A stretch of 64,000 nt of DNA from Candidatus Poribacteria bacterium. GTDB lineage: Bacteria > Poribacteria > WGA-4E > PCPOR2b. The DNA is taken from positions 1,760,001 through 1,824,000 of the forward strand of contig OZ242351.1 in the NCBI GenBank assembly GCA_965208675.1, given 5' to 3'. The position numbers and the translations under genes are program-made. The notes beneath the pieces were generated by a model. It saw only the letters and a program-made list of their open reading frames with translations. It did not search any database and had not been told where the DNA came from. Positions 1 through 64,000 of this stretch are shown here, in pieces. Positions within the stretch are counted from its first letter, which is position 1. Every line of letters starts with the position of its first letter.

Positions 1-441
1 TGACTCGGCAAGAATTCAACAGCACTGTCAAAAAACGAGAAAAGATTTGAGTGGAGATTGCATGGCGCAAGGTAAATCCTCGCAACGTGCGTTATTCAAG
101 AATGGGCATGGTTGCCTATGGCGTTGCAGCGGATACACTTGGAGATGGAGGGAAGGAAACCCAAGCGCATTTATCGTCGACTTTACCGTGTCACTCCGTT
201 GCATAGAAGCAAACAGCGCACAGACAGGTGGCATAGGCGAGGATACGCTACTACAAGAAGGATATTACAGTTTCCTTGGTAGATAGCGAATGTATATCAC
301 ATGGAAAAGTCAAGGCCTAAAAAGGAGAGAGCCATAACAAATCCCCGAGACTAATGATCTTTGTGAAGTAGGGCCGTGGTAGATGCAAGCCGATAGTTCG
401 TCGTCAAACCAAACAACCTATCAAGGGCAAATTCAAAAGCA

Positions 442-2772
442 ATGAACGATCAAAGAAAGGGGTTTTCGATGAAAGCAACCGTAGTTTTACTTATTCTTTT
501 TATAATGGTTCTTTCCAACAGTTTTGCTCAAATTCATACACAAGTCAGTTTGCCGGAAGGGGCAAAAGCGCGCCTCGGTAAAGGGACGATGTCTAGTAAT
601 ATCGCATATTCTCCCGCCGGCCCGCATCTAGCGGTGGCGACCAATATTGGTATTTGGCTCTACGATACCGCGCGCCATCAAGAGGTTGCTCTACTGACCG
701 GGCATACGTCTTTGGTTTCTGCTTTGTCGTTTAGCCCCGACGGTCAGACGCTTGCAAGTGGGAGCGAGGACGGTACGGTTCGTCTGTGGATCGTTGCGAC
801 AGGCACAGTCAAAGCAACGCTGGCTGGGCACACGGATTCGGTCTATAATGTATCGTTTAATCCCGACGGTCAGACGCTTGCAAGTGCGAGTGAAGACGAA
901 ACGGTTCGTCTATGGGACGTTGCGACAGGCACAGTCAAATCAACGTTCACCGGTACGCATTTGGTCTCTAGTGTACCGTTTAGCCCTGACGGTCAGACGC
1001 TTGCAAGTGCGAGTGGGACGGACATCCACCTGTGGGACGTTGCGGCAGGCATGGTCAAAGCCACGCTGACCGGGCATACGGAGGTGGTTTTTGTTGTAGC
1101 ATTTAGTCCCGATGGTCAGACGCTTGCAAGTGCGAGTGAGGACGAAACGGTTCGTCTATGGGACGTTACGGCGGGCGCGGTCAGATCGACGCTGACCGGG
1201 CATACGGAGGCGGTTTTTGTTGTAGCATTTAGTCCCGACGGTCAGACGCTTGCAAGTGCGAGTGGGGACGAAACGGTTCGTCTATGGGACGTTACGGCGG
1301 GCGCGGTCAGATCGACGCTGACCGGTACGTCTATAGTCTCTGGTGTATCGTTTAGCCCGGACGGTCAGACGCTTGCAAGTGGAAGTTGGGACGGTACGGT
1401 ACGTCTGTGGAACGTTACGGCGGGCGTGCTCAAAGCGACACTGACTGGGCATACGTCTTGGGTCCTTAGTGTATCGTTTAGTCCCGACGGTCTGACGCTT
1501 GCAAGCGGGAGCCCAGGGGTTTTGGGGGATAATACGATTCGTCTGTGGGACGTTGCGACAGGCACGGTAAAAGCGACGCTGACCGGTACGTCTATAGTCT
1601 CTGGTGTATCGTTTAGCCCGGACGGTCTGACGCTTGCAAGCAGGGGTTGGACGGACATCCACCTGTGGGATATTGCGACGGGCGTGCTCAAAGCAACGCT
1701 GACCGGTACGTCTTTGGTCACTGGTGTATCGTTTAGCCCGGACGGTCTGACGCTTGCTAGTGGAAGTGGAGCGGACATCCACCTGTGGGACGTGGCGACG
1801 GGCACGGTCAAAACGACTATGACCGGGCATGCGGAGCTGGTTACTGGTGTAACATTTAGTCCCGACGGTCAGACAGTGGCGAGTGGAAGTATGGACGAAA
1901 CAGTTCGTCTATGGGACGTGGCGACGGGCACGGTCAAGGCGACACTGACCGGGCATTCGTTTTGGGGTGCTAGTGTGGCATTTAGCCCCGACGGTCAGAC
2001 GCTTGCGAGTGCAAGTGGGGAGGAAATCCGCCTGTGGGACGTTGCGGCGGGCGCGGTCAAAGCGGCGCTCACCGGTACGTTTGTCATCTCTAGTGTATCG
2101 TTTAGCCCGGACGGTCAGACGCTTGCAAGTGGAAGTGGCACGGACATCCACCTGTGGGACGTTGCAACAGGTGAGGTTAAAACGACGCTGACCGAGCCTA
2201 CGCTTTGGGGTTCTAGTGTGTCCTTTAGCCCCGACGGTCAGACGCTTGCGGGTGGGAGTAATGACGGTACGGTTCATCTATGGGACGTTGCGGCGGGCGT
2301 GGTGAAAGCGAGCCTGACCGGGCACACGGATTCAGTCTCTAGTGTAGCGTTTAGCCCCGACGGTCAGACGCTTGCGAGCGGGAGTGCGGACGGCACCGTG
2401 TTGCTGTGGAAACTTTACGATTCAACCGTCGTTGGGGTAGAACCGTTGGGAAATCATCTAACCACCCTGGCAAACATCAAACGGACGGCGTTGTTGCAAA
2501 ATTATCCAAATCCTTTCAACCCCGAAACCTGGATTCCGTACCGGTTAGCGAAAGCTGCGAAAGTGTCGTTGGAAATCTATGATACCAACGGCAGCTTGGT
2601 ACGCTCCATTGATGTCGGCTTCAAACCAGCCGCTGTGTACGAATCGCGTGCATCGGCGATTTACTGGGATGGCCGCAACAACTACGGTGAACGCGTTGCC
2701 AGTGGCACGTATTTCTATCACTTTTTCACAGGCACCTATTCTGCCGCGCGCAAGATGCTCATCTTGAAATAG
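442..2772 (+). CDS. Secreted WD40-repeat protein (~14-15 repeats) with C-terminal FlgD-Ig/T9SS-like domain
   Basis: Signal peptide (likely start MKATVV ~469); repeated GHT..V..V.FSPDGQTLAS.S.D.T.RLWD units; C-terminal LLQNYPNPFNPETWIPY...YWDGRN..GE.VASG.YFY domain. Confidence 0.93.
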   Translation: MNDQRKGFSMKATVVLLILFIMVLSNSFAQIHTQVSLPEGAKARLGKGTMSSNIAYSPAGPHLAVATNIGIWLYDTARHQEVALLTGHTSLVSALSFSPDGQTLASGSEDGTVRLWIVATGTVKATLAGHTDSVYNVSFNPDGQTLASASEDETVRLWDVATGTVKSTFTGTHLVSSVPFSPDGQTLASASGTDIHLWDVAAGMVKATLTGHTEVVFVVAFSPDGQTLASASEDETVRLWDVTAGAVRSTLTGHTEAVFVVAFSPDGQTLASASGDETVRLWDVTAGAVRSTLTGTSIVSGVSFSPDGQTLASGSWDGTVRLWNVTAGVLKATLTGHTSWVLSVSFSPDGLTLASGSPGVLGDNTIRLWDVATGTVKATLTGTSIVSGVSFSPDGLTLASRGWTDIHLWDIATGVLKATLTGTSLVTGVSFSPDGLTLASGSGADIHLWDVATGTVKTTMTGHAELVTGVTFSPDGQTVASGSMDETVRLWDVATGTVKATLTGHSFWGASVAFSPDGQTLASASGEEIRLWDVAAGAVKAALTGTFVISSVSFSPDGQTLASGSGTDIHLWDVATGEVKTTLTEPTLWGSSVSFSPDGQTLAGGSNDGTVHLWDVAAGVVKASLTGHTDSVSSVAFSPDGQTLASGSADGTVLLWKLYDSTVVGVEPLGNHLTTLANIKRTALLQNYPNPFNPETWIPYRLAKAAKVSLEIYDTNGSLVRSIDVGFKPAAVYESRASAIYWDGRNNYGERVASGTYFYHFFTGTYSAARKMLILK

Positions 2773-2817
2773 AATCTAATGGACATACGTAGGTTGCAAT
2801 GCTGATGAATAGCTTTT

Positions 2818-2920
2818 GTAGGTTGGGTTAAGCGGGTTCCCCCAAATACATTGGTATTGAATATTTACCGTCCAATCACCGATTAAACTCAATAACAACA
2901 TGCGCGTAGCGAACCCAACG
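2818..2920 (+). repeat. GTAG-type REP-like arm with ~70-nt expanded loop
   Basis: GTAGGTTGGGTTAAGCGG (2818) ... GTAGCGAACCCAACG (2906); same motif pair at 27194, 49155, 49495 and 49998. Confidence 0.85.
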
Positions 2921-3093
2921 CTTTTAAATCTCTGCACACCCCACGGCAAGTCACGCCAACACAAACGCCATAACCGCTCGTGAAACAGCGTTTTGCTCGT
3001 CCTAAATTCACCTAAATGGTCAGTCCAGTTTTTTGGGGGTGATTTCCCTAAATCATAGCCCATCACTCAATCATACAAATCACAGGTCAGACA
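2921..3093 (+). repeat. Dispersed ~170-bp repeat module ending AATCATAGCCC...AATCACAG(G/T)TCAGAC
   Basis: Aligns by eye with ~7750-7917; its 3' part recurs at 10919-10960 and 11119-11160. Confidence 0.75.
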
Positions 3094-3229
3094 TTTCCTG
3101 CAGGTTGAAATCAACTGACCAAATAAGATGCATCTGCGCGAATAACGGAGAGCATATTAACATCGGCGCGATAACTTTGGCTGTTTTTCCTCACGGTGAG
3201 CAATATTTTTCGGCTCCTTCGATCTTCAT

Positions 3230-3262
3230 TCCCCTCCTTACCAAGGAGGGGTTAGGGGAGGT
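3230..3262. repeat. C/G-rich palindromic repeat (CCCCTCCTT..AAGGAGGGG)
   Basis: Inverted repeat; related copies at ~10724-10757, ~46060-46078 and ~61930-61962. Confidence 0.6.
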
Positions 3263-3423
3263 CAAAATCTGCATTTCTCCGCCAACCCAACCCACACGTG
3301 CTTTACCTAACACTTGACTTTCATACGCCAATTCAGGCATATTAGCAACGATTTCAGGGTTTTCAAACCTGACCAAATTGCCACAGTTTTCCACCTAAAT
3401 TCTCATGCATTGCCGTCTAAAAG

Positions 3424-4017
3424 ATGGAGGTAAGTTCAAAAGTGATGAACCACACGGTTGACGCAAAATTCGCGCTATGCGCGCTCGTCTTTCCATGTGT
3501 AGGTCTCTTTCTAATGCTATCCGCAATAACGGGTTGCGGGCACACGCACCCGATAGCCGAACACGAGCATCCTCACGAGCACGACCATCACCACACCCAT
3601 CAGCACGACCACACACATGAGCCTTTAGCAGATGCGTTACATGGCGAATTGACGGGAACATATCGGCTTGAAAGCGTCGTACGGGAGTGGGCGACTCGTA
3701 AAGTACGAGGCGAACTAAAGATTACACCGGACTATAAATTCGTAAATTCCGCCGAAGCAGAATATAATCCGTCCGGTGACCCCGATTGGTGGGATTGGGG
3801 ACCTCTGTTACCGTGGGCACCCGGTACTTTCTACTATCGTATTGAACCCGACAGATCTGCATTTGTTTTGTATCGTACCGCAGGACATCGCTTTTATAAC
3901 CAAGCCGCCTATGCGTTGGAATACAAATGGGACGGTAAGGTTTTGACGCTTACACATTTTGACCTAATAGGAGATTACTCATCCGACAAGGTCACAATGA
4001 AGTGGCGCAAGTTATAG
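3424..4017 (+). CDS. Putative lipoprotein with His-rich N-terminal segment
   Basis: Hydrophobic stretch plus lipobox-like ITGC, then HTHPIAEHEHPHEHDHHHTHQHDHTHE, then a lipocalin-like beta domain (LTGTYRL...WDGKVLTLT). Confidence 0.7.
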   Translation: MEVSSKVMNHTVDAKFALCALVFPCVGLFLMLSAITGCGHTHPIAEHEHPHEHDHHHTHQHDHTHEPLADALHGELTGTYRLESVVREWATRKVRGELKITPDYKFVNSAEAEYNPSGDPDWWDWGPLLPWAPGTFYYRIEPDRSAFVLYRTAGHRFYNQAAYALEYKWDGKVLTLTHFDLIGDYSSDKVTMKWRKL

Positions 4018-4030
4018 TTCTTGTAGGTTG

Positions 4031-4124
4031 GAATCAACTGAGTGAATAACCAGAGATCAAGCGACCGAATAGGGAGCGCGATAGTTTTCCCTAGGATCAA
4101 CCGAGTAAATAACGATGGCGATAG
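4031..4124 (+). repeat. GATCAAC.GAG.GAATA.CG...GCGATAG repeat module
   Basis: Tandem degenerate copies here; related copies at ~3110-3172, 7660-7713, 10775-10850, 11011-11043 and 12999-13052. Confidence 0.65.
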
Positions 4125-4215
4125 ATTTCAAGCAAAGGAGATAGACTTGGTTCCTGAAGGTAGTGCCTAGCAACGACACCTATAATTACCCCCGGGAATC
4201 TAGAATTCAACTCCG

Positions 4216-4240
4216 GTAGGAGCAATCTCCGAATCTCGAC
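4216..4240 (+). repeat. Second GTAG REP family (GTAGGAGC.AT.TCCGAATC.CGAC)
   Basis: Reverse-orientation copies GTCGCGATTCGGAAATCGCTCCTAC at 10962-10986 and 11162-11186. Confidence 0.75.
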
Positions 4241-4353
4241 ATATATTTGACCGATAACTTAACCCCACCCAAAAACGCTCCCTCTCTTCACTCAAAACTC
4301 TCCACTGCTTTACCCATGAGATTTTTTCACCTACACAGCTTTTAAATCTACGG

Positions 4354-4382
4354 TTGACATAAAACCAATTATCCCATATTAT
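4354..4382 (+). promoter_or_regulatory. Sigma70-type promoter
   Basis: TTGACA-N17-TATTAT upstream of the 4523 gene; same architecture at 11252. Confidence 0.75.
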
Positions 4383-4522
4383 ATTAAGTGAATATACGTA
4401 TAGATTTCCGATTGTAGGTTGCGCTGTGAAAAGCTAAATCTGCCTATAATAGCTGCGGCCGGTTTTTCTGACCACTGGCGGCTATCCACTGGCTACTGCT
4501 TCTAAACATAGGAGAAATTTCA

Positions 4523-5161
4523 ATGAACACGAAACAAAAACTCGCATACATCGTCTTGGGCGGCGTACTCGTCGCCACCGGCATGGTTATTTCGCCTCTC
4601 AACGCGCAGAAAGATAAATTCGGGGACATTGAGTGTTCCAGTCTGACAATCGTTGACGGCGGTCAAGTCGCTGTCACCGGAAAGGACGGGAAAAAGAAAG
4701 CGTTTCTCGCCATCGGCGATCATGGCGGAGGTGTCTGGGTCACTGGCAGAGATGGGAAAGTGAAGGCGGCCTTAGGTGTCACGGAACAAAGTGGGGTTGT
4801 TGATGTGCGTGGATATGAGAACTCGCGGACAGCACTCTATGTCAATCTCTTTGGTGGATGTGTCGATGTCGCCGGCAACGATGGTGAAGTTAAGGCGTTT
4901 CTAGGTGCCACGGGAACAGGCGGGATTGTCAATGTGCAGGGCTCTGAGAAATCGGGCGCGACGCTCAGTGCCCTGTATGGACCGGGCGGCCATGTCGCTG
5001 TTATAGGCAAAGACGGTAAATCGTACGCGTCGCTGTCTGTCGATGAAAACGGAGGGCATGTCGAAGTAATTGGACATGGGAAAGGCGCCGCGGAAATTGG
5101 CATCAATGAAAACGGCAACGGCACGGTGTCGACTTGGGACAATTACGGTAATCAGCAATAG
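4523..5161 (+). CDS. Secreted/membrane-anchored Gly-rich beta-repeat protein of unknown function
   Basis: RBS AGGAG; N-terminal TM then AQKDKFGDIECSSLTIVD; repeated GG.V.V.G.DGK.KA.L units; paralog of 11381-11983. Confidence 0.8.
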   Translation: MNTKQKLAYIVLGGVLVATGMVISPLNAQKDKFGDIECSSLTIVDGGQVAVTGKDGKKKAFLAIGDHGGGVWVTGRDGKVKAALGVTEQSGVVDVRGYENSRTALYVNLFGGCVDVAGNDGEVKAFLGATGTGGIVNVQGSEKSGATLSALYGPGGHVAVIGKDGKSYASLSVDENGGHVEVIGHGKGAAEIGINENGNGTVSTWDNYGNQQ

Positions 5162-5315
5162 AAATAGCGGCCGTGCGCAAATCGGAGTGAACGGAATTCG
5201 AGCGAAATCCAACAATAGTCAAAGCACACGTCGCTTGGATTACGCCGCGTTGGTCGCGTTGACCGGTGTTGTAAAAACATGCACTCCCAAATTCTGACAG
5301 CACATTTTTGGACTT

Positions 5316-5487
5316 TGGCGTAACCCAACTTTATCTGTAAATGGCGAATTGTTTAGTTCGCCGGCCGCCTTTGGGAGATACCAAAAACGTTGGGTTACGT
5401 TCCATCCATTAAAACTCGGACGTGGCAAACCTCGGAGCGTTTCGTTAACATTTACACCATTCGTGCAATCCGCTTAACCGAACCTAC
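5316..5487. repeat. REP-like composite element (left arm degenerate)
   Basis: GCGTAACCCAAC - 57 nt - CGTTGGGTTACG - ~66 nt - CCGCTTAACCGAACCTAC. Confidence 0.8.
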
Positions 5488-5554
5488 AAAAGCGGCAGCG
5501 GTATGTTTCTGACACAGCTGTGAATCCGATAAAACAGAAAGGAACAATAAGTCC

Positions 5555-5934
5555 ATGTTCACAAAGGCATCCGCAGACATTACATTTTCGGATATTGAGG
5601 ATTTTTGCCGTGAGTACGGCGAGGGCGTTAGAGTCGAATACAAGCGAGAAATCAACAAAGATATCCCCAAAATCGTCTCCTCCTTCGCAAACACATTAGG
5701 CGGGATTTTTATTATCGGCGCAGAAACCGATGCGATGAATAAAGTCGTCCTTCCCATTAAGGGTATACCTAAGAGAACCGGGATTGAGGAGCAAATCCAG
5801 CAGAGTGCACTCACCGGCATTTATCCCGCGGTCGTCCCAGAAATATTAATTTGTGCTGTTCCGAACACTGGAGCAGTTGTTGTCATTATTCGTGTTGACG
5901 AGAGCGTACAAGCCCCACACGCAATTCAGAATTC
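5555..5934 (+). pseudogene. AlbA_2 (Schlafen-like) domain protein truncated by IS3
   Basis: EG.RVEYKRE...SSFANTLGGIFIIG motif; the frame runs into the IS left end at 5935 and stops inside it. Confidence 0.85.
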
Positions 5935-6054
5935 TGTAATTACCCCCAAAACCTAGACAGTTGCATAAGAGATCTTTTCGACTAGAAAAATGGTCATCAT
6001 CTGAGCGAAAATAGGACTCGGAAACGCCAAGAAAAAGAAAGGAGTTTCTCCACG

Positions 6055-6342
6055 ATGTCCCGTAGAATACAGCGTGATGGCCGATTCAAAGCGCAAGTGG
6101 CTCTTGAAGCTATCAAGAATCAGCAGACTATCAGTCAGATTGCCAGTGAATACGGTGTCAATCCGGCTCAAGTCAGCCAATGGAAAAAACAGGTGCTTGA
6201 GGAATTACCTCAACTCTTTGCGAAGGGACGTTCAAAAACGGCGTCCGACCACGACAAGCTAGTGTCTGAACTGTATCGCCAGATTGGTCAGTTGAAGGTA
6301 GAACTGGACTGGCTTCAAAAAAAAACGTCGCGCTTCCGTTGA
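6055..6342 (+). CDS. IS3 transposase OrfA (HTH)
   Basis: FKAQVALEA...QIASEYGV.P.QVSQWKK...LYRQIGQLKVELDWL; A9 run at 6317-6325. Confidence 0.92.
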   Translation: MSRRIQRDGRFKAQVALEAIKNQQTISQIASEYGVNPAQVSQWKKQVLEELPQLFAKGRSKTASDHDKLVSELYRQIGQLKVELDWLQKKTSRFR

Positions 6343-6379
6343 ACAGAAGCGGCAGCTTGTTGAACCGGAGTGCCGTTCA

Positions 6380-7153
6380 GTGTCGATTGCAAGACAGTGT
6401 GAGCTCTTAGGCTTGTCTCGAGCATCGTTCTATTACACTCCTGTAGGGGAGTCACCACAAAATCTGCTGTACATGCGTCTGTTAGATGAACAGTACACCA
6501 AGAGGCCGTGGTGTGGGGTGCCTAAGTTAACGAAATGGCTTCGTCGTCAAGGATATGTTGTCAATCCGAAACGGGTAGCACGGTTAATGCGGAAGATGGG
6601 ATTAGTTGCCATCTATCCCAAGATCTCCAGAATGGGCAAACCGTCGAAAGTGTACCCCTATCTGTTGAAAGGATTAAGCATCACCAGACCGAACCACGTC
6701 TGGGCAACTGACATCACCTATATTCGTTTAAGCCATGGCTTCGTTTATCTGGTAGCCATTATGGATTGGTTTTCCCGTTATGTGTTGTCATGGGAACTGT
6801 CAAACTCCCTCGACGTGTTCTTTTGCCTATCGGCTCTGGAACGGGCGCTTGGTAAAGCGAGTCCATTAATATTCAACAACGACCAAGGAAGTCAATTTAC
6901 TTCGGAGGCGTTTACTGCTAGACTTGAAGCCTCTGGCATAGCCATTAGTTGGAACGGTAGAGGCCGCTACTTTGACAACATCTTCGTTGAACGACTTTGG
7001 CGCAGTGTTAAGTATGAGGAGGTTTACCTCAACGACTATGATTCAATGAACACGGCTCGGCGCCGCTTGAGAGATTATTTCAACTTTTACAACCGAGAGC
7101 GACTTCATCAATCGCTCGATTACTGTACACCTTACGAGGTGTATTTTCACTAA
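6380..7153 (+). CDS. IS3 transposase OrfB (DDE/rve integrase core)
   Basis: WATDITY, DQGSQFTS, DNIFVERLWRSVKYE; frame is open upstream through the A9 run. Confidence 0.93.
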   Translation: MSIARQCELLGLSRASFYYTPVGESPQNLLYMRLLDEQYTKRPWCGVPKLTKWLRRQGYVVNPKRVARLMRKMGLVAIYPKISRMGKPSKVYPYLLKGLSITRPNHVWATDITYIRLSHGFVYLVAIMDWFSRYVLSWELSNSLDVFFCLSALERALGKASPLIFNNDQGSQFTSEAFTARLEASGIAISWNGRGRYFDNIFVERLWRSVKYEEVYLNDYDSMNTARRRLRDYFNFYNRERLHQSLDYCTPYEVYFH

Positions 7154-7240
7154 CTTCAGGCGTTTAAGTTTGACCAGAATTAGTCGGACTTTATTACTTA
7201 AATCTCGTTAGTTTCTGTCTAAAGGATGGGGGTAAGTTAA

Positions 7241-7582
7241 ATCCTGAGACAAATAACGGTGGTAAAAGAAGCTGAAGATCGCCGTATAGTACGTTTTGAG
7301 AGTGGAACTAAAATTACTCAGCTCGTTCCGGCTGTTCATGATGCTTTGGTACTTATAGAAAAAAAGATGGCTGAAATAGAATCTGAAGCGAATAGTATTG
7401 CTGACCAAAGGCACCAGAGAGGCATGGAAACCAAATTTGAGTCAAAGAAGAAGGCTCTTGGAGAAGATGTATCAGATTTGTTTGAACAACTTGAACTTCT
7501 CTGTGAGGTTATTTGTCCTGCTGGAGAATTGTTAAAGCGGCATAAAAATCAATTAGAACATAGATTTTCTTCCTATATGTGA
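7241..7582 (+). pseudogene. Helical ORF, probably the 3' remnant of a gene cut by the IS
   Basis: Frame open from the first base after the IS right end (ILRQITVVKEAED...); no convincing RBS for the GTG at 7259. Confidence 0.5.
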
Positions 7583-8155
7583 TATGACTTACGACATGGT
7601 GCGGCGGTCCTTGTTCTGACCAAACACCCTAAATCAAGACTCTTAGGCCGCGTTGAGCGGGACCAATTGAGCGAATAGCGAAGAATCAAGCGAACGACTA
7701 GTGCATGCGATAGTTTTCACCAGTCTATTCTTGCCTTCTCCGTAAACCAACGCTTTCAAATCTCTGGACAACCCCAAGGCAAATCACGCCAAAACGGCGC
7801 GTGAAAGCGCGTTTGCCCGCCCAACTTCCACCTTACTTAACGCACTGTCACGTCTTTCGGCGTCGTTTCACTTAATCATAGCCCATCATTTAATAATACA
7901 AATCACAGTTCAGACAGTCCTCTCCAAAACGCAACAATATAGCCGCCACGGCAACAATATGTTCGTTGCATTTTGTTTTTCGAAATTCCCACCGAGAGCC
8001 AAAGAATACCCTGGCTAAGAACCCAAATCGACACTGTCCCGATATTATCCCGTCATATCCCGCTGCAACGCCACAAACCCTTGCCCCGTCCGCATCCAAG
8101 CGATCTATTTTTCAACCCTATCCGCCCAACAATCTCGGTAACCTCCCACTCCGCC

Positions 8156-8184
8156 TTGACAACCGCTAAATCTCTCGGTATACT
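8156..8184 (+). promoter_or_regulatory. Sigma70-type promoter giving a near-leaderless transcript of the terminase pair
   Basis: TTGACA-N17-TATACT; ATG 8194 begins 9 nt after the -10 box with no SD. Confidence 0.7.
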
Positions 8185-8193
8185 AATATCATC

Positions 8194-8727
8194 ATGGTAC
8201 ATTTAGATATTCGATTCAGCGAATCGGATATCGACTTCACCATTGAGCGATTTGCTTACTATGGCGAAGGAAAAGCTAATGCGAAGCGCGTCATCAGTGA
8301 TGTATGTCAGTATTTTGGGATCGAAGACAATGCCAGCAATCATAAATTATTATCTAATAAAGTTCGTACCTTCAATCCCAACCGAAAAGACTGCGCAGCG
8401 CATTATCGGAGTCGTTACCTTATGAAACGCAATCACATTCTTACCCACAGATACGAACCCGACAGAATTTTTTCGCAGCAATTACATGCACTCTTATTTG
8501 TTGCTTTCAAGGTTCTGTCTGAAGAGATGACGCCTCCCCTCGCGCTCAAACTCATTGAAGCCCAATTCCGATTCGCGATCGACAATAAAAATATAAACTT
8601 TCAGGAAAGAATTGAACGGCAATGCCTAGCCGCCGACACGGGAGATAGCGCATTTCTAAATGGAAAGACGGAGCCGGATTCGCGGAAACCGCAGTCGGTT
8701 TCTGAAAATCCATCGCGCATACCATAG
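8194..8727 (+). CDS. Putative terminase small subunit (DUF2280-like)
   Basis: Directly upstream of and overlapping TerL; FTIERFAYY..VISDVCQYFGIE..VRTFNPNR resembles, from memory, the DUF2280 pattern FIVQ.LACF..V.EEFGIE..V..YDPTK. Confidence 0.55.
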   Translation: MVHLDIRFSESDIDFTIERFAYYGEGKANAKRVISDVCQYFGIEDNASNHKLLSNKVRTFNPNRKDCAAHYRSRYLMKRNHILTHRYEPDRIFSQQLHALLFVAFKVLSEEMTPPLALKLIEAQFRFAIDNKNINFQERIERQCLAADTGDSAFLNGKTEPDSRKPQSVSENPSRIP

Positions 8728-10474
8728 TGTACGCGCGCCGTCCGCCATCAAAAGAACTAAAGAGGAACAGGACATCTATCTCCGCGGTTTTGAAGATGTC
8801 CTCTTCTTTGCCAAGCACCACTTTCCCAATGTGTTTACGGTGGAGTGCGGTCCCCATGCGTCTCCTATTCTGAACTGCATTCCTTCCGGTGAGCGAGGAC
8901 GGCGCGTCAATATCATTGCGCCCAGAGGTTGCGGCAAAAGCACCTACATCGCCGTAATCTACGTGCTGTACTGCGTCTACTACAAAGACGAGTACGAACG
9001 GCGCGGCTTAATGCCCGATAGCTTCATCGTTATCCTGTGCGGTACCGAAGACCTCGCCACGGCACGGCTGGGCGACATCCGAGACAAAATCGAGGACGAT
9101 CCCAACTTCCGCCATCTCAAAGGAAACGGCAAGTGGAGTGCGGACCAGCTCGATACCGCAAACGGAGTATGCCTAATTCCCGTCGGACGGCACGGACGAA
9201 TCCGCGGCGAACTCAAGGATCTCGCAAGACCGACGCTAATTATCCTTGACGATGTCGAAGACAGCGAGGAAGTCCAAAACCCCCGTCTCCGCGATAAAAA
9301 CTGGAAATGGTTCAACGAAGATGTCATGCCTGCCGGCAGAATCGACGGCAAGACAAACTTCATCCACGTCGACACCGTAATGCACGAGGAAGCCATCTCT
9401 AAGCGTCTGCAACTTCTGCCCGACTGGCACACCTTGTTCTACCGTTCTATTGAACACCCCCGAGACCTCCGCCACCCGACCGCCGAGCCGTTATGGGAAG
9501 AGTGGGAGAAAATGTATGCGGACATGTCGATCGAAAAAGACGAGCGTGACCGCCGGGCAAACGCATTTCTTGAAGAACACAAGAATGAAATGCTGGATGG
9601 CGTCCAAGAACTCTGGCCGGAAATGCTCTCCTACACCTACATCCGGCGGCTCATCTGCAACGAAGGTTACATTTCCGTCATGCGCGAGCGTCAAAACTCG
9701 ACCCGCGACCCCTCAAAAGAAATCTTCAACATGGAAAAAGCCGTTCGCTTCAACATCACGCCCGACGGACTCTTGCGAAGCGACGGGCGGCTAGTCCTAT
9801 GGAGCGACATCGCTGGCGGTAAAGTTTTCCTCGACTGGGCTGGCGGAAAGGACGCTTACGATTCCTGCTACGCCGCCGGTGTGTTCGTCCTGTGGGAACC
9901 GCTGCCTCAAGCGAATATGAGGCAAAAGGGAGAACCGGTTGCCGCGCTCTCGAACACCCACGCCTACGTGCTTGACGTCTGGATGGACAAAGTCCCCGTC
10001 ACGGCCCAGCTCGAGGAGACATTTAAACTCATAAAACGCTGTGTCAGCGCTGTGCCGGCCATTCGATTCGATTCCATCCTGCTCGCAGTCGAGGACATTC
10101 CGAAAGACACCGGCAACGCGTTACACACCATGATTTCGCGGGCTTTTAAGGGGGCGCGGGAAAAATACGGCATGAACTCGTTAGTCCGCCTCAAATTCCA
10201 CAAACGAAGTGTCAGGAAGTTGGACCGCATCGCCGCGTTGGAACCGCCTATCGCCAACGGTTGGCTCGTCTTCAATGAGACACTGCCAGAAGTATTTATG
10301 TGCCAGATGCGGCAATTCCCGACCGGCGATTTCTGCGACGGCCCCGATGCCCTGCAAGGCGCGACTGAGTTGCCCATCACGCGCTTCCCCGCTGACAAAC
10401 TGCCGCACGGAATGCCGATGCCGTTCGACGACGATCCGGACGCGTCGATGCACGTTATAAGGAGTTATCTATGA
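8660..10474 (+). CDS. terL: Phage terminase large subunit
   Basis: Walker A APRGCGKST, GRIRG, Walker B RPTLIILDDVED; RNase H-like nuclease residues FLDWAG, AVED, FPTGDFCDGPDAL. Confidence 0.88.
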   Translation: MERRSRIRGNRSRFLKIHRAYHSVRAPSAIKRTKEEQDIYLRGFEDVLFFAKHHFPNVFTVECGPHASPILNCIPSGERGRRVNIIAPRGCGKSTYIAVIYVLYCVYYKDEYERRGLMPDSFIVILCGTEDLATARLGDIRDKIEDDPNFRHLKGNGKWSADQLDTANGVCLIPVGRHGRIRGELKDLARPTLIILDDVEDSEEVQNPRLRDKNWKWFNEDVMPAGRIDGKTNFIHVDTVMHEEAISKRLQLLPDWHTLFYRSIEHPRDLRHPTAEPLWEEWEKMYADMSIEKDERDRRANAFLEEHKNEMLDGVQELWPEMLSYTYIRRLICNEGYISVMRERQNSTRDPSKEIFNMEKAVRFNITPDGLLRSDGRLVLWSDIAGGKVFLDWAGGKDAYDSCYAAGVFVLWEPLPQANMRQKGEPVAALSNTHAYVLDVWMDKVPVTAQLEETFKLIKRCVSAVPAIRFDSILLAVEDIPKDTGNALHTMISRAFKGAREKYGMNSLVRLKFHKRSVRKLDRIAALEPPIANGWLVFNETLPEVFMCQMRQFPTGDFCDGPDALQGATELPITRFPADKLPHGMPMPFDDDPDASMHVIRSYL

Positions 10475-10779
10475 TGACTGAATTAACCAACATGTTAGGG
10501 GCTTCAAAAATGAGCATTCTCAACTTATTTTTTCTGGCGCACAACAATGCTCAACGTCCCGAACCCGCTCCCTGTCTAGCGTCGCGCCCATTTTCGCTTA
10601 TTTTCCTATGTCCCAAATACTCAAAAAATAAGCAAATCAAAAATCCCAAATCTACCCCCTCAACCCAACCTACAAGACCCGCAAAAAATCCTCCCCCTTG
10701 CCAAGTTGGAGGAAACATTTTAACCTCCCCCCTTTATAAGGGGGGATTGAGGGGGGTGGATTTTTGTCAGGAAGATTAA
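10471..10779 (+). pseudogene. Translationally coupled ORF start after terL that decays into repeats
   Basis: SD TAAGGAG at 10458-10464; ATGA overlap with the terL stop; 3' half is made of REP sequence. Confidence 0.35.
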
Positions 10780-10860
10780 TTGAGCGAATAGCGAAGGATC
10801 AACCGACCGCATAGGGAGGGATCAACTGCGAGAATAGCGAAGACGATAGTTTTTTGTTTG

Positions 10861-11189
10861 AAACCGAGTTTTTTCTTCAAAACGCGGTTTCTTAAACACA
10901 ATGTTTATGCGCTGTTTTAATCATAGCCCGTCATTTAATCACATGAATCACAGTTCAGACAGTCGCGATTCGGAAATCGCTCCTACAGGGGGGGTGGATT
11001 TTTGTCAGGAGGGATCGACCGGCCGATTAAATAGGGCGATAGTCTTGTTTCTTTTATTTCAAACCGAGTTTTTTCTTCAAAACTCGGTTTCTTTAACACA
11101 ATGTTTATGCACTGTTTTAATCATAGCCCATCATTTAATCATGCGAATCACAGTTCAGACAGTCGCGATTCGGAAATCGCTCCTACAGG
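10861..11189 (+). repeat. Direct duplication (~130-bp near-identical block, 200-bp period) of repeat modules
   Basis: 10861-10989 vs 11061-11189; contains AAACCGAGTTTT..AAAAC.CGGTTT hairpin, TCAGAC module and GTAG REP. Confidence 0.9.
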
Positions 11190-11251
11190 AAAGGGTTGGT
11201 TGCGGTACGATGAAATTCCGATTCCCGACTCCAAAAACATCAAATTTTGTA

Positions 11252-11280
11252 TTGACACATGTCAAATCATCTTGTATTAT
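11252..11280 (+). promoter_or_regulatory. Sigma70-type promoter with inverted repeat over the -35 box
   Basis: TTGACA-N17-TATTAT; TTGACA-CA-TGTCAA inverted repeat at 11252-11265. Confidence 0.75.
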
Positions 11281-11380
11281 ATTAAGTAAATATGGATAAA
11301 GTATTCAGTGGATGGTCAAAAAATTCTGCTCTCCACTGACCAATAATCACTAACCACTGTTTCAATACGGAGAATGTTGC

Positions 11381-11983
11381 ATGTTTAGGATTCAAAATTG
11401 GAAGCAAGCACTCGGTTTAATGGCGCTGGGAAGTGTGTTCACCTTTGTCGGGATGCTGCTGTCTCCAGTCACAGCGCAACGGGATAAGTACGGTGAGATC
11501 GAGTGTACTAAATTAACCATTGTCGATTCCAAAGGAAACGAACGAGTCTTATTGACAAACGAAGGATTCATCAAAATCGAAAATGAAAACGGTACTGTTT
11601 CCTCCATTCGCGGTGGCGACATCCGAACATATTATCTAACGATTGAACAAAATGGTATGCCAATCGCCCGATTAGGACGCGACGACAAAAATTTCGTCGC
11701 CGGAAAATTTACCATTAACAATACACTTGGAGATGAATTGGTGCGTATTGGTCCTTCCCAATATTCTTATAACGCCGGGCACATAACAATTCATGAACAC
11801 GGTATGTCAACGGATAGGCGTGAAGCCAAAACGTTAGATTTCGACGCCGGTAACAGATTAAATCAAATTACCATGACAAAGAAAAACACTCCCAACCAGC
11901 CAATTGTGTCATTGTCAATTCAGGAGTTCGGTACCTCTAAAACCGGTATAGTTCAAGCCGATGAATTTAGGAAAAACCGCTAA
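11381..11983 (+). CDS. Secreted/membrane-anchored beta-rich protein, paralog of 4523-5161
   Basis: N-terminal TM then AQRDKYGEIECTKLTIVD; RBS GGAG. Confidence 0.8.
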   Translation: MFRIQNWKQALGLMALGSVFTFVGMLLSPVTAQRDKYGEIECTKLTIVDSKGNERVLLTNEGFIKIENENGTVSSIRGGDIRTYYLTIEQNGMPIARLGRDDKNFVAGKFTINNTLGDELVRIGPSQYSYNAGHITIHEHGMSTDRREAKTLDFDAGNRLNQITMTKKNTPNQPIVSLSIQEFGTSKTGIVQADEFRKNR

Positions 11984-11994
11984 TTCCAATCTAA

Positions 11995-12507
11995 ATGGAG
12001 AATATTCTAATGAAAAAAGGAATGACCGTTGCAAGCGTCGTTTTTGTATCAGTCTTATTCTTCGCGCTGTCTAGTCCCACGTCCAACGAAAAAATTATCT
12101 TTGTCGGTATCCCTAAGATGAAGGTAATCACCACTCCTCCCTCCAAAACCGACCCTATAGAAACATTAACACCAAGAAAACTCAAGGATTCTGAGTCCCC
12201 AGGATATCTTTGCGTTATCAGTAAAATCGGCGACAAATATTATCACAAAAGCAGAGCGGGCAAAGAATTGTTAATGAGTCGAAGTGGCGCGTTTATCACC
12301 TTTAACCGTGCTGACGGACAGCCCGACTATGTCCGATTATGGGATACGACCTTTCCCATAGCCCCCAACCGCGAATCTGACAGATTCCAATACGTTGAAG
12401 TAATCACACAGTTTTTAAGTTCTATTACCTATTGGGGAGAGATTACCGATCCGCCTGACTTCCGCTTATGGAAGTCGTCCATCCCTCAAGGCAACGACTG
12501 GAAATAA
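11995..12507 (+). CDS. Hypothetical exported protein
   Basis: N-terminal signal-like segment; co-oriented and closely spaced with its neighbours. Confidence 0.7.
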   Translation: MENILMKKGMTVASVVFVSVLFFALSSPTSNEKIIFVGIPKMKVITTPPSKTDPIETLTPRKLKDSESPGYLCVISKIGDKYYHKSRAGKELLMSRSGAFITFNRADGQPDYVRLWDTTFPIAPNRESDRFQYVEVITQFLSSITYWGEITDPPDFRLWKSSIPQGNDWK

Positions 12508-12535
12508 AACGCCAGTCGCCGTCGGGTGAAAGAAA

Positions 12536-12901
12536 ATGTCAGATGTAGAGACTTTGCTGCATAAATTGCGAGATTTAACTATAGACGCTGAGCGTGGAGT
12601 TACGGCTCTCCAAGAAAAATTGGAAGACCTATTGAAACAACTTCGGCAGGAATACAAGCAGGGCAAGCTTTCAGACGACATTGTTGAGGAAATAAAATCC
12701 CGCAAGGCTCAAATCCTAGAAATAAATCGGAAGATACATGAAGGTAAATTGAAACCGGAATACAAGCCGAATGCCAACAACAACCTAACTTACTGCCCTA
12801 GGTGTGATTCTAAGGCGCTTAAAGTTTCATATGGGAAATACGGAAAGCAATGGCGAAACTGTTCTGTCTGTGGAAACAGTAATAGAATTGATTTTTTCTA
12901 G
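12536..12901 (+). CDS. Hypothetical coiled-coil protein with C-terminal Zn-ribbon
   Basis: Heptad-rich N-terminus; CPRC...CSVC. Confidence 0.7.
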   Translation: MSDVETLLHKLRDLTIDAERGVTALQEKLEDLLKQLRQEYKQGKLSDDIVEEIKSRKAQILEINRKIHEGKLKPEYKPNANNNLTYCPRCDSKALKVSYGKYGKQWRNCSVCGNSNRIDFF

Positions 12902-13079
12902 AGATTACAAAATGACGTATGCTTCTCTGAAACGAAATCAATCAAATCCTTATAGATGCCGATGCAAACATTTCCTCTCAACAACTTCTTGTGTGTTAGG
13001 ATTAACTGAAAGGATTGCTCGGGATCATCCCAATGTATAGTGAGGGCGATAGTTTTTCGCTATTCCCCACGGCAAAATG

Positions 13080-13181
13080 CGTTGGGTTACGCTCCGCGCC
13101 TCGACTTTTGTGCGTCGTTTGGCTCCAGGAGCGAACGTAAAATTGTGCATCAATTCATACAATCCGCTCAACCCAACCTAC
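13080..13181 (-). repeat. REP-like arm with 68-nt expanded loop
   Basis: CGTTGGGTTACGC ... CCGCTCAACCCAACCTAC. Confidence 0.85.
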
Positions 13182-13193
13182 AAAAACTACTGA

Positions 13194-13421
13194 CTGGATT
13201 ATCGCGAGGATTTCGGAAACACCACAGCGGATGCAATCTACGCTCAACGGATTGACCCAAACGGCAAATCCCTATGGCCGCTCAACGGCATTCCAATCTG
13301 TACGGCTGATGGGAATCAAATTACGCCGCAAGCCAGCTCCGACGGTAAGGTCGGTGCTTTCATCATTTGGAGCGACGGCCGAACCGATGAACCAGATATT
13401 TACATCCATCGCGCACCGTAA
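13194..13421 (+). pseudogene. 3' remnant of a beta-propeller-type repeat protein (not in the ORF track)
   Basis: Start-less frame LDYREDFGNTTADAIYAQRIDPNGKSLWPLNGIPICTADGNQITPQASSDGKVGAFIIWSDGRTDEPDIYIHRAP*. Confidence 0.75.
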
Positions 13422-13683
13422 GCATTGAAAGTATTCTATGACTAGATTGCCGGCAGCATTCGATTTAGTTTTAGCCGCTTTAATCAGCCAGAGGATGTGG
13501 AAATCATTGTGGAGAGTATGAGACAGATTCGAGGGTTGGGCTAGCCCAAACTTCCAATACCTTGCTAAATCGCTGTGGATTTACAAGCTGAAGTTGGGGT
13601 TATGGTGGGTAAGAATTCGCTTTCGCAGGCGTTTGCTGGCAACGATAAAGCCTACGAAGTTAGAACCACATTCCGATTACCCG

Positions 13684-15243
13684 CTAAATCAATAAGTCGT
13701 CGCCGATTGGAAAGAACTGGTCGGCGGCGCGAAGCAGATCCATTGATGTATTATGTTCAAAGGCTACAATCTCTATACGCTTCTGCTGTTGCTTTATGGT
13801 TTCAGCAAGTGCGCAAAAATCCCCATCGCCGCTCGCCAGAATGACGACATCCAGAGCGTCCAGCCTTGAAACCACGTCTATCGTGATCCCAACGTCCCAA
13901 TCCCCCTTTGCCGATCCATCCCCGCGCAGCCGCAAATCCTTACTCTTTATGGTATACCCGTTGTGTTCCAGCAGCGACAAGAAACCCGCTTGGTTAATTT
14001 CAGGGATTTGGACGACATACGCATACGCCAAAACCAGTTTTCGGGGACCAACTATGAGGTCGAGAAGCTTAATGTAATCCAGGCGTCCGGCGTACCGGTC
14101 TTTTGCTGCATAGAACATGTTCTGTACATCAACAAAAACCCCGACGGCAGGTTGGTTCTCCGCTATACGCGTACGGGTTCCGCCGCCAATCGCCTGTCTG
14201 TCAACGAAATTGTTTGAGATCCTTTCCTCTTCGTGCGTTATTACGACTCTCGAATTCCTGTGACTCTCCCGCAAATTGGCAAGATTAGCTTGGGGATCCG
14301 AGCGATTCCGACCGATAATTTCCAGACTCCGGTATGCCGCTTTTTCAACGGATTTTAGTTCCAGCGCAAGCTGCGTTCTCTCTGCCTTAAGTTGATGGAG
14401 GTCGCCAAGCTGATTAGAAAGGTTCTGGACATCTTCTCGAAGCGTTATATTTTCATGCTCTAGCTGCTCGCAACGGGATTCAATTTCCTCGTATTGATGC
14501 TGTTCGTGATCCTTTAATTGGCTGATTTCGCCGGCTAACTCTTGGAGTTGTTGTTTAAGTTCACTATTTTCGTGTTGCGACGCCGCCTGTTCACGCTGAA
14601 ATTCATGAATAGTTTGGTGGAGTTCATCAATCTTTGCATTTTGCTCAGAAATCTGGTTTAAGTCAGGCTTAGCAACCGGACTCGTTACCAAAGCCGCGCT
14701 GGCGGCTTCGTCACCTACATCGCGGCTAGACTGGGCATTCTCGACGTCCATATCCGACGCCTCGGCCTCAGATTCTGCCGGTAAGCTGCGAGAATCTACA
14801 TTTTGGCTAGCTTCGTTAGAAAAAGCCTGGGACTGAAGGTGTTGATCGTGCTGCGCAAGCAGCGTGACGCCGTGCTGTTGCACAGCGTCACGCGGATTAA
14901 TCAACAACGCCCAGATCATTGGGCCGAATTCCCCATCGTCCAAGAGCTGCGCCGCGTCTCTCAAGTAAAGCCGTATCTCTTCGACGTTCATGTACTCTAC
15001 CCGGCGCGCTGCGTGTTCCGCCTTTTTTACAAGCGACCAACTCACCAACTTTTCAATTATGGCTTTATCAAAGAATTCCGCCGCTAATGTTTTCGAAAGG
15101 GAATGCAATTCCTCCGATTCACTATGGATACCACATTGCTCTGCCAACGTCGTAATTTCTTGTCCGCTGAAGCAGTCATCAAGAATCCAAGCTAGATGAT
15201 GTGCGGGAATACGTACATTCACCTTTGGATAATCCTGAAACAT
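13684..15243 (-). CDS. NYN (LabA/DUF88) domain protein with N-terminal extension and coiled coil
   Basis: VFVDVQNMFY, KGDWDVG, LASGDGDF motifs. Confidence 0.88.
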   Translation of the reverse strand: MFQDYPKVNVRIPAHHLAWILDDCFSGQEITTLAEQCGIHSESEELHSLSKTLAAEFFDKAIIEKLVSWSLVKKAEHAARRVEYMNVEEIRLYLRDAAQLLDDGEFGPMIWALLINPRDAVQQHGVTLLAQHDQHLQSQAFSNEASQNVDSRSLPAESEAEASDMDVENAQSSRDVGDEAASAALVTSPVAKPDLNQISEQNAKIDELHQTIHEFQREQAASQHENSELKQQLQELAGEISQLKDHEQHQYEEIESRCEQLEHENITLREDVQNLSNQLGDLHQLKAERTQLALELKSVEKAAYRSLEIIGRNRSDPQANLANLRESHRNSRVVITHEEERISNNFVDRQAIGGGTRTRIAENQPAVGVFVDVQNMFYAAKDRYAGRLDYIKLLDLIVGPRKLVLAYAYVVQIPEINQAGFLSLLEHNGYTIKSKDLRLRGDGSAKGDWDVGITIDVVSRLDALDVVILASGDGDFCALAETIKQQQKRIEIVAFEHNTSMDLLRAADQFFPIGDDLLI

Positions 15244-15346
15244 GGCTAATCTCCAAAATGTGAGGGGTTAGTTGTAATCATTAATCCACAAGGAAAACAG
15301 AAGGGATTCAGAAAATGATTGATTCTGATAATCTTTTTCATAAAGC

Positions 15347-15769
15347 CTACGCAGATCTCTGCACTCTTGCTGATAACCTCGCACCAATCCACGCCATAGG
15401 CAAATAGGCGCCTACTAAGTCCACAACGACAAACCAAACGGGAGACGGCAGCATCAATGCATTGATACTGCCTAATATCAGAAATAAAACGCCAATCACC
15501 AACGCCATTGTCATCTTGGAAGCAGCAGCTATGATTACTGCGGCAAAAGCGCCGACCAGTGTTCCCAAAGCGTGTGCTACGAACGGGACAATGAAGTGTT
15601 TAAATTCAAAGAGATGCATGCCGGACTTGATGGATTCGACATCTCTCACATCAATACCCGCAGGGGGCGGGATGATTTCGGCGCCCACTATGACCAGTCC
15701 CATATTTACAGCGCTACCTGCGGCGAGGCCTGCAATGACGGCTAGCGCGTTTCTGATTATTGGATTCAT
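15347..15769 (-). CDS. Small integral membrane protein
   Basis: About four hydrophobic segments; PFVAHALGTLVGA. Confidence 0.8.
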   Translation of the reverse strand: MNPIIRNALAVIAGLAAGSAVNMGLVIVGAEIIPPPAGIDVRDVESIKSGMHLFEFKHFIVPFVAHALGTLVGAFAAVIIAAASKMTMALVIGVLFLILGSINALMLPSPVWFVVVDLVGAYLPMAWIGARLSARVQRSA

Positions 15770-15822
15770 AATCGTTACTTCTTAACGCCTTTCGCTCGAG
15801 AAACGGAGAAAATCAGCGAACG

Positions 15823-17139
15823 TTAAATCTTGATTATTTTATCTCGATGATTATCGACTGATTTTGTTGCATTTCGCGAATCTACAACCACATCAGCACA
15901 TTCGACAAGCCAATCGTAATTGATGCTTGAATGATCTGTCATAATCGCGACGCAATCCACCTGACTAATGAGTTCGACGGTCAACTCCTGAGACACATAG
16001 CGGTCCGGAAGATTATCCCCTGTGCTTCCTACGTGAAATTCCGGAACGTAAGGATCGTGATATAGAATTTCACCGCCGCGGCCGGTGAGCAGACGGACCA
16101 AATCAATAGCCGGGGATTCCCGAATGTCTCCCACGTCCTTTTTGTATGCGACACCGATAATCAAAATTTTTGAGCCGTTTACTGCCTTTCGTTGGCGATT
16201 AAGTGCATCAATAACTTTGTCCAACACATATTCTGGCATTGAACTGTTAATTTCGCTGGCAAGTTCAATAAACCGGGCGTAAAACTCATAAGTCTTCGCC
16301 TTCCACGAGAGATGCAACGGATCGACTGGGAGGCAGTGTCCGCCCAAACCGGGTCCGGGGTAAAACGGCATAAATCCAAACGGTTTTGTCGCCGCCGCGT
16401 CAACGATTTCCCAAACATCCAGATTCATACGGTCGCACATCAACGCCATTTCATTCACTAGGCCAATATTGACACTGCGAAACGTATTTTCTAGCAGTTT
16501 GACCATTTCCGCTGTCCTCGTCGAGGAAACCGGATGTACCTCGTTAATAAACTCTTCATAAAAACGCTGCGCAATATTTGTACAAGCGGGGGTTATCCCG
16601 CCGACAATCTTCGGCGTGTTGACCGTCGTGTAGGTTTTATTGCCGGGATCAATCCGCTCGGGAGAAAATGCGAGGAAAAAATCTCGGCCGACCTTTAAGC
16701 CGGTTGACTCAAGCTTTGGCAGGACAACTTCCTCCGTTGTACCGGGATAGGTCGTACTTTCTAGTATTATCAACTGATCTTTATGCAAATACTGCGCAGC
16801 GCGCTCCACCGCTGAAAGAATGAAACTCATGTCCGGATCTTTACTCTTGCGCAACGGCGTCGGAACGCAAATATTGACCGTATCCAAATCTTTCAACGCC
16901 CGATAATCCGTTGTGGCTTGAATCTGCCCACGTTCGACCAAAGGCGCGACGTTCTCTGAAGGCACATCCGGAACGTAGGAAATCCCCTGCTGAATTCGCA
17001 CAACTTTACTGCTGGATGAATCAATCCCCGTCACGGAAAAGCCCGCTTTCGCGATCGCAACCGCGAGCGGCAGACCGACATAGCCAAGTCCGATTACACC
17101 GGCGCGAAGTGTTCGAGCCTCAATCTTTTGTCGAATCAT
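15823..17139 (-). CDS. UDP-N-acetyl-hexosamine/UDP-glucose dehydrogenase family
   Basis: GLGYVG, CVPTP, ESTTYPGTT, KLLENTFR, GGHCLP. Confidence 0.95.
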   Translation of the reverse strand: MIRQKIEARTLRAGVIGLGYVGLPLAVAIAKAGFSVTGIDSSSSKVVRIQQGISYVPDVPSENVAPLVERGQIQATTDYRALKDLDTVNICVPTPLRKSKDPDMSFILSAVERAAQYLHKDQLIILESTTYPGTTEEVVLPKLESTGLKVGRDFFLAFSPERIDPGNKTYTTVNTPKIVGGITPACTNIAQRFYEEFINEVHPVSSTRTAEMVKLLENTFRSVNIGLVNEMALMCDRMNLDVWEIVDAAATKPFGFMPFYPGPGLGGHCLPVDPLHLSWKAKTYEFYARFIELASEINSSMPEYVLDKVIDALNRQRKAVNGSKILIIGVAYKKDVGDIRESPAIDLVRLLTGRGGEILYHDPYVPEFHVGSTGDNLPDRYVSQELTVELISQVDCVAIMTDHSSINYDWLVECADVVVDSRNATKSVDNHRDKIIKI

Positions 17140-17193
17140 ATGCCGTTGAATAAGTTATGTATTGAAAGGCAGTTAAGGATTAGTCATGAATGT

Positions 17194-17760
17194 TCAATCG
17201 GAGTCATTGAGTATCCATAACGCCGCCCGATATAGGTCGGTGAAAATCTTTGCCGCACGTAAATTGTCGTGAGAACCGGGATTGTGAGTCTGTTTATCAT
17301 CGACTTGCGAGTAGTTTCCCGTCAATACAAAAACGGATTGGCATCCAACTTGTTGACCTGCCGCGATGTCCCTTATCGAATCCCCAACGAGGTAAGACCG
17401 CGGCAAGTCAATTCCGTGCTCGTGTGCCGCTTGGATTAGTAACCCCGGCTTGGGTTTTCGGCAACTGCACCCTTCGTCCGCCCGATGAGGACAGTGGTAA
17501 ATTGCGTGAATACGACCTCCAGCCCCCTCAATTTCCGTCATCATCCGCTGGTGAATTTCGCCAAGCGTGCGTGGAGCAACGATGCCTTTGTTGATGCAGG
17601 ACTGGTTTGTGACGACAATAAGACGGTGTCCGGCATCCGTGAGACGCTGAATTGCTCTTAGCGAATTCGGGATGAATTCAAATTCGTCCCAACTTTTGAC
17701 ATAGTCATTTTTGCGATTGTGATTGATTACCCCATCTCGATCAAGAAAGACGGTCTTCAC
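17194..17760 (-). CDS. gmhB: D-glycero-D-manno-heptose 1,7-bisphosphate phosphatase
   Basis: FLDRDGVIN, TNQS, CPH...C.CRKP, GDS; GTG start at 17760 with GGAGG RBS. Confidence 0.92.
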   Translation of the reverse strand: MKTVFLDRDGVINHNRKNDYVKSWDEFEFIPNSLRAIQRLTDAGHRLIVVTNQSCINKGIVAPRTLGEIHQRMMTEIEGAGGRIHAIYHCPHRADEGCSCRKPKPGLLIQAAHEHGIDLPRSYLVGDSIRDIAAGQQVGCQSVFVLTGNYSQVDDKQTHNPGSHDNLRAAKIFTDLYRAALWILNDSD

Positions 17761-18799
17761 GCTGCGCCTCCAAACAAATCGCCTGAGAAAGGCTATCGTG
17801 CGTAGCAGCGGCACATCCGACCTCGCCAACAACGATACCGCCCGCTAAATTAGAAAGCCGCGCGGCATCATACATTTCAGCACCGGCGGCGAGCGCAAGC
17901 GTGAATACCGCCACAACCGTGTCACCTGCACCGGTGTCGTCAAAAACATCGCGGGGCTGCGCAGGAGAAATGTGCGCTACTTCCGTTCGCTGACTGTCTC
18001 CAATCCTGCGAAATAGAGACATACCTTGTTCACCGCGAGTGATGAGTAGACCGTCCAGAGCCAATCTGTCCAATATCTCTTCACCGACCCCAATTAACGT
18101 ATTTTCGTCCGTAATTTCCCGGTTCAATGCTGCACCGGCTTCTTTGTGGTTCGGTGTGATGGATGTTACGCCTTCGTAGTGCCAAAAATTCTCGACCTTG
18201 GGATCCACGACGATCGGCTTGTTATATTGACGAGCTACAATGAGAATATTTTCGATGAGTTCCGGGTTCAAAACTCCTTTCTCGTAATCCTCAATAATGA
18301 GGGCGTCCGCTTGTGAAATTCGATCGGTTACCGCCTTCAGCAACTCATCCTGTAAGGACGCATCAACAGGCAAACTTGATTCTCGGTCAATTCGCAGAAG
18401 CTGTTGATGATTTGATACGCTCGTAGACGAAGCTCGCGCAATCACGCGCGTCTTGGCACTTGTCGGGCGGCTTGAATCGGTGCGGATGCCGCCGGTATTT
18501 ATCCCTGCTTCTTGAAGTATACCAATCAGTGTTTTTCCGTTACTGTCACTGCCAATCACTCCAATGAGGTCTGCTCTCCCACCGAGGCTGGCAACGTTAT
18601 GCGCTACGTTAGCAGCACCGCCGAATCGCGCTGTTTCAGAGGTCGTTTCCAATACTGGTACGGGAGCTTCCGGTGAAATTCGTTTAACATCTCCCCAAAT
18701 ATACTCATCTAAGATGAGGTCACCGATGATTACAACATGTTTTCCTTCCAGCCGATCTAATATAGCTTGTAAGCTCTCCCTCGCCAAATGCCACCCCAT
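17741..18799 (-). CDS. rfaE1: Heptose-7-phosphate kinase (HldE kinase domain)
   Basis: GDLILDEY, RISPEAPVPV, GGAANVA, DTGAGD. Confidence 0.93.
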   Translation of the reverse strand: MGWHLARESLQAILDRLEGKHVVIIGDLILDEYIWGDVKRISPEAPVPVLETTSETARFGGAANVAHNVASLGGRADLIGVIGSDSNGKTLIGILQEAGINTGGIRTDSSRPTSAKTRVIARASSTSVSNHQQLLRIDRESSLPVDASLQDELLKAVTDRISQADALIIEDYEKGVLNPELIENILIVARQYNKPIVVDPKVENFWHYEGVTSITPNHKEAGAALNREITDENTLIGVGEEILDRLALDGLLITRGEQGMSLFRRIGDSQRTEVAHISPAQPRDVFDDTGAGDTVVAVFTLALAAGAEMYDAARLSNLAGGIVVGEVGCAAATHDSLSQAICLEAQREDRLS

Positions 18800-18954
18800 C
18801 GCGTCTTACAATTTTAGCATACCTTCACGAATCTCATCAAGGAGTACGCTATTTCTGAAGTTTTTCATCTGCCTGTAATGCATTTTTGCGATTCCGGTCA
18901 ACCCCCAAATCGTTTGTTCTGTGAGAAACAGAAACTGCGAAAACAACAATGCAA

Positions 18955-19830
18955 TTATGTGGAAGGGTAAATGAGGTATCCGGTGCGTTCGGTGCGAACG
19001 CGAAATAGACAGCCCCCAGCGGTCACATAAAGTGTTCGGAGATCGTCATCTCCAAAGGTGCAATTTGTTGGGATTTCTACCGGCATCGGATGCGATTCCA
19101 GGACTCGGCCATTGGGCGCGAAAATATAAATCATGGGACCAGGCCCGCTCTTCCTCCATCCTGCAGCTGCTACAATATTGCCTTCGGTATCCAAACACAT
19201 ACCGTCAACACCGCGATGCGGGTAGAAGTTGTGCAGAACTTCATAGCTGCCAACCGTGCCGTCATCATTTATTGGATAAGCGCGCAACTCTCGCTTGTTG
19301 TTTTCGCCGTATTCGCTCTGAGCCACGTACAGCCAATTTCCATCTGGCGAGATTAAGAGTCCGTTCGGTTTTGTAGTGTCGTGGGTAACCCGACTGATTT
19401 TCCAAGTGTCATCTGGTTGGGGATCCAATCGAAACACCGACTGGTGATCCAGTTCCAAATCATCGGTTCTGTCGCCGTAGCGCGGATCGGTAAACCAGAA
19501 ACTGCCTTGTGTATCGAAAGCAAGATCGTTCGGGCTGTTGAGTCGTTTCTCGTCGAATTTTTCCGCAACGGCAGTAGTTGCGCCGTCCCGGTCGTAGCGC
19601 ACAATCCTCCTGCCGCTGCCCTCGCATCCGTACAACTGCCCCGTTCTGTCAAACATAAGTCCATTGGCACCGTTCGTTCCTGTCCGAAAGACGGTGCATT
19701 CACCGCAGCCCGGTGTGTATCGCATAATGCGGCTGCTTGGGATGTCGGTAAAGAGCACTGCCTCCCCGTCCCAAGCGGGCCCTTCCGTAAAGCTGAACGG
19801 TCCAGCAACCTGTTCAAAGTCCCAATGCAT
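18955..19830 (-). CDS. SMP-30/gluconolactonase family
   Basis: FTEGPAW, LNSPNDL, PNGL, DGM.LD. Confidence 0.93.
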   Translation of the reverse strand: MHWDFEQVAGPFSFTEGPAWDGEAVLFTDIPSSRIMRYTPGCGECTVFRTGTNGANGLMFDRTGQLYGCEGSGRRIVRYDRDGATTAVAEKFDEKRLNSPNDLAFDTQGSFWFTDPRYGDRTDDLELDHQSVFRLDPQPDDTWKISRVTHDTTKPNGLLISPDGNWLYVAQSEYGENNKRELRAYPINDDGTVGSYEVLHNFYPHRGVDGMCLDTEGNIVAAAGWRKSGPGPMIYIFAPNGRVLESHPMPVEIPTNCTFGDDDLRTLYVTAGGCLFRVRTERTGYLIYPST

Positions 19831-19975
19831 TTCCCGCCTCTTAAATGTACGTGTCTATGCAGATGTTTTATTGAAGCATACACGAATCCATAAAAGAAGG
19901 CAAGGAAAAAGTTGGCGATTATTCGGCGGAGTCGATGGATTTGCGGCGATACGCGATTCAATGCTGAAATGTCGT

Positions 19976-20479
19976 TTAATCCATTTCAAGAGGCGTGAGA
20001 ATCTGTGTGTCGGCGGGGATTTGCGGGAGGGTACAGGCTTCAAAAGTCAATTGCAAATCGCGTGGGCGGTATGGCGTGCCGAATGCACCTAGAGTGGATT
20101 CTCGAACGATGCGTTGGAGATGGCGGACTGACGCTTGAGTGAATCTAGCGCTGACAAATAGGTACGAATTCGGCGTGACGGCTTCGCCGCGAAGCCGCTT
20201 CCACCTGAGAAATGTCTTCAACTGTCCTTGAAATTCTTTCGATACGGGGATGGCCCGCGGTTTATTTTCGTGCCCAACTTTCGCGCCAATGTGGAGGTGG
20301 GTAAAGGTTTCAACGCTGGGCTTTAGATGGGCGACGCGTAATTCACGCAGTTCAGCAACACTCAATCCGGTCCGCAGAATGGTTAGCACAACGCAGAAAT
20401 CTCGAAAGTTGCGGTTTCGATGCGTCCAGTCAAGGAGTCGGAGTTCTTCATCGATTGTCAATATCTTCGGTCTGCGCAT
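19976..20479 (-). CDS. Short tyrosine-recombinase-fold protein with degenerate active site
   Basis: RD...L...TGLSVAEL (normally TGxR); PRDLQLTF (normally HxLRHTF); no C-terminal Tyr box. Confidence 0.7.
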   Translation of the reverse strand: MRRPKILTIDEELRLLDWTHRNRNFRDFCVVLTILRTGLSVAELRELRVAHLKPSVETFTHLHIGAKVGHENKPRAIPVSKEFQGQLKTFLRWKRLRGEAVTPNSYLFVSARFTQASVRHLQRIVRESTLGAFGTPYRPRDLQLTFEACTLPQIPADTQILTPLEMD

Positions 20480-20555
20480 CCTACATTGTCTGGCACTGAA
20501 ATGACGAGTTGTTCTGCCGTAGTTCCCTCACCCGTTCCAAAGATTCCCCAATAGA

Positions 20556-21089
20556 TTATTGCGCAAACTTCCTTTTCAAAATCTCCAACACAACCGGAGG
20601 CACCATTTCTATTAGCTTGTCTTCACTCACTTTTTGTCCGCCAATCTGTAAAATTTCCATAACGAGTGTGGAACTCAAATGAGCATATTTTGTGTTTGCC
20701 ATCATGAATAAGGTGTCAACCCCAGGGGCTATTTGACGGTTCATGCGCGCCATTTGGAATTCCTTCTCAAAGTCGGAGAATTCTCTGAGACCCCGAATAA
20801 TTGTGCAGGCGCCCCGCTCTTGCGCATATTGTGCTGTGAGACCGGAAAACTTGTCTATGCCGACATTGGGGTAAGGATGGATGACAGCTTCCAACATTTC
20901 AATCTGTTCTTGAAGCGTAAATCGAGGGGTCTTGGCAGGATTGATGCCGATTGCCACAATTAGCGAATCGAAAAGGGAGAGATTGCAGACGCGATCGATT
21001 AAATCGACGTGACCGTTGGTAACGGGATCGAAACTTGCAGGAAAAACCGCGATTTTTTTGGACACGCCGGAATCCTTATTTCGCAACAT
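20556..21089 (-). CDS. coaD: Phosphopantetheine adenylyltransferase
   Basis: SFDPVTNGH, IRGLR..SDFE.E, SST. Confidence 0.93.
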   Translation of the reverse strand: MLRNKDSGVSKKIAVFPASFDPVTNGHVDLIDRVCNLSLFDSLIVAIGINPAKTPRFTLQEQIEMLEAVIHPYPNVGIDKFSGLTAQYAQERGACTIIRGLREFSDFEKEFQMARMNRQIAPGVDTLFMMANTKYAHLSSTLVMEILQIGGQKVSEDKLIEMVPPVVLEILKRKFAQ

Positions 21090-21201
21090 TACAGGGATTG
21101 AGAGTGTGATTCAGGTTGCCGAAATATTAACACACGGCTGTTACGCCCGTCAACTCGAATGTGTTACCGCGCTCGTACCGGACACATTGCAGAAAAATCA
21201 A

Positions 21202-21230
21202 TTGACCGAATTCCTATGCTAGTTTATCAT
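21202..21230 (+). promoter_or_regulatory. Sigma70-type promoter for the HAD gene
   Basis: TTGACC-N17-TATCAT in the divergent coaD/HAD gap. Confidence 0.5.
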
Positions 21231-21267
21231 AGCAATGCTAACCTAGGATTTTCGCGAGCCACGACGA

Positions 21268-22002
21268 TTGACCTCAGACATGATTAAAGCCGTCACATTC
21301 GATTTTTGGCAAACCCTTTACGCCGATTCGCAAGAACTGAAGCGCGAGCGCCAGGCGATGCGAACCCGTTACTGCCACAAATTTCTTGTGGAACAGGGGC
21401 ACGACGTGACACCAGCGGAGGTTAATTCAGGCATTCAAACTGCCTACAGGCTCGCGGAAACCATGTGGTATCAACATCGGGGGGTCACGGTTGACGCGTG
21501 TATTTTGCGCCTTTTAAGCTCGCTTGGGATTCAGCCAACGCCGCCAGTCGTTGAAAATCTCGTTCACCTGACAGGCGAGGCTTGCTTGAATGTACCGCCG
21601 GTGCTAATACCGTACTCCAAAGATACGCTTGCTCAGCTTAGCGGGAAGTACCAGTTAGGAATAATCTCAGACACGGGTTTGACGCCAAGCCGAGTTTTGC
21701 GCCAGTTAATGACAGCGGATGGCATGCTCGGATTGTTCGCAGCGCAGACCTATTCTGACGAGACGGCGCACACTAAACCGGAAGTCATACAGTTCCACTC
21801 GACGCTGAAACAGCTCAATGTACGGCCCGGTGAGGCGGTTCATATCGGTGATTTGGTTTGGACGGATATCGTCGGCGCGAAAAACGCGGGAATGAAAGCG
21901 ATTCAATTTTCAGGTGTAACGGCAAGAGCGGACGACGATGAGTTGTGCGATGCTGCGTTTGATGATTATCGGCAACTTGAGGGAATTCTAAATCGGTTGT
22001 GA
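21268..22002 (+). CDS. HAD-superfamily hydrolase
   Basis: FDFWQTL, ISDT, KP, HIGD...D..GA. Confidence 0.92.
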   Translation: MTSDMIKAVTFDFWQTLYADSQELKRERQAMRTRYCHKFLVEQGHDVTPAEVNSGIQTAYRLAETMWYQHRGVTVDACILRLLSSLGIQPTPPVVENLVHLTGEACLNVPPVLIPYSKDTLAQLSGKYQLGIISDTGLTPSRVLRQLMTADGMLGLFAAQTYSDETAHTKPEVIQFHSTLKQLNVRPGEAVHIGDLVWTDIVGAKNAGMKAIQFSGVTARADDDELCDAAFDDYRQLEGILNRL

Positions 22003-22045
22003 GTTTTTTTAGGTGTTAATTACAATTAATTCCCAGCAATTTTGA

Positions 22046-23428
22046 TTACCACCGTTCGTCAGCAAATTGAGCATTTGGCATGGCATAGTGTTCCCCCTTA
22101 GTTTTTTCAGGGGCGCGGCGCTGAAAGACGTCCCTTTCGCTATGGCTGGGATGTTCATAACCGCCAATGACATAAACAATTGCGCCGGCTTGGCGGCAAA
22201 CGCTAATCGCCATATCCGGTGTGTATCCCCTCTCGCGGCGGCGGCTGGTCGGTTCATCCGTTACGATCATGAGGACAAGTTGGCGATCCGCAGGCGTTTG
22301 AAGCTTGGGGACGCCTTCGATAATTGCATCGAGCAGGTGTTCATCGCCTTCCTTCGGCAGCTGGAATAACTTCTTGACCTGCACAGCATCTAACGGCGGT
22401 TTCGTCACCACGATTGAGCTTTCTCCCCCGCCTACTCGCGCCCAAAACCGGATAACCCCGAAACGATAGTCGAGTCCTCCTTCATCTAGGGTTTCCGCCA
22501 AAACATCAAATCCACCGCAAATATCTTCGACATCGGCTTTCATGCTAAAGCTGGAATCGAAGACGAAGACGATATCGGCAGATTGCTTCGCCGCCGGAAT
22601 CATGTGTTCGCCAATGAGTTCGAAAATCCCGCCAATTCTTTGAATCCGCTTATCCAAATATGAGGGTGTTCTTCGTACCTGCTGGTATTCGTCAACTGCG
22701 TACCACTTCCCGCCGGTCTCCTCCGCCAACTGTAGTTGCACGGCTTCATTTACCCCAATAACATTGATGTGAACATCATCCTGCACACACCGCTCAATTA
22801 TCTGATTGGTACGTTGCTGTGTTGCATTTGGTGCTTTCCATGCCGTCTGCAACGGGGAATTTGTGACGACAATCATGTGCTTGGCGGCATCCGATCTGTA
22901 GTTCAACTCCCTTACCCCCCACATCATCGCCTCAAGTCCATATCCGGTCAAATGACTGCCTCGAAATTGTGTGTAGAAACTATCCTGGATAGCACGAAAG
23001 TCGTTCCTGAATTCGCTGCCCTCAAATTTTCCACCGCCCTGATTTTGAAACCAGACTGGCGCTATCCGGTAGTCGACCCCCGACTCCTCGAACACACTTA
23101 TCATTTTGTCAAGCTGTTCTTCAAGCTCCGCAATCGCCGCTGCCATCCTTTCGCCGCGTTCGATGACAAAGACCAAATCAACCATCTTTTCCTTACCATG
23201 ACGGCTGACGCGGCGTGTAATGCCGAGGAGGCTTTTACCGACATTTACCTTTGTTACTCTTACCTCGTCTTTCAGTTCTTTTTTTGGGCTGACCATGACT
23301 CGCCGTTTTCTGCGCGGCGGCTGCACTTGCGCTCCGGCAATCGCTGCCAACCCATCAACGCCAATCCAGATTGCCAGTATCATCAAAGCAATCCCAGTTT
23401 TCCACGTATAGCGTTTTGATGCGGTCAT
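22046..23428 (-). CDS. Secreted tandem-VWA-domain protein
   Basis: Signal peptide; DLVFVIERGERM (degenerate MIDAS) and DIVFVFDSSFSM...VTDE. Confidence 0.8.
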   Translation of the reverse strand: MTASKRYTWKTGIALMILAIWIGVDGLAAIAGAQVQPPRRKRRVMVSPKKELKDEVRVTKVNVGKSLLGITRRVSRHGKEKMVDLVFVIERGERMAAAIAELEEQLDKMISVFEESGVDYRIAPVWFQNQGGGKFEGSEFRNDFRAIQDSFYTQFRGSHLTGYGLEAMMWGVRELNYRSDAAKHMIVVTNSPLQTAWKAPNATQQRTNQIIERCVQDDVHINVIGVNEAVQLQLAEETGGKWYAVDEYQQVRRTPSYLDKRIQRIGGIFELIGEHMIPAAKQSADIVFVFDSSFSMKADVEDICGGFDVLAETLDEGGLDYRFGVIRFWARVGGGESSIVVTKPPLDAVQVKKLFQLPKEGDEHLLDAIIEGVPKLQTPADRQLVLMIVTDEPTSRRRERGYTPDMAISVCRQAGAIVYVIGGYEHPSHSERDVFQRRAPEKTKGEHYAMPNAQFADERW

Positions 23429-23558
23429 TGAGGTTTCTCCCTTCCTGTGATCGCCCTAGTCACGGCGATTTACTCAGCGTTGACCTATATTTCCCGTTCG
23501 CCGCAGCCACGGAATGCTGATTTTCGCATTACAGGTTTATTGCTCCGATCGTGCAATC

Positions 23559-25781
23559 CTACTTGACAACCACCATCCGCCGTAACGCGGTGTAATCACC
23601 CGTTCGGAGTTGATAGTAATAAGTTCCGCTTGTGACGGGTTCGCCGTTTTGGTTGCGGCCGTCCCAATACGCAGCACTCGCTTTATCTCGGTAGACACCC
23701 GACTTTTTGCGTCCAATGTCAAGGGTCTGAACGATGTGACCGCTCTGGTCATAGATGTTCAAAGTCACAGGGGCATCACTTGCCAACTGATAAGGTATCC
23801 ACGTTTCGGGGTTGAACGGATTTGGATAATTTTGCAGCAACGCCGTGCGTTTGATGTTTCCCAGCGTGGTCACCCGTTGCGCCAACGGTTTCACTCCTAG
23901 TTCTGTTGAACAAGCGAATTCCCATAGCAACACGGTGCCGTCCCGCGAGCCGCTAGCAAGGGTACCGCAATCGCGACTGAAGGCAACGTCATAAACCCCC
24001 GACGTTCCACCCCGTATAGCTAGCGTATGCCCGGTTAGCGTTTGAATCAGTTCGCCCGTGTTGGCGTCCCACAAACGAATCGTATCGTCCCAACTAGCGC
24101 TACTTGCGAGCGTACGTCCATCAGGGCTAAATGCAACGCTTTCCACCGGACCCGTGTGCCCTGTGAGCTTACGCAGGCGTTCTCCCGTATGGGTGTCCCA
24201 CAATCGGATAGCGTCCGCACTCCCACTAGCGATAGTTTTGCCGTCAGGACTGAACGCAACGCTCTGGACCGCAGGCATAGGCCGGTTTAAATTACGCAAG
24301 TGTTTTCCCGTTTCCGCGTTCCATAGACGGATTGTACCGTTAAAACTCCCGGTGGCAATGGTTGCGCCATCGGGACTGAACGCTATGCTTTGGACAAAAA
24401 ACACATCCTTGAGCCTTCCTTTTAGTCTCCCCCTATGAGCGTCCCATAGACGGACGGTAGGGTCCGCACCCCCGCTGGCAATTGTGCTTCCATCGGGACT
24501 GAACGCAACACTATACACACCACCTCTATGCCCGGCGAGTGTTTGCCGGTGTTCTCCCGTATCCGCATCCCACAGACGGACGGTACGGTCCCAACTCCCG
24601 CTAACGACGGTGCTTCCATCGGGACTGAACGCAACACTATAGACCACAAGCCTATGCCCGGTGAGCGTTCGCTGAAGATTTCTCGTATCTGCGTCCCACA
24701 GACGGATGGTACCGTCATGACCGCCGCTTGCGATGGCGCCGCCATCCGGGCTAAACGCAACGCCATTGATTCCATCAGTGTGCTCGGCGTACGTCTGCAA
24801 GTGTTCCCCTGTATTGGCCTCCCATAGACGGATGGTGTTGTCAAAACTCCCACTGGCGATTGTGCCACCATCCGGACTAAACGCAACGCTATAGACCCAA
24901 TCTGCGTGACCGGTGAGCGTGCGCAGGTGTTTTCCTGTATCGGGCTCCCACAATCGGATGGTATTGTCAAAACTCCCGCTAGCGATGGTCCTGCCATCCG
25001 GTCTGAACGCAACGCTACGAACATCATCCGTATGCCCCTTGAGTGTTCGAAGGTGTATTTTTTTATCGGCACCCCACAATCGGATGGTATCGTCTCGACT
25101 CCCACTGACGATGGTATTGCCATCCGGACTAAACGTGACGCTATAGACCCAATCTGCGTGACCGGTAAGCGTTCGCAAGTGTACCCCTGTATCGGACTCC
25201 CACAGCCGGATAGTATTGTCCCAACTCCCACTGGCAATTTTACCACCATCCGGACTGAATGCAACGCAACGAACCGCGCCCGTATGCCCGGTGAGCGTTC
25301 GCAGGTGTTCCCCCGTATCGGTGTCCCACAAACGGATGGTCGCGTTCCCATTTCCGCTAGCGATGGTGCTGCCATCGGGACTGAACGCAACGCAATATAC
25401 ACCAGATTTATTCCGTGTGAGCGTTCGCAGGTGTTCTCCGGTATCGGCGTTCCATAGACGAATGCTGCCGTCCACACTCCCACTCGCGATGGTGCCGCTA
25501 TCGGGACTGAACGCAACGCTCCAGACCAAACTCGTATGCCCTGTGAGCAGGGCAACTTCTTTATGGTTCGCCGTATCGTAAATCCAAACGCCGATACTGC
25601 CGGCGACCGCAAGTCGAGTACCGTCGGGCGAATACTGAATTTCACTTATCCTACCTTTGCCGAGGCGTGCTTTAGCGCCATCAGGTAAACTCAATTCCGA
25701 TGAATCTTGGGCGAAACTGTGGGGAACACACGGAGCGAAAACGAACAACAGAGTAACAATGAAAAACATTGTTTTCATCAT
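23559..25781 (-). CDS. Secreted WD40-repeat protein (~13-14 repeats) with FlgD-Ig/T9SS-like C-terminal domain
   Basis: Same N-cap (LPDGAKARLGKG) and CTD (LLQNYPNPFNPETW) as 442-2772. Confidence 0.93.
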   Translation of the reverse strand: MMKTMFFIVTLLFVFAPCVPHSFAQDSSELSLPDGAKARLGKGRISEIQYSPDGTRLAVAGSIGVWIYDTANHKEVALLTGHTSLVWSVAFSPDSGTIASGSVDGSIRLWNADTGEHLRTLTRNKSGVYCVAFSPDGSTIASGNGNATIRLWDTDTGEHLRTLTGHTGAVRCVAFSPDGGKIASGSWDNTIRLWESDTGVHLRTLTGHADWVYSVTFSPDGNTIVSGSRDDTIRLWGADKKIHLRTLKGHTDDVRSVAFRPDGRTIASGSFDNTIRLWEPDTGKHLRTLTGHADWVYSVAFSPDGGTIASGSFDNTIRLWEANTGEHLQTYAEHTDGINGVAFSPDGGAIASGGHDGTIRLWDADTRNLQRTLTGHRLVVYSVAFSPDGSTVVSGSWDRTVRLWDADTGEHRQTLAGHRGGVYSVAFSPDGSTIASGGADPTVRLWDAHRGRLKGRLKDVFFVQSIAFSPDGATIATGSFNGTIRLWNAETGKHLRNLNRPMPAVQSVAFSPDGKTIASGSADAIRLWDTHTGERLRKLTGHTGPVESVAFSPDGRTLASSASWDDTIRLWDANTGELIQTLTGHTLAIRGGTSGVYDVAFSRDCGTLASGSRDGTVLLWEFACSTELGVKPLAQRVTTLGNIKRTALLQNYPNPFNPETWIPYQLASDAPVTLNIYDQSGHIVQTLDIGRKKSGVYRDKASAAYWDGRNQNGEPVTSGTYYYQLRTGDYTALRRMVVVK

Positions 25782-25906
25782 CGGATTAATCCTCCATGTT
25801 TGAGTTCAGGGAGTCTAATTTTGTAAAATTCTGGACCGGTATGATACATGTGAGGTTTTCACTGGATATTTCTACAAAATGGTTGGTTTACTGTTCACTG
25901 CAAATC

Positions 25907-26764
25907 TCAGTGTAATACGTTCGACTTAATTGCACCCCAAGCGGCAGCAGACTTCCTATCGGGATGAACTGCCAACACCCCCAAAACACCTTTGACACCG
26001 CCTTCGAAGTGTTTTGTAATTTCATCAGCGGTGAAGGCTCGCTTCGCAATCAGGACTTCGTCCAACAGTCCGTCCATCGCAATGGGTCTTTCCGCCCAAC
26101 CGATTGTGACCGGTGCGTTGATGAATTCTGCCATATCGTCGTCCTTTTCGTGGGGATCAATAAAAGATCTAAGCCAATTTGTTTCTTTGCCACCGTTGTA
26201 CGTCTTGGTCAGGTGCCTTTCTCGGACTACAGCGAAGTGGCGCCATGCCTTAGGCTTCGCATTCCAATCGCCGGGGCCAAAGTGTCCGCTACTGATAGTT
26301 TTGCCGCCGCCGTCTCCCTCAATAACGACAGTGGAATGCAAACCGAGACCTACAAGCGCGGGATTTGAGCCGGGTAGGTTCACGCCAAGAATCCATTTGT
26401 TCATTTCCCCGCGGCCTTCGTCTTGAGCTATGAACGCATGTTGCCCGACAGTTTCATTCAGGTTAAACCACACAGCAAGCGTATAATCTGATTTAAAAAA
26501 GCTCAGACTTTCATCATTTCCGGCGTCCACATAACCAACCGGTTCAAGCTGAACGGCGTTTCCGAATTTACCTTTTCCCCATTTTGCGTTTCTCTTAAAC
26601 GTGCCGTGATTTCCGTGAGGAGAGAGGTCTTTGGTAGTTCCGCCCCTGCCTTCATCAAACGGCATTGCGAGCACAATGTCTCTGTCAACGATTGTATCGG
26701 CTTCTCCAACGCCGCACGCGCCAACCACACCGATTATCAGTAACGCCGAAACTAACGTTTTCAT
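25907..26764 (-). CDS. Secreted LamG/concanavalin A-like domain protein
   Basis: FDEG.G....D.S..GN.G, GKFGNA, W.H.AVV, G.LDEV; tail LAVHP...AAWGAIK. Confidence 0.85.
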   Translation of the reverse strand: MKTLVSALLIIGVVGACGVGEADTIVDRDIVLAMPFDEGRGGTTKDLSPHGNHGTFKRNAKWGKGKFGNAVQLEPVGYVDAGNDESLSFFKSDYTLAVWFNLNETVGQHAFIAQDEGRGEMNKWILGVNLPGSNPALVGLGLHSTVVIEGDGGGKTISSGHFGPGDWNAKPKAWRHFAVVRERHLTKTYNGGKETNWLRSFIDPHEKDDDMAEFINAPVTIGWAERPIAMDGLLDEVLIAKRAFTADEITKHFEGGVKGVLGVLAVHPDRKSAAAWGAIKSNVLH

Positions 26765-26861
26765 TAGTCATTCCTCCTACTCGGATTAATCTGTACGAAT
26801 CTCTTCAATTCCGTGCCGAATATAGGCGGGCTGTAACGTAAGGTATTGACTTTTGGTTTTT

Positions 26862-26877
26862 AGCAAAACATGTGCCA
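26862..26877 (-). promoter_or_regulatory. Sigma54 (-24/-12) promoter
   Basis: Minus-strand TGGCACATGTTTTGCT (GG-N10-GC), ~100 nt upstream of the LamG start. Confidence 0.7.
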
Positions 26878-27193
26878 ACGGATAATCCATTTCAATTTTG
26901 CGCCTGGTATGTTTGATACATCACGGCACGTGAGTAATTTGCATCACTCCGTCTCATTGGCCAATCCTTGCCCCAAACGGTGCAAAAATATCGAACCCTT
27001 GCTCCATTTCGTGCACGTCCGTAAATATCGGATTCATTGAGACAACCCATTACTTTTTCCGCCGTGCTTATTCTCATCGCTAGAGAAAACGAACGAATAA
27101 CGATTATCTGTCAGACTAATCTCAAAAAGGCTTGAAGCAATTTTGCTACATCTTGATACTAGAATGATACACCAGTTAAATCTAGCAGTATTT

Positions 27194-27456
27194 GTAGGTT
27201 GGGTTAAGCGGGGTTTAAGGAAACACGTATTTTTGCCGAACGCGATTCGTTTTTTGATTATGTTGTCAGTTTTTAATGAGGTAGCGTAACCCAACGTTTT
27301 TTATATTTGGGGTATGTATCGTAGAACAGAGTCGGTTCGTATTTGAGAAAAGCGTTGGGTTACGCTGCACGTATTTTGACATGCACACGGTTTTGAATTT
27401 GCGGTGTTAATTTGCCATAGAAATGTAATGGGATGAATCCGCTTAACCCAACCTAC
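27194..27456. repeat. Complete 263-bp REPIN-like inverted element
   Basis: GTAGGTTGGGTTAAGCGG-69-GTAGCGTAACCCAACG-56-CGTTGGGTTACGC-70-CCGCTTAACCCAACCTAC. Confidence 0.9.
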
Positions 27457-27528
27457 ATTTGCTGTCTACAATTAAAATCTGTGCAATGGTCATTAACTTA
27501 CTTTGGAAGCGTTCAACTCAACTAACTC

Positions 27529-30500
27529 TTACGGCGGGGATTCTAAGATTAGAACGCCTAAATTGCTCGGAAAGGTGGGTTCTGTTCCGGGTATTTGGGA
27601 CGCCCAGTAGACCGCCTGATCGTCTGAGCGGTGAATCACAAAGTTAAACCCAATACGGCTATTTCTTTTCGTTTTCAGGGGATCGAAACCGCGAAAGACT
27701 GGGAAAAAGGGGATGCGCGCCTCAATGATGTAGTAATTGGATTCCTGCCTTACCGCGACATCAAGGTCCTGCGCTTGGTAGTTATAAACCTGTTCTGGTG
27801 TCCACTGTCCAATGTAAGGCTGATCGCCGTTGAAACCCGCGCCTTTCGGACAGATCCAGAAAATAAATCGGTTTGGATCCGTTCCGGTTTGTAGGTAGGC
27901 TGGTTTGCTCCCGCCGCCGGGGTGAAGGTCGAAATGTAATTCCAATGCGTCCGAATCCTCGTAATATTTCGTTGGATCCGGAGCGTCCACGGAATCATCG
28001 TAGATTTGCGCCAGCACATAAAGCGAGTCCTTGCCCCACAGCAACCAGAGAAATCCTTCATCTTGCGGGGTTCGAAGCGCCTTTTCCAGCGGCCACTGGT
28101 CATCAAGGCCGTCAATGAGCATCGGTCTGCTCGTGTACGGTGCTCTGGAAATCAGGTTCGCTCGGCAACCCGCGTATATTCCCACGTTCGTTTCCCCCGT
28201 GTCAATCAATGCATCTGTATAAGTTGCCGTCACCGTTTCTCCGCCGACCAATCTGAGGCCATTGTCGATTTCATTTTTCCCGTACTGTGTTGACACCGAT
28301 CCTCGAAAAATGTGCGAATTAGCATTTTCTTCAACTAACGAGAGGACAATTGATTGCGCGCCGCCTTTGACCTGTATTGTTGTTGATTCGACGTCGAAGG
28401 CGTCCAGATTCAGGTCGGCGTCTTCTAGTTGGAAGTGCAACGGACTCCCCGGGTTAAAGTAACGTATAATTGTACCGTCCCGCCGAGTAATCATTAGGCG
28501 CCCTCGGACACCCTGATTGACGTAAGCGCGGTCTTCGACAGCAACAGCGTTGGCAAATGGAACGCCAGATATGTATACTGCGCGAATCTCCTCGTCACCT
28601 TGCACATCGAGTGTACCATCGGCGACCGGCGTTGTGCCGTACCGTGTCGGAATCGATGCAGCGAAGACGCCTTCAGCTTCCGGAATCGCCTTAAGCACCA
28701 CCTCAGCATTATCGTTAGTCTTGTTCCCAGTGACGGCAACCTTAATCGAATCGTCACGTGCAACCGCACTGAGAAAAAGATCTTCTAGCCAGAAGTAGAT
28801 TGTCTCGCCCGCATTGAAACTTCCCAACTCATGAGCGGCGACAGAATGCCTTGCTCCGAATTGAGCCGGTGATTCTTCTAGCGCATTTCGATTAACAATC
28901 CGTAGAATACCCGCGCTGCTGCTCAATACAATCGCCTGAGCATGCATTGACACGTTAGTTTCGCCGGTAGCGGTGATTTCATCCGTATACACTACACTGA
29001 TTACCTCTTTATCTTTCACGTGTAGGATGTCATCGGTCCTGTCGGCGGCTGAATTGGCATCAGGAGAATCCGCGACTTGCCGCGTCTGCAGAAACCCATC
29101 AAAAATCGCGTTATTCGCGCTCGTCTCCCATAAGATGAGCTGAACCTCGTCTGTGTTCCCGGAGGCGGTTACCAGAGCGGCGTCGCCCTGCGCCGGGGAA
29201 ATGTCCAAATCTTCATCTCGCAGCCGGATGCGTAGTTTTGCTCCGGCGTTAAAGCTTCCGACGAAGAGAGTTCGGGCGAGAATTTTACCGCTTTCTGCGT
29301 CAATAATCTCCAAATCCCCAGTATTCCCGGTTTCGACCGAAAGCGCAACACTGACAGGGACTTGGGCCGCCCCGGTGTCTTGCAGGGCATCGGTATAAAT
29401 ACATGTCACAATACCTTCCCCCTGCACCTGCAGGATGTCATCCTCCGGTATCGAAACTGTTCCATAGCTTGTTTGCACTTCGCCGCGAAAAACGCCAGGC
29501 CTTCCCGCCACCTCATCCATAATCAGGCGAACAGTGTCTCGAATCTTGTTATCGGCAAAATCGGATTCAGCAATTTGCGCCGCAGCATTGGCAGTATTGA
29601 GATCAGCGTCCCGCATCTTCAGAATCAGCGTATCACCAGCCCGAAACCCAAAAATTTCTACGTTATCCGCCGCGTCCGGTTCAAAGTTAATCTCGTTATA
29701 GACCTTAAGCGTTCCCGTAGTCCCAATCGCTGCCGTGCAATCGTCCGAAACCTCAAAATCAGTTTCGCCAGTGGAACGCAGCGCATCAATATAGATTGCT
29801 TGAACTGATTCCGTGCCCTGCACCTGCAATTTGCCATCGCCTAACGTTGCCTCGGTGTCATAGGCGGTTTCGATAGAACCGAACAGCGTTCCTCCAGCGG
29901 CGTACCGTGCATCGCCTCCGGCGGGAATGGGAGTTAGCAGCACCTCTTCTCGGTCGCTCAGATTATGTCCGGTAAGTACAATCCGCACCGCATCATCAAA
30001 CAGGTCTCCATCGCGGAGTCGAAAATGAAGTTTGCTTCCGGCGTTGAAGCTACTCAGATTCGTCAAGTAATTCGATTTAACAATCTCTATGATGCCATCG
30101 ACTCCGGCGCTGACGTGCATCAGATCGGTGATGACTACGTCCGTCGCGCCGGAAGCCTGCAGGGCGTCAACATAACTGAGGGTAACCACCGCTTTGCCGA
30201 CAACTTCAAGAATATCGTTGGAGGGATCGGCGTGCACCGCATACCGAGTTGGGCATAGTTCAGCGAATTCACCAGAATTTTCGGTGGTCTCTGTCAGCGT
30301 CAATGTGCGTTGATCGGCGGTCAGATCGCTGCTCAAGTTGACCTCAACTAACTCCAGCATCTGATCGTTTTGGTTTAAATCTGTGTCCTTTAACCAAATG
30401 GAGAGCGGATGCCCTGCCTTGAAAAACTTTCGGTTGCCTAGGACATTTGATTCCTCTTCACCGCTGTTTACACGCCCTGAACCCAATTCAAGCCGCGTGG

Positions 30501-33435
30501 TCACTCCGGTTTTTACGCTTGTTTCTGCATGGATAGGCACATTTGTCTTCCCTGTCGCTTGGATGCCGTCCACGTAATACGCCCTCACAATTTGCATGCC
30601 AATGGCTTGCAGCACACCGTTGTTCGGTCTGGGCGTCTCGCTGTAGGCGGTCTCTATCGTCCCAATAAAATTCCTGCTATCCGGTCGATAATTAAGTACG
30701 GCTGTCTCAATCTCCTCCGTTTCAGGAATAGCCAGCGTTACTTCAATCGTCCTCGGTTCGGAAGTAAGCCCGTTACTTTGATTGGCTAAATCCGCATCGT
30801 GTACTCGCAGGTAAATTGTATCGCCAATGCTAATCTCGTCGAGCAATTCCCCGGACTTTGTTATGATTGAAATCGTTCCCGTTGATCCTGTGTTGACTGT
30901 GGCTGTATCGGTGACGGAATACCCATGCTGCGTACTGCTGTAATAGGGATCGAAATATTTGACTGTAACTTTGTCCTCGCCGCGGACGAAAAAGACAGAA
31001 GATTCCGCGTCTTCAACCTTCGACTCCCTTTCCTCGTAGGCAGTTGGGACTATCGCAGCGAAGGTGGCGCGGTTGCGCGCCATGTCGTTATCCGGATTTT
31101 CGTCCAGCAACAACGCGGGATTTGCCTCTTTCAGCGTAACCGAAAGCGTCTGTTTTGTTCGTTCATTGCGCAATTCGGCTAGGACGGATTCCGGTTGATG
31201 GCGATCGGTGTTTCTGTCCGCATCCCATACACAGATAGTGAGTCGGTCGCCAGCGTTAAAATTCGTAATCGGACGAGTTGGCTTCTGACCCAGGAATGCA
31301 ATTCGTCCGCTAATTCGGTCCGCAAGTTCGACAGAATTCCAACGATTCGGCGGTGCATTGAGATTGGATGTCCCATACGAAAACCAGCCAGCGGCATGGT
31401 TTGTTAACTTGAGGTTCGCCATGACGTAATTGAACCCAAGAGACTTGTCTACATCGGGTTCAAACCCGTTCAATACTAGCGACTTAGGAATTCTTGCTTC
31501 GAGGGTATACCCGTTCTCAGTTTTAGAGACTTTCGCTTCAATCTCTTTTCGGTTGTAAATATTGTGCCGGATTGCATCGAGGTGATGGTGAATCTGTGAA
31601 GGCTGTATTTGCGGCTGAGATTCATGTGAATCAAGGAGAGTAAAAACAAAATGGTGGTCGCTGTCTTTGTACATTCCCGGCGATCTGTTGAGGGCGGTAT
31701 CAATAAAGAGATGCAGTGCTTCCGAATCGTCTCGCGCCGCATTATCGTGTATTGGGGAGTAAAGGGGGTTGCGTATTCGCTGATTGACAATTGCAGCCAC
31801 ATAAAGGTTGTCATCGTCCCACTGCGAATAAAGCGATATCGGAGAATCCGCAGAAGTTTTATAGTTCTGCGGAAGCATTGGATAGAGGGTTGGCCATTCA
31901 CTCACCTTGCCGTCAACTACAACCTTTTCACTGACGCGAATTGCTTTGCCAATGGTTTCGTCCGATTGATTGGACAACTGCGCGGACGACACATCCACTG
32001 TTTCACGCGCTTCTAATAGGACAACCTCTGAAACCACGGCATTGGGGCCAGCCAAGCGGTTGAAACTGAGCGCAATTTTACCGTCGGCGTAGGCCTTAAC
32101 CGGAATTGGGTAGGTGCGAGATTCTGCCGTCCCACGCGGGATTTCAATCGCGTCGTGCAGGATAAACCCGTCAACCGTTAGGTTTTGAATTCGCCGCCCG
32201 TTGTTTTTTTGCAGGTAGGTTACCCTTACCCAATAAAAAAAGGACGGGTGTAATTCAGCATACCTGATTTTTACCGCGTCATAGTGGTAAGCGAAGCTTC
32301 TCTGCTCGAACGTATTGCCCAAATCAACTTTGTCCGACTCGTTGCCCGCTGGCAAAAAATAGCGGTTTTCGTCTCCCGTGTCCCGATCAAACGCAAAACC
32401 CTGTTCAAGGTGCGGCGCAAAGGCATTTTCATCGAATCCAAGATTTTCGTGGTGCATCTGAACTGCATTATAATCGCTCAGCGGTCGATTAACCGGGCGC
32501 ACCGGTCGATAGTCATCGGTAAAAACTTCAAATTCTCGTATCTCCGGATAATCGCCGTACCAATCGCCGTGTTCGATGCGCATACGGATATACCGCGCTG
32601 AAACGGTCGAACTAAACAGTTGAAAATCTGTTACGGTTTCATCGGGAAGACTTTCGGAGGTGTAGTGTTCTGTGTAACGCCGCCCGTCGACACTGGTTAA
32701 AACCCGATAGCGCCTGACGTTGTTACCGGGACCATCGGTTGTTACACGAACCCCGTAGATTTTTTGCACTTCTCTCAAACTGCCCGTAACCACCACCGCA
32801 CTAGCTGGCGGTTTGAATGAGATTTCTTTCCACGTGTTTTCGCCCTCCTCAACCGTTTTCTCTATCCGCTGTGCGCCGACCCATTTCGAGGCTTCATAGG
32901 GGAGGAAATCTATGAGATTGTTGAGTTCGACGGAATTGTAGTTGCTGTCAATTTCCAGAAGTGGGCTGTGGGATTGGTAGCGCACGCCGACGCGGAAATC
33001 ATCGCCTCTCAATTCTGGTTTGTTACTGAACCAATCGTTAATGACTACTTGCACCCAACGCGCTTCGGCAGGAATAGAGAGGGAATGGAGCGGGTTGGTA
33101 TATTCTCGTGAACTGCCGATGTAGGAAAACGCACGTTCGAAACGCTCTTCTGTCCGCACGGTGTCAACGAGCAAATCGAACCGTTTAGGACCGCTCTCAT
33201 CAGCATCTTCGAACGGTATGTTTGCTCTATCGATTTTATAGACAAATCCTAAATCAAACGTCTCAACAATCGGATCCGCACGCAGAATATCCGTGTAGTG
33301 GAGTGGTTCATTTTCGAGTCGGCGCACGGGTTCGATGAACCGTTGGTTCCTATCAGTCGCGGCATCTTCGCGCGGATAAAAGAGGAATCCGAGCAACACA
33401 GCAGCGCCGCCGAGAAGGATGTATTTGATGTTCAT
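27529..33435 (-). CDS. 1968-aa surface protein: discoidin (F5/8C)-like domain, two CBM9/DOMON-like domains, Ig-like repeats
   Basis: N-terminal TM; ARYIRM...EIREFEV; VDG...EW..WDDDNLY..EARIP motif twice; repeated D.D.N...L.E...SG.F.G.I.T.Y units. Confidence 0.8.
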   Translation of the reverse strand: MNIKYILLGGAAVLLGFLFYPREDAATDRNQRFIEPVRRLENEPLHYTDILRADPIVETFDLGFVYKIDRANIPFEDADESGPKRFDLLVDTVRTEERFERAFSYIGSSREYTNPLHSLSIPAEARWVQVVINDWFSNKPELRGDDFRVGVRYQSHSPLLEIDSNYNSVELNNLIDFLPYEASKWVGAQRIEKTVEEGENTWKEISFKPPASAVVVTGSLREVQKIYGVRVTTDGPGNNVRRYRVLTSVDGRRYTEHYTSESLPDETVTDFQLFSSTVSARYIRMRIEHGDWYGDYPEIREFEVFTDDYRPVRPVNRPLSDYNAVQMHHENLGFDENAFAPHLEQGFAFDRDTGDENRYFLPAGNESDKVDLGNTFEQRSFAYHYDAVKIRYAELHPSFFYWVRVTYLQKNNGRRIQNLTVDGFILHDAIEIPRGTAESRTYPIPVKAYADGKIALSFNRLAGPNAVVSEVVLLEARETVDVSSAQLSNQSDETIGKAIRVSEKVVVDGKVSEWPTLYPMLPQNYKTSADSPISLYSQWDDDNLYVAAIVNQRIRNPLYSPIHDNAARDDSEALHLFIDTALNRSPGMYKDSDHHFVFTLLDSHESQPQIQPSQIHHHLDAIRHNIYNRKEIEAKVSKTENGYTLEARIPKSLVLNGFEPDVDKSLGFNYVMANLKLTNHAAGWFSYGTSNLNAPPNRWNSVELADRISGRIAFLGQKPTRPITNFNAGDRLTICVWDADRNTDRHQPESVLAELRNERTKQTLSVTLKEANPALLLDENPDNDMARNRATFAAIVPTAYEERESKVEDAESSVFFVRGEDKVTVKYFDPYYSSTQHGYSVTDTATVNTGSTGTISIITKSGELLDEISIGDTIYLRVHDADLANQSNGLTSEPRTIEVTLAIPETEEIETAVLNYRPDSRNFIGTIETAYSETPRPNNGVLQAIGMQIVRAYYVDGIQATGKTNVPIHAETSVKTGVTTRLELGSGRVNSGEEESNVLGNRKFFKAGHPLSIWLKDTDLNQNDQMLELVEVNLSSDLTADQRTLTLTETTENSGEFAELCPTRYAVHADPSNDILEVVGKAVVTLSYVDALQASGATDVVITDLMHVSAGVDGIIEIVKSNYLTNLSSFNAGSKLHFRLRDGDLFDDAVRIVLTGHNLSDREEVLLTPIPAGGDARYAAGGTLFGSIETAYDTEATLGDGKLQVQGTESVQAIYIDALRSTGETDFEVSDDCTAAIGTTGTLKVYNEINFEPDAADNVEIFGFRAGDTLILKMRDADLNTANAAAQIAESDFADNKIRDTVRLIMDEVAGRPGVFRGEVQTSYGTVSIPEDDILQVQGEGIVTCIYTDALQDTGAAQVPVSVALSVETGNTGDLEIIDAESGKILARTLFVGSFNAGAKLRIRLRDEDLDISPAQGDAALVTASGNTDEVQLILWETSANNAIFDGFLQTRQVADSPDANSAADRTDDILHVKDKEVISVVYTDEITATGETNVSMHAQAIVLSSSAGILRIVNRNALEESPAQFGARHSVAAHELGSFNAGETIYFWLEDLFLSAVARDDSIKVAVTGNKTNDNAEVVLKAIPEAEGVFAASIPTRYGTTPVADGTLDVQGDEEIRAVYISGVPFANAVAVEDRAYVNQGVRGRLMITRRDGTIIRYFNPGSPLHFQLEDADLNLDAFDVESTTIQVKGGAQSIVLSLVEENANSHIFRGSVSTQYGKNEIDNGLRLVGGETVTATYTDALIDTGETNVGIYAGCRANLISRAPYTSRPMLIDGLDDQWPLEKALRTPQDEGFLWLLWGKDSLYVLAQIYDDSVDAPDPTKYYEDSDALELHFDLHPGGGSKPAYLQTGTDPNRFIFWICPKGAGFNGDQPYIGQWTPEQVYNYQAQDLDVAVRQESNYYIIEARIPFFPVFRGFDPLKTKRNSRIGFNFVIHRSDDQAVYWASQIPGTEPTFPSNLGVLILESPP

Positions 33436-33523
33436 GAGGAGCTACACCTCATTAAAGAAACAGCGGTTAGTTGCCACTGGCCAGTGTAGTGCGCGTGCAT
33501 TAGTCTTAACCGGGCGCGCTCCA

Positions 33524-34030
33524 CTAATCATTCTCCACCGCTTTTTCACGGATTGACTTAATCAAATCTGTAGTCGATTTGCCCGGCACCTGCAATCCGA
33601 GGATTACCTCTCCGCCGTTCGCTTCGACAACTTGTCTTTCAACGACTTCCTCTATCGCATAGTTTCCACCCTTAACGTGAATGTTCGGTTTGAGTACGGC
33701 TAGCAGCGCGATCGGATTCAATTCCGAGAAAACCGTAACGTAATCGACGCATTCTAAGCCCGCCAAGATTTCAGCGCGTTCATCCTCGGGCTGAATCGGA
33801 CGATTCCTCCCTTTTAACGCCCGAACTGACGCATCGCTATTGATCCCCACAACAAGCAAATCCCCAAGTTCCCGTGCAACCTGCAAATAGCGCAGGTGAC
33901 CGACGTGCAATACGTCGAAACAGCCGTTCGTCGTTACGACGGTTTTTCCGCAAGCCTTTGCCTGATTAATAGTGCTTGCTAGTTGTTCTCGGGACTGGAT
34001 TTTCTTAGACATGGCTGTGCCCTCAACCAT
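33524..34030 (-). CDS. rfaE2: Heptose-1-phosphate adenylyltransferase (HldE domain II)
   Basis: TNGCFDVLHVGH, NSDASV..LKG..RP, VKGG.Y, STT. Confidence 0.93.
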   Translation of the reverse strand: MVEGTAMSKKIQSREQLASTINQAKACGKTVVTTNGCFDVLHVGHLRYLQVARELGDLLVVGINSDASVRALKGRNRPIQPEDERAEILAGLECVDYVTVFSELNPIALLAVLKPNIHVKGGNYAIEEVVERQVVEANGGEVILGLQVPGKSTTDLIKSIREKAVEND

Positions 34031-34074
34031 TGGATAAACGCAAAATTAAATTATGTGAGGCGTTTGGCGCTGAT

Positions 34075-34863
34075 TTAGTATATCTCAAAGGCATCATTCT
34101 TTAACCAACCGGACTTACCATCCCGCCGTTGGATTTTTGACCACTCCTGTTGAAGCTCTTTCACGCGAATGACCGCCCCTTCGTGCAGTGTAAAATGTGA
34201 AGTGGCATCCCCGGACGGCTCAAATCTGATCGGGGCAACTTCAGAGATAATGACGGCTTTTCGTTGAAATTGGGTATCGTAGAGCTCAAGCGATAGTGAA
34301 ATTAAGGAAAAGAACAGAAGGCAACCAAGAACCGCAGCGCTATAGTAAAAACTTCTACGCAGCCGCTTTAAAGGCAAACTTAGGGTTAAAACCGCCATCA
34401 AACCGAGGTAGAGAAAAAAGACGGCAATTGTCAACTCATCCGTATTCAGGAGGCGCTTCAGTACGAAAACCTTATGCAGCAACCCTTCTTTAGATTTCGG
34501 CGTTGGATTGCTTTCGTCCAATGAAAGTGCATAGTTTAGATTGGACTTTATGTCCGCGTCGCGGGGCAATCGGTGCAACGCCCGCTCATAATTCAGAATC
34601 GCCTTCCCACGGTTCCCAACCTTAAAGTAGGCGTTCGCAAGGTTGTAATATAGATGCCCATCTTTAAACTCCATCGAAACCAACTGTTCATAGGCTTTGA
34701 TGGCTTCAGTATACCGCTCGTCCTTGAAATAACCATTACCTTGGAAAAAAAGCGTGTTCGGCTGGTTAACCTTCTCCGCTATACTTGCCTGGAGAACCAA
34801 GAGAAAAAAGGCAATGATGAAAAGAACGCAATTTAATTTTTGAATCTTAAGGCGATTGACCAT
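34075..34863 (-). CDS. batE: BatE-like TPR/SH3 protein
   Basis: TPR (YYNLANAY), TM segments, LHEG..GW SH3-like end; operon position. Confidence 0.8.
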   Translation of the reverse strand: MVNRLKIQKLNCVLFIIAFFLLVLQASIAEKVNQPNTLFFQGNGYFKDERYTEAIKAYEQLVSMEFKDGHLYYNLANAYFKVGNRGKAILNYERALHRLPRDADIKSNLNYALSLDESNPTPKSKEGLLHKVFVLKRLLNTDELTIAVFFLYLGLMAVLTLSLPLKRLRRSFYYSAAVLGCLLFFSLISLSLELYDTQFQRKAVIISEVAPIRFEPSGDATSHFTLHEGAVIRVKELQQEWSKIQRRDGKSGWLKNDAFEIY

Positions 34864-34956
34864 GAACTGTGCTTCGGCTTAATGATAAACAATTTTGAAA
34901 CGAGGAATGCTTTCAGTTTGATCCGTGGACAACGACTAAACGTTTGATGGGCGCTT

Positions 34957-36783
34957 CTAATTAGAACGATCTGAAAGGAGCTTCATGGATTCTTCGGTTA
35001 ACGTCAACAGGCGCTGCATTTGCTCCTGGCTGATTTCCTCGGGTGCAAACCTGACGCTGTCACAGGATTCAAAGAAGTCCCGTAGCTTCTCCTGAGCATC
35101 GTCCTTGACGCCGTGTTTGCCCAACTCCTCCACAACCTCGCTAGTAATGCCCGCCGATGGAAGCGCGAATTGATCGCCGATGTATTCCTGCATTGATCTG
35201 AAAATAACGTCGCAAAACGCGCCGGTTTGGCCAGCACCCGCGAGTTTTCTTGCAGCATCAAGCCCCTTCTTCGCTTTCCGCGGCGCCTGTCTCCGTCGAG
35301 CATAGATGATGTCGCCGGTCAGCTTGTCTTTGCGTTTCTGGTAGATGAGCACACCAAAAAATGCGATGAGCGGCAAGGTTTGCGCAAAGAGGAAAAGACC
35401 ATTTTGATAGAGATAGGTATTCCCCCGCTGAAGGCCTTTCATCGAATCCTTGATGTACAAGATGTCCCGACCCAATTTCTCTCGCTTAACCGTTTTTTCA
35501 GCTCCAGGCAAGTCGACAATCTTTAACCCCTCTTCACCTGCTATTGCTGTTACGCGTATCGGAATCTCTCCCTTTTTTATGGTATGATATTTTTCATGTT
35601 CGGGGTCAAAATAACTGAATCGAATCTCCGGTATGGCTTTGACGCTTGCATCTTCCGGAATGAGCACCTGCTCAAAACTTTTTCCGTGATCATCCGTCTT
35701 GATTTGCGGATCGTAAGTTTTGAATCGATCCAAACCGAATATCCTTGGCAAGGAGACAGTTTCAATGTTGCCTCTGCCTGTGACATGTATTGTCAGCGTA
35801 ATTGGTTCCCCGACTTTGACGTCCCTCGGTTTGGCTTCAACTTGAAGGGTGTACTGTCCTACAGCGCCTGAAAAGTCGCGCGGTTTACCATCTTGTGGAT
35901 GGGCTAGCACGTTAATTTTCAGCGGATCGGATTTCAAGACGATGCGGCGTTTTTCAGCTCGACCAAAGAAATTATCGAAGGGAGAATGATTAAAAACAAT
36001 TTCGTCGTCATATATCGAATTCCGTCTTCGACTCTGTTCCTTCAAAACTAGGTTACACTTTAGTTGTGCGGGACCAAAAGTCAATTGTCCGGTTGAGACC
36101 GGATAGACGACAGTTTCGAAGTTGAGGCAGTTATAACGGACACCATCAATGACTTCCTCTGTCCGGGACGGCTCGGTAAATTCCCTCACGGAAAACGCAC
36201 TGGCTAAAAAGGTAGGATACTCGATTTCGCGAACTTCGACTTTGCGATGATAGAGTTTAATGGTGATTGGGAACGCTTCGTTAAGGTAGACTCTCTCTTT
36301 TGCAGCAGTCAGCGTGAGATAGATGTGATCTTTCAACTCATCACCTTGTGGGTCTCCGTTTTTCCGCTCAGCCGCCCCGCGTTTGATTATGTCGACCGTT
36401 ATCGGCTCGGTCCGGTAACTCTTCCCTTTATACGTCACCTCAATTGAATTGATTGAATATTTGCCGACCTTCAGCGCCGTCAGCCCGTATCTATGCTTTA
36501 TTGACGCGGAAATCTGTCCGTTGACAATTGATATTTGCGAGTTCGGTCCCTGATAACGGGATTGAAATCCTTCCATATCGGGCAATTCCGGCGCGATTAT
36601 AGATTGTACGCCATCTACCTCCACGGTGAGTTGAATTCTACCCCCAACGGGAACAATTTTTCTATCCACAGATGCTGAAACTGCAACCTCATCTGCAATA
36701 GCCGTTGGGTTTTGTAGAAAGGGTGTTCCGATGAACAAAACGGTAAGAAACCGTAGCAATTTGTATTTGTAGTTTGTTTTCAT
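34957..36783 (-). CDS. batD: BatD-like protein
   Basis: SQISIVNG, FSGAVGQY, GRGNI; operon position. Confidence 0.88.
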   Translation of the reverse strand: MKTNYKYKLLRFLTVLFIGTPFLQNPTAIADEVAVSASVDRKIVPVGGRIQLTVEVDGVQSIIAPELPDMEGFQSRYQGPNSQISIVNGQISASIKHRYGLTALKVGKYSINSIEVTYKGKSYRTEPITVDIIKRGAAERKNGDPQGDELKDHIYLTLTAAKERVYLNEAFPITIKLYHRKVEVREIEYPTFLASAFSVREFTEPSRTEEVIDGVRYNCLNFETVVYPVSTGQLTFGPAQLKCNLVLKEQSRRRNSIYDDEIVFNHSPFDNFFGRAEKRRIVLKSDPLKINVLAHPQDGKPRDFSGAVGQYTLQVEAKPRDVKVGEPITLTIHVTGRGNIETVSLPRIFGLDRFKTYDPQIKTDDHGKSFEQVLIPEDASVKAIPEIRFSYFDPEHEKYHTIKKGEIPIRVTAIAGEEGLKIVDLPGAEKTVKREKLGRDILYIKDSMKGLQRGNTYLYQNGLFLFAQTLPLIAFFGVLIYQKRKDKLTGDIIYARRRQAPRKAKKGLDAARKLAGAGQTGAFCDVIFRSMQEYIGDQFALPSAGITSEVVEELGKHGVKDDAQEKLRDFFESCDSVRFAPEEISQEQMQRLLTLTEESMKLLSDRSN

Positions 36784-36849
36784 TGTCTAATCGTCAAATC
36801 GTTATCGAGCTAGTGCAAAAACTAAACGTGTATCTATGCACACTTCACA

Positions 36850-37656
36850 CTACCAATCTTTGAAATTTTCAGGATAACCGGTACCGGGCTTGCGGCGTCG
36901 GATGAGTTGCTGCTGTTCTTCATCTTTCAAAGCATCTAAGAGTTTTAACGCCTCCGCTTTTGTCATCTCGCCATTTTCTTCGGAGGATTGCGGGGAAGTG
37001 TTCTGTTCGCTATCCTTTTGTTCCGGAGTTTCTTGTTGGTTATCTTTTTTTTGTTTTTGTTCCTCCGGCGTCTTAGCGTCTTGCGGCTCATCCCGTTGAG
37101 AATTTTCCTTTTTCTCGTCTTGTTTCTCCTCATTCTGCCGATCGGAATCTTGGTTTTGCTGTTGGTTCTGACGCTGCTGCCTATCCTCAAGTTCTTTTAT
37201 CTTGCGCTGGACGACCTCATAGTTGAATTTGGCATCCATATTCTTGGGATTTAGGTCGATAGCGCGTCTATATGACTCCAATGCCTCTCGGTAAAGTGTG
37301 ATTGCCCCAGTTGCGCTGGAGCTTTCCATACGCTGTCCCTGTTTATATTTACAGTTGCCAATACTATATTGTCCCTTCTCCTCAAGCGCGGGATAATCGA
37401 TCGATAGAGATTTTGTATACGCTTTCATCGCGCGTTCATAATCGCCCTTTTTGTAAGCGGATGCGCCTAAGTTATAATGAACGTCAGGAGATTCCGGTAG
37501 TTCAATCAGAACATCGGTATAACGATCCATGGCTTCGTCGTACATGCCTTCTTTAAACAGACGATTTCCGGCTTTGATCTTGTCCGCATTTGGGTTAATC
37601 CAGGCGATACACAGGATTGAAAATGCAAACATAATGACAATCGGTCTTACTTTCAT
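36850..37656 (-). CDS. batC: BatC-like TPR protein with Q-rich tail
   Basis: TPRs, DAKFNYE, Q/E/K-rich tail ending KDW. Confidence 0.85.
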   Translation of the reverse strand: MKVRPIVIMFAFSILCIAWINPNADKIKAGNRLFKEGMYDEAMDRYTDVLIELPESPDVHYNLGASAYKKGDYERAMKAYTKSLSIDYPALEEKGQYSIGNCKYKQGQRMESSSATGAITLYREALESYRRAIDLNPKNMDAKFNYEVVQRKIKELEDRQQRQNQQQNQDSDRQNEEKQDEKKENSQRDEPQDAKTPEEQKQKKDNQQETPEQKDSEQNTSPQSSEENGEMTKAEALKLLDALKDEEQQQLIRRRKPGTGYPENFKDW

Positions 37657-37734
37657 AACTGATTCTTACCTCTTCTCAGATGCAAAGACCTGCCGCATGA
37701 TCCAACAGATACACGACGGTTCATGTTTTTGCAC

Positions 37735-38751
37735 TCAAACAAGTTCATTCACTGACCTCCTCCTATCGCCGATGCACGCTTCGGTGACAATCAAAATGAA
37801 CGCCGCTATTAAAGGTATCTGAAATCGATCCTCATAGCGTTTCCGCATTTGACTTTCCAACTCTTTCTTGTCCATTTTAGCGATTTTCTCTTCGTAGATT
37901 ACATCTAGCCCAAAGTTAGCGCCCGCCGCTTTAACATAGCTGCCGCCGGTCGTCAGCGCAATATTCTGTAAGGTAACCTCATCAAGTTTTGATTTCACAA
38001 CCTGCCCACGCCGGTCTTTAAGGAAAGCTGGGCTTCCGCCGTCATCAGTAATCTTAATAAGTTCACCTGTTTTTGTACCGATGCCGACACAGAATATTTT
38101 GATGTTCGCGTCTTCTAATTCTTTGGCGGCTACTACTGCATCACCTTCATGGGATTCGCCATCGGTGATGATAATTAAGGCTTTGTCATTGTCCCCGCTC
38201 GTACCAAACGCCTCCATCGCTGTTTGAATCGCCTCAGCGATGTTCGTGCCGCCGCGCGGAATGACAGCGGTGTTGATACGGTTTAACGTCAGTGCGCATG
38301 CGCCGTAATCTAACGTCAGCGGGCACTGCACAAACGCAGTTCCGGCGAAGGCGATTAACCCGACTCTGTCGCCTTTCAACAGATTGAGAAGGTCTTTTAC
38401 CGCTAATTTAGCCCTTTCCAACCGGTTGGGTTTAACATCCGCTGTCAGCATACTTCTTGAGGTGTCAATAGCAACCAAAATATCAACCCCGCGCCGTTTG
38501 ACCTCCTGCCAACGGAATCCCCATTTCGGGCCAATTAACGCTAAGACTAAAAAGAAGACGGCTAGAACCGTGAGTAACGCTTTGAGCTTCTGCTTAAAAG
38601 CGCTGACAGAGGAAGTCAAAATCGGAATCAGATGGGCTTCTGCGAACGCTTCAAGCGCCCGCCGCTTACGGCGAAACACCCAGGCGTAAAACAGCACTAT
38701 AACCGGAATTGACCAGAATAGATGAATGAATTGCAGGTTGCCGAACTTCAT
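37735..38751 (-). CDS. batB: BatB-like VWA protein
   Basis: DTSRSM..DVKPNRL, FAG, PLTLDY, ITDGE; start MKFG at 38751. Confidence 0.88.
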   Translation of the reverse strand: MKFGNLQFIHLFWSIPVIVLFYAWVFRRKRRALEAFAEAHLIPILTSSVSAFKQKLKALLTVLAVFFLVLALIGPKWGFRWQEVKRRGVDILVAIDTSRSMLTADVKPNRLERAKLAVKDLLNLLKGDRVGLIAFAGTAFVQCPLTLDYGACALTLNRINTAVIPRGGTNIAEAIQTAMEAFGTSGDNDKALIIITDGESHEGDAVVAAKELEDANIKIFCVGIGTKTGELIKITDDGGSPAFLKDRRGQVVKSKLDEVTLQNIALTTGGSYVKAAGANFGLDVIYEEKIAKMDKKELESQMRKRYEDRFQIPLIAAFILIVTEACIGDRRRSVNELV

Positions 38752-38825
38752 AGCCGATCGGATTGAACATCGTTTCCGCGCCAAGCAGGTGCAGAACATG
38801 TGACCATTCAATCCACGTTGTCTTT

Positions 38826-39821
38826 CTAGGGTAATCTCCTCAATCGTGTATTTGCCAGTCCAATTTCGGTTAGGAAACAGAGCAACGCCGGCATTAGAAA
38901 GAACGGGTAAAATTCTTTGTATTCGAGATATTGGGGCGTTTCAAACTCTGTTTTCTCCATCTCGTCAATTTCATCGTATACCTGAAGCAGGTTGGCGGTA
39001 TCCGTGGATCGGAAATATCTACCGCCCGTCTCCTGTGCAATTCGGGTCAAGGATTCATCGTCAATTTCTATCTTTACCGGCTGATAGGTCTCGTGACCGA
39101 ATCGGCCGCGAACCGGGAATGGCGCCATTCCCTTCGTGCCCGCACCGATTGTATAAATTTTGACCCCAAGGGTTTTCGCAAGATTCGCGGCGGTTTCAGG
39201 GGAGATTCGTCCCACATTGTTGCGTCCGTCGGTCAATAAGATAATCACTTTGCTGTCCGCTGACGATTCGCGCAGCCGGTTGGTTCCTGTGGCAATTGCC
39301 GTTCCTATAGCGGTACCATCCTCAAGCATTCCAATCTGTGCCCTGTCCAGGTTTTGAATCAGCCAACCGTAGTCAAGTGTTAATGGACATAGCGTGTATG
39401 GGCGTCCGGCGAAAACCACAATTCCAATCCTATCGTTACTCCGACCCAGGACAAAATCTTTGACAACTTCCTTGACGACATGGAGACGGTTGTATCTTTC
39501 CCCCGCAATCTGAAAATCCTCCGCCCGCATGCTCGTAGATACGTCAATAACAAGCACGATGTCAATTCCCTCTCCCGTTAATTTGCTTTCCTCCACCCCC
39601 TTCTGTGGACGGGCGAGTCCGAACGCAATTAGCAAAATAGCTATGCATCTCAAAAACAGCAGTCCTTCGCGCCCCCTAATCGTCCAACTCGGATGAATTG
39701 CCTGAATGCTCCCGATTGACGAGAAACTCAAGCTTCCGCGCCGCGCTCCCTTAAAATGGAAATAAATTAACATCGGGATTGCCGTGATAGTCAGAAAGGC
39801 TAACGGATCGTCAAAAGTCAT
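38826..39821 (-). CDS. batA: BatA-like VWA protein
   Basis: LARPQ, DVSTSM.AEDF, GTAIG, LTDG.NN.G. Confidence 0.9.
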   Translation of the reverse strand: MTFDDPLAFLTITAIPMLIYFHFKGARRGSLSFSSIGSIQAIHPSWTIRGREGLLFLRCIAILLIAFGLARPQKGVEESKLTGEGIDIVLVIDVSTSMRAEDFQIAGERYNRLHVVKEVVKDFVLGRSNDRIGIVVFAGRPYTLCPLTLDYGWLIQNLDRAQIGMLEDGTAIGTAIATGTNRLRESSADSKVIILLTDGRNNVGRISPETAANLAKTLGVKIYTIGAGTKGMAPFPVRGRFGHETYQPVKIEIDDESLTRIAQETGGRYFRSTDTANLLQVYDEIDEMEKTEFETPQYLEYKEFYPFFLMPALLCFLTEIGLANTRLRRLP

Positions 39822-39917
39822 CGATTACCATAAACATAGCGGTCAGGCTAGCGAAATTTGCGTGCGATAGTTCATTGTCTGGCGGCGTTGGCGGCTCAAC
39901 CCGACCTACAATACTTC

Positions 39918-40952
39918 CTAAAGTGCAGTTTCAACAGAAGCGCTTTCACGGACAAACTGGGTAGCGGATTCATGAGCGGATTTCATCTCCGCTACATTAG
40001 GCCCGTATCGAGCGAACTTTACAAGATCGCAGTGTGCGAGAAAGCGACTCAACAATTTTTTGTGTTCATCTCTTAGTACACTATCCTTTGCTGCCGCAAC
40101 GAAAAATTCCTCGGTCGTCATTTCCGACGCCCGCAACCCGAAACGGTTTTCCAGATATGTTCGAACCGTATTCGACAGCAAGACATAGTATTCTTCAATG
40201 CGTCCCGCCTCAATAAGCCCCGAAGCCATGAGTGATTCCAGTTGTTCGTAAGCAATAACGTGCGGAGGTTTTTTGACAGTTTCTTCTTGGATTGTTTTTC
40301 GCCTTCTCAACCACAAAAACGCCGCGGCACCGCCTGCGATAACCAACATCACCGCGACAATGCCGATAAGGATCGGTGTATTGTTAACTGGAAGTTCCAC
40401 GGGACCGGGAATGTCTTTTATGTCCTGCGGTTCTTCGTCATCCGGCAGTACGCTCTTGACTTCAACGGTTACCGACTCCGCCTCAATTTCAAGTTTTCTC
40501 CCTGCCGCGTCTGTATAGAACACAACCGTCGCGGGAATAGTGTGGCTTCCAATCGTAAAAGAATCTAACGTATAACGCCGCTGATATACCATCCGTCCTT
40601 CATGCTTCCGAGGTTCGGCTTCGGCAACGTCTACGATGTCGAAACCGCCTATATTTTCACTAAATTGCGGAATTTTCACCGTGAACTCCGGATCAGCATC
40701 AACGGTGATGGTATACACGAATTTATCGCCAATATACACCGTATTCTGACTGGCATGAGTCGTGACGGCGAAAGACTCTCCTTTACGCTCTTGGGCGAAA
40801 ACAGCCGCTCTGGGTGACAATATGTATAGTAAGAGCGCGATGGTCAAAACTATTTCAATTTGACGACAAAGTGGGTTACCATCACGAGACATTGCGGATT
40901 TCTGTTGTAGTATGTATTTTTTGGCGATGTATCCGTTCGTTGTCCTGTTCAA
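39918..40952 (-). CDS. Bat-operon membrane protein (BatD-N/DUF4381-like)
   Basis: DIKDI.GP, TM segment, YLE.RF...EMTT.E, CDLVKFA; true start uncertain. Confidence 0.8.
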   Translation of the reverse strand: MNRTTNGYIAKKYILQQKSAMSRDGNPLCRQIEIVLTIALLLYILSPRAAVFAQERKGESFAVTTHASQNTVYIGDKFVYTITVDADPEFTVKIPQFSENIGGFDIVDVAEAEPRKHEGRMVYQRRYTLDSFTIGSHTIPATVVFYTDAAGRKLEIEAESVTVEVKSVLPDDEEPQDIKDIPGPVELPVNNTPILIGIVAVMLVIAGGAAAFLWLRRRKTIQEETVKKPPHVIAYEQLESLMASGLIEAGRIEEYYVLLSNTVRTYLENRFGLRASEMTTEEFFVAAAKDSVLRDEHKKLLSRFLAHCDLVKFARYGPNVAEMKSAHESATQFVRESASVETAL

Positions 40953-41139
40953 TGGGTGACTGACCGCGGTGATAAAATTTGGCTTTGACGAGGGCGAGTT
41001 GGCACGCTACTGCCGCCGATTCCACAACTGTCTGCCTTAATGTAAGGGCAGGTCTCGTGCCTGCTCAAAATTCGCCGAACTCGGATTCATTCAATTTGTC
41101 ATGAGTCAACAGAACCTAGTACGGTTCGCGGATTCTCGC

Positions 41140-42015
41140 TCAATGCCGGCGCTCGCGCATACGAAAGAATTTCAAAAGCGGTTCAATATAAGGTTTATCC
41201 GTAAAGACATTAATCGTATCGACATTCGCCGAACGCAGCATGCGCGATTTCTGTTGCGCTTTCTCTGACGCTAGGCGCTGGAACGCTTCCCTAACGCGCC
41301 GAACCTTTGTGTCAATTTGGATTTTCTCACCAGTTTCCGCATCTTCTAATTCAAGGATTCCTACGTTTGGCAATTCTAGCTCTCTCGGATCAGTGATTGT
41401 GAGCGCAATGATGTCGTGCCGCCTGTTTGCAATTTGTAAAGGCCGTTCGTAGTCCGCCGCCAAAAAGTCGGAGATGAGAAATGCGACCGTCCGGCGAATA
41501 GTGACGCGATTCAGGTATTCCAGTGCGGCGGCGATGTCCGTGCCTCGTCCGTGGGGTTCAAATGATAGCGCCTCGCTGATGACGCGCAACACGTGGCGCC
41601 GCCCTTTTTGAGGCGGCACATACTTTTCGATTCTGTCTGTGAAAATGATTAACCCGACTTTATCGTTGTTCTTAATTGCGGAGAACGCTATTACGGCGCA
41701 GAGTTCGGCGGAAAGTTCACCCTTGCGTTGCTTAACCGATCCGAATGTTGTCGATGCGCTCGCATCTAAAAGAAGCATCACGGTCAATTCACGTTCCTCG
41801 ACGTACTTTTTAAGGAACGGGCGGCCCATCCGAGCGGTTACGTTCCAATCAATCGCGCGTATCTCGTCGCCCGGCTGGTACTCACGCACCTCTTCAAACT
41901 CCATACCCTGCCCTTTAAATACGCTTTCATATTGCCCGCCTAGGACATCGTTCACCATGTGTCTGGTGCGAATATCAATCCGGCGAATCTTTTTGAGAAT
42001 ATCTTCAGGTATCAT
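41140..42015 (-). CDS. DUF58 family protein
   Basis: GMEFEEVREYQPGD.IR.IDWNVTAR, EEREL, ISDF. Confidence 0.95.
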   Translation of the reverse strand: MIPEDILKKIRRIDIRTRHMVNDVLGGQYESVFKGQGMEFEEVREYQPGDEIRAIDWNVTARMGRPFLKKYVEERELTVMLLLDASASTTFGSVKQRKGELSAELCAVIAFSAIKNNDKVGLIIFTDRIEKYVPPQKGRRHVLRVISEALSFEPHGRGTDIAAALEYLNRVTIRRTVAFLISDFLAADYERPLQIANRRHDIIALTITDPRELELPNVGILELEDAETGEKIQIDTKVRRVREAFQRLASEKAQQKSRMLRSANVDTINVFTDKPYIEPLLKFFRMRERRH

Positions 42016-42071
42016 ATCTACTATTTAACACAGGGAGTTTTGAAGACTACCGCCTATATTGACCTGACACC

Positions 42072-42935
42072 TTATGTTTCCTCCTGTCCTTGCAGCGCCC
42101 GAAAATAGATTACCGTCGCGGCAAGAACAATTCCCATCAGCAGGAAAGAGAGCGCGGAACCGAAAGGCCAATCGCGCGCGGTTTTGAACTGGCGTTCAAT
42201 CACATTGCCGATGTAATCAACCTTTCCGCCGCCGAGCAGATCGGGCGTAATAAACGCACCGACCGTTGGAATAAAAACTAACACCGAACCGGCGGCAATC
42301 CCAGGTATACTTAACGGCAACGTTACATTGACAAATGCCTTCCAGCGGTTTGCACCAAGGTCTTTTGCCGCATCAATCAACGTGCGGTCAAACTTCTCTA
42401 ATGAGGCATACAGCGGCAATATCATGAACGGCAGGTATCCATAAATCAGTCCAACCAGCACCGCGATAGGCGTATTGAGCAACTCTACCGTTGGAGCATT
42501 CGGAAAGACTGTCCCCAAAATAGCATTCAACACGCCTTCCGTGCGCAAAATCAATATCCAAGCGTAGGTACGAATGAGAAAGTTTGTCCAGAAGGGCACA
42601 ACAACGAGCAACAAAAGAAGATTGCGTCCTCGAGGCCGATAGCGTGCCAGATAGTAGGCAAACGGATAGCCGATGAGCAGGCAAGCCCCCGTCGATATGA
42701 TGCCCGTTAGGATTGAACGCCAGAGAATACCGAGGTACAGCGGATCAAGCGACTGCCCGTAATTTTTTAGGGTGAAGTGCCACTGGATGCCGCCATAGGT
42801 GCCGCGCTCTGCAAAACTATAGACGAATATTGCGGCGATGGGGATTAGAAAGAAGACAATGAGCCAAAATAGGGCGGGGAAAAGGAGAACAAGCCATTGA
42901 TGATTTCGAAAGGGTTGGGTGTGTTTAGAAAGCAT
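42072..42935 (-). CDS. Polyamine ABC transporter permease (PotB-like)
   Basis: PFWTNFLIRTYAW, YLPFMILPLY, AAKDLGA, RDWPFGSA. Confidence 0.9.
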   Translation of the reverse strand: MLSKHTQPFRNHQWLVLLFPALFWLIVFFLIPIAAIFVYSFAERGTYGGIQWHFTLKNYGQSLDPLYLGILWRSILTGIISTGACLLIGYPFAYYLARYRPRGRNLLLLLVVVPFWTNFLIRTYAWILILRTEGVLNAILGTVFPNAPTVELLNTPIAVLVGLIYGYLPFMILPLYASLEKFDRTLIDAAKDLGANRWKAFVNVTLPLSIPGIAAGSVLVFIPTVGAFITPDLLGGGKVDYIGNVIERQFKTARDWPFGSALSFLLMGIVLAATVIYFRALQGQEET

Positions 42936-43269
42936 CCCTTGCAGGCCGTGTTACATTTGGGATGGTTTATCTTCCCATATTTTATAAATTCTTGCGCCGG
43001 GACTACGATGGCCGCCTCCGGCACCGCCGCCGTGCTTGGATCGACATTTATCGGGTATTCTGTGCCGTTTGCAGCAACCAACTCATCAACGTTGCGTCAT
43101 CAACACGCTCAAATTCTTCCCGGGGCGATGCAGAACCACAACTCGACAACAGCCACAAATAAGAAGGTCAACTCCCGGCGGTTGAATTGGTAACTGTCTG
43201 AGCGGATTGTTACAATCCAGACGTGGAAGTATGACACCTATACGTTCAACGGGCTTGCGGCCTTTCATG

Positions 43270-44466
43270 TTAATCCGCAGCAGTTGCTAATTCCGGGGCG
43301 GCCGTATCCGTCTCACAGAAGGCAACGTAATCCGAAATGAGCTCAGTAATTTCTGGATTCTCGCTGCAGATCGGACAGTTCTCGTCCCGATTGACCTTCA
43401 ATTCTCGAAATTGCATGCTGAGCGCATCATAAAGCAGTAAACGGCCGATGAGTGGATCGCCCGTTCCGAGCAGAAGTTTTACGGCTTCGGTCGCCATCAC
43501 GACGCCAACGACGCCTGGGAGCACGCCCAGGACACCTGCTTCACTTCAGCTTGGAACCATGCCGGGCGGCGGCGGTGCCGGAAACATGCAGCGATAGCAA
43601 GGCCCGTCATGCGGCTTCAGGACGGTCGCCTGTCCCTCAAATTGGAAGATACTCCCGTGTACAACGGTTTTATCCGCCAATACCGCCGCATCATTAACAA
43701 GATAGCGTGTTGCGAAATTGTCGCACCCGTCGACAATCAAATCATAGTCTTGAATAATCTCCATGACGTTGTCTGATTCGAGGCGGACGTGGTACGGAAC
43801 CACCTCAGTGTCAGGGTTCAAGGCTTTGATTGTTGTCGTGGCGGATTGTACCTTTGGAGTGCCAACCGCTTCAGATCGGTGGAGAATCTGGCGTTGGAGG
43901 TTACTGAGTTCTACCGCATCGGAATCGACGATGCCAAGTGTGCCAACACCGGCAGCCGCGAGGTAAATTCCAGCCGGCGATCCCAATCCGCCTGCGCCTA
44001 TAAACACGACTTTTGAATCAAACAGCTTTGCTTGCCCTTTCTCCCCGATTTCGCGCAGCATAAAGTGGCGGCTGTAACGGTCTAACTGGTCCGAGGTCAT
44101 GGATTTTTCTTTGACCGTCGGGTATCCGCTGCTCGTCCACGCCCGATATCCGCCAGCCATGGAGACAGCGTCCGTGTACCCCATGCCTTTAAGGGATTTT
44201 GCGGCAAGCAATGACCTAACTCCGCCTGCGCAATAGACGACAATCTTTTCATCCCGATCGGGCACATAGTCCTCAATATCAAGCTCAAGCATCCCACGGC
44301 TCACATACAGCGCATCGGGGATATAGCCCGATCGATACTCGTCGTTATCGCGGACATCAAGCAAGACAAAGGAATCTCGATTATCCTTCTTCGCCTTGAC
44401 CTCATCAACGCTGACTTCTGAAATTTCCTGCTTTGTTTCTTCGATGATTTCCCTGTACGATTTCAT
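43270..44466 (-). CDS. moeB: Rhodanese-MoeB/ThiF adenylyltransferase (MoeZ-like), probable selenoprotein read through UGA 43548-43546
   Basis: Rhodanese CAGGVR; RYSRH, GAGGLG, SNLQRQ, CYRC; PPPGMVPS-UGA-SEAGVLG in frame with the 43270-43524 ORF; C-terminal CPIC. Confidence 0.88.
43510..43536 (-). promoter_or_regulatory. Bacterial SECIS-like hairpin
   Basis: GGUG[U]CCUGGG-CGUGCU-CCCAGG-CGUC; apical loop 20 nt after UGA with GU at loop positions 2-3 and a bulged U. Confidence 0.75.
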
Positions 44467-44624
44467 ATTCGCTACCTAAAGAGACTCCGTGAATTGGATG
44501 CGTTACACCCATTTCAAATGAGGCTGCGGTGCTGCTAGTTTTGACTGTCAAAAACTCCGTTACATCGTCTAACCGAATCTAATCTAAACACGCCGCGCGA
44601 ATTGTCGGCAATCTAGGGAAACTT

Positions 44625-44653
44625 ATTATAATACATGCCGCCTTGCGAGTCAA
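44625..44653 (-). promoter_or_regulatory. Sigma70-type promoter for moeB
   Basis: Minus-strand TTGACT-N17-TATAAT; ~150-nt leader containing TTTTGAC-N-GTCAAAA palindrome at 44539-44553. Confidence 0.7.
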
Positions 44654-44703
44654 ATTTTTTCTACGTATCTTCGACCTGATTTAGCGCAACCCCTACTTTG
44701 ACG

Positions 44704-45984
44704 CTACTGTGGTTCTGCGCTTGTCAAATCCAGGCATACCAGCTCCTCATTATTCCGCAGGTACAGTTTGCCGCCAGACACGCTGGGTGCTGTCCAGCAG
44801 CGTCCATCGAAGATTTGTGTTTGGGCAACCTCAATATATTCAGTATGGGACGCTTTCACCAATGCGAGGTTTCCACTTTCGCCCAAGATAATGAGATGAC
44901 CGTCGGCATAAATTAGCGAGCCTTTGCGGAAACCGCGTTTCCTCCACTGTTCTTCGCCGGTATTCGCCTCAATACACTTTAACGTCCCGTCGTCGAAGCC
45001 GTACAGATAGCCTTCGTGGAGAATTGATGACGCAAAGTGATTCTTCATTACGCGGCTGCGCCACATCTCGGATACTGAAAACTTGCCGCCGCTTTCCTCG
45101 ACTTGGACCAAGGCAGCGCCCGTGTCGTAACCGGATGATATGAACACTTTGTCTGGCGGGATAAAAACGGGCGTCGCGGCATTGACGTCATAAGAGGTTC
45201 GCCACGCATATCTCCAATACACTTCTCCATCCCGCGGAGATACGGAGACAAGCCCCTCAGCAGTAAAGAATATAGCCTGCCGCACGTTGTGGATGGTGAC
45301 TGTGATTGGCGAGGAATAGGCCGGCGGGTCATCTTGGGTGTTCCATACGATGTCGCCGTTTTCCTTGTTGAATGCAATAATCGCTCTGTTTCCCTTTCCG
45401 CCAGCCTCCATGAGCAATAGATTACCCTCTACCACGGGAGATGCGGAAAATCCGTGCTGGGGTATGGGGCTTTCAAACGCCTTCGTAAAATCGTAATGCC
45501 ACAGTTCCTTTCCTGTAAGTGCGTTTATGGCGACCAACCTGCCGTAAGCGCTAAAGACGTAGACCGTATCGCAGTCAACGGTCGGCGTGGAGCGGGGGCC
45601 GTCACCCCCCTGACGGTTCTTGAAGCGGTAGTCGTCGAGATACCGCCATTTTTCCTCGCCCGTCTTCGCGTCGAAACACACAACGACTTCGTCCTCACCC
45701 TCTGCGTACATCGTATAGGCGCGTCCGCCGGAAATTGAGACGCTAGAATACCCATCACCAAGCGATGTTCGCCAGACCTCTTTTGGCCCTCCCTCCGGCC
45801 AATTCGTGAGGAGTCCCGTTTCATGGGAAACGCCGTCTCGGTTCGGCCCGCGCCATTGATGCCATTCCATCTCCGACGATTGGCTGGATTCGGCATACGT
45901 TACAGCAATGCCTGTCCATAGGCACGAAACTAGTATGAAAAAACCAATGTGTAGATATTTGAATTTCATCGTGTCACACCTCAT
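44704..45984 (-). CDS. PQQ-like beta-propeller protein
   Basis: W.QWRGPNRDG, GYSS, GPRSTP, YSSP, WTAP...G.LYLR. Confidence 0.9.
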   Translation of the reverse strand: MRCDTMKFKYLHIGFFILVSCLWTGIAVTYAESSQSSEMEWHQWRGPNRDGVSHETGLLTNWPEGGPKEVWRTSLGDGYSSVSISGGRAYTMYAEGEDEVVVCFDAKTGEEKWRYLDDYRFKNRQGGDGPRSTPTVDCDTVYVFSAYGRLVAINALTGKELWHYDFTKAFESPIPQHGFSASPVVEGNLLLMEAGGKGNRAIIAFNKENGDIVWNTQDDPPAYSSPITVTIHNVRQAIFFTAEGLVSVSPRDGEVYWRYAWRTSYDVNAATPVFIPPDKVFISSGYDTGAALVQVEESGGKFSVSEMWRSRVMKNHFASSILHEGYLYGFDDGTLKCIEANTGEEQWRKRGFRKGSLIYADGHLIILGESGNLALVKASHTEYIEVAQTQIFDGRCWTAPSVSGGKLYLRNNEELVCLDLTSAEPQ

Positions 45985-46164
45985 TTTCTTTGTTTTTAAT
46001 GGTCACAGCGATAGTACACCCTGACGACAATTTCTCGCTTGGCCTACTCCCACCTAGCACCCCCTTTTGAAAGGGGAGAACTCTCTGATGAACGCACGAA
46101 GGCGCGTTAACCAACCCATTGCCGAATACAAAACCGCCAAACGCCCATTATTTTGTAAAAACTG

Positions 46165-48654
46165 TCAATCGTTCGGCTTCCCCGGCGTCATCGCTAACGG
46201 TTTAAAGTCGCCAATCCCATTGGGAAACCTACCGAGCGCAACATCCTTGTCCTGTGCGACGTATTCTACCGAAGATAGTATTTGATTCCGCCGGGCATCG
46301 GTATCAATAAGCATAACGATTTCCCCGTGCCGTGAGAGCTTGAAATTCGCGTGAAGCCCTGGACGGTCCTTGATATCTTCATCAGCCCAAACAATCATGT
46401 AGCCGTTAGGCGCTAGGACAGTGTTATCGGGAAATGCCCATTTTCTCGGATTGTTTGGGTTGTCACTCAAGTACATATTCGAAAGATCTACCTCATGACC
46501 GCTGAGGTTGTGCAATTCAATCCAGTCATCGTGCTCCCCTTGCGGGTCGGCGATACTCGCCGTGTTATTCGGCATCAATTCGTTAATGACAATCAGAGTG
46601 CTTTCGGCCAAAGGTGCGCGCACACGGTAGGACAACGCACCCAATTCCGCGTTCGCAGGCGAAAACACGGTAGTTCCGCTCGCTTCAAGCGTGCGCGCTT
46701 CAACATAATAACGCACTTCTGTCCCCGCACGCACGGCGGGGATTTCACCCGTGTAGCCGCTGCCGTGCCGAGACATCCGGACACTCTCAAACGGTTCCAA
46801 TCGACTCGCGGCGTAATACAGCATGACAGCGTCAATCTCGGTATCGGCGTCAATCTCCGCTGTAATTTGCACAGGCTCATTCGCCAGCGGCTTTTCGGGT
46901 TGGGAAACGAACTGGATGGATGCCGTCCATCTGTTTATTTCGGGATGATTGAGTAGGAACTCCCGACGCTCGTCGACAAACTGTTTGAAACTTGGAGCCG
47001 CTCTTGATCCTCTGCCGCTGCTCTGATTTCCAATGTGGCTAGTGGCAAACGCCTCGTAAGCATAGAGTTTCTTGTCGTCCGCCTTTACCTCGGCATCAAT
47101 GAGCACGCGGTATCCTTCGATGATTGGCGCAAGCACCTCCCAATCCAGCCATTCGCCCACAATGGTGCGGATATGTGCCAAATATCGCGCACGCAGATGC
47201 GGAATGGAGAACAAGCGGCTAATCACCGGCCGCATCGCATCGGACTCCTGTGCGACAGGAGACAGCATAGGACCGTCGTAATCCCAAGAGTTGGGTCCCC
47301 CGCCTCCGGCATAACGAAACGTCTCGTTATTGTCTTGCGGCAAGAAATGAAAGCGCCCCAACGGATCTTGGTAGATTGCGTAATCGCTCGCGCGGCTGAA
47401 ATAGCCGTCATTGTCAATGAACACATTCTCCAGCGCAAGATTCCACAGCGCACGGTCAATGTTGAACACCCGTGAAAGCTCGCCTTCAAGTTTTTCATCA
47501 GGTGTTTTATCCAGAATTTTGCACAGCGCAATTAAATCTACCCACGCATTCGGCGCGTCATTTGTTTTTAGTTGATAGGCTCGCCGATAGGAGTCAGGGT
47601 TTTCGCCATTATAGACAAGACCGCCCTCGCGGCTTGGCGGCACTTTCCAACGAACCCCACGTCTCGTTCCGAACCACTCGTTGAGGAAGTCTTTGTTGAA
47701 CTGCTGGGCGTTTATGTAGATTCCCCAGCTTTCTCCGTTAATCATTAGTTTAACAAAGTTAACCTTTGATGCGGGAATATAATTTTGTGCTATCCGTGAA
47801 TAAAGCACCTCACGGAGAAATGAGGAATCGGCATGGCCATTAAGTAGATTGAGCGTTTTGTAACCGTAGAGGCGCTGGGTGCCATCGCCGTAGTCAACGG
47901 CGATGTGGAACGACTTTTTCTCGGAGTCTCGTATCGTGAAATAGGACGAACTGCCGCGAAACCGGACGCCGACTGATGGATAGACTCTACCATCGACGAT
48001 TAAATCGGCAGGCAGATTGACATCCGTCTTATAAAAATCGCCGAGCTGTTCATACCAATTTTCGTCGTGAAATCGCAGGTATAGGGTGCGCAGCGTTTTT
48101 GCGTCATATAGATGGGGTTCGCCTTTCGGTGCCGCGGCGCGGCTCATCTGTAAATCCGTTTCGAGTGTTGTATTAGGCGAGGATCGGCCTGAGGGACGAG
48201 CACTGCCGCTTTCACCTCTACTGTTTCGGATATAGCTTTGTGCCGCTTTTCGTTCTTCGGCATTTAATTTTCCGTCGTTATCGCCGTCAAAACGGTCGAC
48301 AATCATCTCAGCTCGCCTCGGACCCATGCGGCCGCCGAATCCACCAAGACGCCCGAAACGCCGTTCACGGCGCATCTGTCTGACATCCTCAGCGTTTAAG
48401 TCTTGACCCGTGAATACCTCAAATGTAGTTGCCTGAAACATTAAATCGCGTTCTGCTTCGTTCAGTTTACCGTCGCCATCTGAGTCAAATAGCTCCAAAT
48501 CGGAATCAGGGACTTTGGGTTCGTCCGCGTGTATATTTAGGGCAAAGAGGAGTCCACCTAACAGCATGATGGCGAGTATCAGTGGGCTAATTGTTTTACG
48601 TGGCATATTCTTGTCCGGCGTTCCGTGTGTTTCGATATTTTTTTCCGTCGACAA
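46165..48654 (-). CDS. CotH-kinase family protein with EF-hand-like N-terminus and C-terminal lamin-tail domain
   Basis: DSDGDGKL and DGDNDGKL; VGVRFRGSSS, D.S.LRE; VINE.M..N...DWIEL; likely start 48606. Confidence 0.87.
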   Translation of the reverse strand: MSTEKNIETHGTPDKNMPRKTISPLILAIMLLGGLLFALNIHADEPKVPDSDLELFDSDGDGKLNEAERDLMFQATTFEVFTGQDLNAEDVRQMRRERRFGRLGGFGGRMGPRRAEMIVDRFDGDNDGKLNAEERKAAQSYIRNSRGESGSARPSGRSSPNTTLETDLQMSRAAAPKGEPHLYDAKTLRTLYLRFHDENWYEQLGDFYKTDVNLPADLIVDGRVYPSVGVRFRGSSSYFTIRDSEKKSFHIAVDYGDGTQRLYGYKTLNLLNGHADSSFLREVLYSRIAQNYIPASKVNFVKLMINGESWGIYINAQQFNKDFLNEWFGTRRGVRWKVPPSREGGLVYNGENPDSYRRAYQLKTNDAPNAWVDLIALCKILDKTPDEKLEGELSRVFNIDRALWNLALENVFIDNDGYFSRASDYAIYQDPLGRFHFLPQDNNETFRYAGGGGPNSWDYDGPMLSPVAQESDAMRPVISRLFSIPHLRARYLAHIRTIVGEWLDWEVLAPIIEGYRVLIDAEVKADDKKLYAYEAFATSHIGNQSSGRGSRAAPSFKQFVDERREFLLNHPEINRWTASIQFVSQPEKPLANEPVQITAEIDADTEIDAVMLYYAASRLEPFESVRMSRHGSGYTGEIPAVRAGTEVRYYVEARTLEASGTTVFSPANAELGALSYRVRAPLAESTLIVINELMPNNTASIADPQGEHDDWIELHNLSGHEVDLSNMYLSDNPNNPRKWAFPDNTVLAPNGYMIVWADEDIKDRPGLHANFKLSRHGEIVMLIDTDARRNQILSSVEYVAQDKDVALGRFPNGIGDFKPLAMTPGKPND

Positions 48655-48924
48655 TAATATAGCCTAAGTGAGAAATGATATGCAATCCAAAACTCACTTA
48701 GACATAATGAAGACACCGGTTAAGTCAATTTATTTAGAAAAACGGAGAACATAAATTGTTCGCATTTTCCGCGTCTTGAGATGAAACCACGAGGTTCTCC
48801 AACGCTAACTGCCGCCACAACGGTTAATCACTTGCCTCAAGGTTATATTTTTGCAAAACTTCGATGACCATACCAAAAGGTTTATCCGGGAAAAGGACAG
48901 CCAGCTTCCGCGTATAATCCAACC

Positions 48925-50260
48925 TGGATAAACACGGAGACAAAGTCCAGAGTTTAATAGTTTACAAAAGTTTACAAAAATTAACAAAGTTTACACACTT
49001 TTTCTATCCTACACGATTCTTTCGTTCATTGCCGTCATGCGTAAACGTCTGAATCGCGGATTGCCGCGGATTATGCGGATGACACAGATTGAAAGAACTC
49101 CATCACGGTTGGGTCCATTTGCAAAATCGATTGCCGTGTTACTCATGAGTTCTTGTAGGTTGGGTTAAGCGGAATTTAAGAAAAATGGCATCTACGCTGT
49201 GTGCGCTTATAGGTTTGATTGCGTTAGAATTTTGTAATGGGTAGCGAACCCAACCTACAACGCGGTTGAATTTTGTGCGGATTTGGATAAACGCGGAGAC
49301 AAAAATCAGATTTCAGAAGTTGACAAAAGTTTACAAAATTTAACAAAGTTTACATATTTTTCCCTCTATCGCGCTAGAAGGCAAATGTCTGAATCGCGGA
49401 TTGCCGCGGATTGTGCGGATGACACAGATTGAAAGAACTCCATCACGGTTGGGTCCATTTGCAAAATCGATTGCCGCGTTACTCATGAGTTCTTGTAGGT
49501 TGGGTTAAGCGGAATTTAAAAAAAATGGCATCCACGCTGTGTGCGCTTATAGGTTTGATTGCGTTAGAATTTTGTAATGGGTAGCGAACCCAACGTTTTT
49601 CGGTATTTCGAGTGTGTTTCATTGAACGGCACCGGTTGGTACGTAGGAAAAGCGTTGGGTTACGTTGCATCTCAACTAGTTTGGGCGGAAATCCTTTCCC
49701 GAAACCGATGAGTTTTTAGTAGCATATTTCTAGAACCCGCTCAACCCAACCTACAAAAACTGTTACAGATTAGCACCGAGACAATACTCAGATACCAAAG
49801 GTTGACAAAAGTTTACAAAATTTAACAAAGTTTACACACTTATGTCTATCCCACGCAATTCTTGCTTCCACCGCCGTCATGTGTAAACGTCTGAATCGCG
49901 GATTGCCGCGGATTTTACAGAGAACACGGATTGCAAGAACACCATTAGGGTTAGGGTCGTTTTGAAAAATCGTTTACCGCGTTCGCCATACGTTCTTGTA
50001 GGTTGGGTTAAGCGGAGGCTACGAAAAATAGCATGTATGCCGTGTGCGTGTCTAGGTTTGATTGCGCGAAAAATTGTGTTACACGTAGCGAACCCAACCT
50101 TCAACGCTGTTGAATTTTCAGTGGATCCAGATAAACGCGGGGACATAACTCAGAAATCCAAATTTGACAAAAGTTTACAGAATTTGACAGATTTGAATTT
50201 AATCCTACACAATTCTTCTGTCCAACGCCATTGTCTGAATCGCGGATTGCCGCGGATTAA
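48925..50260. repeat. Tandem array of ~3.5 composite units (~340-490 bp)
   Basis: Each unit has ACAAAAGTTTACAAAATTTAACAAAGTTTAC, GTCTGAATCGCGGATTGCCGCGGATT and a GTAG REP arm; 49047-49255 vs 49387-49595 nearly identical. Confidence 0.9.
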
Positions 50261-50382
50261 AAACACTGGCGTTATCCGATTCATCTGTTGAATCCGTATG
50301 GCTATGTACCTGTATTTCGGTGATTTATCGCCGGAGCCGTGGTTCGCCTATTCAAATGGCAACAGAACCTCGCAACTGAAGG

Positions 50383-51585
50383 TTATGGTAATATAGTCTG
50401 ATGGAATTGTATCTTTCCATCTTTAACGGTATTGATGACTAGACTTTTGATCGCGCGCCGATTTTCATCAAAATGCGCTAGTATTGCCGCACCGTTGTAG
50501 TTCCGAGTCGCCTCAATCTGTTTGCGGATTGCTGCGGGGGTTATGTCAGCCGATCGACGCATGGCTTCAATGACAATAGAGGTAGAGTCATAGCCTAGTG
50601 CAGCGGGACCGTCGGGGGCGATACCAAATCGTGCAGTATAGGCGGCAACAAATTGACGCGCCGCTGCGCTTAACTCTGCGGTCGGGGCATCGGCGGAAAA
50701 ATGATTCGCAAAGTAACTCCCTTCAATGGCGGGACCGGCGATTTCAAATAAGTCCGGCCTGTCCCAACCATCGCCGCCCAGAAAGGTCGCCGCAATATCA
50801 ATTGCAGTGTCCTTCGCCTGTTTAACTGCCAGCGGGAATTCCGCACCCAAACCACCCAGAAACACCACATCAACAGCAGGTTCCACCGCGGCAATTGGAA
50901 TTAACTGCGCCGTAAAATCTGTCGTACCTGCCTCGTAAGGTTCATGAACTGCAATTGTGCCACCGAGCGCGGTAAACTGTTCAATGAAAGCGTCCGATAA
51001 GCCCTCCGAGTAGCTGTTACCTGTTTCCGTGAGGACCGCGGCAGTCGTTGCCGCCAACCCCTGCATAGCAAAATTCGCTATCATACTCGCCTGATACGGA
51101 TCTGTATAAGCGCCCATAAAAGAAAAATTCCCATTTCTAGTTACCTGTGGGTTTGTCGGATAGGTTGTCACCATCGGTATTCCGCGTTGTTGAACCACCG
51201 CTCCGACTTCCATAGCCACGGTGCTGTAGTCCGGTCCCACGATTGCCAATACACCTGCATCAATGAGTTCCTTTGCGAATTCAACACTGAGTGAGGGGTC
51301 TCTTTGATCTTCTCTAATCAGAAGTTCTATCGGTTGTCCGTTAATCCATCCCGCCTCGTTTGCAAGGAGGACAGCTACCTCAGCACCGCTCCGAGTCGTT
51401 CCGGGGTCGGGTGGACTATAAAGGAAACCGATTTTGATTGGACCCGCACTGTCAGGTTCATCAGGCACGACGAGTTCTTGAATAAAGTCGCACGCTAAAA
51501 AGCAAAGGGGCAATAAGAAAAATAACGCCAAAATACCGTAATCCGAGAAACATCTGGGTATGGTTCTATGCTGGTTGAATATCAT
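50383..51585 (-). CDS. LivJ/LivK-like ABC substrate-binding lipoprotein
   Basis: Lipobox FLAC; N.AG.ING..IEL, DF.AQL, GGDGWD, ALGYD. Confidence 0.88.
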   Translation of the reverse strand: MIFNQHRTIPRCFSDYGILALFFLLPLCFLACDFIQELVVPDEPDSAGPIKIGFLYSPPDPGTTRSGAEVAVLLANEAGWINGQPIELLIREDQRDPSLSVEFAKELIDAGVLAIVGPDYSTVAMEVGAVVQQRGIPMVTTYPTNPQVTRNGNFSFMGAYTDPYQASMIANFAMQGLAATTAAVLTETGNSYSEGLSDAFIEQFTALGGTIAVHEPYEAGTTDFTAQLIPIAAVEPAVDVVFLGGLGAEFPLAVKQAKDTAIDIAATFLGGDGWDRPDLFEIAGPAIEGSYFANHFSADAPTAELSAAARQFVAAYTARFGIAPDGPAALGYDSTSIVIEAMRRSADITPAAIRKQIEATRNYNGAAILAHFDENRRAIKSLVINTVKDGKIQFHQTILP

Positions 51586-51641
51586 AAAGATTCTCCTTTT
51601 GGTTCGAGGTAATATAATGGTGATGCCTTATCCCTATGCTT

Positions 51642-52130
51642 GTCTGAATTAGGATTCACTGGATTAAAGGATTGTCAGGATTTTGGGGACGCATCCTCTC
51701 TTTTCTCACTGTCTGAATCGCAGATTGGCGCGGATTAAAGGATTACACGGATTGAAAAAACTATCACGATTGGCTTCGTTTCGTAAAATCGGCTGCCGCG
51801 TTCTCCAGGTGGTAATTTCTCTTATTCATCGTCAACGAGGCACCTTAGCTTTTGTAGGCTGGGTAGAGCCAAAGGCGAAACCCAACGTTTCTAAAGCGTT
51901 ACGAACTCATCGACGGATCCGAACGGCAAACACACAATATTAGACGCATCACAACAGCATAGACAAGAAAAGCGTTGGGTTTCGCTTCATGGCAACAAAA
52001 ATGAAACAAACTCACCTTCCGATCGTCTTGCTCCCTATGTCGATTGTTTCTCAACCCCGCTCTACCCAACGTACAAAACTACTTGGTGATTTGGCTTCGT
52101 TTCGTAGAACTCGGTTACCACGTTCTCCAT
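51642..52130. repeat. Repeat mosaic: GTCTGAAT..GGATT modules, TTGGCTTCGTTTCG modules, REPIN with compact left arm (51854-52074)
   Basis: GTAGGCTGGGTAGAGCC-AAA-GGCGAAACCCAAC ... CGTTGGGTTTCGC-68-CCGCTCTACCCAAC. Confidence 0.8.
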
Positions 52131-52144
52131 TAGTAAGGTGTACG

Positions 52145-52258
52145 TCAAAGATTCTGTTTTACCTCGCCCCAACGCTTTATCCTTCCCGCTTTCAGTTTTT
52201 TCGTCGAGAGTTGTTTGATTAACTCAATTGCTTGCTGTTGTAGGTCTGCTTTCCGCAC
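52145..52258 (-). pseudogene. 37-aa ORF, possible internally deleted antitoxin remnant
   Basis: Strong SD AAGGAG plus GTG; ends KAGRIKRWGEVKQNL, an addiction-module-antitoxin-like C-terminus. Confidence 0.4.
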
Positions 52259-52291
52259 GGTATTCTCCTTTCGTTCTGTTTGCTGTGCATT

Positions 52292-52379
52292 GTCTGAATC
52301 ACGGTGTGGCGCGGATAAAAGGATTACAGGGATTAAAGGTGCTATATTCACCAACTGCGATTGGCTTCGCGATTCTGAC
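52292..52379. repeat. Short inverted element GTCTGAATC...GATTCTGAC
   Basis: Terminal IRs with internal GGATT repeats; a similar element lies at 54712-54844. Confidence 0.7.
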
Positions 52380-52390
52380 AATTTCAGTCC

Positions 52391-52807
52391 TCAGTTAAAC
52401 GGATCTAATGTCACCTCAAATGGTTCATGCGGCTGTCGCTGAATCCATGATTGCAAATGTTCGGCAATTATTTCCACATCGGTTATCGTCCCATCCGCAA
52501 TCTTGAAGCCAAGTTCAATAATCAAATCATCAATGTTGAGACTAGGGGCAGAACCGTTCAAAACTAAAAACCAGAGCGCGCAGGTCAGACCAATTCGCTT
52601 ATTCCCGTCTAAAAACATATGTCTAGTAATAATGTGATGGGCATATACAGCAGCCTTTCGGGGCAACGTCGGAAACAGTTCTGAATCACCTAATTTTTCA
52701 CCGACTATTTCAACCAAATAGTGTAACTGATTTTCATTCAACAACTGATAACTATCCACCTGCCCCTTAGCAACCCTCAGAATGTCCTCAATTGTCAAAT
52801 ACTTCAC
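52391..52807 (-). CDS. doc: Fic/Doc (death-on-curing) toxin
   Basis: HMFLDGNKRIG Doc motif; GTG start at 52807 overlaps the upstream stop (GTGA). Confidence 0.9.
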   Translation of the reverse strand: MKYLTIEDILRVAKGQVDSYQLLNENQLHYLVEIVGEKLGDSELFPTLPRKAAVYAHHIITRHMFLDGNKRIGLTCALWFLVLNGSAPSLNIDDLIIELGFKIADGTITDVEIIAEHLQSWIQRQPHEPFEVTLDPFN

Positions 52808-54672
52808 GGTTTTGCTAGAGTTTTCCATGCTCGATCGTAGTTTCTTATTATCTCGTCCAAGTCGACTTCAGCATCGCTCACCGATTCGTGAGTGGCTTCT
52901 CCATTTCTTTCTTTTCGCATGGCAATTATCTGGGGTGTTAACATTGCGGCGATGTCGGCGGGTAATTGAATTCCTGTTATCTGCTCAAAACTTTCAACGC
53001 TTCCGTAATCGTTACGAAATGCAGCGATAATGTTTATCCCCATGTCTCTGGCATTCATTAGGTCTGATGTGGCTTTTTCCCACTCTCTTAGGTGTAGCCA
53101 TGCCTCACCACGATTGTAATAGGCCTCGGCATAATCAAGTTTGAGTGCTATCGCTTTGGTACAATCGTTGATGACGTGCTTATAATCGCCTTTTTTAAGG
53201 TATGCATTGCTGCGATTGTAATAGGCACTAGCATAATCGGGTTTGAGTTGTATCGCTTTGGCATACTCCGCTATCGCACGGTCAATATCACCTTTTGTCT
53301 CGTAAACAATACCGAGATTGGTATAGACTTCCACCAAATTTGGAGTCAATTGTATTGCCATATTCAAATCTTCAATCGCACGGTTAAAATTGCCCTTTAC
53401 GCAATAAACTATTCCACGCCCGCAATAGGCTTCAGCATGATTAGCGTTGAATTGTATAGCAGTGTCATAGTTTTCGATGGCGCGGTCAAGATTGCCCTTA
53501 TACATATAAGCATTACCGCGACTACTATAGGCTTTGGCAGAATCGGGTTTCAGTTCTATGGCTTTGTCGTGGTCTTGAATGGCACGGTTATAATTGCCCT
53601 TATACGCATAAGCATTACCACGATTGCTATAGGCTTCGACCGAATCGGGATTGAGTTCTATCGCTTTGTTAAAGTTATCAATCGCCTTGTCAAAATCACC
53701 TTGTTCCCCGTAAACTATACCACGACCATTGTAAGCATCAGCAAAATCCGGTTTCCAGTCTATCGCTTCGTTAAAATGATAGATGGCAGAGTCAAAATCT
53801 TCTAACATGGAATGAGCTCTACCACAGTTAATATGTGCCATGACAAGATTCGGCATTAGCTCTAGTGTAGCTCTATAATGATTAACAGCTTTTTTATAGG
53901 CATCATGCCTTCCTTGCAAGGTTTCTGCTGTGGATCCTTGCTCTTCATACTCACGTGCAATATAAAACTCGACAAAGGCACTCCGATATCGACTCTGCAT
54001 TGTGATAAAACCATGAAGATCGTTGTAGATTGTTTCTGTAGTTATAGGAGAATCTTGCCTCATCAGATACTTTAGAATAGGCACCTTGAGGGTTTTTGGA
54101 ATACAGATAACCTGGTCAGCATCTGGCTTAATAAAGCCATTAGGTGGTTGAACGAATACGCTCTTTTGAGCTTCAACGCGATGCTTAGGTTCGGTCGGCT
54201 CCCAAATTGTACCTGCTATTGCTCCGCGATCTTGTACGATAATTCTACCATCTTTGTTGTAGTGACCGTCACAAGCAAAGAAGAGGGCTACGCGATAGTC
54301 TGTTGTAAAGTCTATTAGGTTGGTTTCTCCACCCCAGTGTTGGATTTCGGCTAGAATTTCAAACTGTCTCTCTGTATACTCGAAGGGGTTGTAGTCACCA
54401 CTCCATAGGAAATAAGACCTCTGGCTTTGGCTGGGCCCGAGTCTATTGATATCGTACTCTTCAGCCTGAGTCAGTATCTGCTTTTGGATTCTCGTCATAC
54501 CGACTTTCGCAACTGGTTGGCATTCACGCCAGAGACTAGAGGAGACTTCCAGATAACATTCAGGTTCACCTCGGAAGATGTAGGTGCCATCTGCCGATTT
54601 CTCCTTTATATCGTCGATGACGTCCTGAACTGTGCGTGGCGTATCATTTGAGGTGTTGGATTGATTTGACAT
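52804..54672 (-). CDS. FRG-domain plus TPR-repeat protein with antitoxin-like C-terminal extension
   Basis: YIFRGE, QHWGGETNLIDFT.D..VALFFAC, R..AQ.SVF; about 10 TPRs; tail ..LDEIIRNYDRAWKTLAK. Confidence 0.88.
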   Translation of the reverse strand: MSNQSNTSNDTPRTVQDVIDDIKEKSADGTYIFRGEPECYLEVSSSLWRECQPVAKVGMTRIQKQILTQAEEYDINRLGPSQSQRSYFLWSGDYNPFEYTERQFEILAEIQHWGGETNLIDFTTDYRVALFFACDGHYNKDGRIIVQDRGAIAGTIWEPTEPKHRVEAQKSVFVQPPNGFIKPDADQVICIPKTLKVPILKYLMRQDSPITTETIYNDLHGFITMQSRYRSAFVEFYIAREYEEQGSTAETLQGRHDAYKKAVNHYRATLELMPNLVMAHINCGRAHSMLEDFDSAIYHFNEAIDWKPDFADAYNGRGIVYGEQGDFDKAIDNFNKAIELNPDSVEAYSNRGNAYAYKGNYNRAIQDHDKAIELKPDSAKAYSSRGNAYMYKGNLDRAIENYDTAIQFNANHAEAYCGRGIVYCVKGNFNRAIEDLNMAIQLTPNLVEVYTNLGIVYETKGDIDRAIAEYAKAIQLKPDYASAYYNRSNAYLKKGDYKHVINDCTKAIALKLDYAEAYYNRGEAWLHLREWEKATSDLMNARDMGINIIAAFRNDYGSVESFEQITGIQLPADIAAMLTPQIIAMRKERNGEATHESVSDAEVDLDEIIRNYDRAWKTLAKP

Positions 54673-54838
54673 TTTTATTCATTCTCCTCCATTATTGTAA
54701 TTTTTTTACTATCAGAATCGCAGATTATCGCGGATTCAGGGATTATACGGATTCAAAAATCCGCGCTATCTGCGTAATCCTCCCCGATTTTATCCCCGAT
54801 ACATCGGGACAGGCGGGATGTGCCACTTAATCCTTGAT

Positions 54839-57800
54839 TCAGACATTTTCCGTTCCTTCCACAATTTTAATTTCTTCAGGGGTAAGCCTGTATAATAAGT
54901 ATACTATCTGATCAATCTCATATTCAAGTTCGCTTACATCTGCCTCTGGGTTGGCGTGTTTGGTATCAAGGATTTGGTTGACACGTTTGGAAATCCCTTC
55001 ATCCTCTGGCTGGTCAGGGATTGCAATCGGCGAAATGTACATTGGTTTGAATTCCAAAAAGTCGCCCTGCCGTTCCGCGGCACTTTGCGATACCAAATAC
55101 TGAGTGATTCGAGAATTCATGAGGCCAAGTATATAAGCACTATTAGAAACCATCATTGTTGCTGGTGCGCTCAGATAGACATTGGGACACGAGAAAGCAA
55201 ACTTGGGGTTCTTTGCCAAATTTCCCCAAACTATCGTCGGTTCCTGAAATTCCTTCCAATACGCACACGCGCGCAACTCCCAGAAGTATTTCCCCTGATC
55301 ATACCGCTCAATTAGGCGGTCTCGAAAGGTTTGTAGGTGGGCGTAGATTGCGGGGTAGGTATCGGCGAAAATCGCCTCCGCTTCTACGGCAGATTCTACC
55401 GACCACGGATGTGACCGATTTTCCGACGATTCAATTTTTATGAGGTACTGCTCGGCGAAATTCACGCTCCAGCGTTTCACATCCCGTCCGCGCAAAAGCG
55501 GTTTCATCACTTCAGCCGAGGCGGTGTGTTCTGCAATGAGTTGATTCCGCGTCGCTTGGTCCACGACAAATGCTTCGTTCAAACCTGTCAGGACGCCTCG
55601 ATAAAAACGTCCTTTGACATATGCCCCCAACGGTTTACCCGCGTTGCGGAGTTTCTTCAGCAAATTCAACGTTGCTGGGGAAGTGAGTCGCCAACCATCA
55701 GCAGTAAGAGCATTTTGGGGCATGGTGAACCCCTTCGTTTGAAAAATCGTCCCGAATTCGTCAATGGAGGGCCCCGGCTCCCAATTCAAGGCACGGAGAT
55801 GGTTGTCTTGGGCATGGGTCTTGGACGCTGTGATAATACTCGGATACGCAATGGATGTAAAAACAGGAGCATCACCAAAGTCAATGAGTTGAGACAGGGT
55901 GTACTGACGGGCGAGGAAATCTCGAAGTTTCTTTCCGTAGGCGGACCGGAAGTATTTGTTTGAGGAGATGTAGGTTAAAACACCATTGTCCCGGAGCAAT
56001 TGGAAACCGCGCTCATAAAAGTAGACGTAGAGATCTGCTGTGCCGGTATAACAGTTATATTGATCTTTCAGCGTTGGCTTAAGTTCTTTAATTTTTTCTT
56101 GGCGGACATACGGCGGATTACCAATCACCACATCAAACCCATCTGTGACCCCAAACATCCATTCCGAATCAAACCAATCTGCACTTGCGTTCTGGTCGTA
56201 GGGGTCCCAATGGGCAATTTTCTCCGCATCATCGGGGGGCATCCCAATATCCTTTAATTCCTTCGCCAACCCCCGCCGCAACTTCTTGTCTTCTCGTTTA
56301 CACGCCAGTTTCTGCGGGCGCGTCGTTGCGTGGAAATGCCGCTCGCGGTTATCGCCCAATTCTCGCTCTAAATCCCTCGCTTTGGGACTGGTCAGGGTTC
56401 GCTCCTCTTCAAGACCGATGAGTGTGTTTACCGCGATAAAGCGTGTCTCCAGATTCGGCAGCGGCTTAATCCCAAAGTTGTCTGCATCTCTATCCGGCTC
56501 TTGCTCAATGGCAAGGGAGATAAAGAAGCGGAGTTTAGCGATTTGGCAGGCGATGGATTGAATGTCCACACCGAAGATACTGTTTTGGATTAGGTATAGT
56601 TTTCGCCCAAAGTTGCCCGAATAATTTTCAAAGATTCTGCTAATTTCTTTGAGCTCTTCGTCGCGTGTCTCTCTATCCTTTGTATCAAACGCATCCGCTG
56701 CCCGTTGGATGGCGCGTTCTTTCTGTAGCTGCTCCCACCGGGTATTATCCGGATCAAGCCGCCGCAGTGCGAGGGTCAGTTTGTGCAGAGCACCCATTGG
56801 AAACGCACCCGACCCCACCGCCGGATCCAGTATTTTCAACTCTGAAATGGTCCGCACAATCCGGTCCGTCTCATCGTCATCAAACCATTCGCTTGCATTG
56901 TCGCATACCTTTGCATAATCGAACAGATAACGTAATTCCTCCCACAACTCCGTATCGCCATCCGTGGGCTGCACCTCTCCTGCTAGTGCCGCCACCAATG
57001 CCTCCTCCACCATGTAGTCCACGATGGGGCGTGGGGTGTAATAAGAACCTGTCTGCCTCCGTGCCGTTGTGCCGGTTTCGGGGTTATAGGCGGCGAGCAG
57101 ATTTTCAAACACCTTGCCGAGCAGCTCTGGATCTAACGCAACCTCCTGCTCTATCGGTGTGTTTTCCTCAACGGTGAACTTGTAGTGTTCTAGGAGAGGA
57201 ATCAAACCACGGTCCCTATCAAAGAAGAGACGGTTGGGAACCGTCAACTTATTGTAATGCACATCAGAAAAGCAATCAATACGGTAACCACCATCCCCTG
57301 TTGCTTCCTCGCTGTCAAGACAGTCAAACAACCCGCCGTTGATGAACGGCGTTTGGGTGAATAATTCCAGCAGTTTATCGGGATGACTGATTTGGCTTTT
57401 GTAACGATAGCGTGAAAAGTTGCGGTGCGTAGTGTTTTTCTCTGTGCTAAACTGACGCTTCTCTATCTCAGTGTTCAGCGTAGCGAAAAACAGGTTCTGT
57501 AGCACCGTACGGTAGTAGGAATCGCCGGTATCCCGGCTGTAATCCTTCAACAGATAGGCAACTTCCGTTTCATCGAAAAGTTCGTCCGCAATCAACCCCT
57601 TCTCTTTAATGAACCATACGAAAAGCAAGCGCGTGATTAAGCGGATGATATGCTGTTCGGGTTGCAATACCCGCTTCTCTTTAAGGGGAAATCTTGACTC
57701 CTCGACCGCACAAACAAACCAGTTGAACAACTTCTGGTAAAACTGCTTGTTGAGCAATTCGGTATCAAGCGTGTTTTTCCACGCCTCATGCAGCGCCGGG

Positions 57801-58417
57801 AAATCCGTGAAACCATGCTGGCGGTGCAGTTCACCGAGCGAAAGGTCGAACAAGATGTCGATGTGGGCGCGGTGTGGGTTGGCGAAGACGATGTCTTTGA
57901 TGAGCGTCACTTTTTCGAGGACATCTTTGGATTCGTCGCGCTTGTGCAACCGACGGTCGATTACGGCGAACGTGAGCGCATCGCCATGTTGGAACATGAC
58001 CATAGCGGGTATCATGAGCAGATTGTTGATTTCGCGGACGATGTCGGATAGTTGGGTGCGGGTGTAGCCGCGATGTTGTAGCTTTAGAGCGAAGAAGAGG
58101 TAGGATTCATAGCGGTTCTGATCGACGCCACTGCCCTCGAAGCGAAAGGAAGTCTGAGCGCTCTGTATGATTTCGTCGTCTGTCAGTTGAAACAGGAAGT
58201 CGATGGACGCCCACTCACTCAACAGCCCGCGTTCCCGGTTCATCGTATTTTGCCGGTCGAAATGCTCAACAAATCCATCGGCGGTGTTTGGTTCGAGGGA
58301 TAGTGTCCTTTGGCTGCGGTAGCCGAGGGTGTTGAGGAGATGGAGGGCGTTTTCGGCAATATTCTCATCGGTGAAGCGTTGTAGGGCGCTCTTGATATCG
58401 TCTTTGGATAAGTTCAT
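54839..58417 (-). CDS. Type IIG-like (Eco57I/TaqI-C) N6-adenine DNA methyltransferase / RM protein
   Basis: FINGGLF, LGKVFE, GSYYTP, LDPAVGSGAF (motif I), GNPPY (motif IV), TaqI-like C-terminus; start MNLSK at 58417. Confidence 0.9.
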   Translation of the reverse strand: MNLSKDDIKSALQRFTDENIAENALHLLNTLGYRSQRTLSLEPNTADGFVEHFDRQNTMNRERGLLSEWASIDFLFQLTDDEIIQSAQTSFRFEGSGVDQNRYESYLFFALKLQHRGYTRTQLSDIVREINNLLMIPAMVMFQHGDALTFAVIDRRLHKRDESKDVLEKVTLIKDIVFANPHRAHIDILFDLSLGELHRQHGFTDFPALHEAWKNTLDTELLNKQFYQKLFNWFVCAVEESRFPLKEKRVLQPEQHIIRLITRLLFVWFIKEKGLIADELFDETEVAYLLKDYSRDTGDSYYRTVLQNLFFATLNTEIEKRQFSTEKNTTHRNFSRYRYKSQISHPDKLLELFTQTPFINGGLFDCLDSEEATGDGGYRIDCFSDVHYNKLTVPNRLFFDRDRGLIPLLEHYKFTVEENTPIEQEVALDPELLGKVFENLLAAYNPETGTTARRQTGSYYTPRPIVDYMVEEALVAALAGEVQPTDGDTELWEELRYLFDYAKVCDNASEWFDDDETDRIVRTISELKILDPAVGSGAFPMGALHKLTLALRRLDPDNTRWEQLQKERAIQRAADAFDTKDRETRDEELKEISRIFENYSGNFGRKLYLIQNSIFGVDIQSIACQIAKLRFFISLAIEQEPDRDADNFGIKPLPNLETRFIAVNTLIGLEEERTLTSPKARDLERELGDNRERHFHATTRPQKLACKREDKKLRRGLAKELKDIGMPPDDAEKIAHWDPYDQNASADWFDSEWMFGVTDGFDVVIGNPPYVRQEKIKELKPTLKDQYNCYTGTADLYVYFYERGFQLLRDNGVLTYISSNKYFRSAYGKKLRDFLARQYTLSQLIDFGDAPVFTSIAYPSIITASKTHAQDNHLRALNWEPGPSIDEFGTIFQTKGFTMPQNALTADGWRLTSPATLNLLKKLRNAGKPLGAYVKGRFYRGVLTGLNEAFVVDQATRNQLIAEHTASAEVMKPLLRGRDVKRWSVNFAEQYLIKIESSENRSHPWSVESAVEAEAIFADTYPAIYAHLQTFRDRLIERYDQGKYFWELRACAYWKEFQEPTIVWGNLAKNPKFAFSCPNVYLSAPATMMVSNSAYILGLMNSRITQYLVSQSAAERQGDFLEFKPMYISPIAIPDQPEDEGISKRVNQILDTKHANPEADVSELEYEIDQIVYLLYRLTPEEIKIVEGTENV

Positions 58418-58438
58418 CCTTCTATTCTCGGAAGTGCT

Positions 58439-58508
58439 GTGGGGGCAGGTACAAGACCTGCCCCCACATTTGAACAATTCGTGTAGGGGCAACCCTTATG
58501 GTTGCCTT
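58439..58508. repeat. Pair of GT(A/G)G REP hairpins
   Basis: Perfect 12-bp IR GTGGGGGCAGGT/ACCTGCCCCCAC and GTAGGGGCAACC..GGTTGCC; a related copy at ~41042. Confidence 0.75.
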
Positions 58509-58555
58509 GTAATCTTTTTCGGGGTAATCGTCAGTAGGATTTTATCGGCGGGACG

Positions 58556-59911
58556 TTAGGGCAGCAGAGATTCAGGAGCTTCGATTAGGCTTCGTAAATC
58601 GCCGAGGAATCGGGCGCAGGGCGCGCCGTCTATTGCACGGTGATCAAAGGTGAGAACCAGCGTTGCGCGGTCCCGTGCTACGATTGACTCGCCCTCAAAC
58701 ACCGCAACGCGGCGAACACGGCCGACGCCCAGAATAGCGCACTGCGGCGGGTTGAGGACAGGCGTAAACCAATCGACGCCCAATCCGCCGAGATTCGTGA
58801 CGGTAAAGGTACCATCCGCAAAGTCATTGGGCGCCAGTTTTCCGGTTCTAGCGCGCTCTGCGAGTTCCCGGACGCTGCTCGCAATCTTTACGACGTCGAG
58901 GTTGCCAGCGCCGCGAATTACAGGTACAACCAATCCGGCTTCAACGTCAATGGCGACCCCCAAGTTGATGTCGTGGTATTGGTGTATCGCGCCGTCAATA
59001 AGTGCTGCGTTAAGCTGGGGATGGAGTTTCAACGCTTCGACAGTGGCTTTCAATACGAAGTCGTTGATTGTCAGGGCGGCGCCGTACGCGTCGCGCCACA
59101 CGTCCGAATGGGCTGCCCGTGCGGATTGGATGGCGCTGAAATCCACTTCGATGCCTTCGGTGACGTGGGGCGCTTCAGACCAGTTTTTACCTAACCGTTC
59201 GGCGGTGGTACGCCGGATGCCTGCCAGCGGAATAACATCAACGCCATGGGTCGGAGGTTCGTCGACCGGCTTAGCCGCCTTGGGAGCGCCCGCATCTATT
59301 GCGCGCTGCACGTCTTCCTTAGTCACTCGTCCACCCGGACCCGTTCCACCCAACGCTCCTGCGTCAATGCCGTGCCGGTCTGCCAGCCGCTGCGCGACCG
59401 GCGTAACGCGAGACCGCACAGGGCGGTCCGCATCCGTGGGCTTAACCGCAGTTTGATCGGCTGTTTCCTTCACAGTGGGCACGCCAGAATCAATCGCACG
59501 CTGCACGTCTTCCTTAGTCACTCGTCCGCCCGGACCCGTTCCACCCAACGCTCCTGCGTCAATGCCGTGCCGGTCTGCCAGCCGCTGCGCGACCGGTGTA
59601 ACGTTCGACGCAGCTTGCCGATCGGCGACGGGCGCCTTGGGTTGCTCGACGGATTCTTCCGGCACCTTCTCACCTGCCTCGCCAATCCAAGCCAAGGTAT
59701 CACCGACGTCATATTCACGCTCGACCTCACCGACGAGCCTCAACAACACACCGCTGACAGGGGATTCAACATCGACAACAGCTTTGTCGGTCTCAATTGA
59801 CACGAGCAACTGTCCTTCCTCAATTGCGGCGCCCTCTGTTGCATGCCACTCGACGATACGCCCGGTATCCATGGTGTGGCCGAGCGCTGCTAAACGGAAC
59901 TGTATCGCCAT
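58556..59911 (-). CDS. Dihydrolipoamide acyltransferase E2 (AcoC-like) with two E3-binding domains
   Basis: Lipoyl ETDKA, duplicated TPVAQRLA..GTGPGGRVTKEDV, DHRAIDG. Confidence 0.93.
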   Translation of the reverse strand: MAIQFRLAALGHTMDTGRIVEWHATEGAAIEEGQLLVSIETDKAVVDVESPVSGVLLRLVGEVEREYDVGDTLAWIGEAGEKVPEESVEQPKAPVADRQAASNVTPVAQRLADRHGIDAGALGGTGPGGRVTKEDVQRAIDSGVPTVKETADQTAVKPTDADRPVRSRVTPVAQRLADRHGIDAGALGGTGPGGRVTKEDVQRAIDAGAPKAAKPVDEPPTHGVDVIPLAGIRRTTAERLGKNWSEAPHVTEGIEVDFSAIQSARAAHSDVWRDAYGAALTINDFVLKATVEALKLHPQLNAALIDGAIHQYHDINLGVAIDVEAGLVVPVIRGAGNLDVVKIASSVRELAERARTGKLAPNDFADGTFTVTNLGGLGVDWFTPVLNPPQCAILGVGRVRRVAVFEGESIVARDRATLVLTFDHRAIDGAPCARFLGDLRSLIEAPESLLP

Positions 59912-59927
59912 GAATCTCCCCTTCTCG

Positions 59928-60899
59928 CTAGGACATTACCTGCTCAACGGCTGCGGTGATATTCGGAACCTCAGGAACAACATGCTTGACAAGCGCGGCA
60001 CTGAACGGCATCGGTACGTGCGGGCTGCCAACCCGAACAACCGGCGCCTTTAAATCCCCGAAACAGTTTTCGCCAATCATCGCGGCAATCTCGGAAACTG
60101 AGCCCGCAAAGCTGGAATCCTCGCCGCAGACTACGGCTCGACCGGTCCGCCGCACCGACTCGCAAATCGTTTCGGTATCGAGCGGTGATAGGGTTCTCGG
60201 ATCAACGACCTCCACATCGTAGCCTTCATCTTCCAACAGCACCGCAGCTTCCAGCGACTTTTGTACCATTGGACCGACAGCGACGATGGTCGCGTCCTCG
60301 CCATCCCGCTTTATATCTGCCTGGCCGAACGGGATGGTGTACTCCCCCTCCGGCACCTCACCCTTAGAAGTGTACGTGCGCTTGTATTCGAAAAATAGCA
60401 CAGGATCCGGACTGCGCACGGCGGTCTTTAGCAAGCCCTTGCCGTCGCTCGGCGTTGACGGAACAGCAACCTGCACACCGGGAACGTGCATAAACCAGGA
60501 TTCCATAATTTGTGAGTGCTGCGCCGCTAGCAGCCGGCCGGCACCGCACGGTAGGCGAATGACCATCGGGACGTTTGCCTGACCGCCGGTCATGTAGCGC
60601 ATCTTGGCTGCTTGGTTGACTACTTCGTCCATAGCGCACGTAATGAAATCTAGGTACATAATCTCCACAACCGGGTGCATGCCAGCCATCGCTGCACCGA
60701 CGCCTACACCGACAATTCCTGCCTCTGCGATTGGAGTCTCGAAGATGCGCCCGGGAAATCGTTCTGCGATGCCTTGTGTAACCTTGTACGGACCGCCGTG
60801 CGTAATTACATCCTCGCCCATGACAAACACGGTGTCGTCACGTTCCATCTCCTCGTGCAGCGCCTCTCGCAACGCCTCGCCGAAAGTGATTGTTCTCAT
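59928..60899 (-). CDS. TPP-dependent dehydrogenase E1 beta (AcoB-like)
   Basis: MGEDV, TPIAE, NQAAK, QHSQ. Confidence 0.93.
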   Translation of the reverse strand: MRTITFGEALREALHEEMERDDTVFVMGEDVITHGGPYKVTQGIAERFPGRIFETPIAEAGIVGVGVGAAMAGMHPVVEIMYLDFITCAMDEVVNQAAKMRYMTGGQANVPMVIRLPCGAGRLLAAQHSQIMESWFMHVPGVQVAVPSTPSDGKGLLKTAVRSPDPVLFFEYKRTYTSKGEVPEGEYTIPFGQADIKRDGEDATIVAVGPMVQKSLEAAVLLEDEGYDVEVVDPRTLSPLDTETICESVRRTGRAVVCGEDSSFAGSVSEIAAMIGENCFGDLKAPVVRVGSPHVPMPFSAALVKHVVPEVPNITAAVEQVMS

Positions 60900-61879
60900 T
60901 ATCCCGCCTCCTGTGCTGGCGCCAAGACATCCGTAGTAACCTCGGCGGCGTCCGGAAACGGACTTTCATCGGCGAACTTCACGGCGTTTGCAATCTCGTC
61001 CTTCACCTCGTCTTGAATCGCGGTGTCCTCTTGGTCGGTCAGCCACTGCCGATCCGCCATTAATGCGCGCAGCGTTTTTATTGGGTCATGGTCAGTTCTC
61101 CAGGCTTCAACTTCCTCCAGCGTACGGTATTGTTGTTCGTCACCTAAACTGTGTCCATAGAACCGGTAGGTTCGCGCCTCGATTAACGTTGGCCCGCCGC
61201 TGCTGCGGGCACGATCGATTGCCTCGCGAGCGACTTCGTAAACTTCAATGGGGTCCTGTCCATTGACCGACACGCCCGGAATCGCATAGGCGCCAGCCAT
61301 ATCGGAAACCGAATCGAGCACAGCCACATTCATACGCGGCACCCACTGTTGGTATTGGTTGTTCTCGCAAACGTATACGACGGGAAGCTTCCACAAAGAT
61401 CCGAGCCCGATGCCCTCATGGAAAGTGCCGCGTGCAGCGGCACCGTCACCGAAAAAGCATACGGCTACCTGATCTGTCCCGCGCATCTTGCTGGCAAGCG
61501 CTGCGCCGGTGGCTGGTGCGATGCCGGCGCCGACAATGCCGTTGGCGCCGAGCATGTTAAGCGAGAAGTCCGCAATGTGCATTGAACCGCCTTTGCCGGC
61601 GCAGGTCCCCGTAGCTTTGCCATAGAGTTCAGCCATCATCTGCCGAGAATCAGCACCTTTAGCCAAACAGTGCCCGTGACTGCGGTGTGTGCCCAAGACG
61701 TAGTCATCCTTTCGCAAATTGGAACAAACGCCGACAGCGACAGCTTCCTCGCCGCAGTACATGTGAAGCGCACCCATCACGTTACCGAGATTAGTCTGGC
61801 GGTTTGCTTCCTCTTCGAAAAGCCGAATGCGCCACATATCTTTGTACATGGTCCGGCACAATTCCGCTGAAAGACTCAT
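60899..61879 (-). CDS. TPP-dependent dehydrogenase E1 alpha (AcoA-like)
   Basis: H.Y.GEEA, THRSHGH, GKGGSMH, GDGA...ENN, TYR..GH. Confidence 0.93.
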   Translation of the reverse strand: MSLSAELCRTMYKDMWRIRLFEEEANRQTNLGNVMGALHMYCGEEAVAVGVCSNLRKDDYVLGTHRSHGHCLAKGADSRQMMAELYGKATGTCAGKGGSMHIADFSLNMLGANGIVGAGIAPATGAALASKMRGTDQVAVCFFGDGAAARGTFHEGIGLGSLWKLPVVYVCENNQYQQWVPRMNVAVLDSVSDMAGAYAIPGVSVNGQDPIEVYEVAREAIDRARSSGGPTLIEARTYRFYGHSLGDEQQYRTLEEVEAWRTDHDPIKTLRALMADRQWLTDQEDTAIQDEVKDEIANAVKFADESPFPDAAEVTTDVLAPAQEAG

Positions 61880-61979
61880 AAATTAATCTCCTGGAGTCAA
61901 TATTGTAAAATAATTCTTCAAGCAACAAGGAGGAGCGGAAAAATTCTTCCCCTCCCCCCCTTATAACCCCGCATTCAAT

Positions 61980-62363
61980 TTACTCTGGAGCGCACCCTAC
62001 TGAAGCGTGGATTTGTACAAATCTCCAGCTTCCCTGCTCCTTCTCCAGCACGCCCGTCATACGCATCGAAAGTTTTTCAAATACGCCCTGCCAAGTCAAA
62101 CGCCACACCTGCCGTGTATAAAACCATGCGACGTTGCCGCGCTCTTGAACATCAAGATGTTCAAGAGCGATTGTGAAATCGGCCGCGCACGCGACGAGGT
62201 GTTTATAGTAATCAGCCGTGTTTTCGCCGCCTTCAACAAACTCGCCGGCTTCCGTCCCGATTTTCACATAGTAACTCGCGGAAGACATCATCTCTATAAG
62301 CCGAGGTGCATCTCTCGCGGTAAGCGCATTAAAGTAGCTTTTGACAGTGGCGTGTGCATCCAT
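61980..62363 (-). CDS. SnoaL/NTF2-like protein
   Basis: IGT..GE, R.TGVLEK..G.WRFVQ.H.S. Confidence 0.85.
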   Translation of the reverse strand: MDAHATVKSYFNALTARDAPRLIEMMSSASYYVKIGTEAGEFVEGGENTADYYKHLVACAADFTIALEHLDVQERGNVAWFYTRQVWRLTWQGVFEKLSMRMTGVLEKEQGSWRFVQIHASVGCAPE

Positions 62364-62505
62364 CTTGGCGCAGGAGGCTTAAGTCATCTCGCAGGCATTC
62401 GCGCACGTACGCCGCGGCAAATCAGGCAAAATTCGGCTGACACGGCATCCTGAACTTAGCGGCGAACACAGTGGAAATATCCGCCTCACACTGCAACACG
62501 TTTCG

Positions 62506-63912
62506 CTACGGGTTGTATCCCCGCTCGTTATGCTGCGTGAGGTCGAGACCTTCAAGTTCTTCGTCAAGATCGACACGCAACCCAATTGTAGCATCGATAA
62601 TCTTGAGGATGACGAAAGAGAGCACGCCCGAATAGATTAACGTAAACACAATGCTGATGAGTTGAGCCAAGATTTGCTTTCCGACGGTCACGCCTTCAGC
62701 AAGTCCGACGCCGCCCAATCCTTTTACGACAAACACGCCTGTCAACAAGCAACCGACAATCCCGCCGATGCCGTGGACGCCAAACGCATCCAGCGAATCA
62801 TCGTACCCAAGCGATTGCTTGAGGCTGGTAGCAGCCCAGAAACAGATTGCGCCTGATGCTATACCGATGACGAGTGCGCCAATTGGGCCAACGCTGCCGG
62901 AAGCGGGGGTAATCGCCACAAGGCCGGCTACGGCGCCGGTAACGATACCGAGTACGCTGGGTCTGCCGTGCCTTGCCCATTCGACGAACATCCAAGCTAG
63001 CGCCGCTGCCGCCGTCGAAATCTGAGTTACAAGCATGGCATTACCAGCCCCACCGTCAGCAGCTAACTGGCTGCCCGCGTTGAATCCAAACCAACCGACC
63101 CAGAGCATCGAAGCGCCAACCACCGTTAATGTTAAGCTGTGCGGCGGCATTGGCCTATCCGGATAACCGCGCCGTTTGCCGATTACAATCGCCGCAACGA
63201 GTGCGGCAATTCCGGCGTTGATGTGCACCACCGTTCCGCCGGCGAAATCGAGCGCGCCCAATATACCCCCGAAGAAAGAACCGGGACCGCTCCAAGCCAT
63301 GTGGCACAGCGGCGCATATACGATGATTGACCATATTCCCATAAACCAGAGCATCGCAGAAAACTTCATCCGTTCTGCAAATGCCCCCGCAATAAGTGCG
63401 GGCGTGATTATGGCAAAGGTCATCTGGAACATAACAAAGACATTTTCCGGAATACTGCCGGATAGGGTGTCCGGCAATACGCCTTGGAGAAAAACCTTGC
63501 TAAAGCCTCCCACAAATGAATGGAGGTTGACTGTTCCTTCTTTCATACCCGTGGTGTCAAATGCCAAACTGTAGTTACACACCAGCCATAAAATGGTCAT
63601 CAGTCCGGTCAACGAAAAACACTGCATCAATACCGACAGGACATTTTTCGTGCGCACTAGGCCTCCGTAGAAAAGCGCAAGACCGGGAATCGTCATGAAC
63701 AGTACGAGTGCAGTTGAAGTGAGCATCCAGGCTGTGTCGCCCGAATCGAGGCCATCGTCTGCCAACGCAATCGTCGGCATAGCTAGCAAGGTTAGTGCAA
63801 ATAGCACCGCCAAGCCGATTCTATGTTTGCCTAGACCTGAAAGCCTTTCTTGTTTATTTTGGAATTTCATAAATTCTGATGCATCCTGTTGCATCGTAGA
63901 CCTCCATTTCAA
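62506..63912 (-). CDS. amtB: Ammonium transporter
   Basis: GDTAW, PGLALFYGG, FQMTFA, DFAGGTVVH, GWFGFNAGS, DD.LD.FG.HG; true start possibly 63870. Confidence 0.96.
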   Translation of the reverse strand: MKWRSTMQQDASEFMKFQNKQERLSGLGKHRIGLAVLFALTLLAMPTIALADDGLDSGDTAWMLTSTALVLFMTIPGLALFYGGLVRTKNVLSVLMQCFSLTGLMTILWLVCNYSLAFDTTGMKEGTVNLHSFVGGFSKVFLQGVLPDTLSGSIPENVFVMFQMTFAIITPALIAGAFAERMKFSAMLWFMGIWSIIVYAPLCHMAWSGPGSFFGGILGALDFAGGTVVHINAGIAALVAAIVIGKRRGYPDRPMPPHSLTLTVVGASMLWVGWFGFNAGSQLAADGGAGNAMLVTQISTAAAALAWMFVEWARHGRPSVLGIVTGAVAGLVAITPASGSVGPIGALVIGIASGAICFWAATSLKQSLGYDDSLDAFGVHGIGGIVGCLLTGVFVVKGLGGVGLAEGVTVGKQILAQLISIVFTLIYSGVLSFVILKIIDATIGLRVDLDEELEGLDLTQHNERGYNP

Positions 63913-64000
63913 ATTGGATGTTGGGTGTACTGAAAAACTGAATACGGCAATAGAATAGCGTGATTCTGGAATGCGTTCGGCGCAAAGGAATTATGTTAAC

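Follow-up and report, generated by a model that had tools for sequence, protein, structure and literature searches.

Stand-alone terminase gene pairs in a Poribacteria genus, best read as maintained cassettes captured repeatedly from phages

We analyzed a stretch of 64,000 nucleotides from the genome of a sponge symbiont, a Candidatus Poribacteria bacterium (the window), which carries a pair of phage-type DNA packaging genes without a phage around them. The evidence supported the view that this stand-alone pair is a maintained terminase cassette and not an ordinary prophage piece. The best reading is that phages were the recurrent source of terminase cassettes, which selection has since retained and which, by an inferred mechanism, most likely act on the DNA or procapsids of related infecting phages. 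A simple prophage relic or a gene transfer agent (GTA) is unlikely.

The cassette consists of two genes on the forward strand. ORF1 (8194..8727) encodes a protein of 177 amino acids with an all-helical model and lies in the position of a small terminase (TerS) gene. The second gene (8660..10474) overlaps ORF1 by 68 nt and encodes an uninterrupted large terminase (TerL) of 604 amino acids, in which profile, fold and residues identify an N-terminal packaging ATPase and a C-terminal RNase H-like nuclease. A sigma70-type promoter, TTGACA-17-TATACT, is located at 8156..8184 on the same strand. It matches the consensus at 11 of 12 positions, and its exact pattern occurs once in the window (0.01 expected). 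The ATG of ORF1 lies 9 nt past the -10 box and is not preceded by a Shine-Dalgarno sequence; the transcript would be leaderless or nearly so. The -35 box, the 17-nt spacer, the -10 box and the 9-nt distance to the ATG were kept in all five group-1 copies, the close copies of the cassette, and the sequence upstream of the -35 box was not alignable among them. Judged from its sequence, the promoter looks constitutive and is predicted to drive the two-gene cassette. Both the promoter before a near-leaderless ORF and the overlap of a small ORF with an intact TerL gene had been described in an earlier note on this DNA.

The 49 ORFs of the window yielded no PHROG match to a head, tail, portal or lysis family. 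The sole integrase-like ORF (19976-20479) is partial, with 167 amino acids, and lies in conserved backbone about 9.5 kb from the cassette. On both sides the cassette is flanked by a patchwork of repeats, each present tens of times in the genome. On the left, a REP-type dispersed repeat (7868..7934, about 25 genomic copies) forms the edge of the DNA common with the closest congener copy (G021_2, at G021:904015-906816), where homology at 91% identity begins at 7869. Farther left, at 5934-7239, lies an IS3 element that is multi-copy and separate from the cassette. A contig of 1,728 nt from an independent short-read assembly of the same sample covers 7208-8935 and supports the left junction of the cassette, and in four DNA contig runs from one sample on the locus the joints were all repeat-derived, with sides of 20-32 letters. 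On the whole, the earlier note's observation was right about the promoter, TerL and the isolation of the pair (no portal, capsid, tail, lysis or active integrase gene in the window, and repeat mosaics on both sides), and was not borne out on a DUF2280 label, supposedly odd residues and a third ORF.

Directly after the TerL stop lies a non-coding dispersed repeat (10469..10673, forward strand), which ends the DNA common with copy B, a paralogous cassette of this genome, and with G021_2. An AGGAG and an ATGA-coupled start at 10471 are present in the sequence, as reported, and had been taken for a third ORF (10471-10779) that might be the N-terminus of a portal. This "ORF3" was rejected both as a portal N-terminus and as a small gene: it lies inside the repeat and shows no coding signature. 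The repeat, about 170-200 nt long, occurs at least 11 times in the genome, in two cases joined to a C-terminal fragment of TerL; its variation across codon positions is flat (0.184/0.211/0.183), 7 of 11 copies contain in-frame stops, and 10-nt indels occur. It matched no Rfam family, and its fold energy was unremarkable (z -1.25). Its right junction at about 10670 is sharp. The repeat trails only copies A (the window copy) and B, which ruled it out as a general cassette component. Since ORF3 is a repeat and the two-gene pattern recurs many times, the idea of a remnant that lost its portal fits badly.

A REP-type repeat mosaic (10674..11219), with tens of copies per segment, follows; copy B lacks it at the matching position, and homology between copies A and B ends at 10673 and restarts at 11220. 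Copy B is followed by a sequence 82% identical to 11220-11400, and similar sequences lie behind G005_1 and G021_1. The feature at 11252..11983 contains a second strong promoter (TTGACA-17-TATTAT, 11252-11280, forward strand) and a gene of a secreted or anchored repeat-protein family (11381-11983, forward strand), identified by family alignment. This promoter and gene were co-duplicated with group-1 cassettes and are best regarded as a linked neighbour with no assigned part in the function. Rfam returned nothing relevant in 7000-13500 or in the cassette unit of the congener G005.

We then turned to the TerL protein. It matched the PHROG profiles phrog_38 (E 4.2e-55) and phrog_4758 (E 2.4e-5), and it scored under the cut-offs for TIGR01630 (31.5 bits, cut-off 41.65) and termin_lrg_T7 (24.4 bits, cut-off 150). 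The Pfam TerL models did not match the 604-residue protein, and its profile matched no PDB sequence. The AF2 model (pLDDT 83.5) matched the terminases of PhiV-1, T4 (gp17), HK97, Sf6 and D6E in Foldseek with E values from 6e-17 to 1e-7. The best match was 8dgc_E of PhiV-1 (6.3e-17), with T4 gp17 at 2.1e-12 and HK97 at 2.1e-9, and the alignments extended over 576-607 columns. The model also matched nuclease-domain structures (HCMV, HSV, P74-26 and similar).

The Walker A (P88-R89-G90...K93-S-T95) and Walker B (D197-D198) motifs were invariant in 34 family members and in all 24 genus copies. The nuclease catalytic residues were assigned from conservation as D392, E478, D560 and D563. K93, D197, D198, D238, T239, D392, E478, D560 and D563 were all kept in 24 of 24 genus TerL copies, and the window TerL, which had been said to keep Walker A/B and the nuclease acidic residues, indeed has them and is apparently catalytically intact. 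The coupling motif DTVMH and two cysteines had been called odd. The family consensus of the coupling motif is DTVKHEE, so DTV belongs to the family, and the two cysteines stand in variable columns beside the invariant D560/D563 and the nearly invariant D392. The C-terminal tail of TerL is the usual portal-docking end. In group 1 it is acidic and proline-rich, whereas in the phage-borne members and most other copies it is arginine-rich; group-1 TerL may therefore no longer dock on the same portals as its phage-borne relatives. This acidic tail also stands against the reading that we prefer. At 37% identity or above, the only relatives found came from Poribacteria records and from one 6-kb contig binned as an archaeon. 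Relatives in IMG/VR reached 23-32% and those in a metagenome collection up to 46% (overall 21-46%, best segment); the near-full-length relatives in that collection lie at about 23-33%, and the higher values are short segments.

The model of ORF1 shows an N-terminal three-helix bundle (helices 10-23, 27-41 and 47-56), a helical hairpin and a long helix (69-85, 92-109 and 114-149) and a disordered acidic tail. This predicted architecture is compatible with TerS and not specific to it. No family in Pfam, PHROG, NCBIfam or PADLOC matched ORF1, and Pfam gave no DUF2280 match at E values up to 1, which does not bear out the label "DUF2280-like". A phmmer search against 1.84 billion proteins gave five matches, all close relatives or fragments. 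The PDB profile search returned apolipoprotein-like noise only, Foldseek of the model against PDB and BFVD gave no match at E <= 0.001, the wide VIA-align search found generic helical hairpins only (Z <= 8.1), and ESM Atlas scores stayed below 0.9. The structure comparison that had been suggested gave a model without a TerS fold match; position and architecture are the grounds for calling ORF1 a putative TerS. At 6 of 6 loci of this genome and 36 of 39 other Poribacteria loci, TerL is overlapped from upstream by an ORF of 162-222 amino acids; the arrangement recurs on a phage contig, L239. The similarity between ORF1 of copy B and the L239 ORF upstream of TerL is weak (22-24% over 63-66 amino acids). 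The upstream ORFs of two sibling stand-alone lineages matched the TerS family phrog_4102 (E 2.7e-23 and 9.5e-11).

To place the cassette in its genome, we searched for further copies. The 4.9-Mb genome, complete as a single contig (96% complete), carries six intact, diverged pairs of a small ORF and TerL, which fall into three subfamilies that are mutually 37-40% identical. Three congeners carry 5-8 pairs each. TerL counts in the four genomes of this genus (g1) were 6, 8, 6 and 5, with 24 intact TerL genes and no portal. None of the six loci in this genome has a phage neighbour. When neighbouring genes at 45 loci were clustered, TerL and the upstream ORF emerged as the only conserved ones, with no third gene. 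Copies C, F and E hold syntenic sites across species; C and F are still open there, with TerL dS of 0.56-1.07 against flank dS of 0.9-1.2. The dN/dS values were 0.15-0.37 for TerL and 0.10-0.66 for ORF1, which is not relaxed selection. Together with the six intact copies and the promoter in five of five close copies, this purifying selection supports the view that the pair is maintained. Pairs turned up in congeners and in other genera, stand-alone as well as phage-linked, and homologs are not confined to complete prophages.

Other cassettes have moved or duplicated, as a unit of 2.5-3 kb with two genes. Genome G005 contains three copies of about 3.0 kb with 90-92% identity, and G038 contains two copies of 3.07 kb with 88.6% identity, in both cases with sharp ends and unrelated flanks. 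G021_2, at 91% the closest to the window copy, occupies another place in the chromosome, and the counterpart of that site in G000 is without a cassette. Derivatives with an internal deletion but both ends preserved (8215-8410 joined to 10486-10638) were found in G005, G038 and this genome, which also carries two TerL C-terminal fragments and ORF1 fragments. The edges of the unit coincide with dispersed repeats. The inspected junctions, where edges in dispersed repeats could mask short signals, showed neither terminal inverted repeats nor target-site duplications, and the unit contains no recombinase or transposase. The possibility that group 1 spread horizontally across families was considered and set aside: in 30 representative loci, every relative with at least 75% identity belonged to genus g1, and group 1 was confined to this genus among the representative genomes.

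The whole genome was then searched for virion genes. Neither it nor the three congeners contained a match to the portal models phrog_156, PF04860 and PF05133, to the HK97 capsid model PF05065 or to a profile of Poribacteria phage portals. Homologues of the non-terminase ORFs of six related phage or prophage loci (L239, L229, L233, L248, L251 and L258) were also not found in the genome. The unlinked portal or capsid genes that had been proposed as a check on the pair were therefore not found.

The same TerL family does occur in phages. The 38-kb phage contig L239 has the order TerS-position ORF, TerL, portal, and the other half of this contig (L291) carries an endolysin and an internal virion protein. 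Prophages with this TerL family were found in other genera (L229, L230 and L233). In the TerL tree, stand-alone clades are interspersed with those of phages and of contigs of about 43 kb, which stand behind several of the "phage" clades and are known here by their proteins and sizes alone. Group 1 is sister to P0035/P0038/P0039 (SH-aLRT 97). Across the phylum, TerL was found in 31 and a portal in 19 of 151 genomes. The relation between the two differs among genera: in genus g1, none of the 4 genomes has a portal; in genus g6, 8 of 38 genomes have TerL and none a portal; genus g2 has TerL and portal at about 1:1, as prophages; and genus g7 has 2-6 TerL genes and about one portal per genome, some portals with stop codons. 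The tree and these contexts indicate that the cassettes of this TerL family descend from podovirus-like (T7-flavoured) Poribacteria phages of about 38-43 kb.

The preferred reading of repeated capture and selection draws on these results together: six copies that are intact, are each preceded by an overlapping ORF and have no phage structural neighbour; a genome in which no portal or HK97 capsid was found, and TerL without a portal across genus g1; catalytic residues in 24 of 24 copies, low dN/dS and syntenic copies open at dS of about 1; promoter geometry kept in five of five copies, the TerS match of sibling lineages and the conservation of only TerL and the upstream ORF; and a real phage context (L239/L291), with stand-alone and phage clades interleaved. 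As to function, we consider it somewhat short of an even bet that the cassette provides an active terminase that is useful without the phage's own genome and acts during infection by a related phage, in defence, in capsid piracy or in both. The resident TerS/TerL would compete for the procapsid portal of the incoming phage and would cut or package DNA picked by the resident TerS. Phage packaging would be sabotaged; alternatively or in addition, capsids would be diverted to host or cassette DNA, resulting in piracy and transduction. Several diverged cassettes, each nearest a different phage clade, could match several phage lineages. Among the three functions that the earlier note had put forward, this interference with or hijacking of helper heads is the one that we favour by inference. 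The dispersed GTA is disfavoured by the failure to find a portal, an HK97 capsid or a structural homologue of related Poribacteria phages in the genome. A catalytically dead, dominant-negative decoy is disfavoured too, since none of the 24 copies has lost an ATPase or nuclease residue.

Several observations run against the preferred reading. There is no conserved partner gene, and ORF1 lacks a TerS match by family or by fold. An active nuclease under constitutive expression would have to be restrained, and nothing found here accounts for that. The decayed fragments and internally deleted derivatives indicate that some copies die. ORF1, TerL and ORF3 matched none of the PADLOC defence models.

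Other explanations were weighed against the same evidence. The cassette could be a selfish mobile unit of 2.5-3 kb that spreads within and between Poribacteria chromosomes without benefit to the host, by REP-mediated recombination, self-promoted transduction or an unrecognised nuclease activity of TerL. The sharp-ended duplicates in G005 and G038, the displaced G021_2 with its empty counterpart site, the 5-8 copies in congeners with a patchy distribution (31/151 genomes), the deleted derivatives with both ends and the unit edges at dispersed repeats all speak for such spread. We nevertheless regard it as unlikely: the inspected junctions show no terminal inverted repeats or target-site duplications, the unit has no recombinase or transposase of its own (the nearby IS3 is separate), copies C, F and E are syntenic across species, and the restriction of group 1 to genus g1 among representative genomes leaves wide horizontal spread not evident. 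We also know of no DNA integration by terminase nucleases. It is improbable that the pairs are ordinary relics of several prophages, slowly decaying, with the terminase genes as the last survivors. Prophages with the same TerL family in other genera, the stop codons in some genus g7 portals, the TerL and ORF1 fragments in this genome and the location of cassettes in variable, repeat-rich islands would fit such decay. Yet 24 of 24 copies are open with complete catalytic residues and dN/dS of 0.15-0.37, no other phage gene lies at the six loci and no portal in the four genus genomes, the syntenic copies are intact at dS of about 1 with a conserved promoter, and duplication of a two-gene unit is not expected from decay.

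A cellular function for the host, such as repair, recombination at repeats or chromosome processing by a domesticated ATP-driven translocase-nuclease with a DNA-binding partner, would agree with the long retention, the intact catalytic sites, the promoter of its own and the lack of phage partners in the genome. We hold this to have little probability, because a patchy distribution (31/151), multiple diverged and variable copies and recurrent capture from phage clades usually mark genes in conflict or mobile genes, in contrast to housekeeping functions; a conserved host partner is also missing. GTAs with dispersed loci exist, and a cassette with its own promoter and no adjacent phage genes could be the packaging arm of one with its head and tail genes at other chromosomal loci. 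This idea is weakly refuted and very improbable: neither the 96%-complete single-contig genome nor the three congeners gave a match to a portal or HK97 capsid, no homologue of a structural ORF of the related phages was found, and six diverged terminases would be odd for one GTA.

A bolder proposal, which we put forward as doubtful, is that the Poribacteria "terminase-only" cassette is an undescribed minimal element, repeatedly captured from podophages of about 40 kb and present in 5-8 diverged copies per genome, which jams or commandeers the capsids of matching phages. If this were true, the packaging enzyme itself would be the weapon or the vehicle, giving immunity by packaging mimicry, a capsid-pirating selfish element far below the size of known satellites, or both. 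The cassettes suggest that selection can favour a packaging motor that is not part of a virus. Interference with phages or their hijacking would amount to a novel principle of defence or of satellites and could drive gene transfer among sponge symbionts, which to our knowledge are unculturable and have an almost unknown phage biology. Terminases are hallmark genes of complete phages, and a TerL match is routinely used to call a prophage; a genus with many active-looking terminase pairs and no virion genes found would mislead prophage callers. With six natural variants per genome and a related phage contig that carries a portal, the case is directly testable.

A literature search at the level of titles and abstracts found no description of stand-alone multi-copy terminase pairs. 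The TerL of tailed phages (closest solved structure, the T7-like PhiV-1, 8dgc_E) shares with the window TerL the two-domain fold over the full length, Walker A/B, the coupling DT, the acidic nuclease site and an overlapping small upstream partner gene. Unlike it, the cassettes stand alone in multiple copies under their own promoter, in a genome in which no portal or capsid was found. RcGTA-type GTAs are also domesticated phage packaging genes kept by selection in the chromosome. They retain portal, capsid and tail genes, whereas no portal, HK97 capsid or structural homologue of related phages was found in the window genome. Phage satellites with packaging genes include PICI/SaPI with TerS, cf-PICI, PICMI and VEIME (in part from PMC12822802). 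Like the cassettes, they are chromosomal and lack a full virion gene set, and their own terminase component redirects helper capsids. Known satellites are islands of at least several kilobases with integrase, regulation and replication genes and usually TerS only, in contrast to a cassette of 2.5-3 kb with a gene in the TerS position and a complete TerL, and with no integrase, primase or repressor. Cryptic prophage remnants resemble the cassettes in their phage origin, their variable island and their IS and repeat flanks, but in the cassettes just the same two genes are left, intact, selected, duplicated as a unit and recurring many times.

The terminase pair in the window forms a compact unit. 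A consensus promoter pattern (TTGACA-17 nt-TATACT; 8156-8184, + strand) is present in the sequence, with one exact occurrence in the 64 kb where 0.01 would be expected. ORF1 (177 aa; 8194-8727, + strand) starts with an ATG 9 bases past the -10 box, without a Shine-Dalgarno sequence, and overlaps by 68 nt the gene for the large subunit, TerL (604 aa; 8660-10474, + strand), whose ATG is the first start codon in its frame. In all five group 1 copies (the window copy A, copy B of the same genome and three congeneric copies), the -35 box is TTGACA, once TTGAAT, the spacer is 17 nt, the -10 box is TATACT, TACACT or TAATAT, and the ATG follows 9 nt later. The spacer sequence is variable, and the DNA 5' of the -35 box could not be aligned across the five copies. 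Since homology starts at the promoter, the promoter is part of the unit. These results agree with the earlier description of a near-leaderless ORF under a consensus promoter, overlapping an uninterrupted 604-aa ORF, and indicate that the unit is built as an autonomous two-gene terminase cassette. Groups 2 and 3 have Shine-Dalgarno leaders in place of the group 1 promoter arrangement. TTACA-N-TGTAA palindromes, for example TTACAACGTTGTAA, lie 60-80 nt 5' of the group 2 small-ORF starts (genome positions 2115130-2115250 at copy C and 1073726-1073845 at copy D) and are candidate operator or recognition sites.

The 604-aa protein matched phrog_38, "terminase large subunit" (E 4.2e-55); matches to TIGR01630 and a T7-type TerL model were weak and under their cut-offs, and no Pfam TerL model was matched. 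Modeled by AlphaFold2 from 34 relatives (pLDDT 83.5), the protein had full-length fold matches to TerL of T7-like PhiV-1 (8dgc_E, E 6.3e-17), T4 gp17 (2.1e-12), HK97, Sf6 and D6E. In the family alignment, P88, R89, K93, D197, D198, T239, D392, D560 and D563 were invariant and G90, T95 and E478 near-invariant. K93, D197, D198, D238, T239, D392, E478, D560 and D563 were retained in all 24 intact copies of the genus, confirming the Walker and nuclease acidic residues recognized in the earlier note. The substitutions which that note regarded as odd are normal for the family: the consensus at the coupling motif is DTVKHEE, and both Cys residues occupy variable columns adjoining an invariant Asp. 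The usual C-terminus in the family, also in its phage-borne members, is an Arg-rich stretch with a hydrophobic-x-hydrophobic end, whereas the group 1 tail (10390-10474 in copy A) is acidic and Pro-rich and ends in HVIRSYL.

ORF1 matched no family in Pfam, PHROGs, NCBIfam or PADLOC, leaving its earlier label "DUF2280-like" unsupported, and a search of 1.84 billion representative proteins found only 5 matches. The ORF1 model (pLDDT 78) is all-helical: a three-helix bundle at the N-terminus is followed by a helical hairpin, one long helix and an acidic, disordered tail; fold searches with it gave no specific match. An overlapping ORF of 162-222 aa precedes TerL at 6 of 6 loci in the genome and at 36 of 39 other Poribacteria loci, and these upstream ORFs have in common a near-invariant NP motif, mostly with an Arg before it (R..NP). 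The upstream ORF of two sibling stand-alone lineages can be recognized as a TerS (phrog_4102, E 2.7e-23 and 9.5e-11), and the upstream ORF of phage contig L239 is weakly related to the cassette small ORF. On the basis of position, the shared NP motif and the related lineages, ORF1 is assigned a putative small-terminase role.

A third start after TerL (10471-10779, + strand), with an ATGA overlap with the TerL stop and AGGAG before the ATG, is in the sequence as previously described, but it does not open a portal gene. Positions 10469-10673 belong to a non-coding repeat dispersed through the genome in at least 11 copies, of which two are joined to TerL C-terminal fragments. The copies differ by 10-nt indels, 7 of 11 contain in-frame stops, and variation by codon position is flat (0.184/0.211/0.183); the ORF was therefore rejected as a gene. 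No Rfam family matched the repeat, and its fold energy was ordinary. Among cassette copies it trails A and B only. A search of the genome for anything like the portal of the related phages found none. A separate motif of about 35-40 nt (AAAATTACAGTTTTTACAGTC.ATAAAAAAAGGGG) sits at the 5' edge of the cassette unit in congener G005 and has at least 12 copies in the window's genome (e.g., 2606482-2606519, 4390763-4390803 and 710390-710424), several of them reverse-complemented and 50-80 nt past copies of the 170-nt post-TerL repeat.

The genome (a single contig of 4,892,038 bp, 96.4% complete) contains six full-length open TerL copies and two short C-terminal fragments. The copies are A (1768660), B (3833571; 82% identical to A), C (2115777), D (1071532), E (4873083) and F (1042317), C to F being 37-40% identical to A, and they form three subfamilies: A and B; C, D and F, with TerL mutually 64-69% identical; and E. 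Only ORF1 and TerL are common to the loci. Scans of the neighbors, 69 ORFs at B to F (Pfam) and 25 around A (Pfam, 24 of them also against PHROGs), turned up IS elements and genes for housekeeping, transport and restriction-modification. They gave no gene for a phage structural protein, nor did the remaining window, so that the terminase pair without a phage around it, first seen in 64 kb, recurs at five further loci. The proposed genome-wide search for unlinked portal or capsid genes was negative with the portal models phrog_156, PF04860 and PF05133 and with the HK97 capsid model PF05065, each family being detected in control genomes. Six related phage or prophage loci were compared as well: except for host-type paralogue families, their ORFs other than terminase had no homologue in the genome. 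By these searches, the genome holds several intact, diverged cassettes and no virion genes.

We then compared cassettes between genomes. A syntenic counterpart exists for copy C in all three congeners, for F in two of them and for E in one. Pairwise Nei-Gojobori dN/dS (18 pairs) was 0.10-0.66 for ORF1 and 0.15-0.37 for TerL. At the syntenic loci, TerL dS was 1.0-1.07 for C and 0.56-0.63 for F, comparable to or under that of flanking genes (0.9-1.2), and TerL dN/dS was similar to that of adjacent accessory genes (0.08-0.35). Survival of an open 1.9-kb frame at a dS close to 1 implies purifying selection, and the cassettes have been kept under such selection with catalytic sites intact.

A's nearest relative, in congener G021, is 91% identical over 7869-10670 and lies about 760 kb from the position matching A's conserved right flank. 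The site matching its own right flank in the window's genome is without a cassette, and the right junction is sharp. Conserved backbone starts only at about 13190-13440, and the whole stretch left of it is a variable island. G005 has three copies of a discrete unit of about 3.0 kb, 90-92% identical with unrelated flanks, and congener G038 has two of a 3.07-kb unit. Internally deleted derivatives, with 8215-8410 fused to 10486-10638, occur in both and in the window's genome. Unit edges fall at dispersed repeats; neither inverted terminal repeats nor target duplications were seen there. Across the genomes compared, some copies move or duplicate, whereas others have long been stable. In the G005 units, a non-coding leader of about 575 nt 5' of TerS (L120, G005:3125500-3145300, 11240-12035; the same stretch in L121 and L122; no Rfam match) is near-identical across the three copies, against about 90-92% for the whole unit, suggesting gene conversion or strong constraint. 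An IS3-family element at 5934-7239 (orfA 6055-6342, orfB 6380-7153) has 95%-identical copies at other G021 sites and more copies in all congeners, and is probably active.

TerL relatives at least 37% identical were found only in Candidatus Poribacteria records and one 6-kb contig (L259, CBDAOC010000008.1, 6,227 nt) binned as a Nitrososphaerales archaeon, which carries a Poribacteria-type TerL N-terminus (39% identity) and is probably mis-binned. The next-best matches (26-31%) were in Planctomycetota, Alphaproteobacteria and a few other lineages; IMG/VR and a metagenome collection gave distant relatives only. In one sample of 151 phylum genomes, TerL was present in 31 and the portal that goes with it, searched by profile, in 19. 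The window's genus had 6, 8, 6 and 5 TerL matches in its four genomes and a portal in 0 of 4, and genus g6 had 17 TerL matches in 8 of 38 genomes and a portal in 0 of 38. Genus g2 had about one TerL and one portal per genome, the portal 1-4 kb downstream (prophages), and g7 had 2-6 TerL and about one portal per genome, some with stop codons. A 38,183-nt contig (halves L239 and L291) encodes in one direction a TerS-position ORF, a TerL with 41% identity to A, four short ORFs and a phrog_156 portal, together with an HNH endonuclease, a structural protein, an internal virion protein, an endolysin and a replication initiator; with these virion, lysis and replication genes it is a phage. Several further TerL relatives (44-47% identity) are on contigs of 42-44 kb, known from proteins and contig size alone.

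In a TerL tree of 79 sequences (quick search, midpoint rooting, several joins on long branches), phage-context and stand-alone clades were interleaved. Group 1 was sister to three proteins of ~43-kb contigs (SH-aLRT 97), the E clade to a clade containing the g2 prophages, and group 2 to the g7 copies. The interleaving implies several independent stand-alone origins from phage lineages, or exchange between both, and the relationships indicate that the cassette was derived from Poribacteria phages.

Other genes were noted near cassettes or elsewhere in the window. A secreted or membrane-anchored multi-copy protein family forms 18 arrays in the genome (members at 4523-5161 and 11381-11983, and at L137:5742-6899, L137:11876-14301, L138:6581-8527 and L139:12859-13608). 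Both termini are conserved (N-terminus ...SPVTAQRDKFGEIECTKLTVVD), and the number of ~21-aa EHGGxVxAxGKDGK repeats varies from member to member; Pfam and PHROG gave no match, the sole lead being a weak one, gp37_trimer on 13% of one Atlas cluster. A member lies at most 1.2 kb from 4 of 6 cassettes (random placement, 0 of 20,000 trials), but A/B and C/D are related copies. Defense-type genes lie 3' of C (2117909-2121887), 5' of F (1037375-1039207) and in the window (5555-5956, 13684-15243, 52391-52828 and 54839-58492); the set comprises a Type ISP restriction-modification enzyme with DUF2806, a methylase-Mrr fusion, a Schlafen AlbA_2 fragment, a coiled-coil NYN nuclease (PADLOC NYN 1.9e-10), a Doc-like toxin and a 1217-aa methyltransferase-containing protein. 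The window also encodes two large proteins with WD40 beta-propellers, at 442-2772 (776 aa) and 23559-25781 (740 aa), and the WD40 C-terminal segment recurs at many sites in the genome.

We favor the reading that the cassettes act on related infecting phages, through packaging interference, capsid piracy or both. The resident TerS/TerL would compete for procapsid portals of the infecting phage, and the resident TerS would select the DNA that TerL cuts or packages. This is favored because an active terminase is not known to have substrates other than procapsids and concatemeric DNA, because a different phage clade is nearest to each of the cassette subfamilies, and because conflict systems typically show such a patchy, multi-copy and fast-evolving pattern. 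Against it count the lack of a defense-family match in PADLOC and, by comparison with the Arg-rich phage-borne tail, the acidic tail of group 1 TerL.

Among four alternatives, a purely selfish mobile cassette ranks highest. A host function unconnected with phages comes next, and slowly decaying relics rank third. A dispersed gene transfer agent (GTA) ranks last: GTAs keep virion genes, whereas the searches with portal and HK97 capsid models and with ORFs of related phages found none in the genome of the cassettes.

ORF1 and TerL are new members of families already known. A full-text literature search, its matches mostly at listing level, found no description of promoter-equipped TerS and TerL pairs kept as a repertoire without virion genes. 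The cassettes probably belong to a kind already known, domesticated or parasitic phage packaging genes, with a real chance that they are a new kind of element. Phage satellites carry an integrase and regulators and usually TerS only, whereas the cassettes described here combine a TerS-position gene with TerL.
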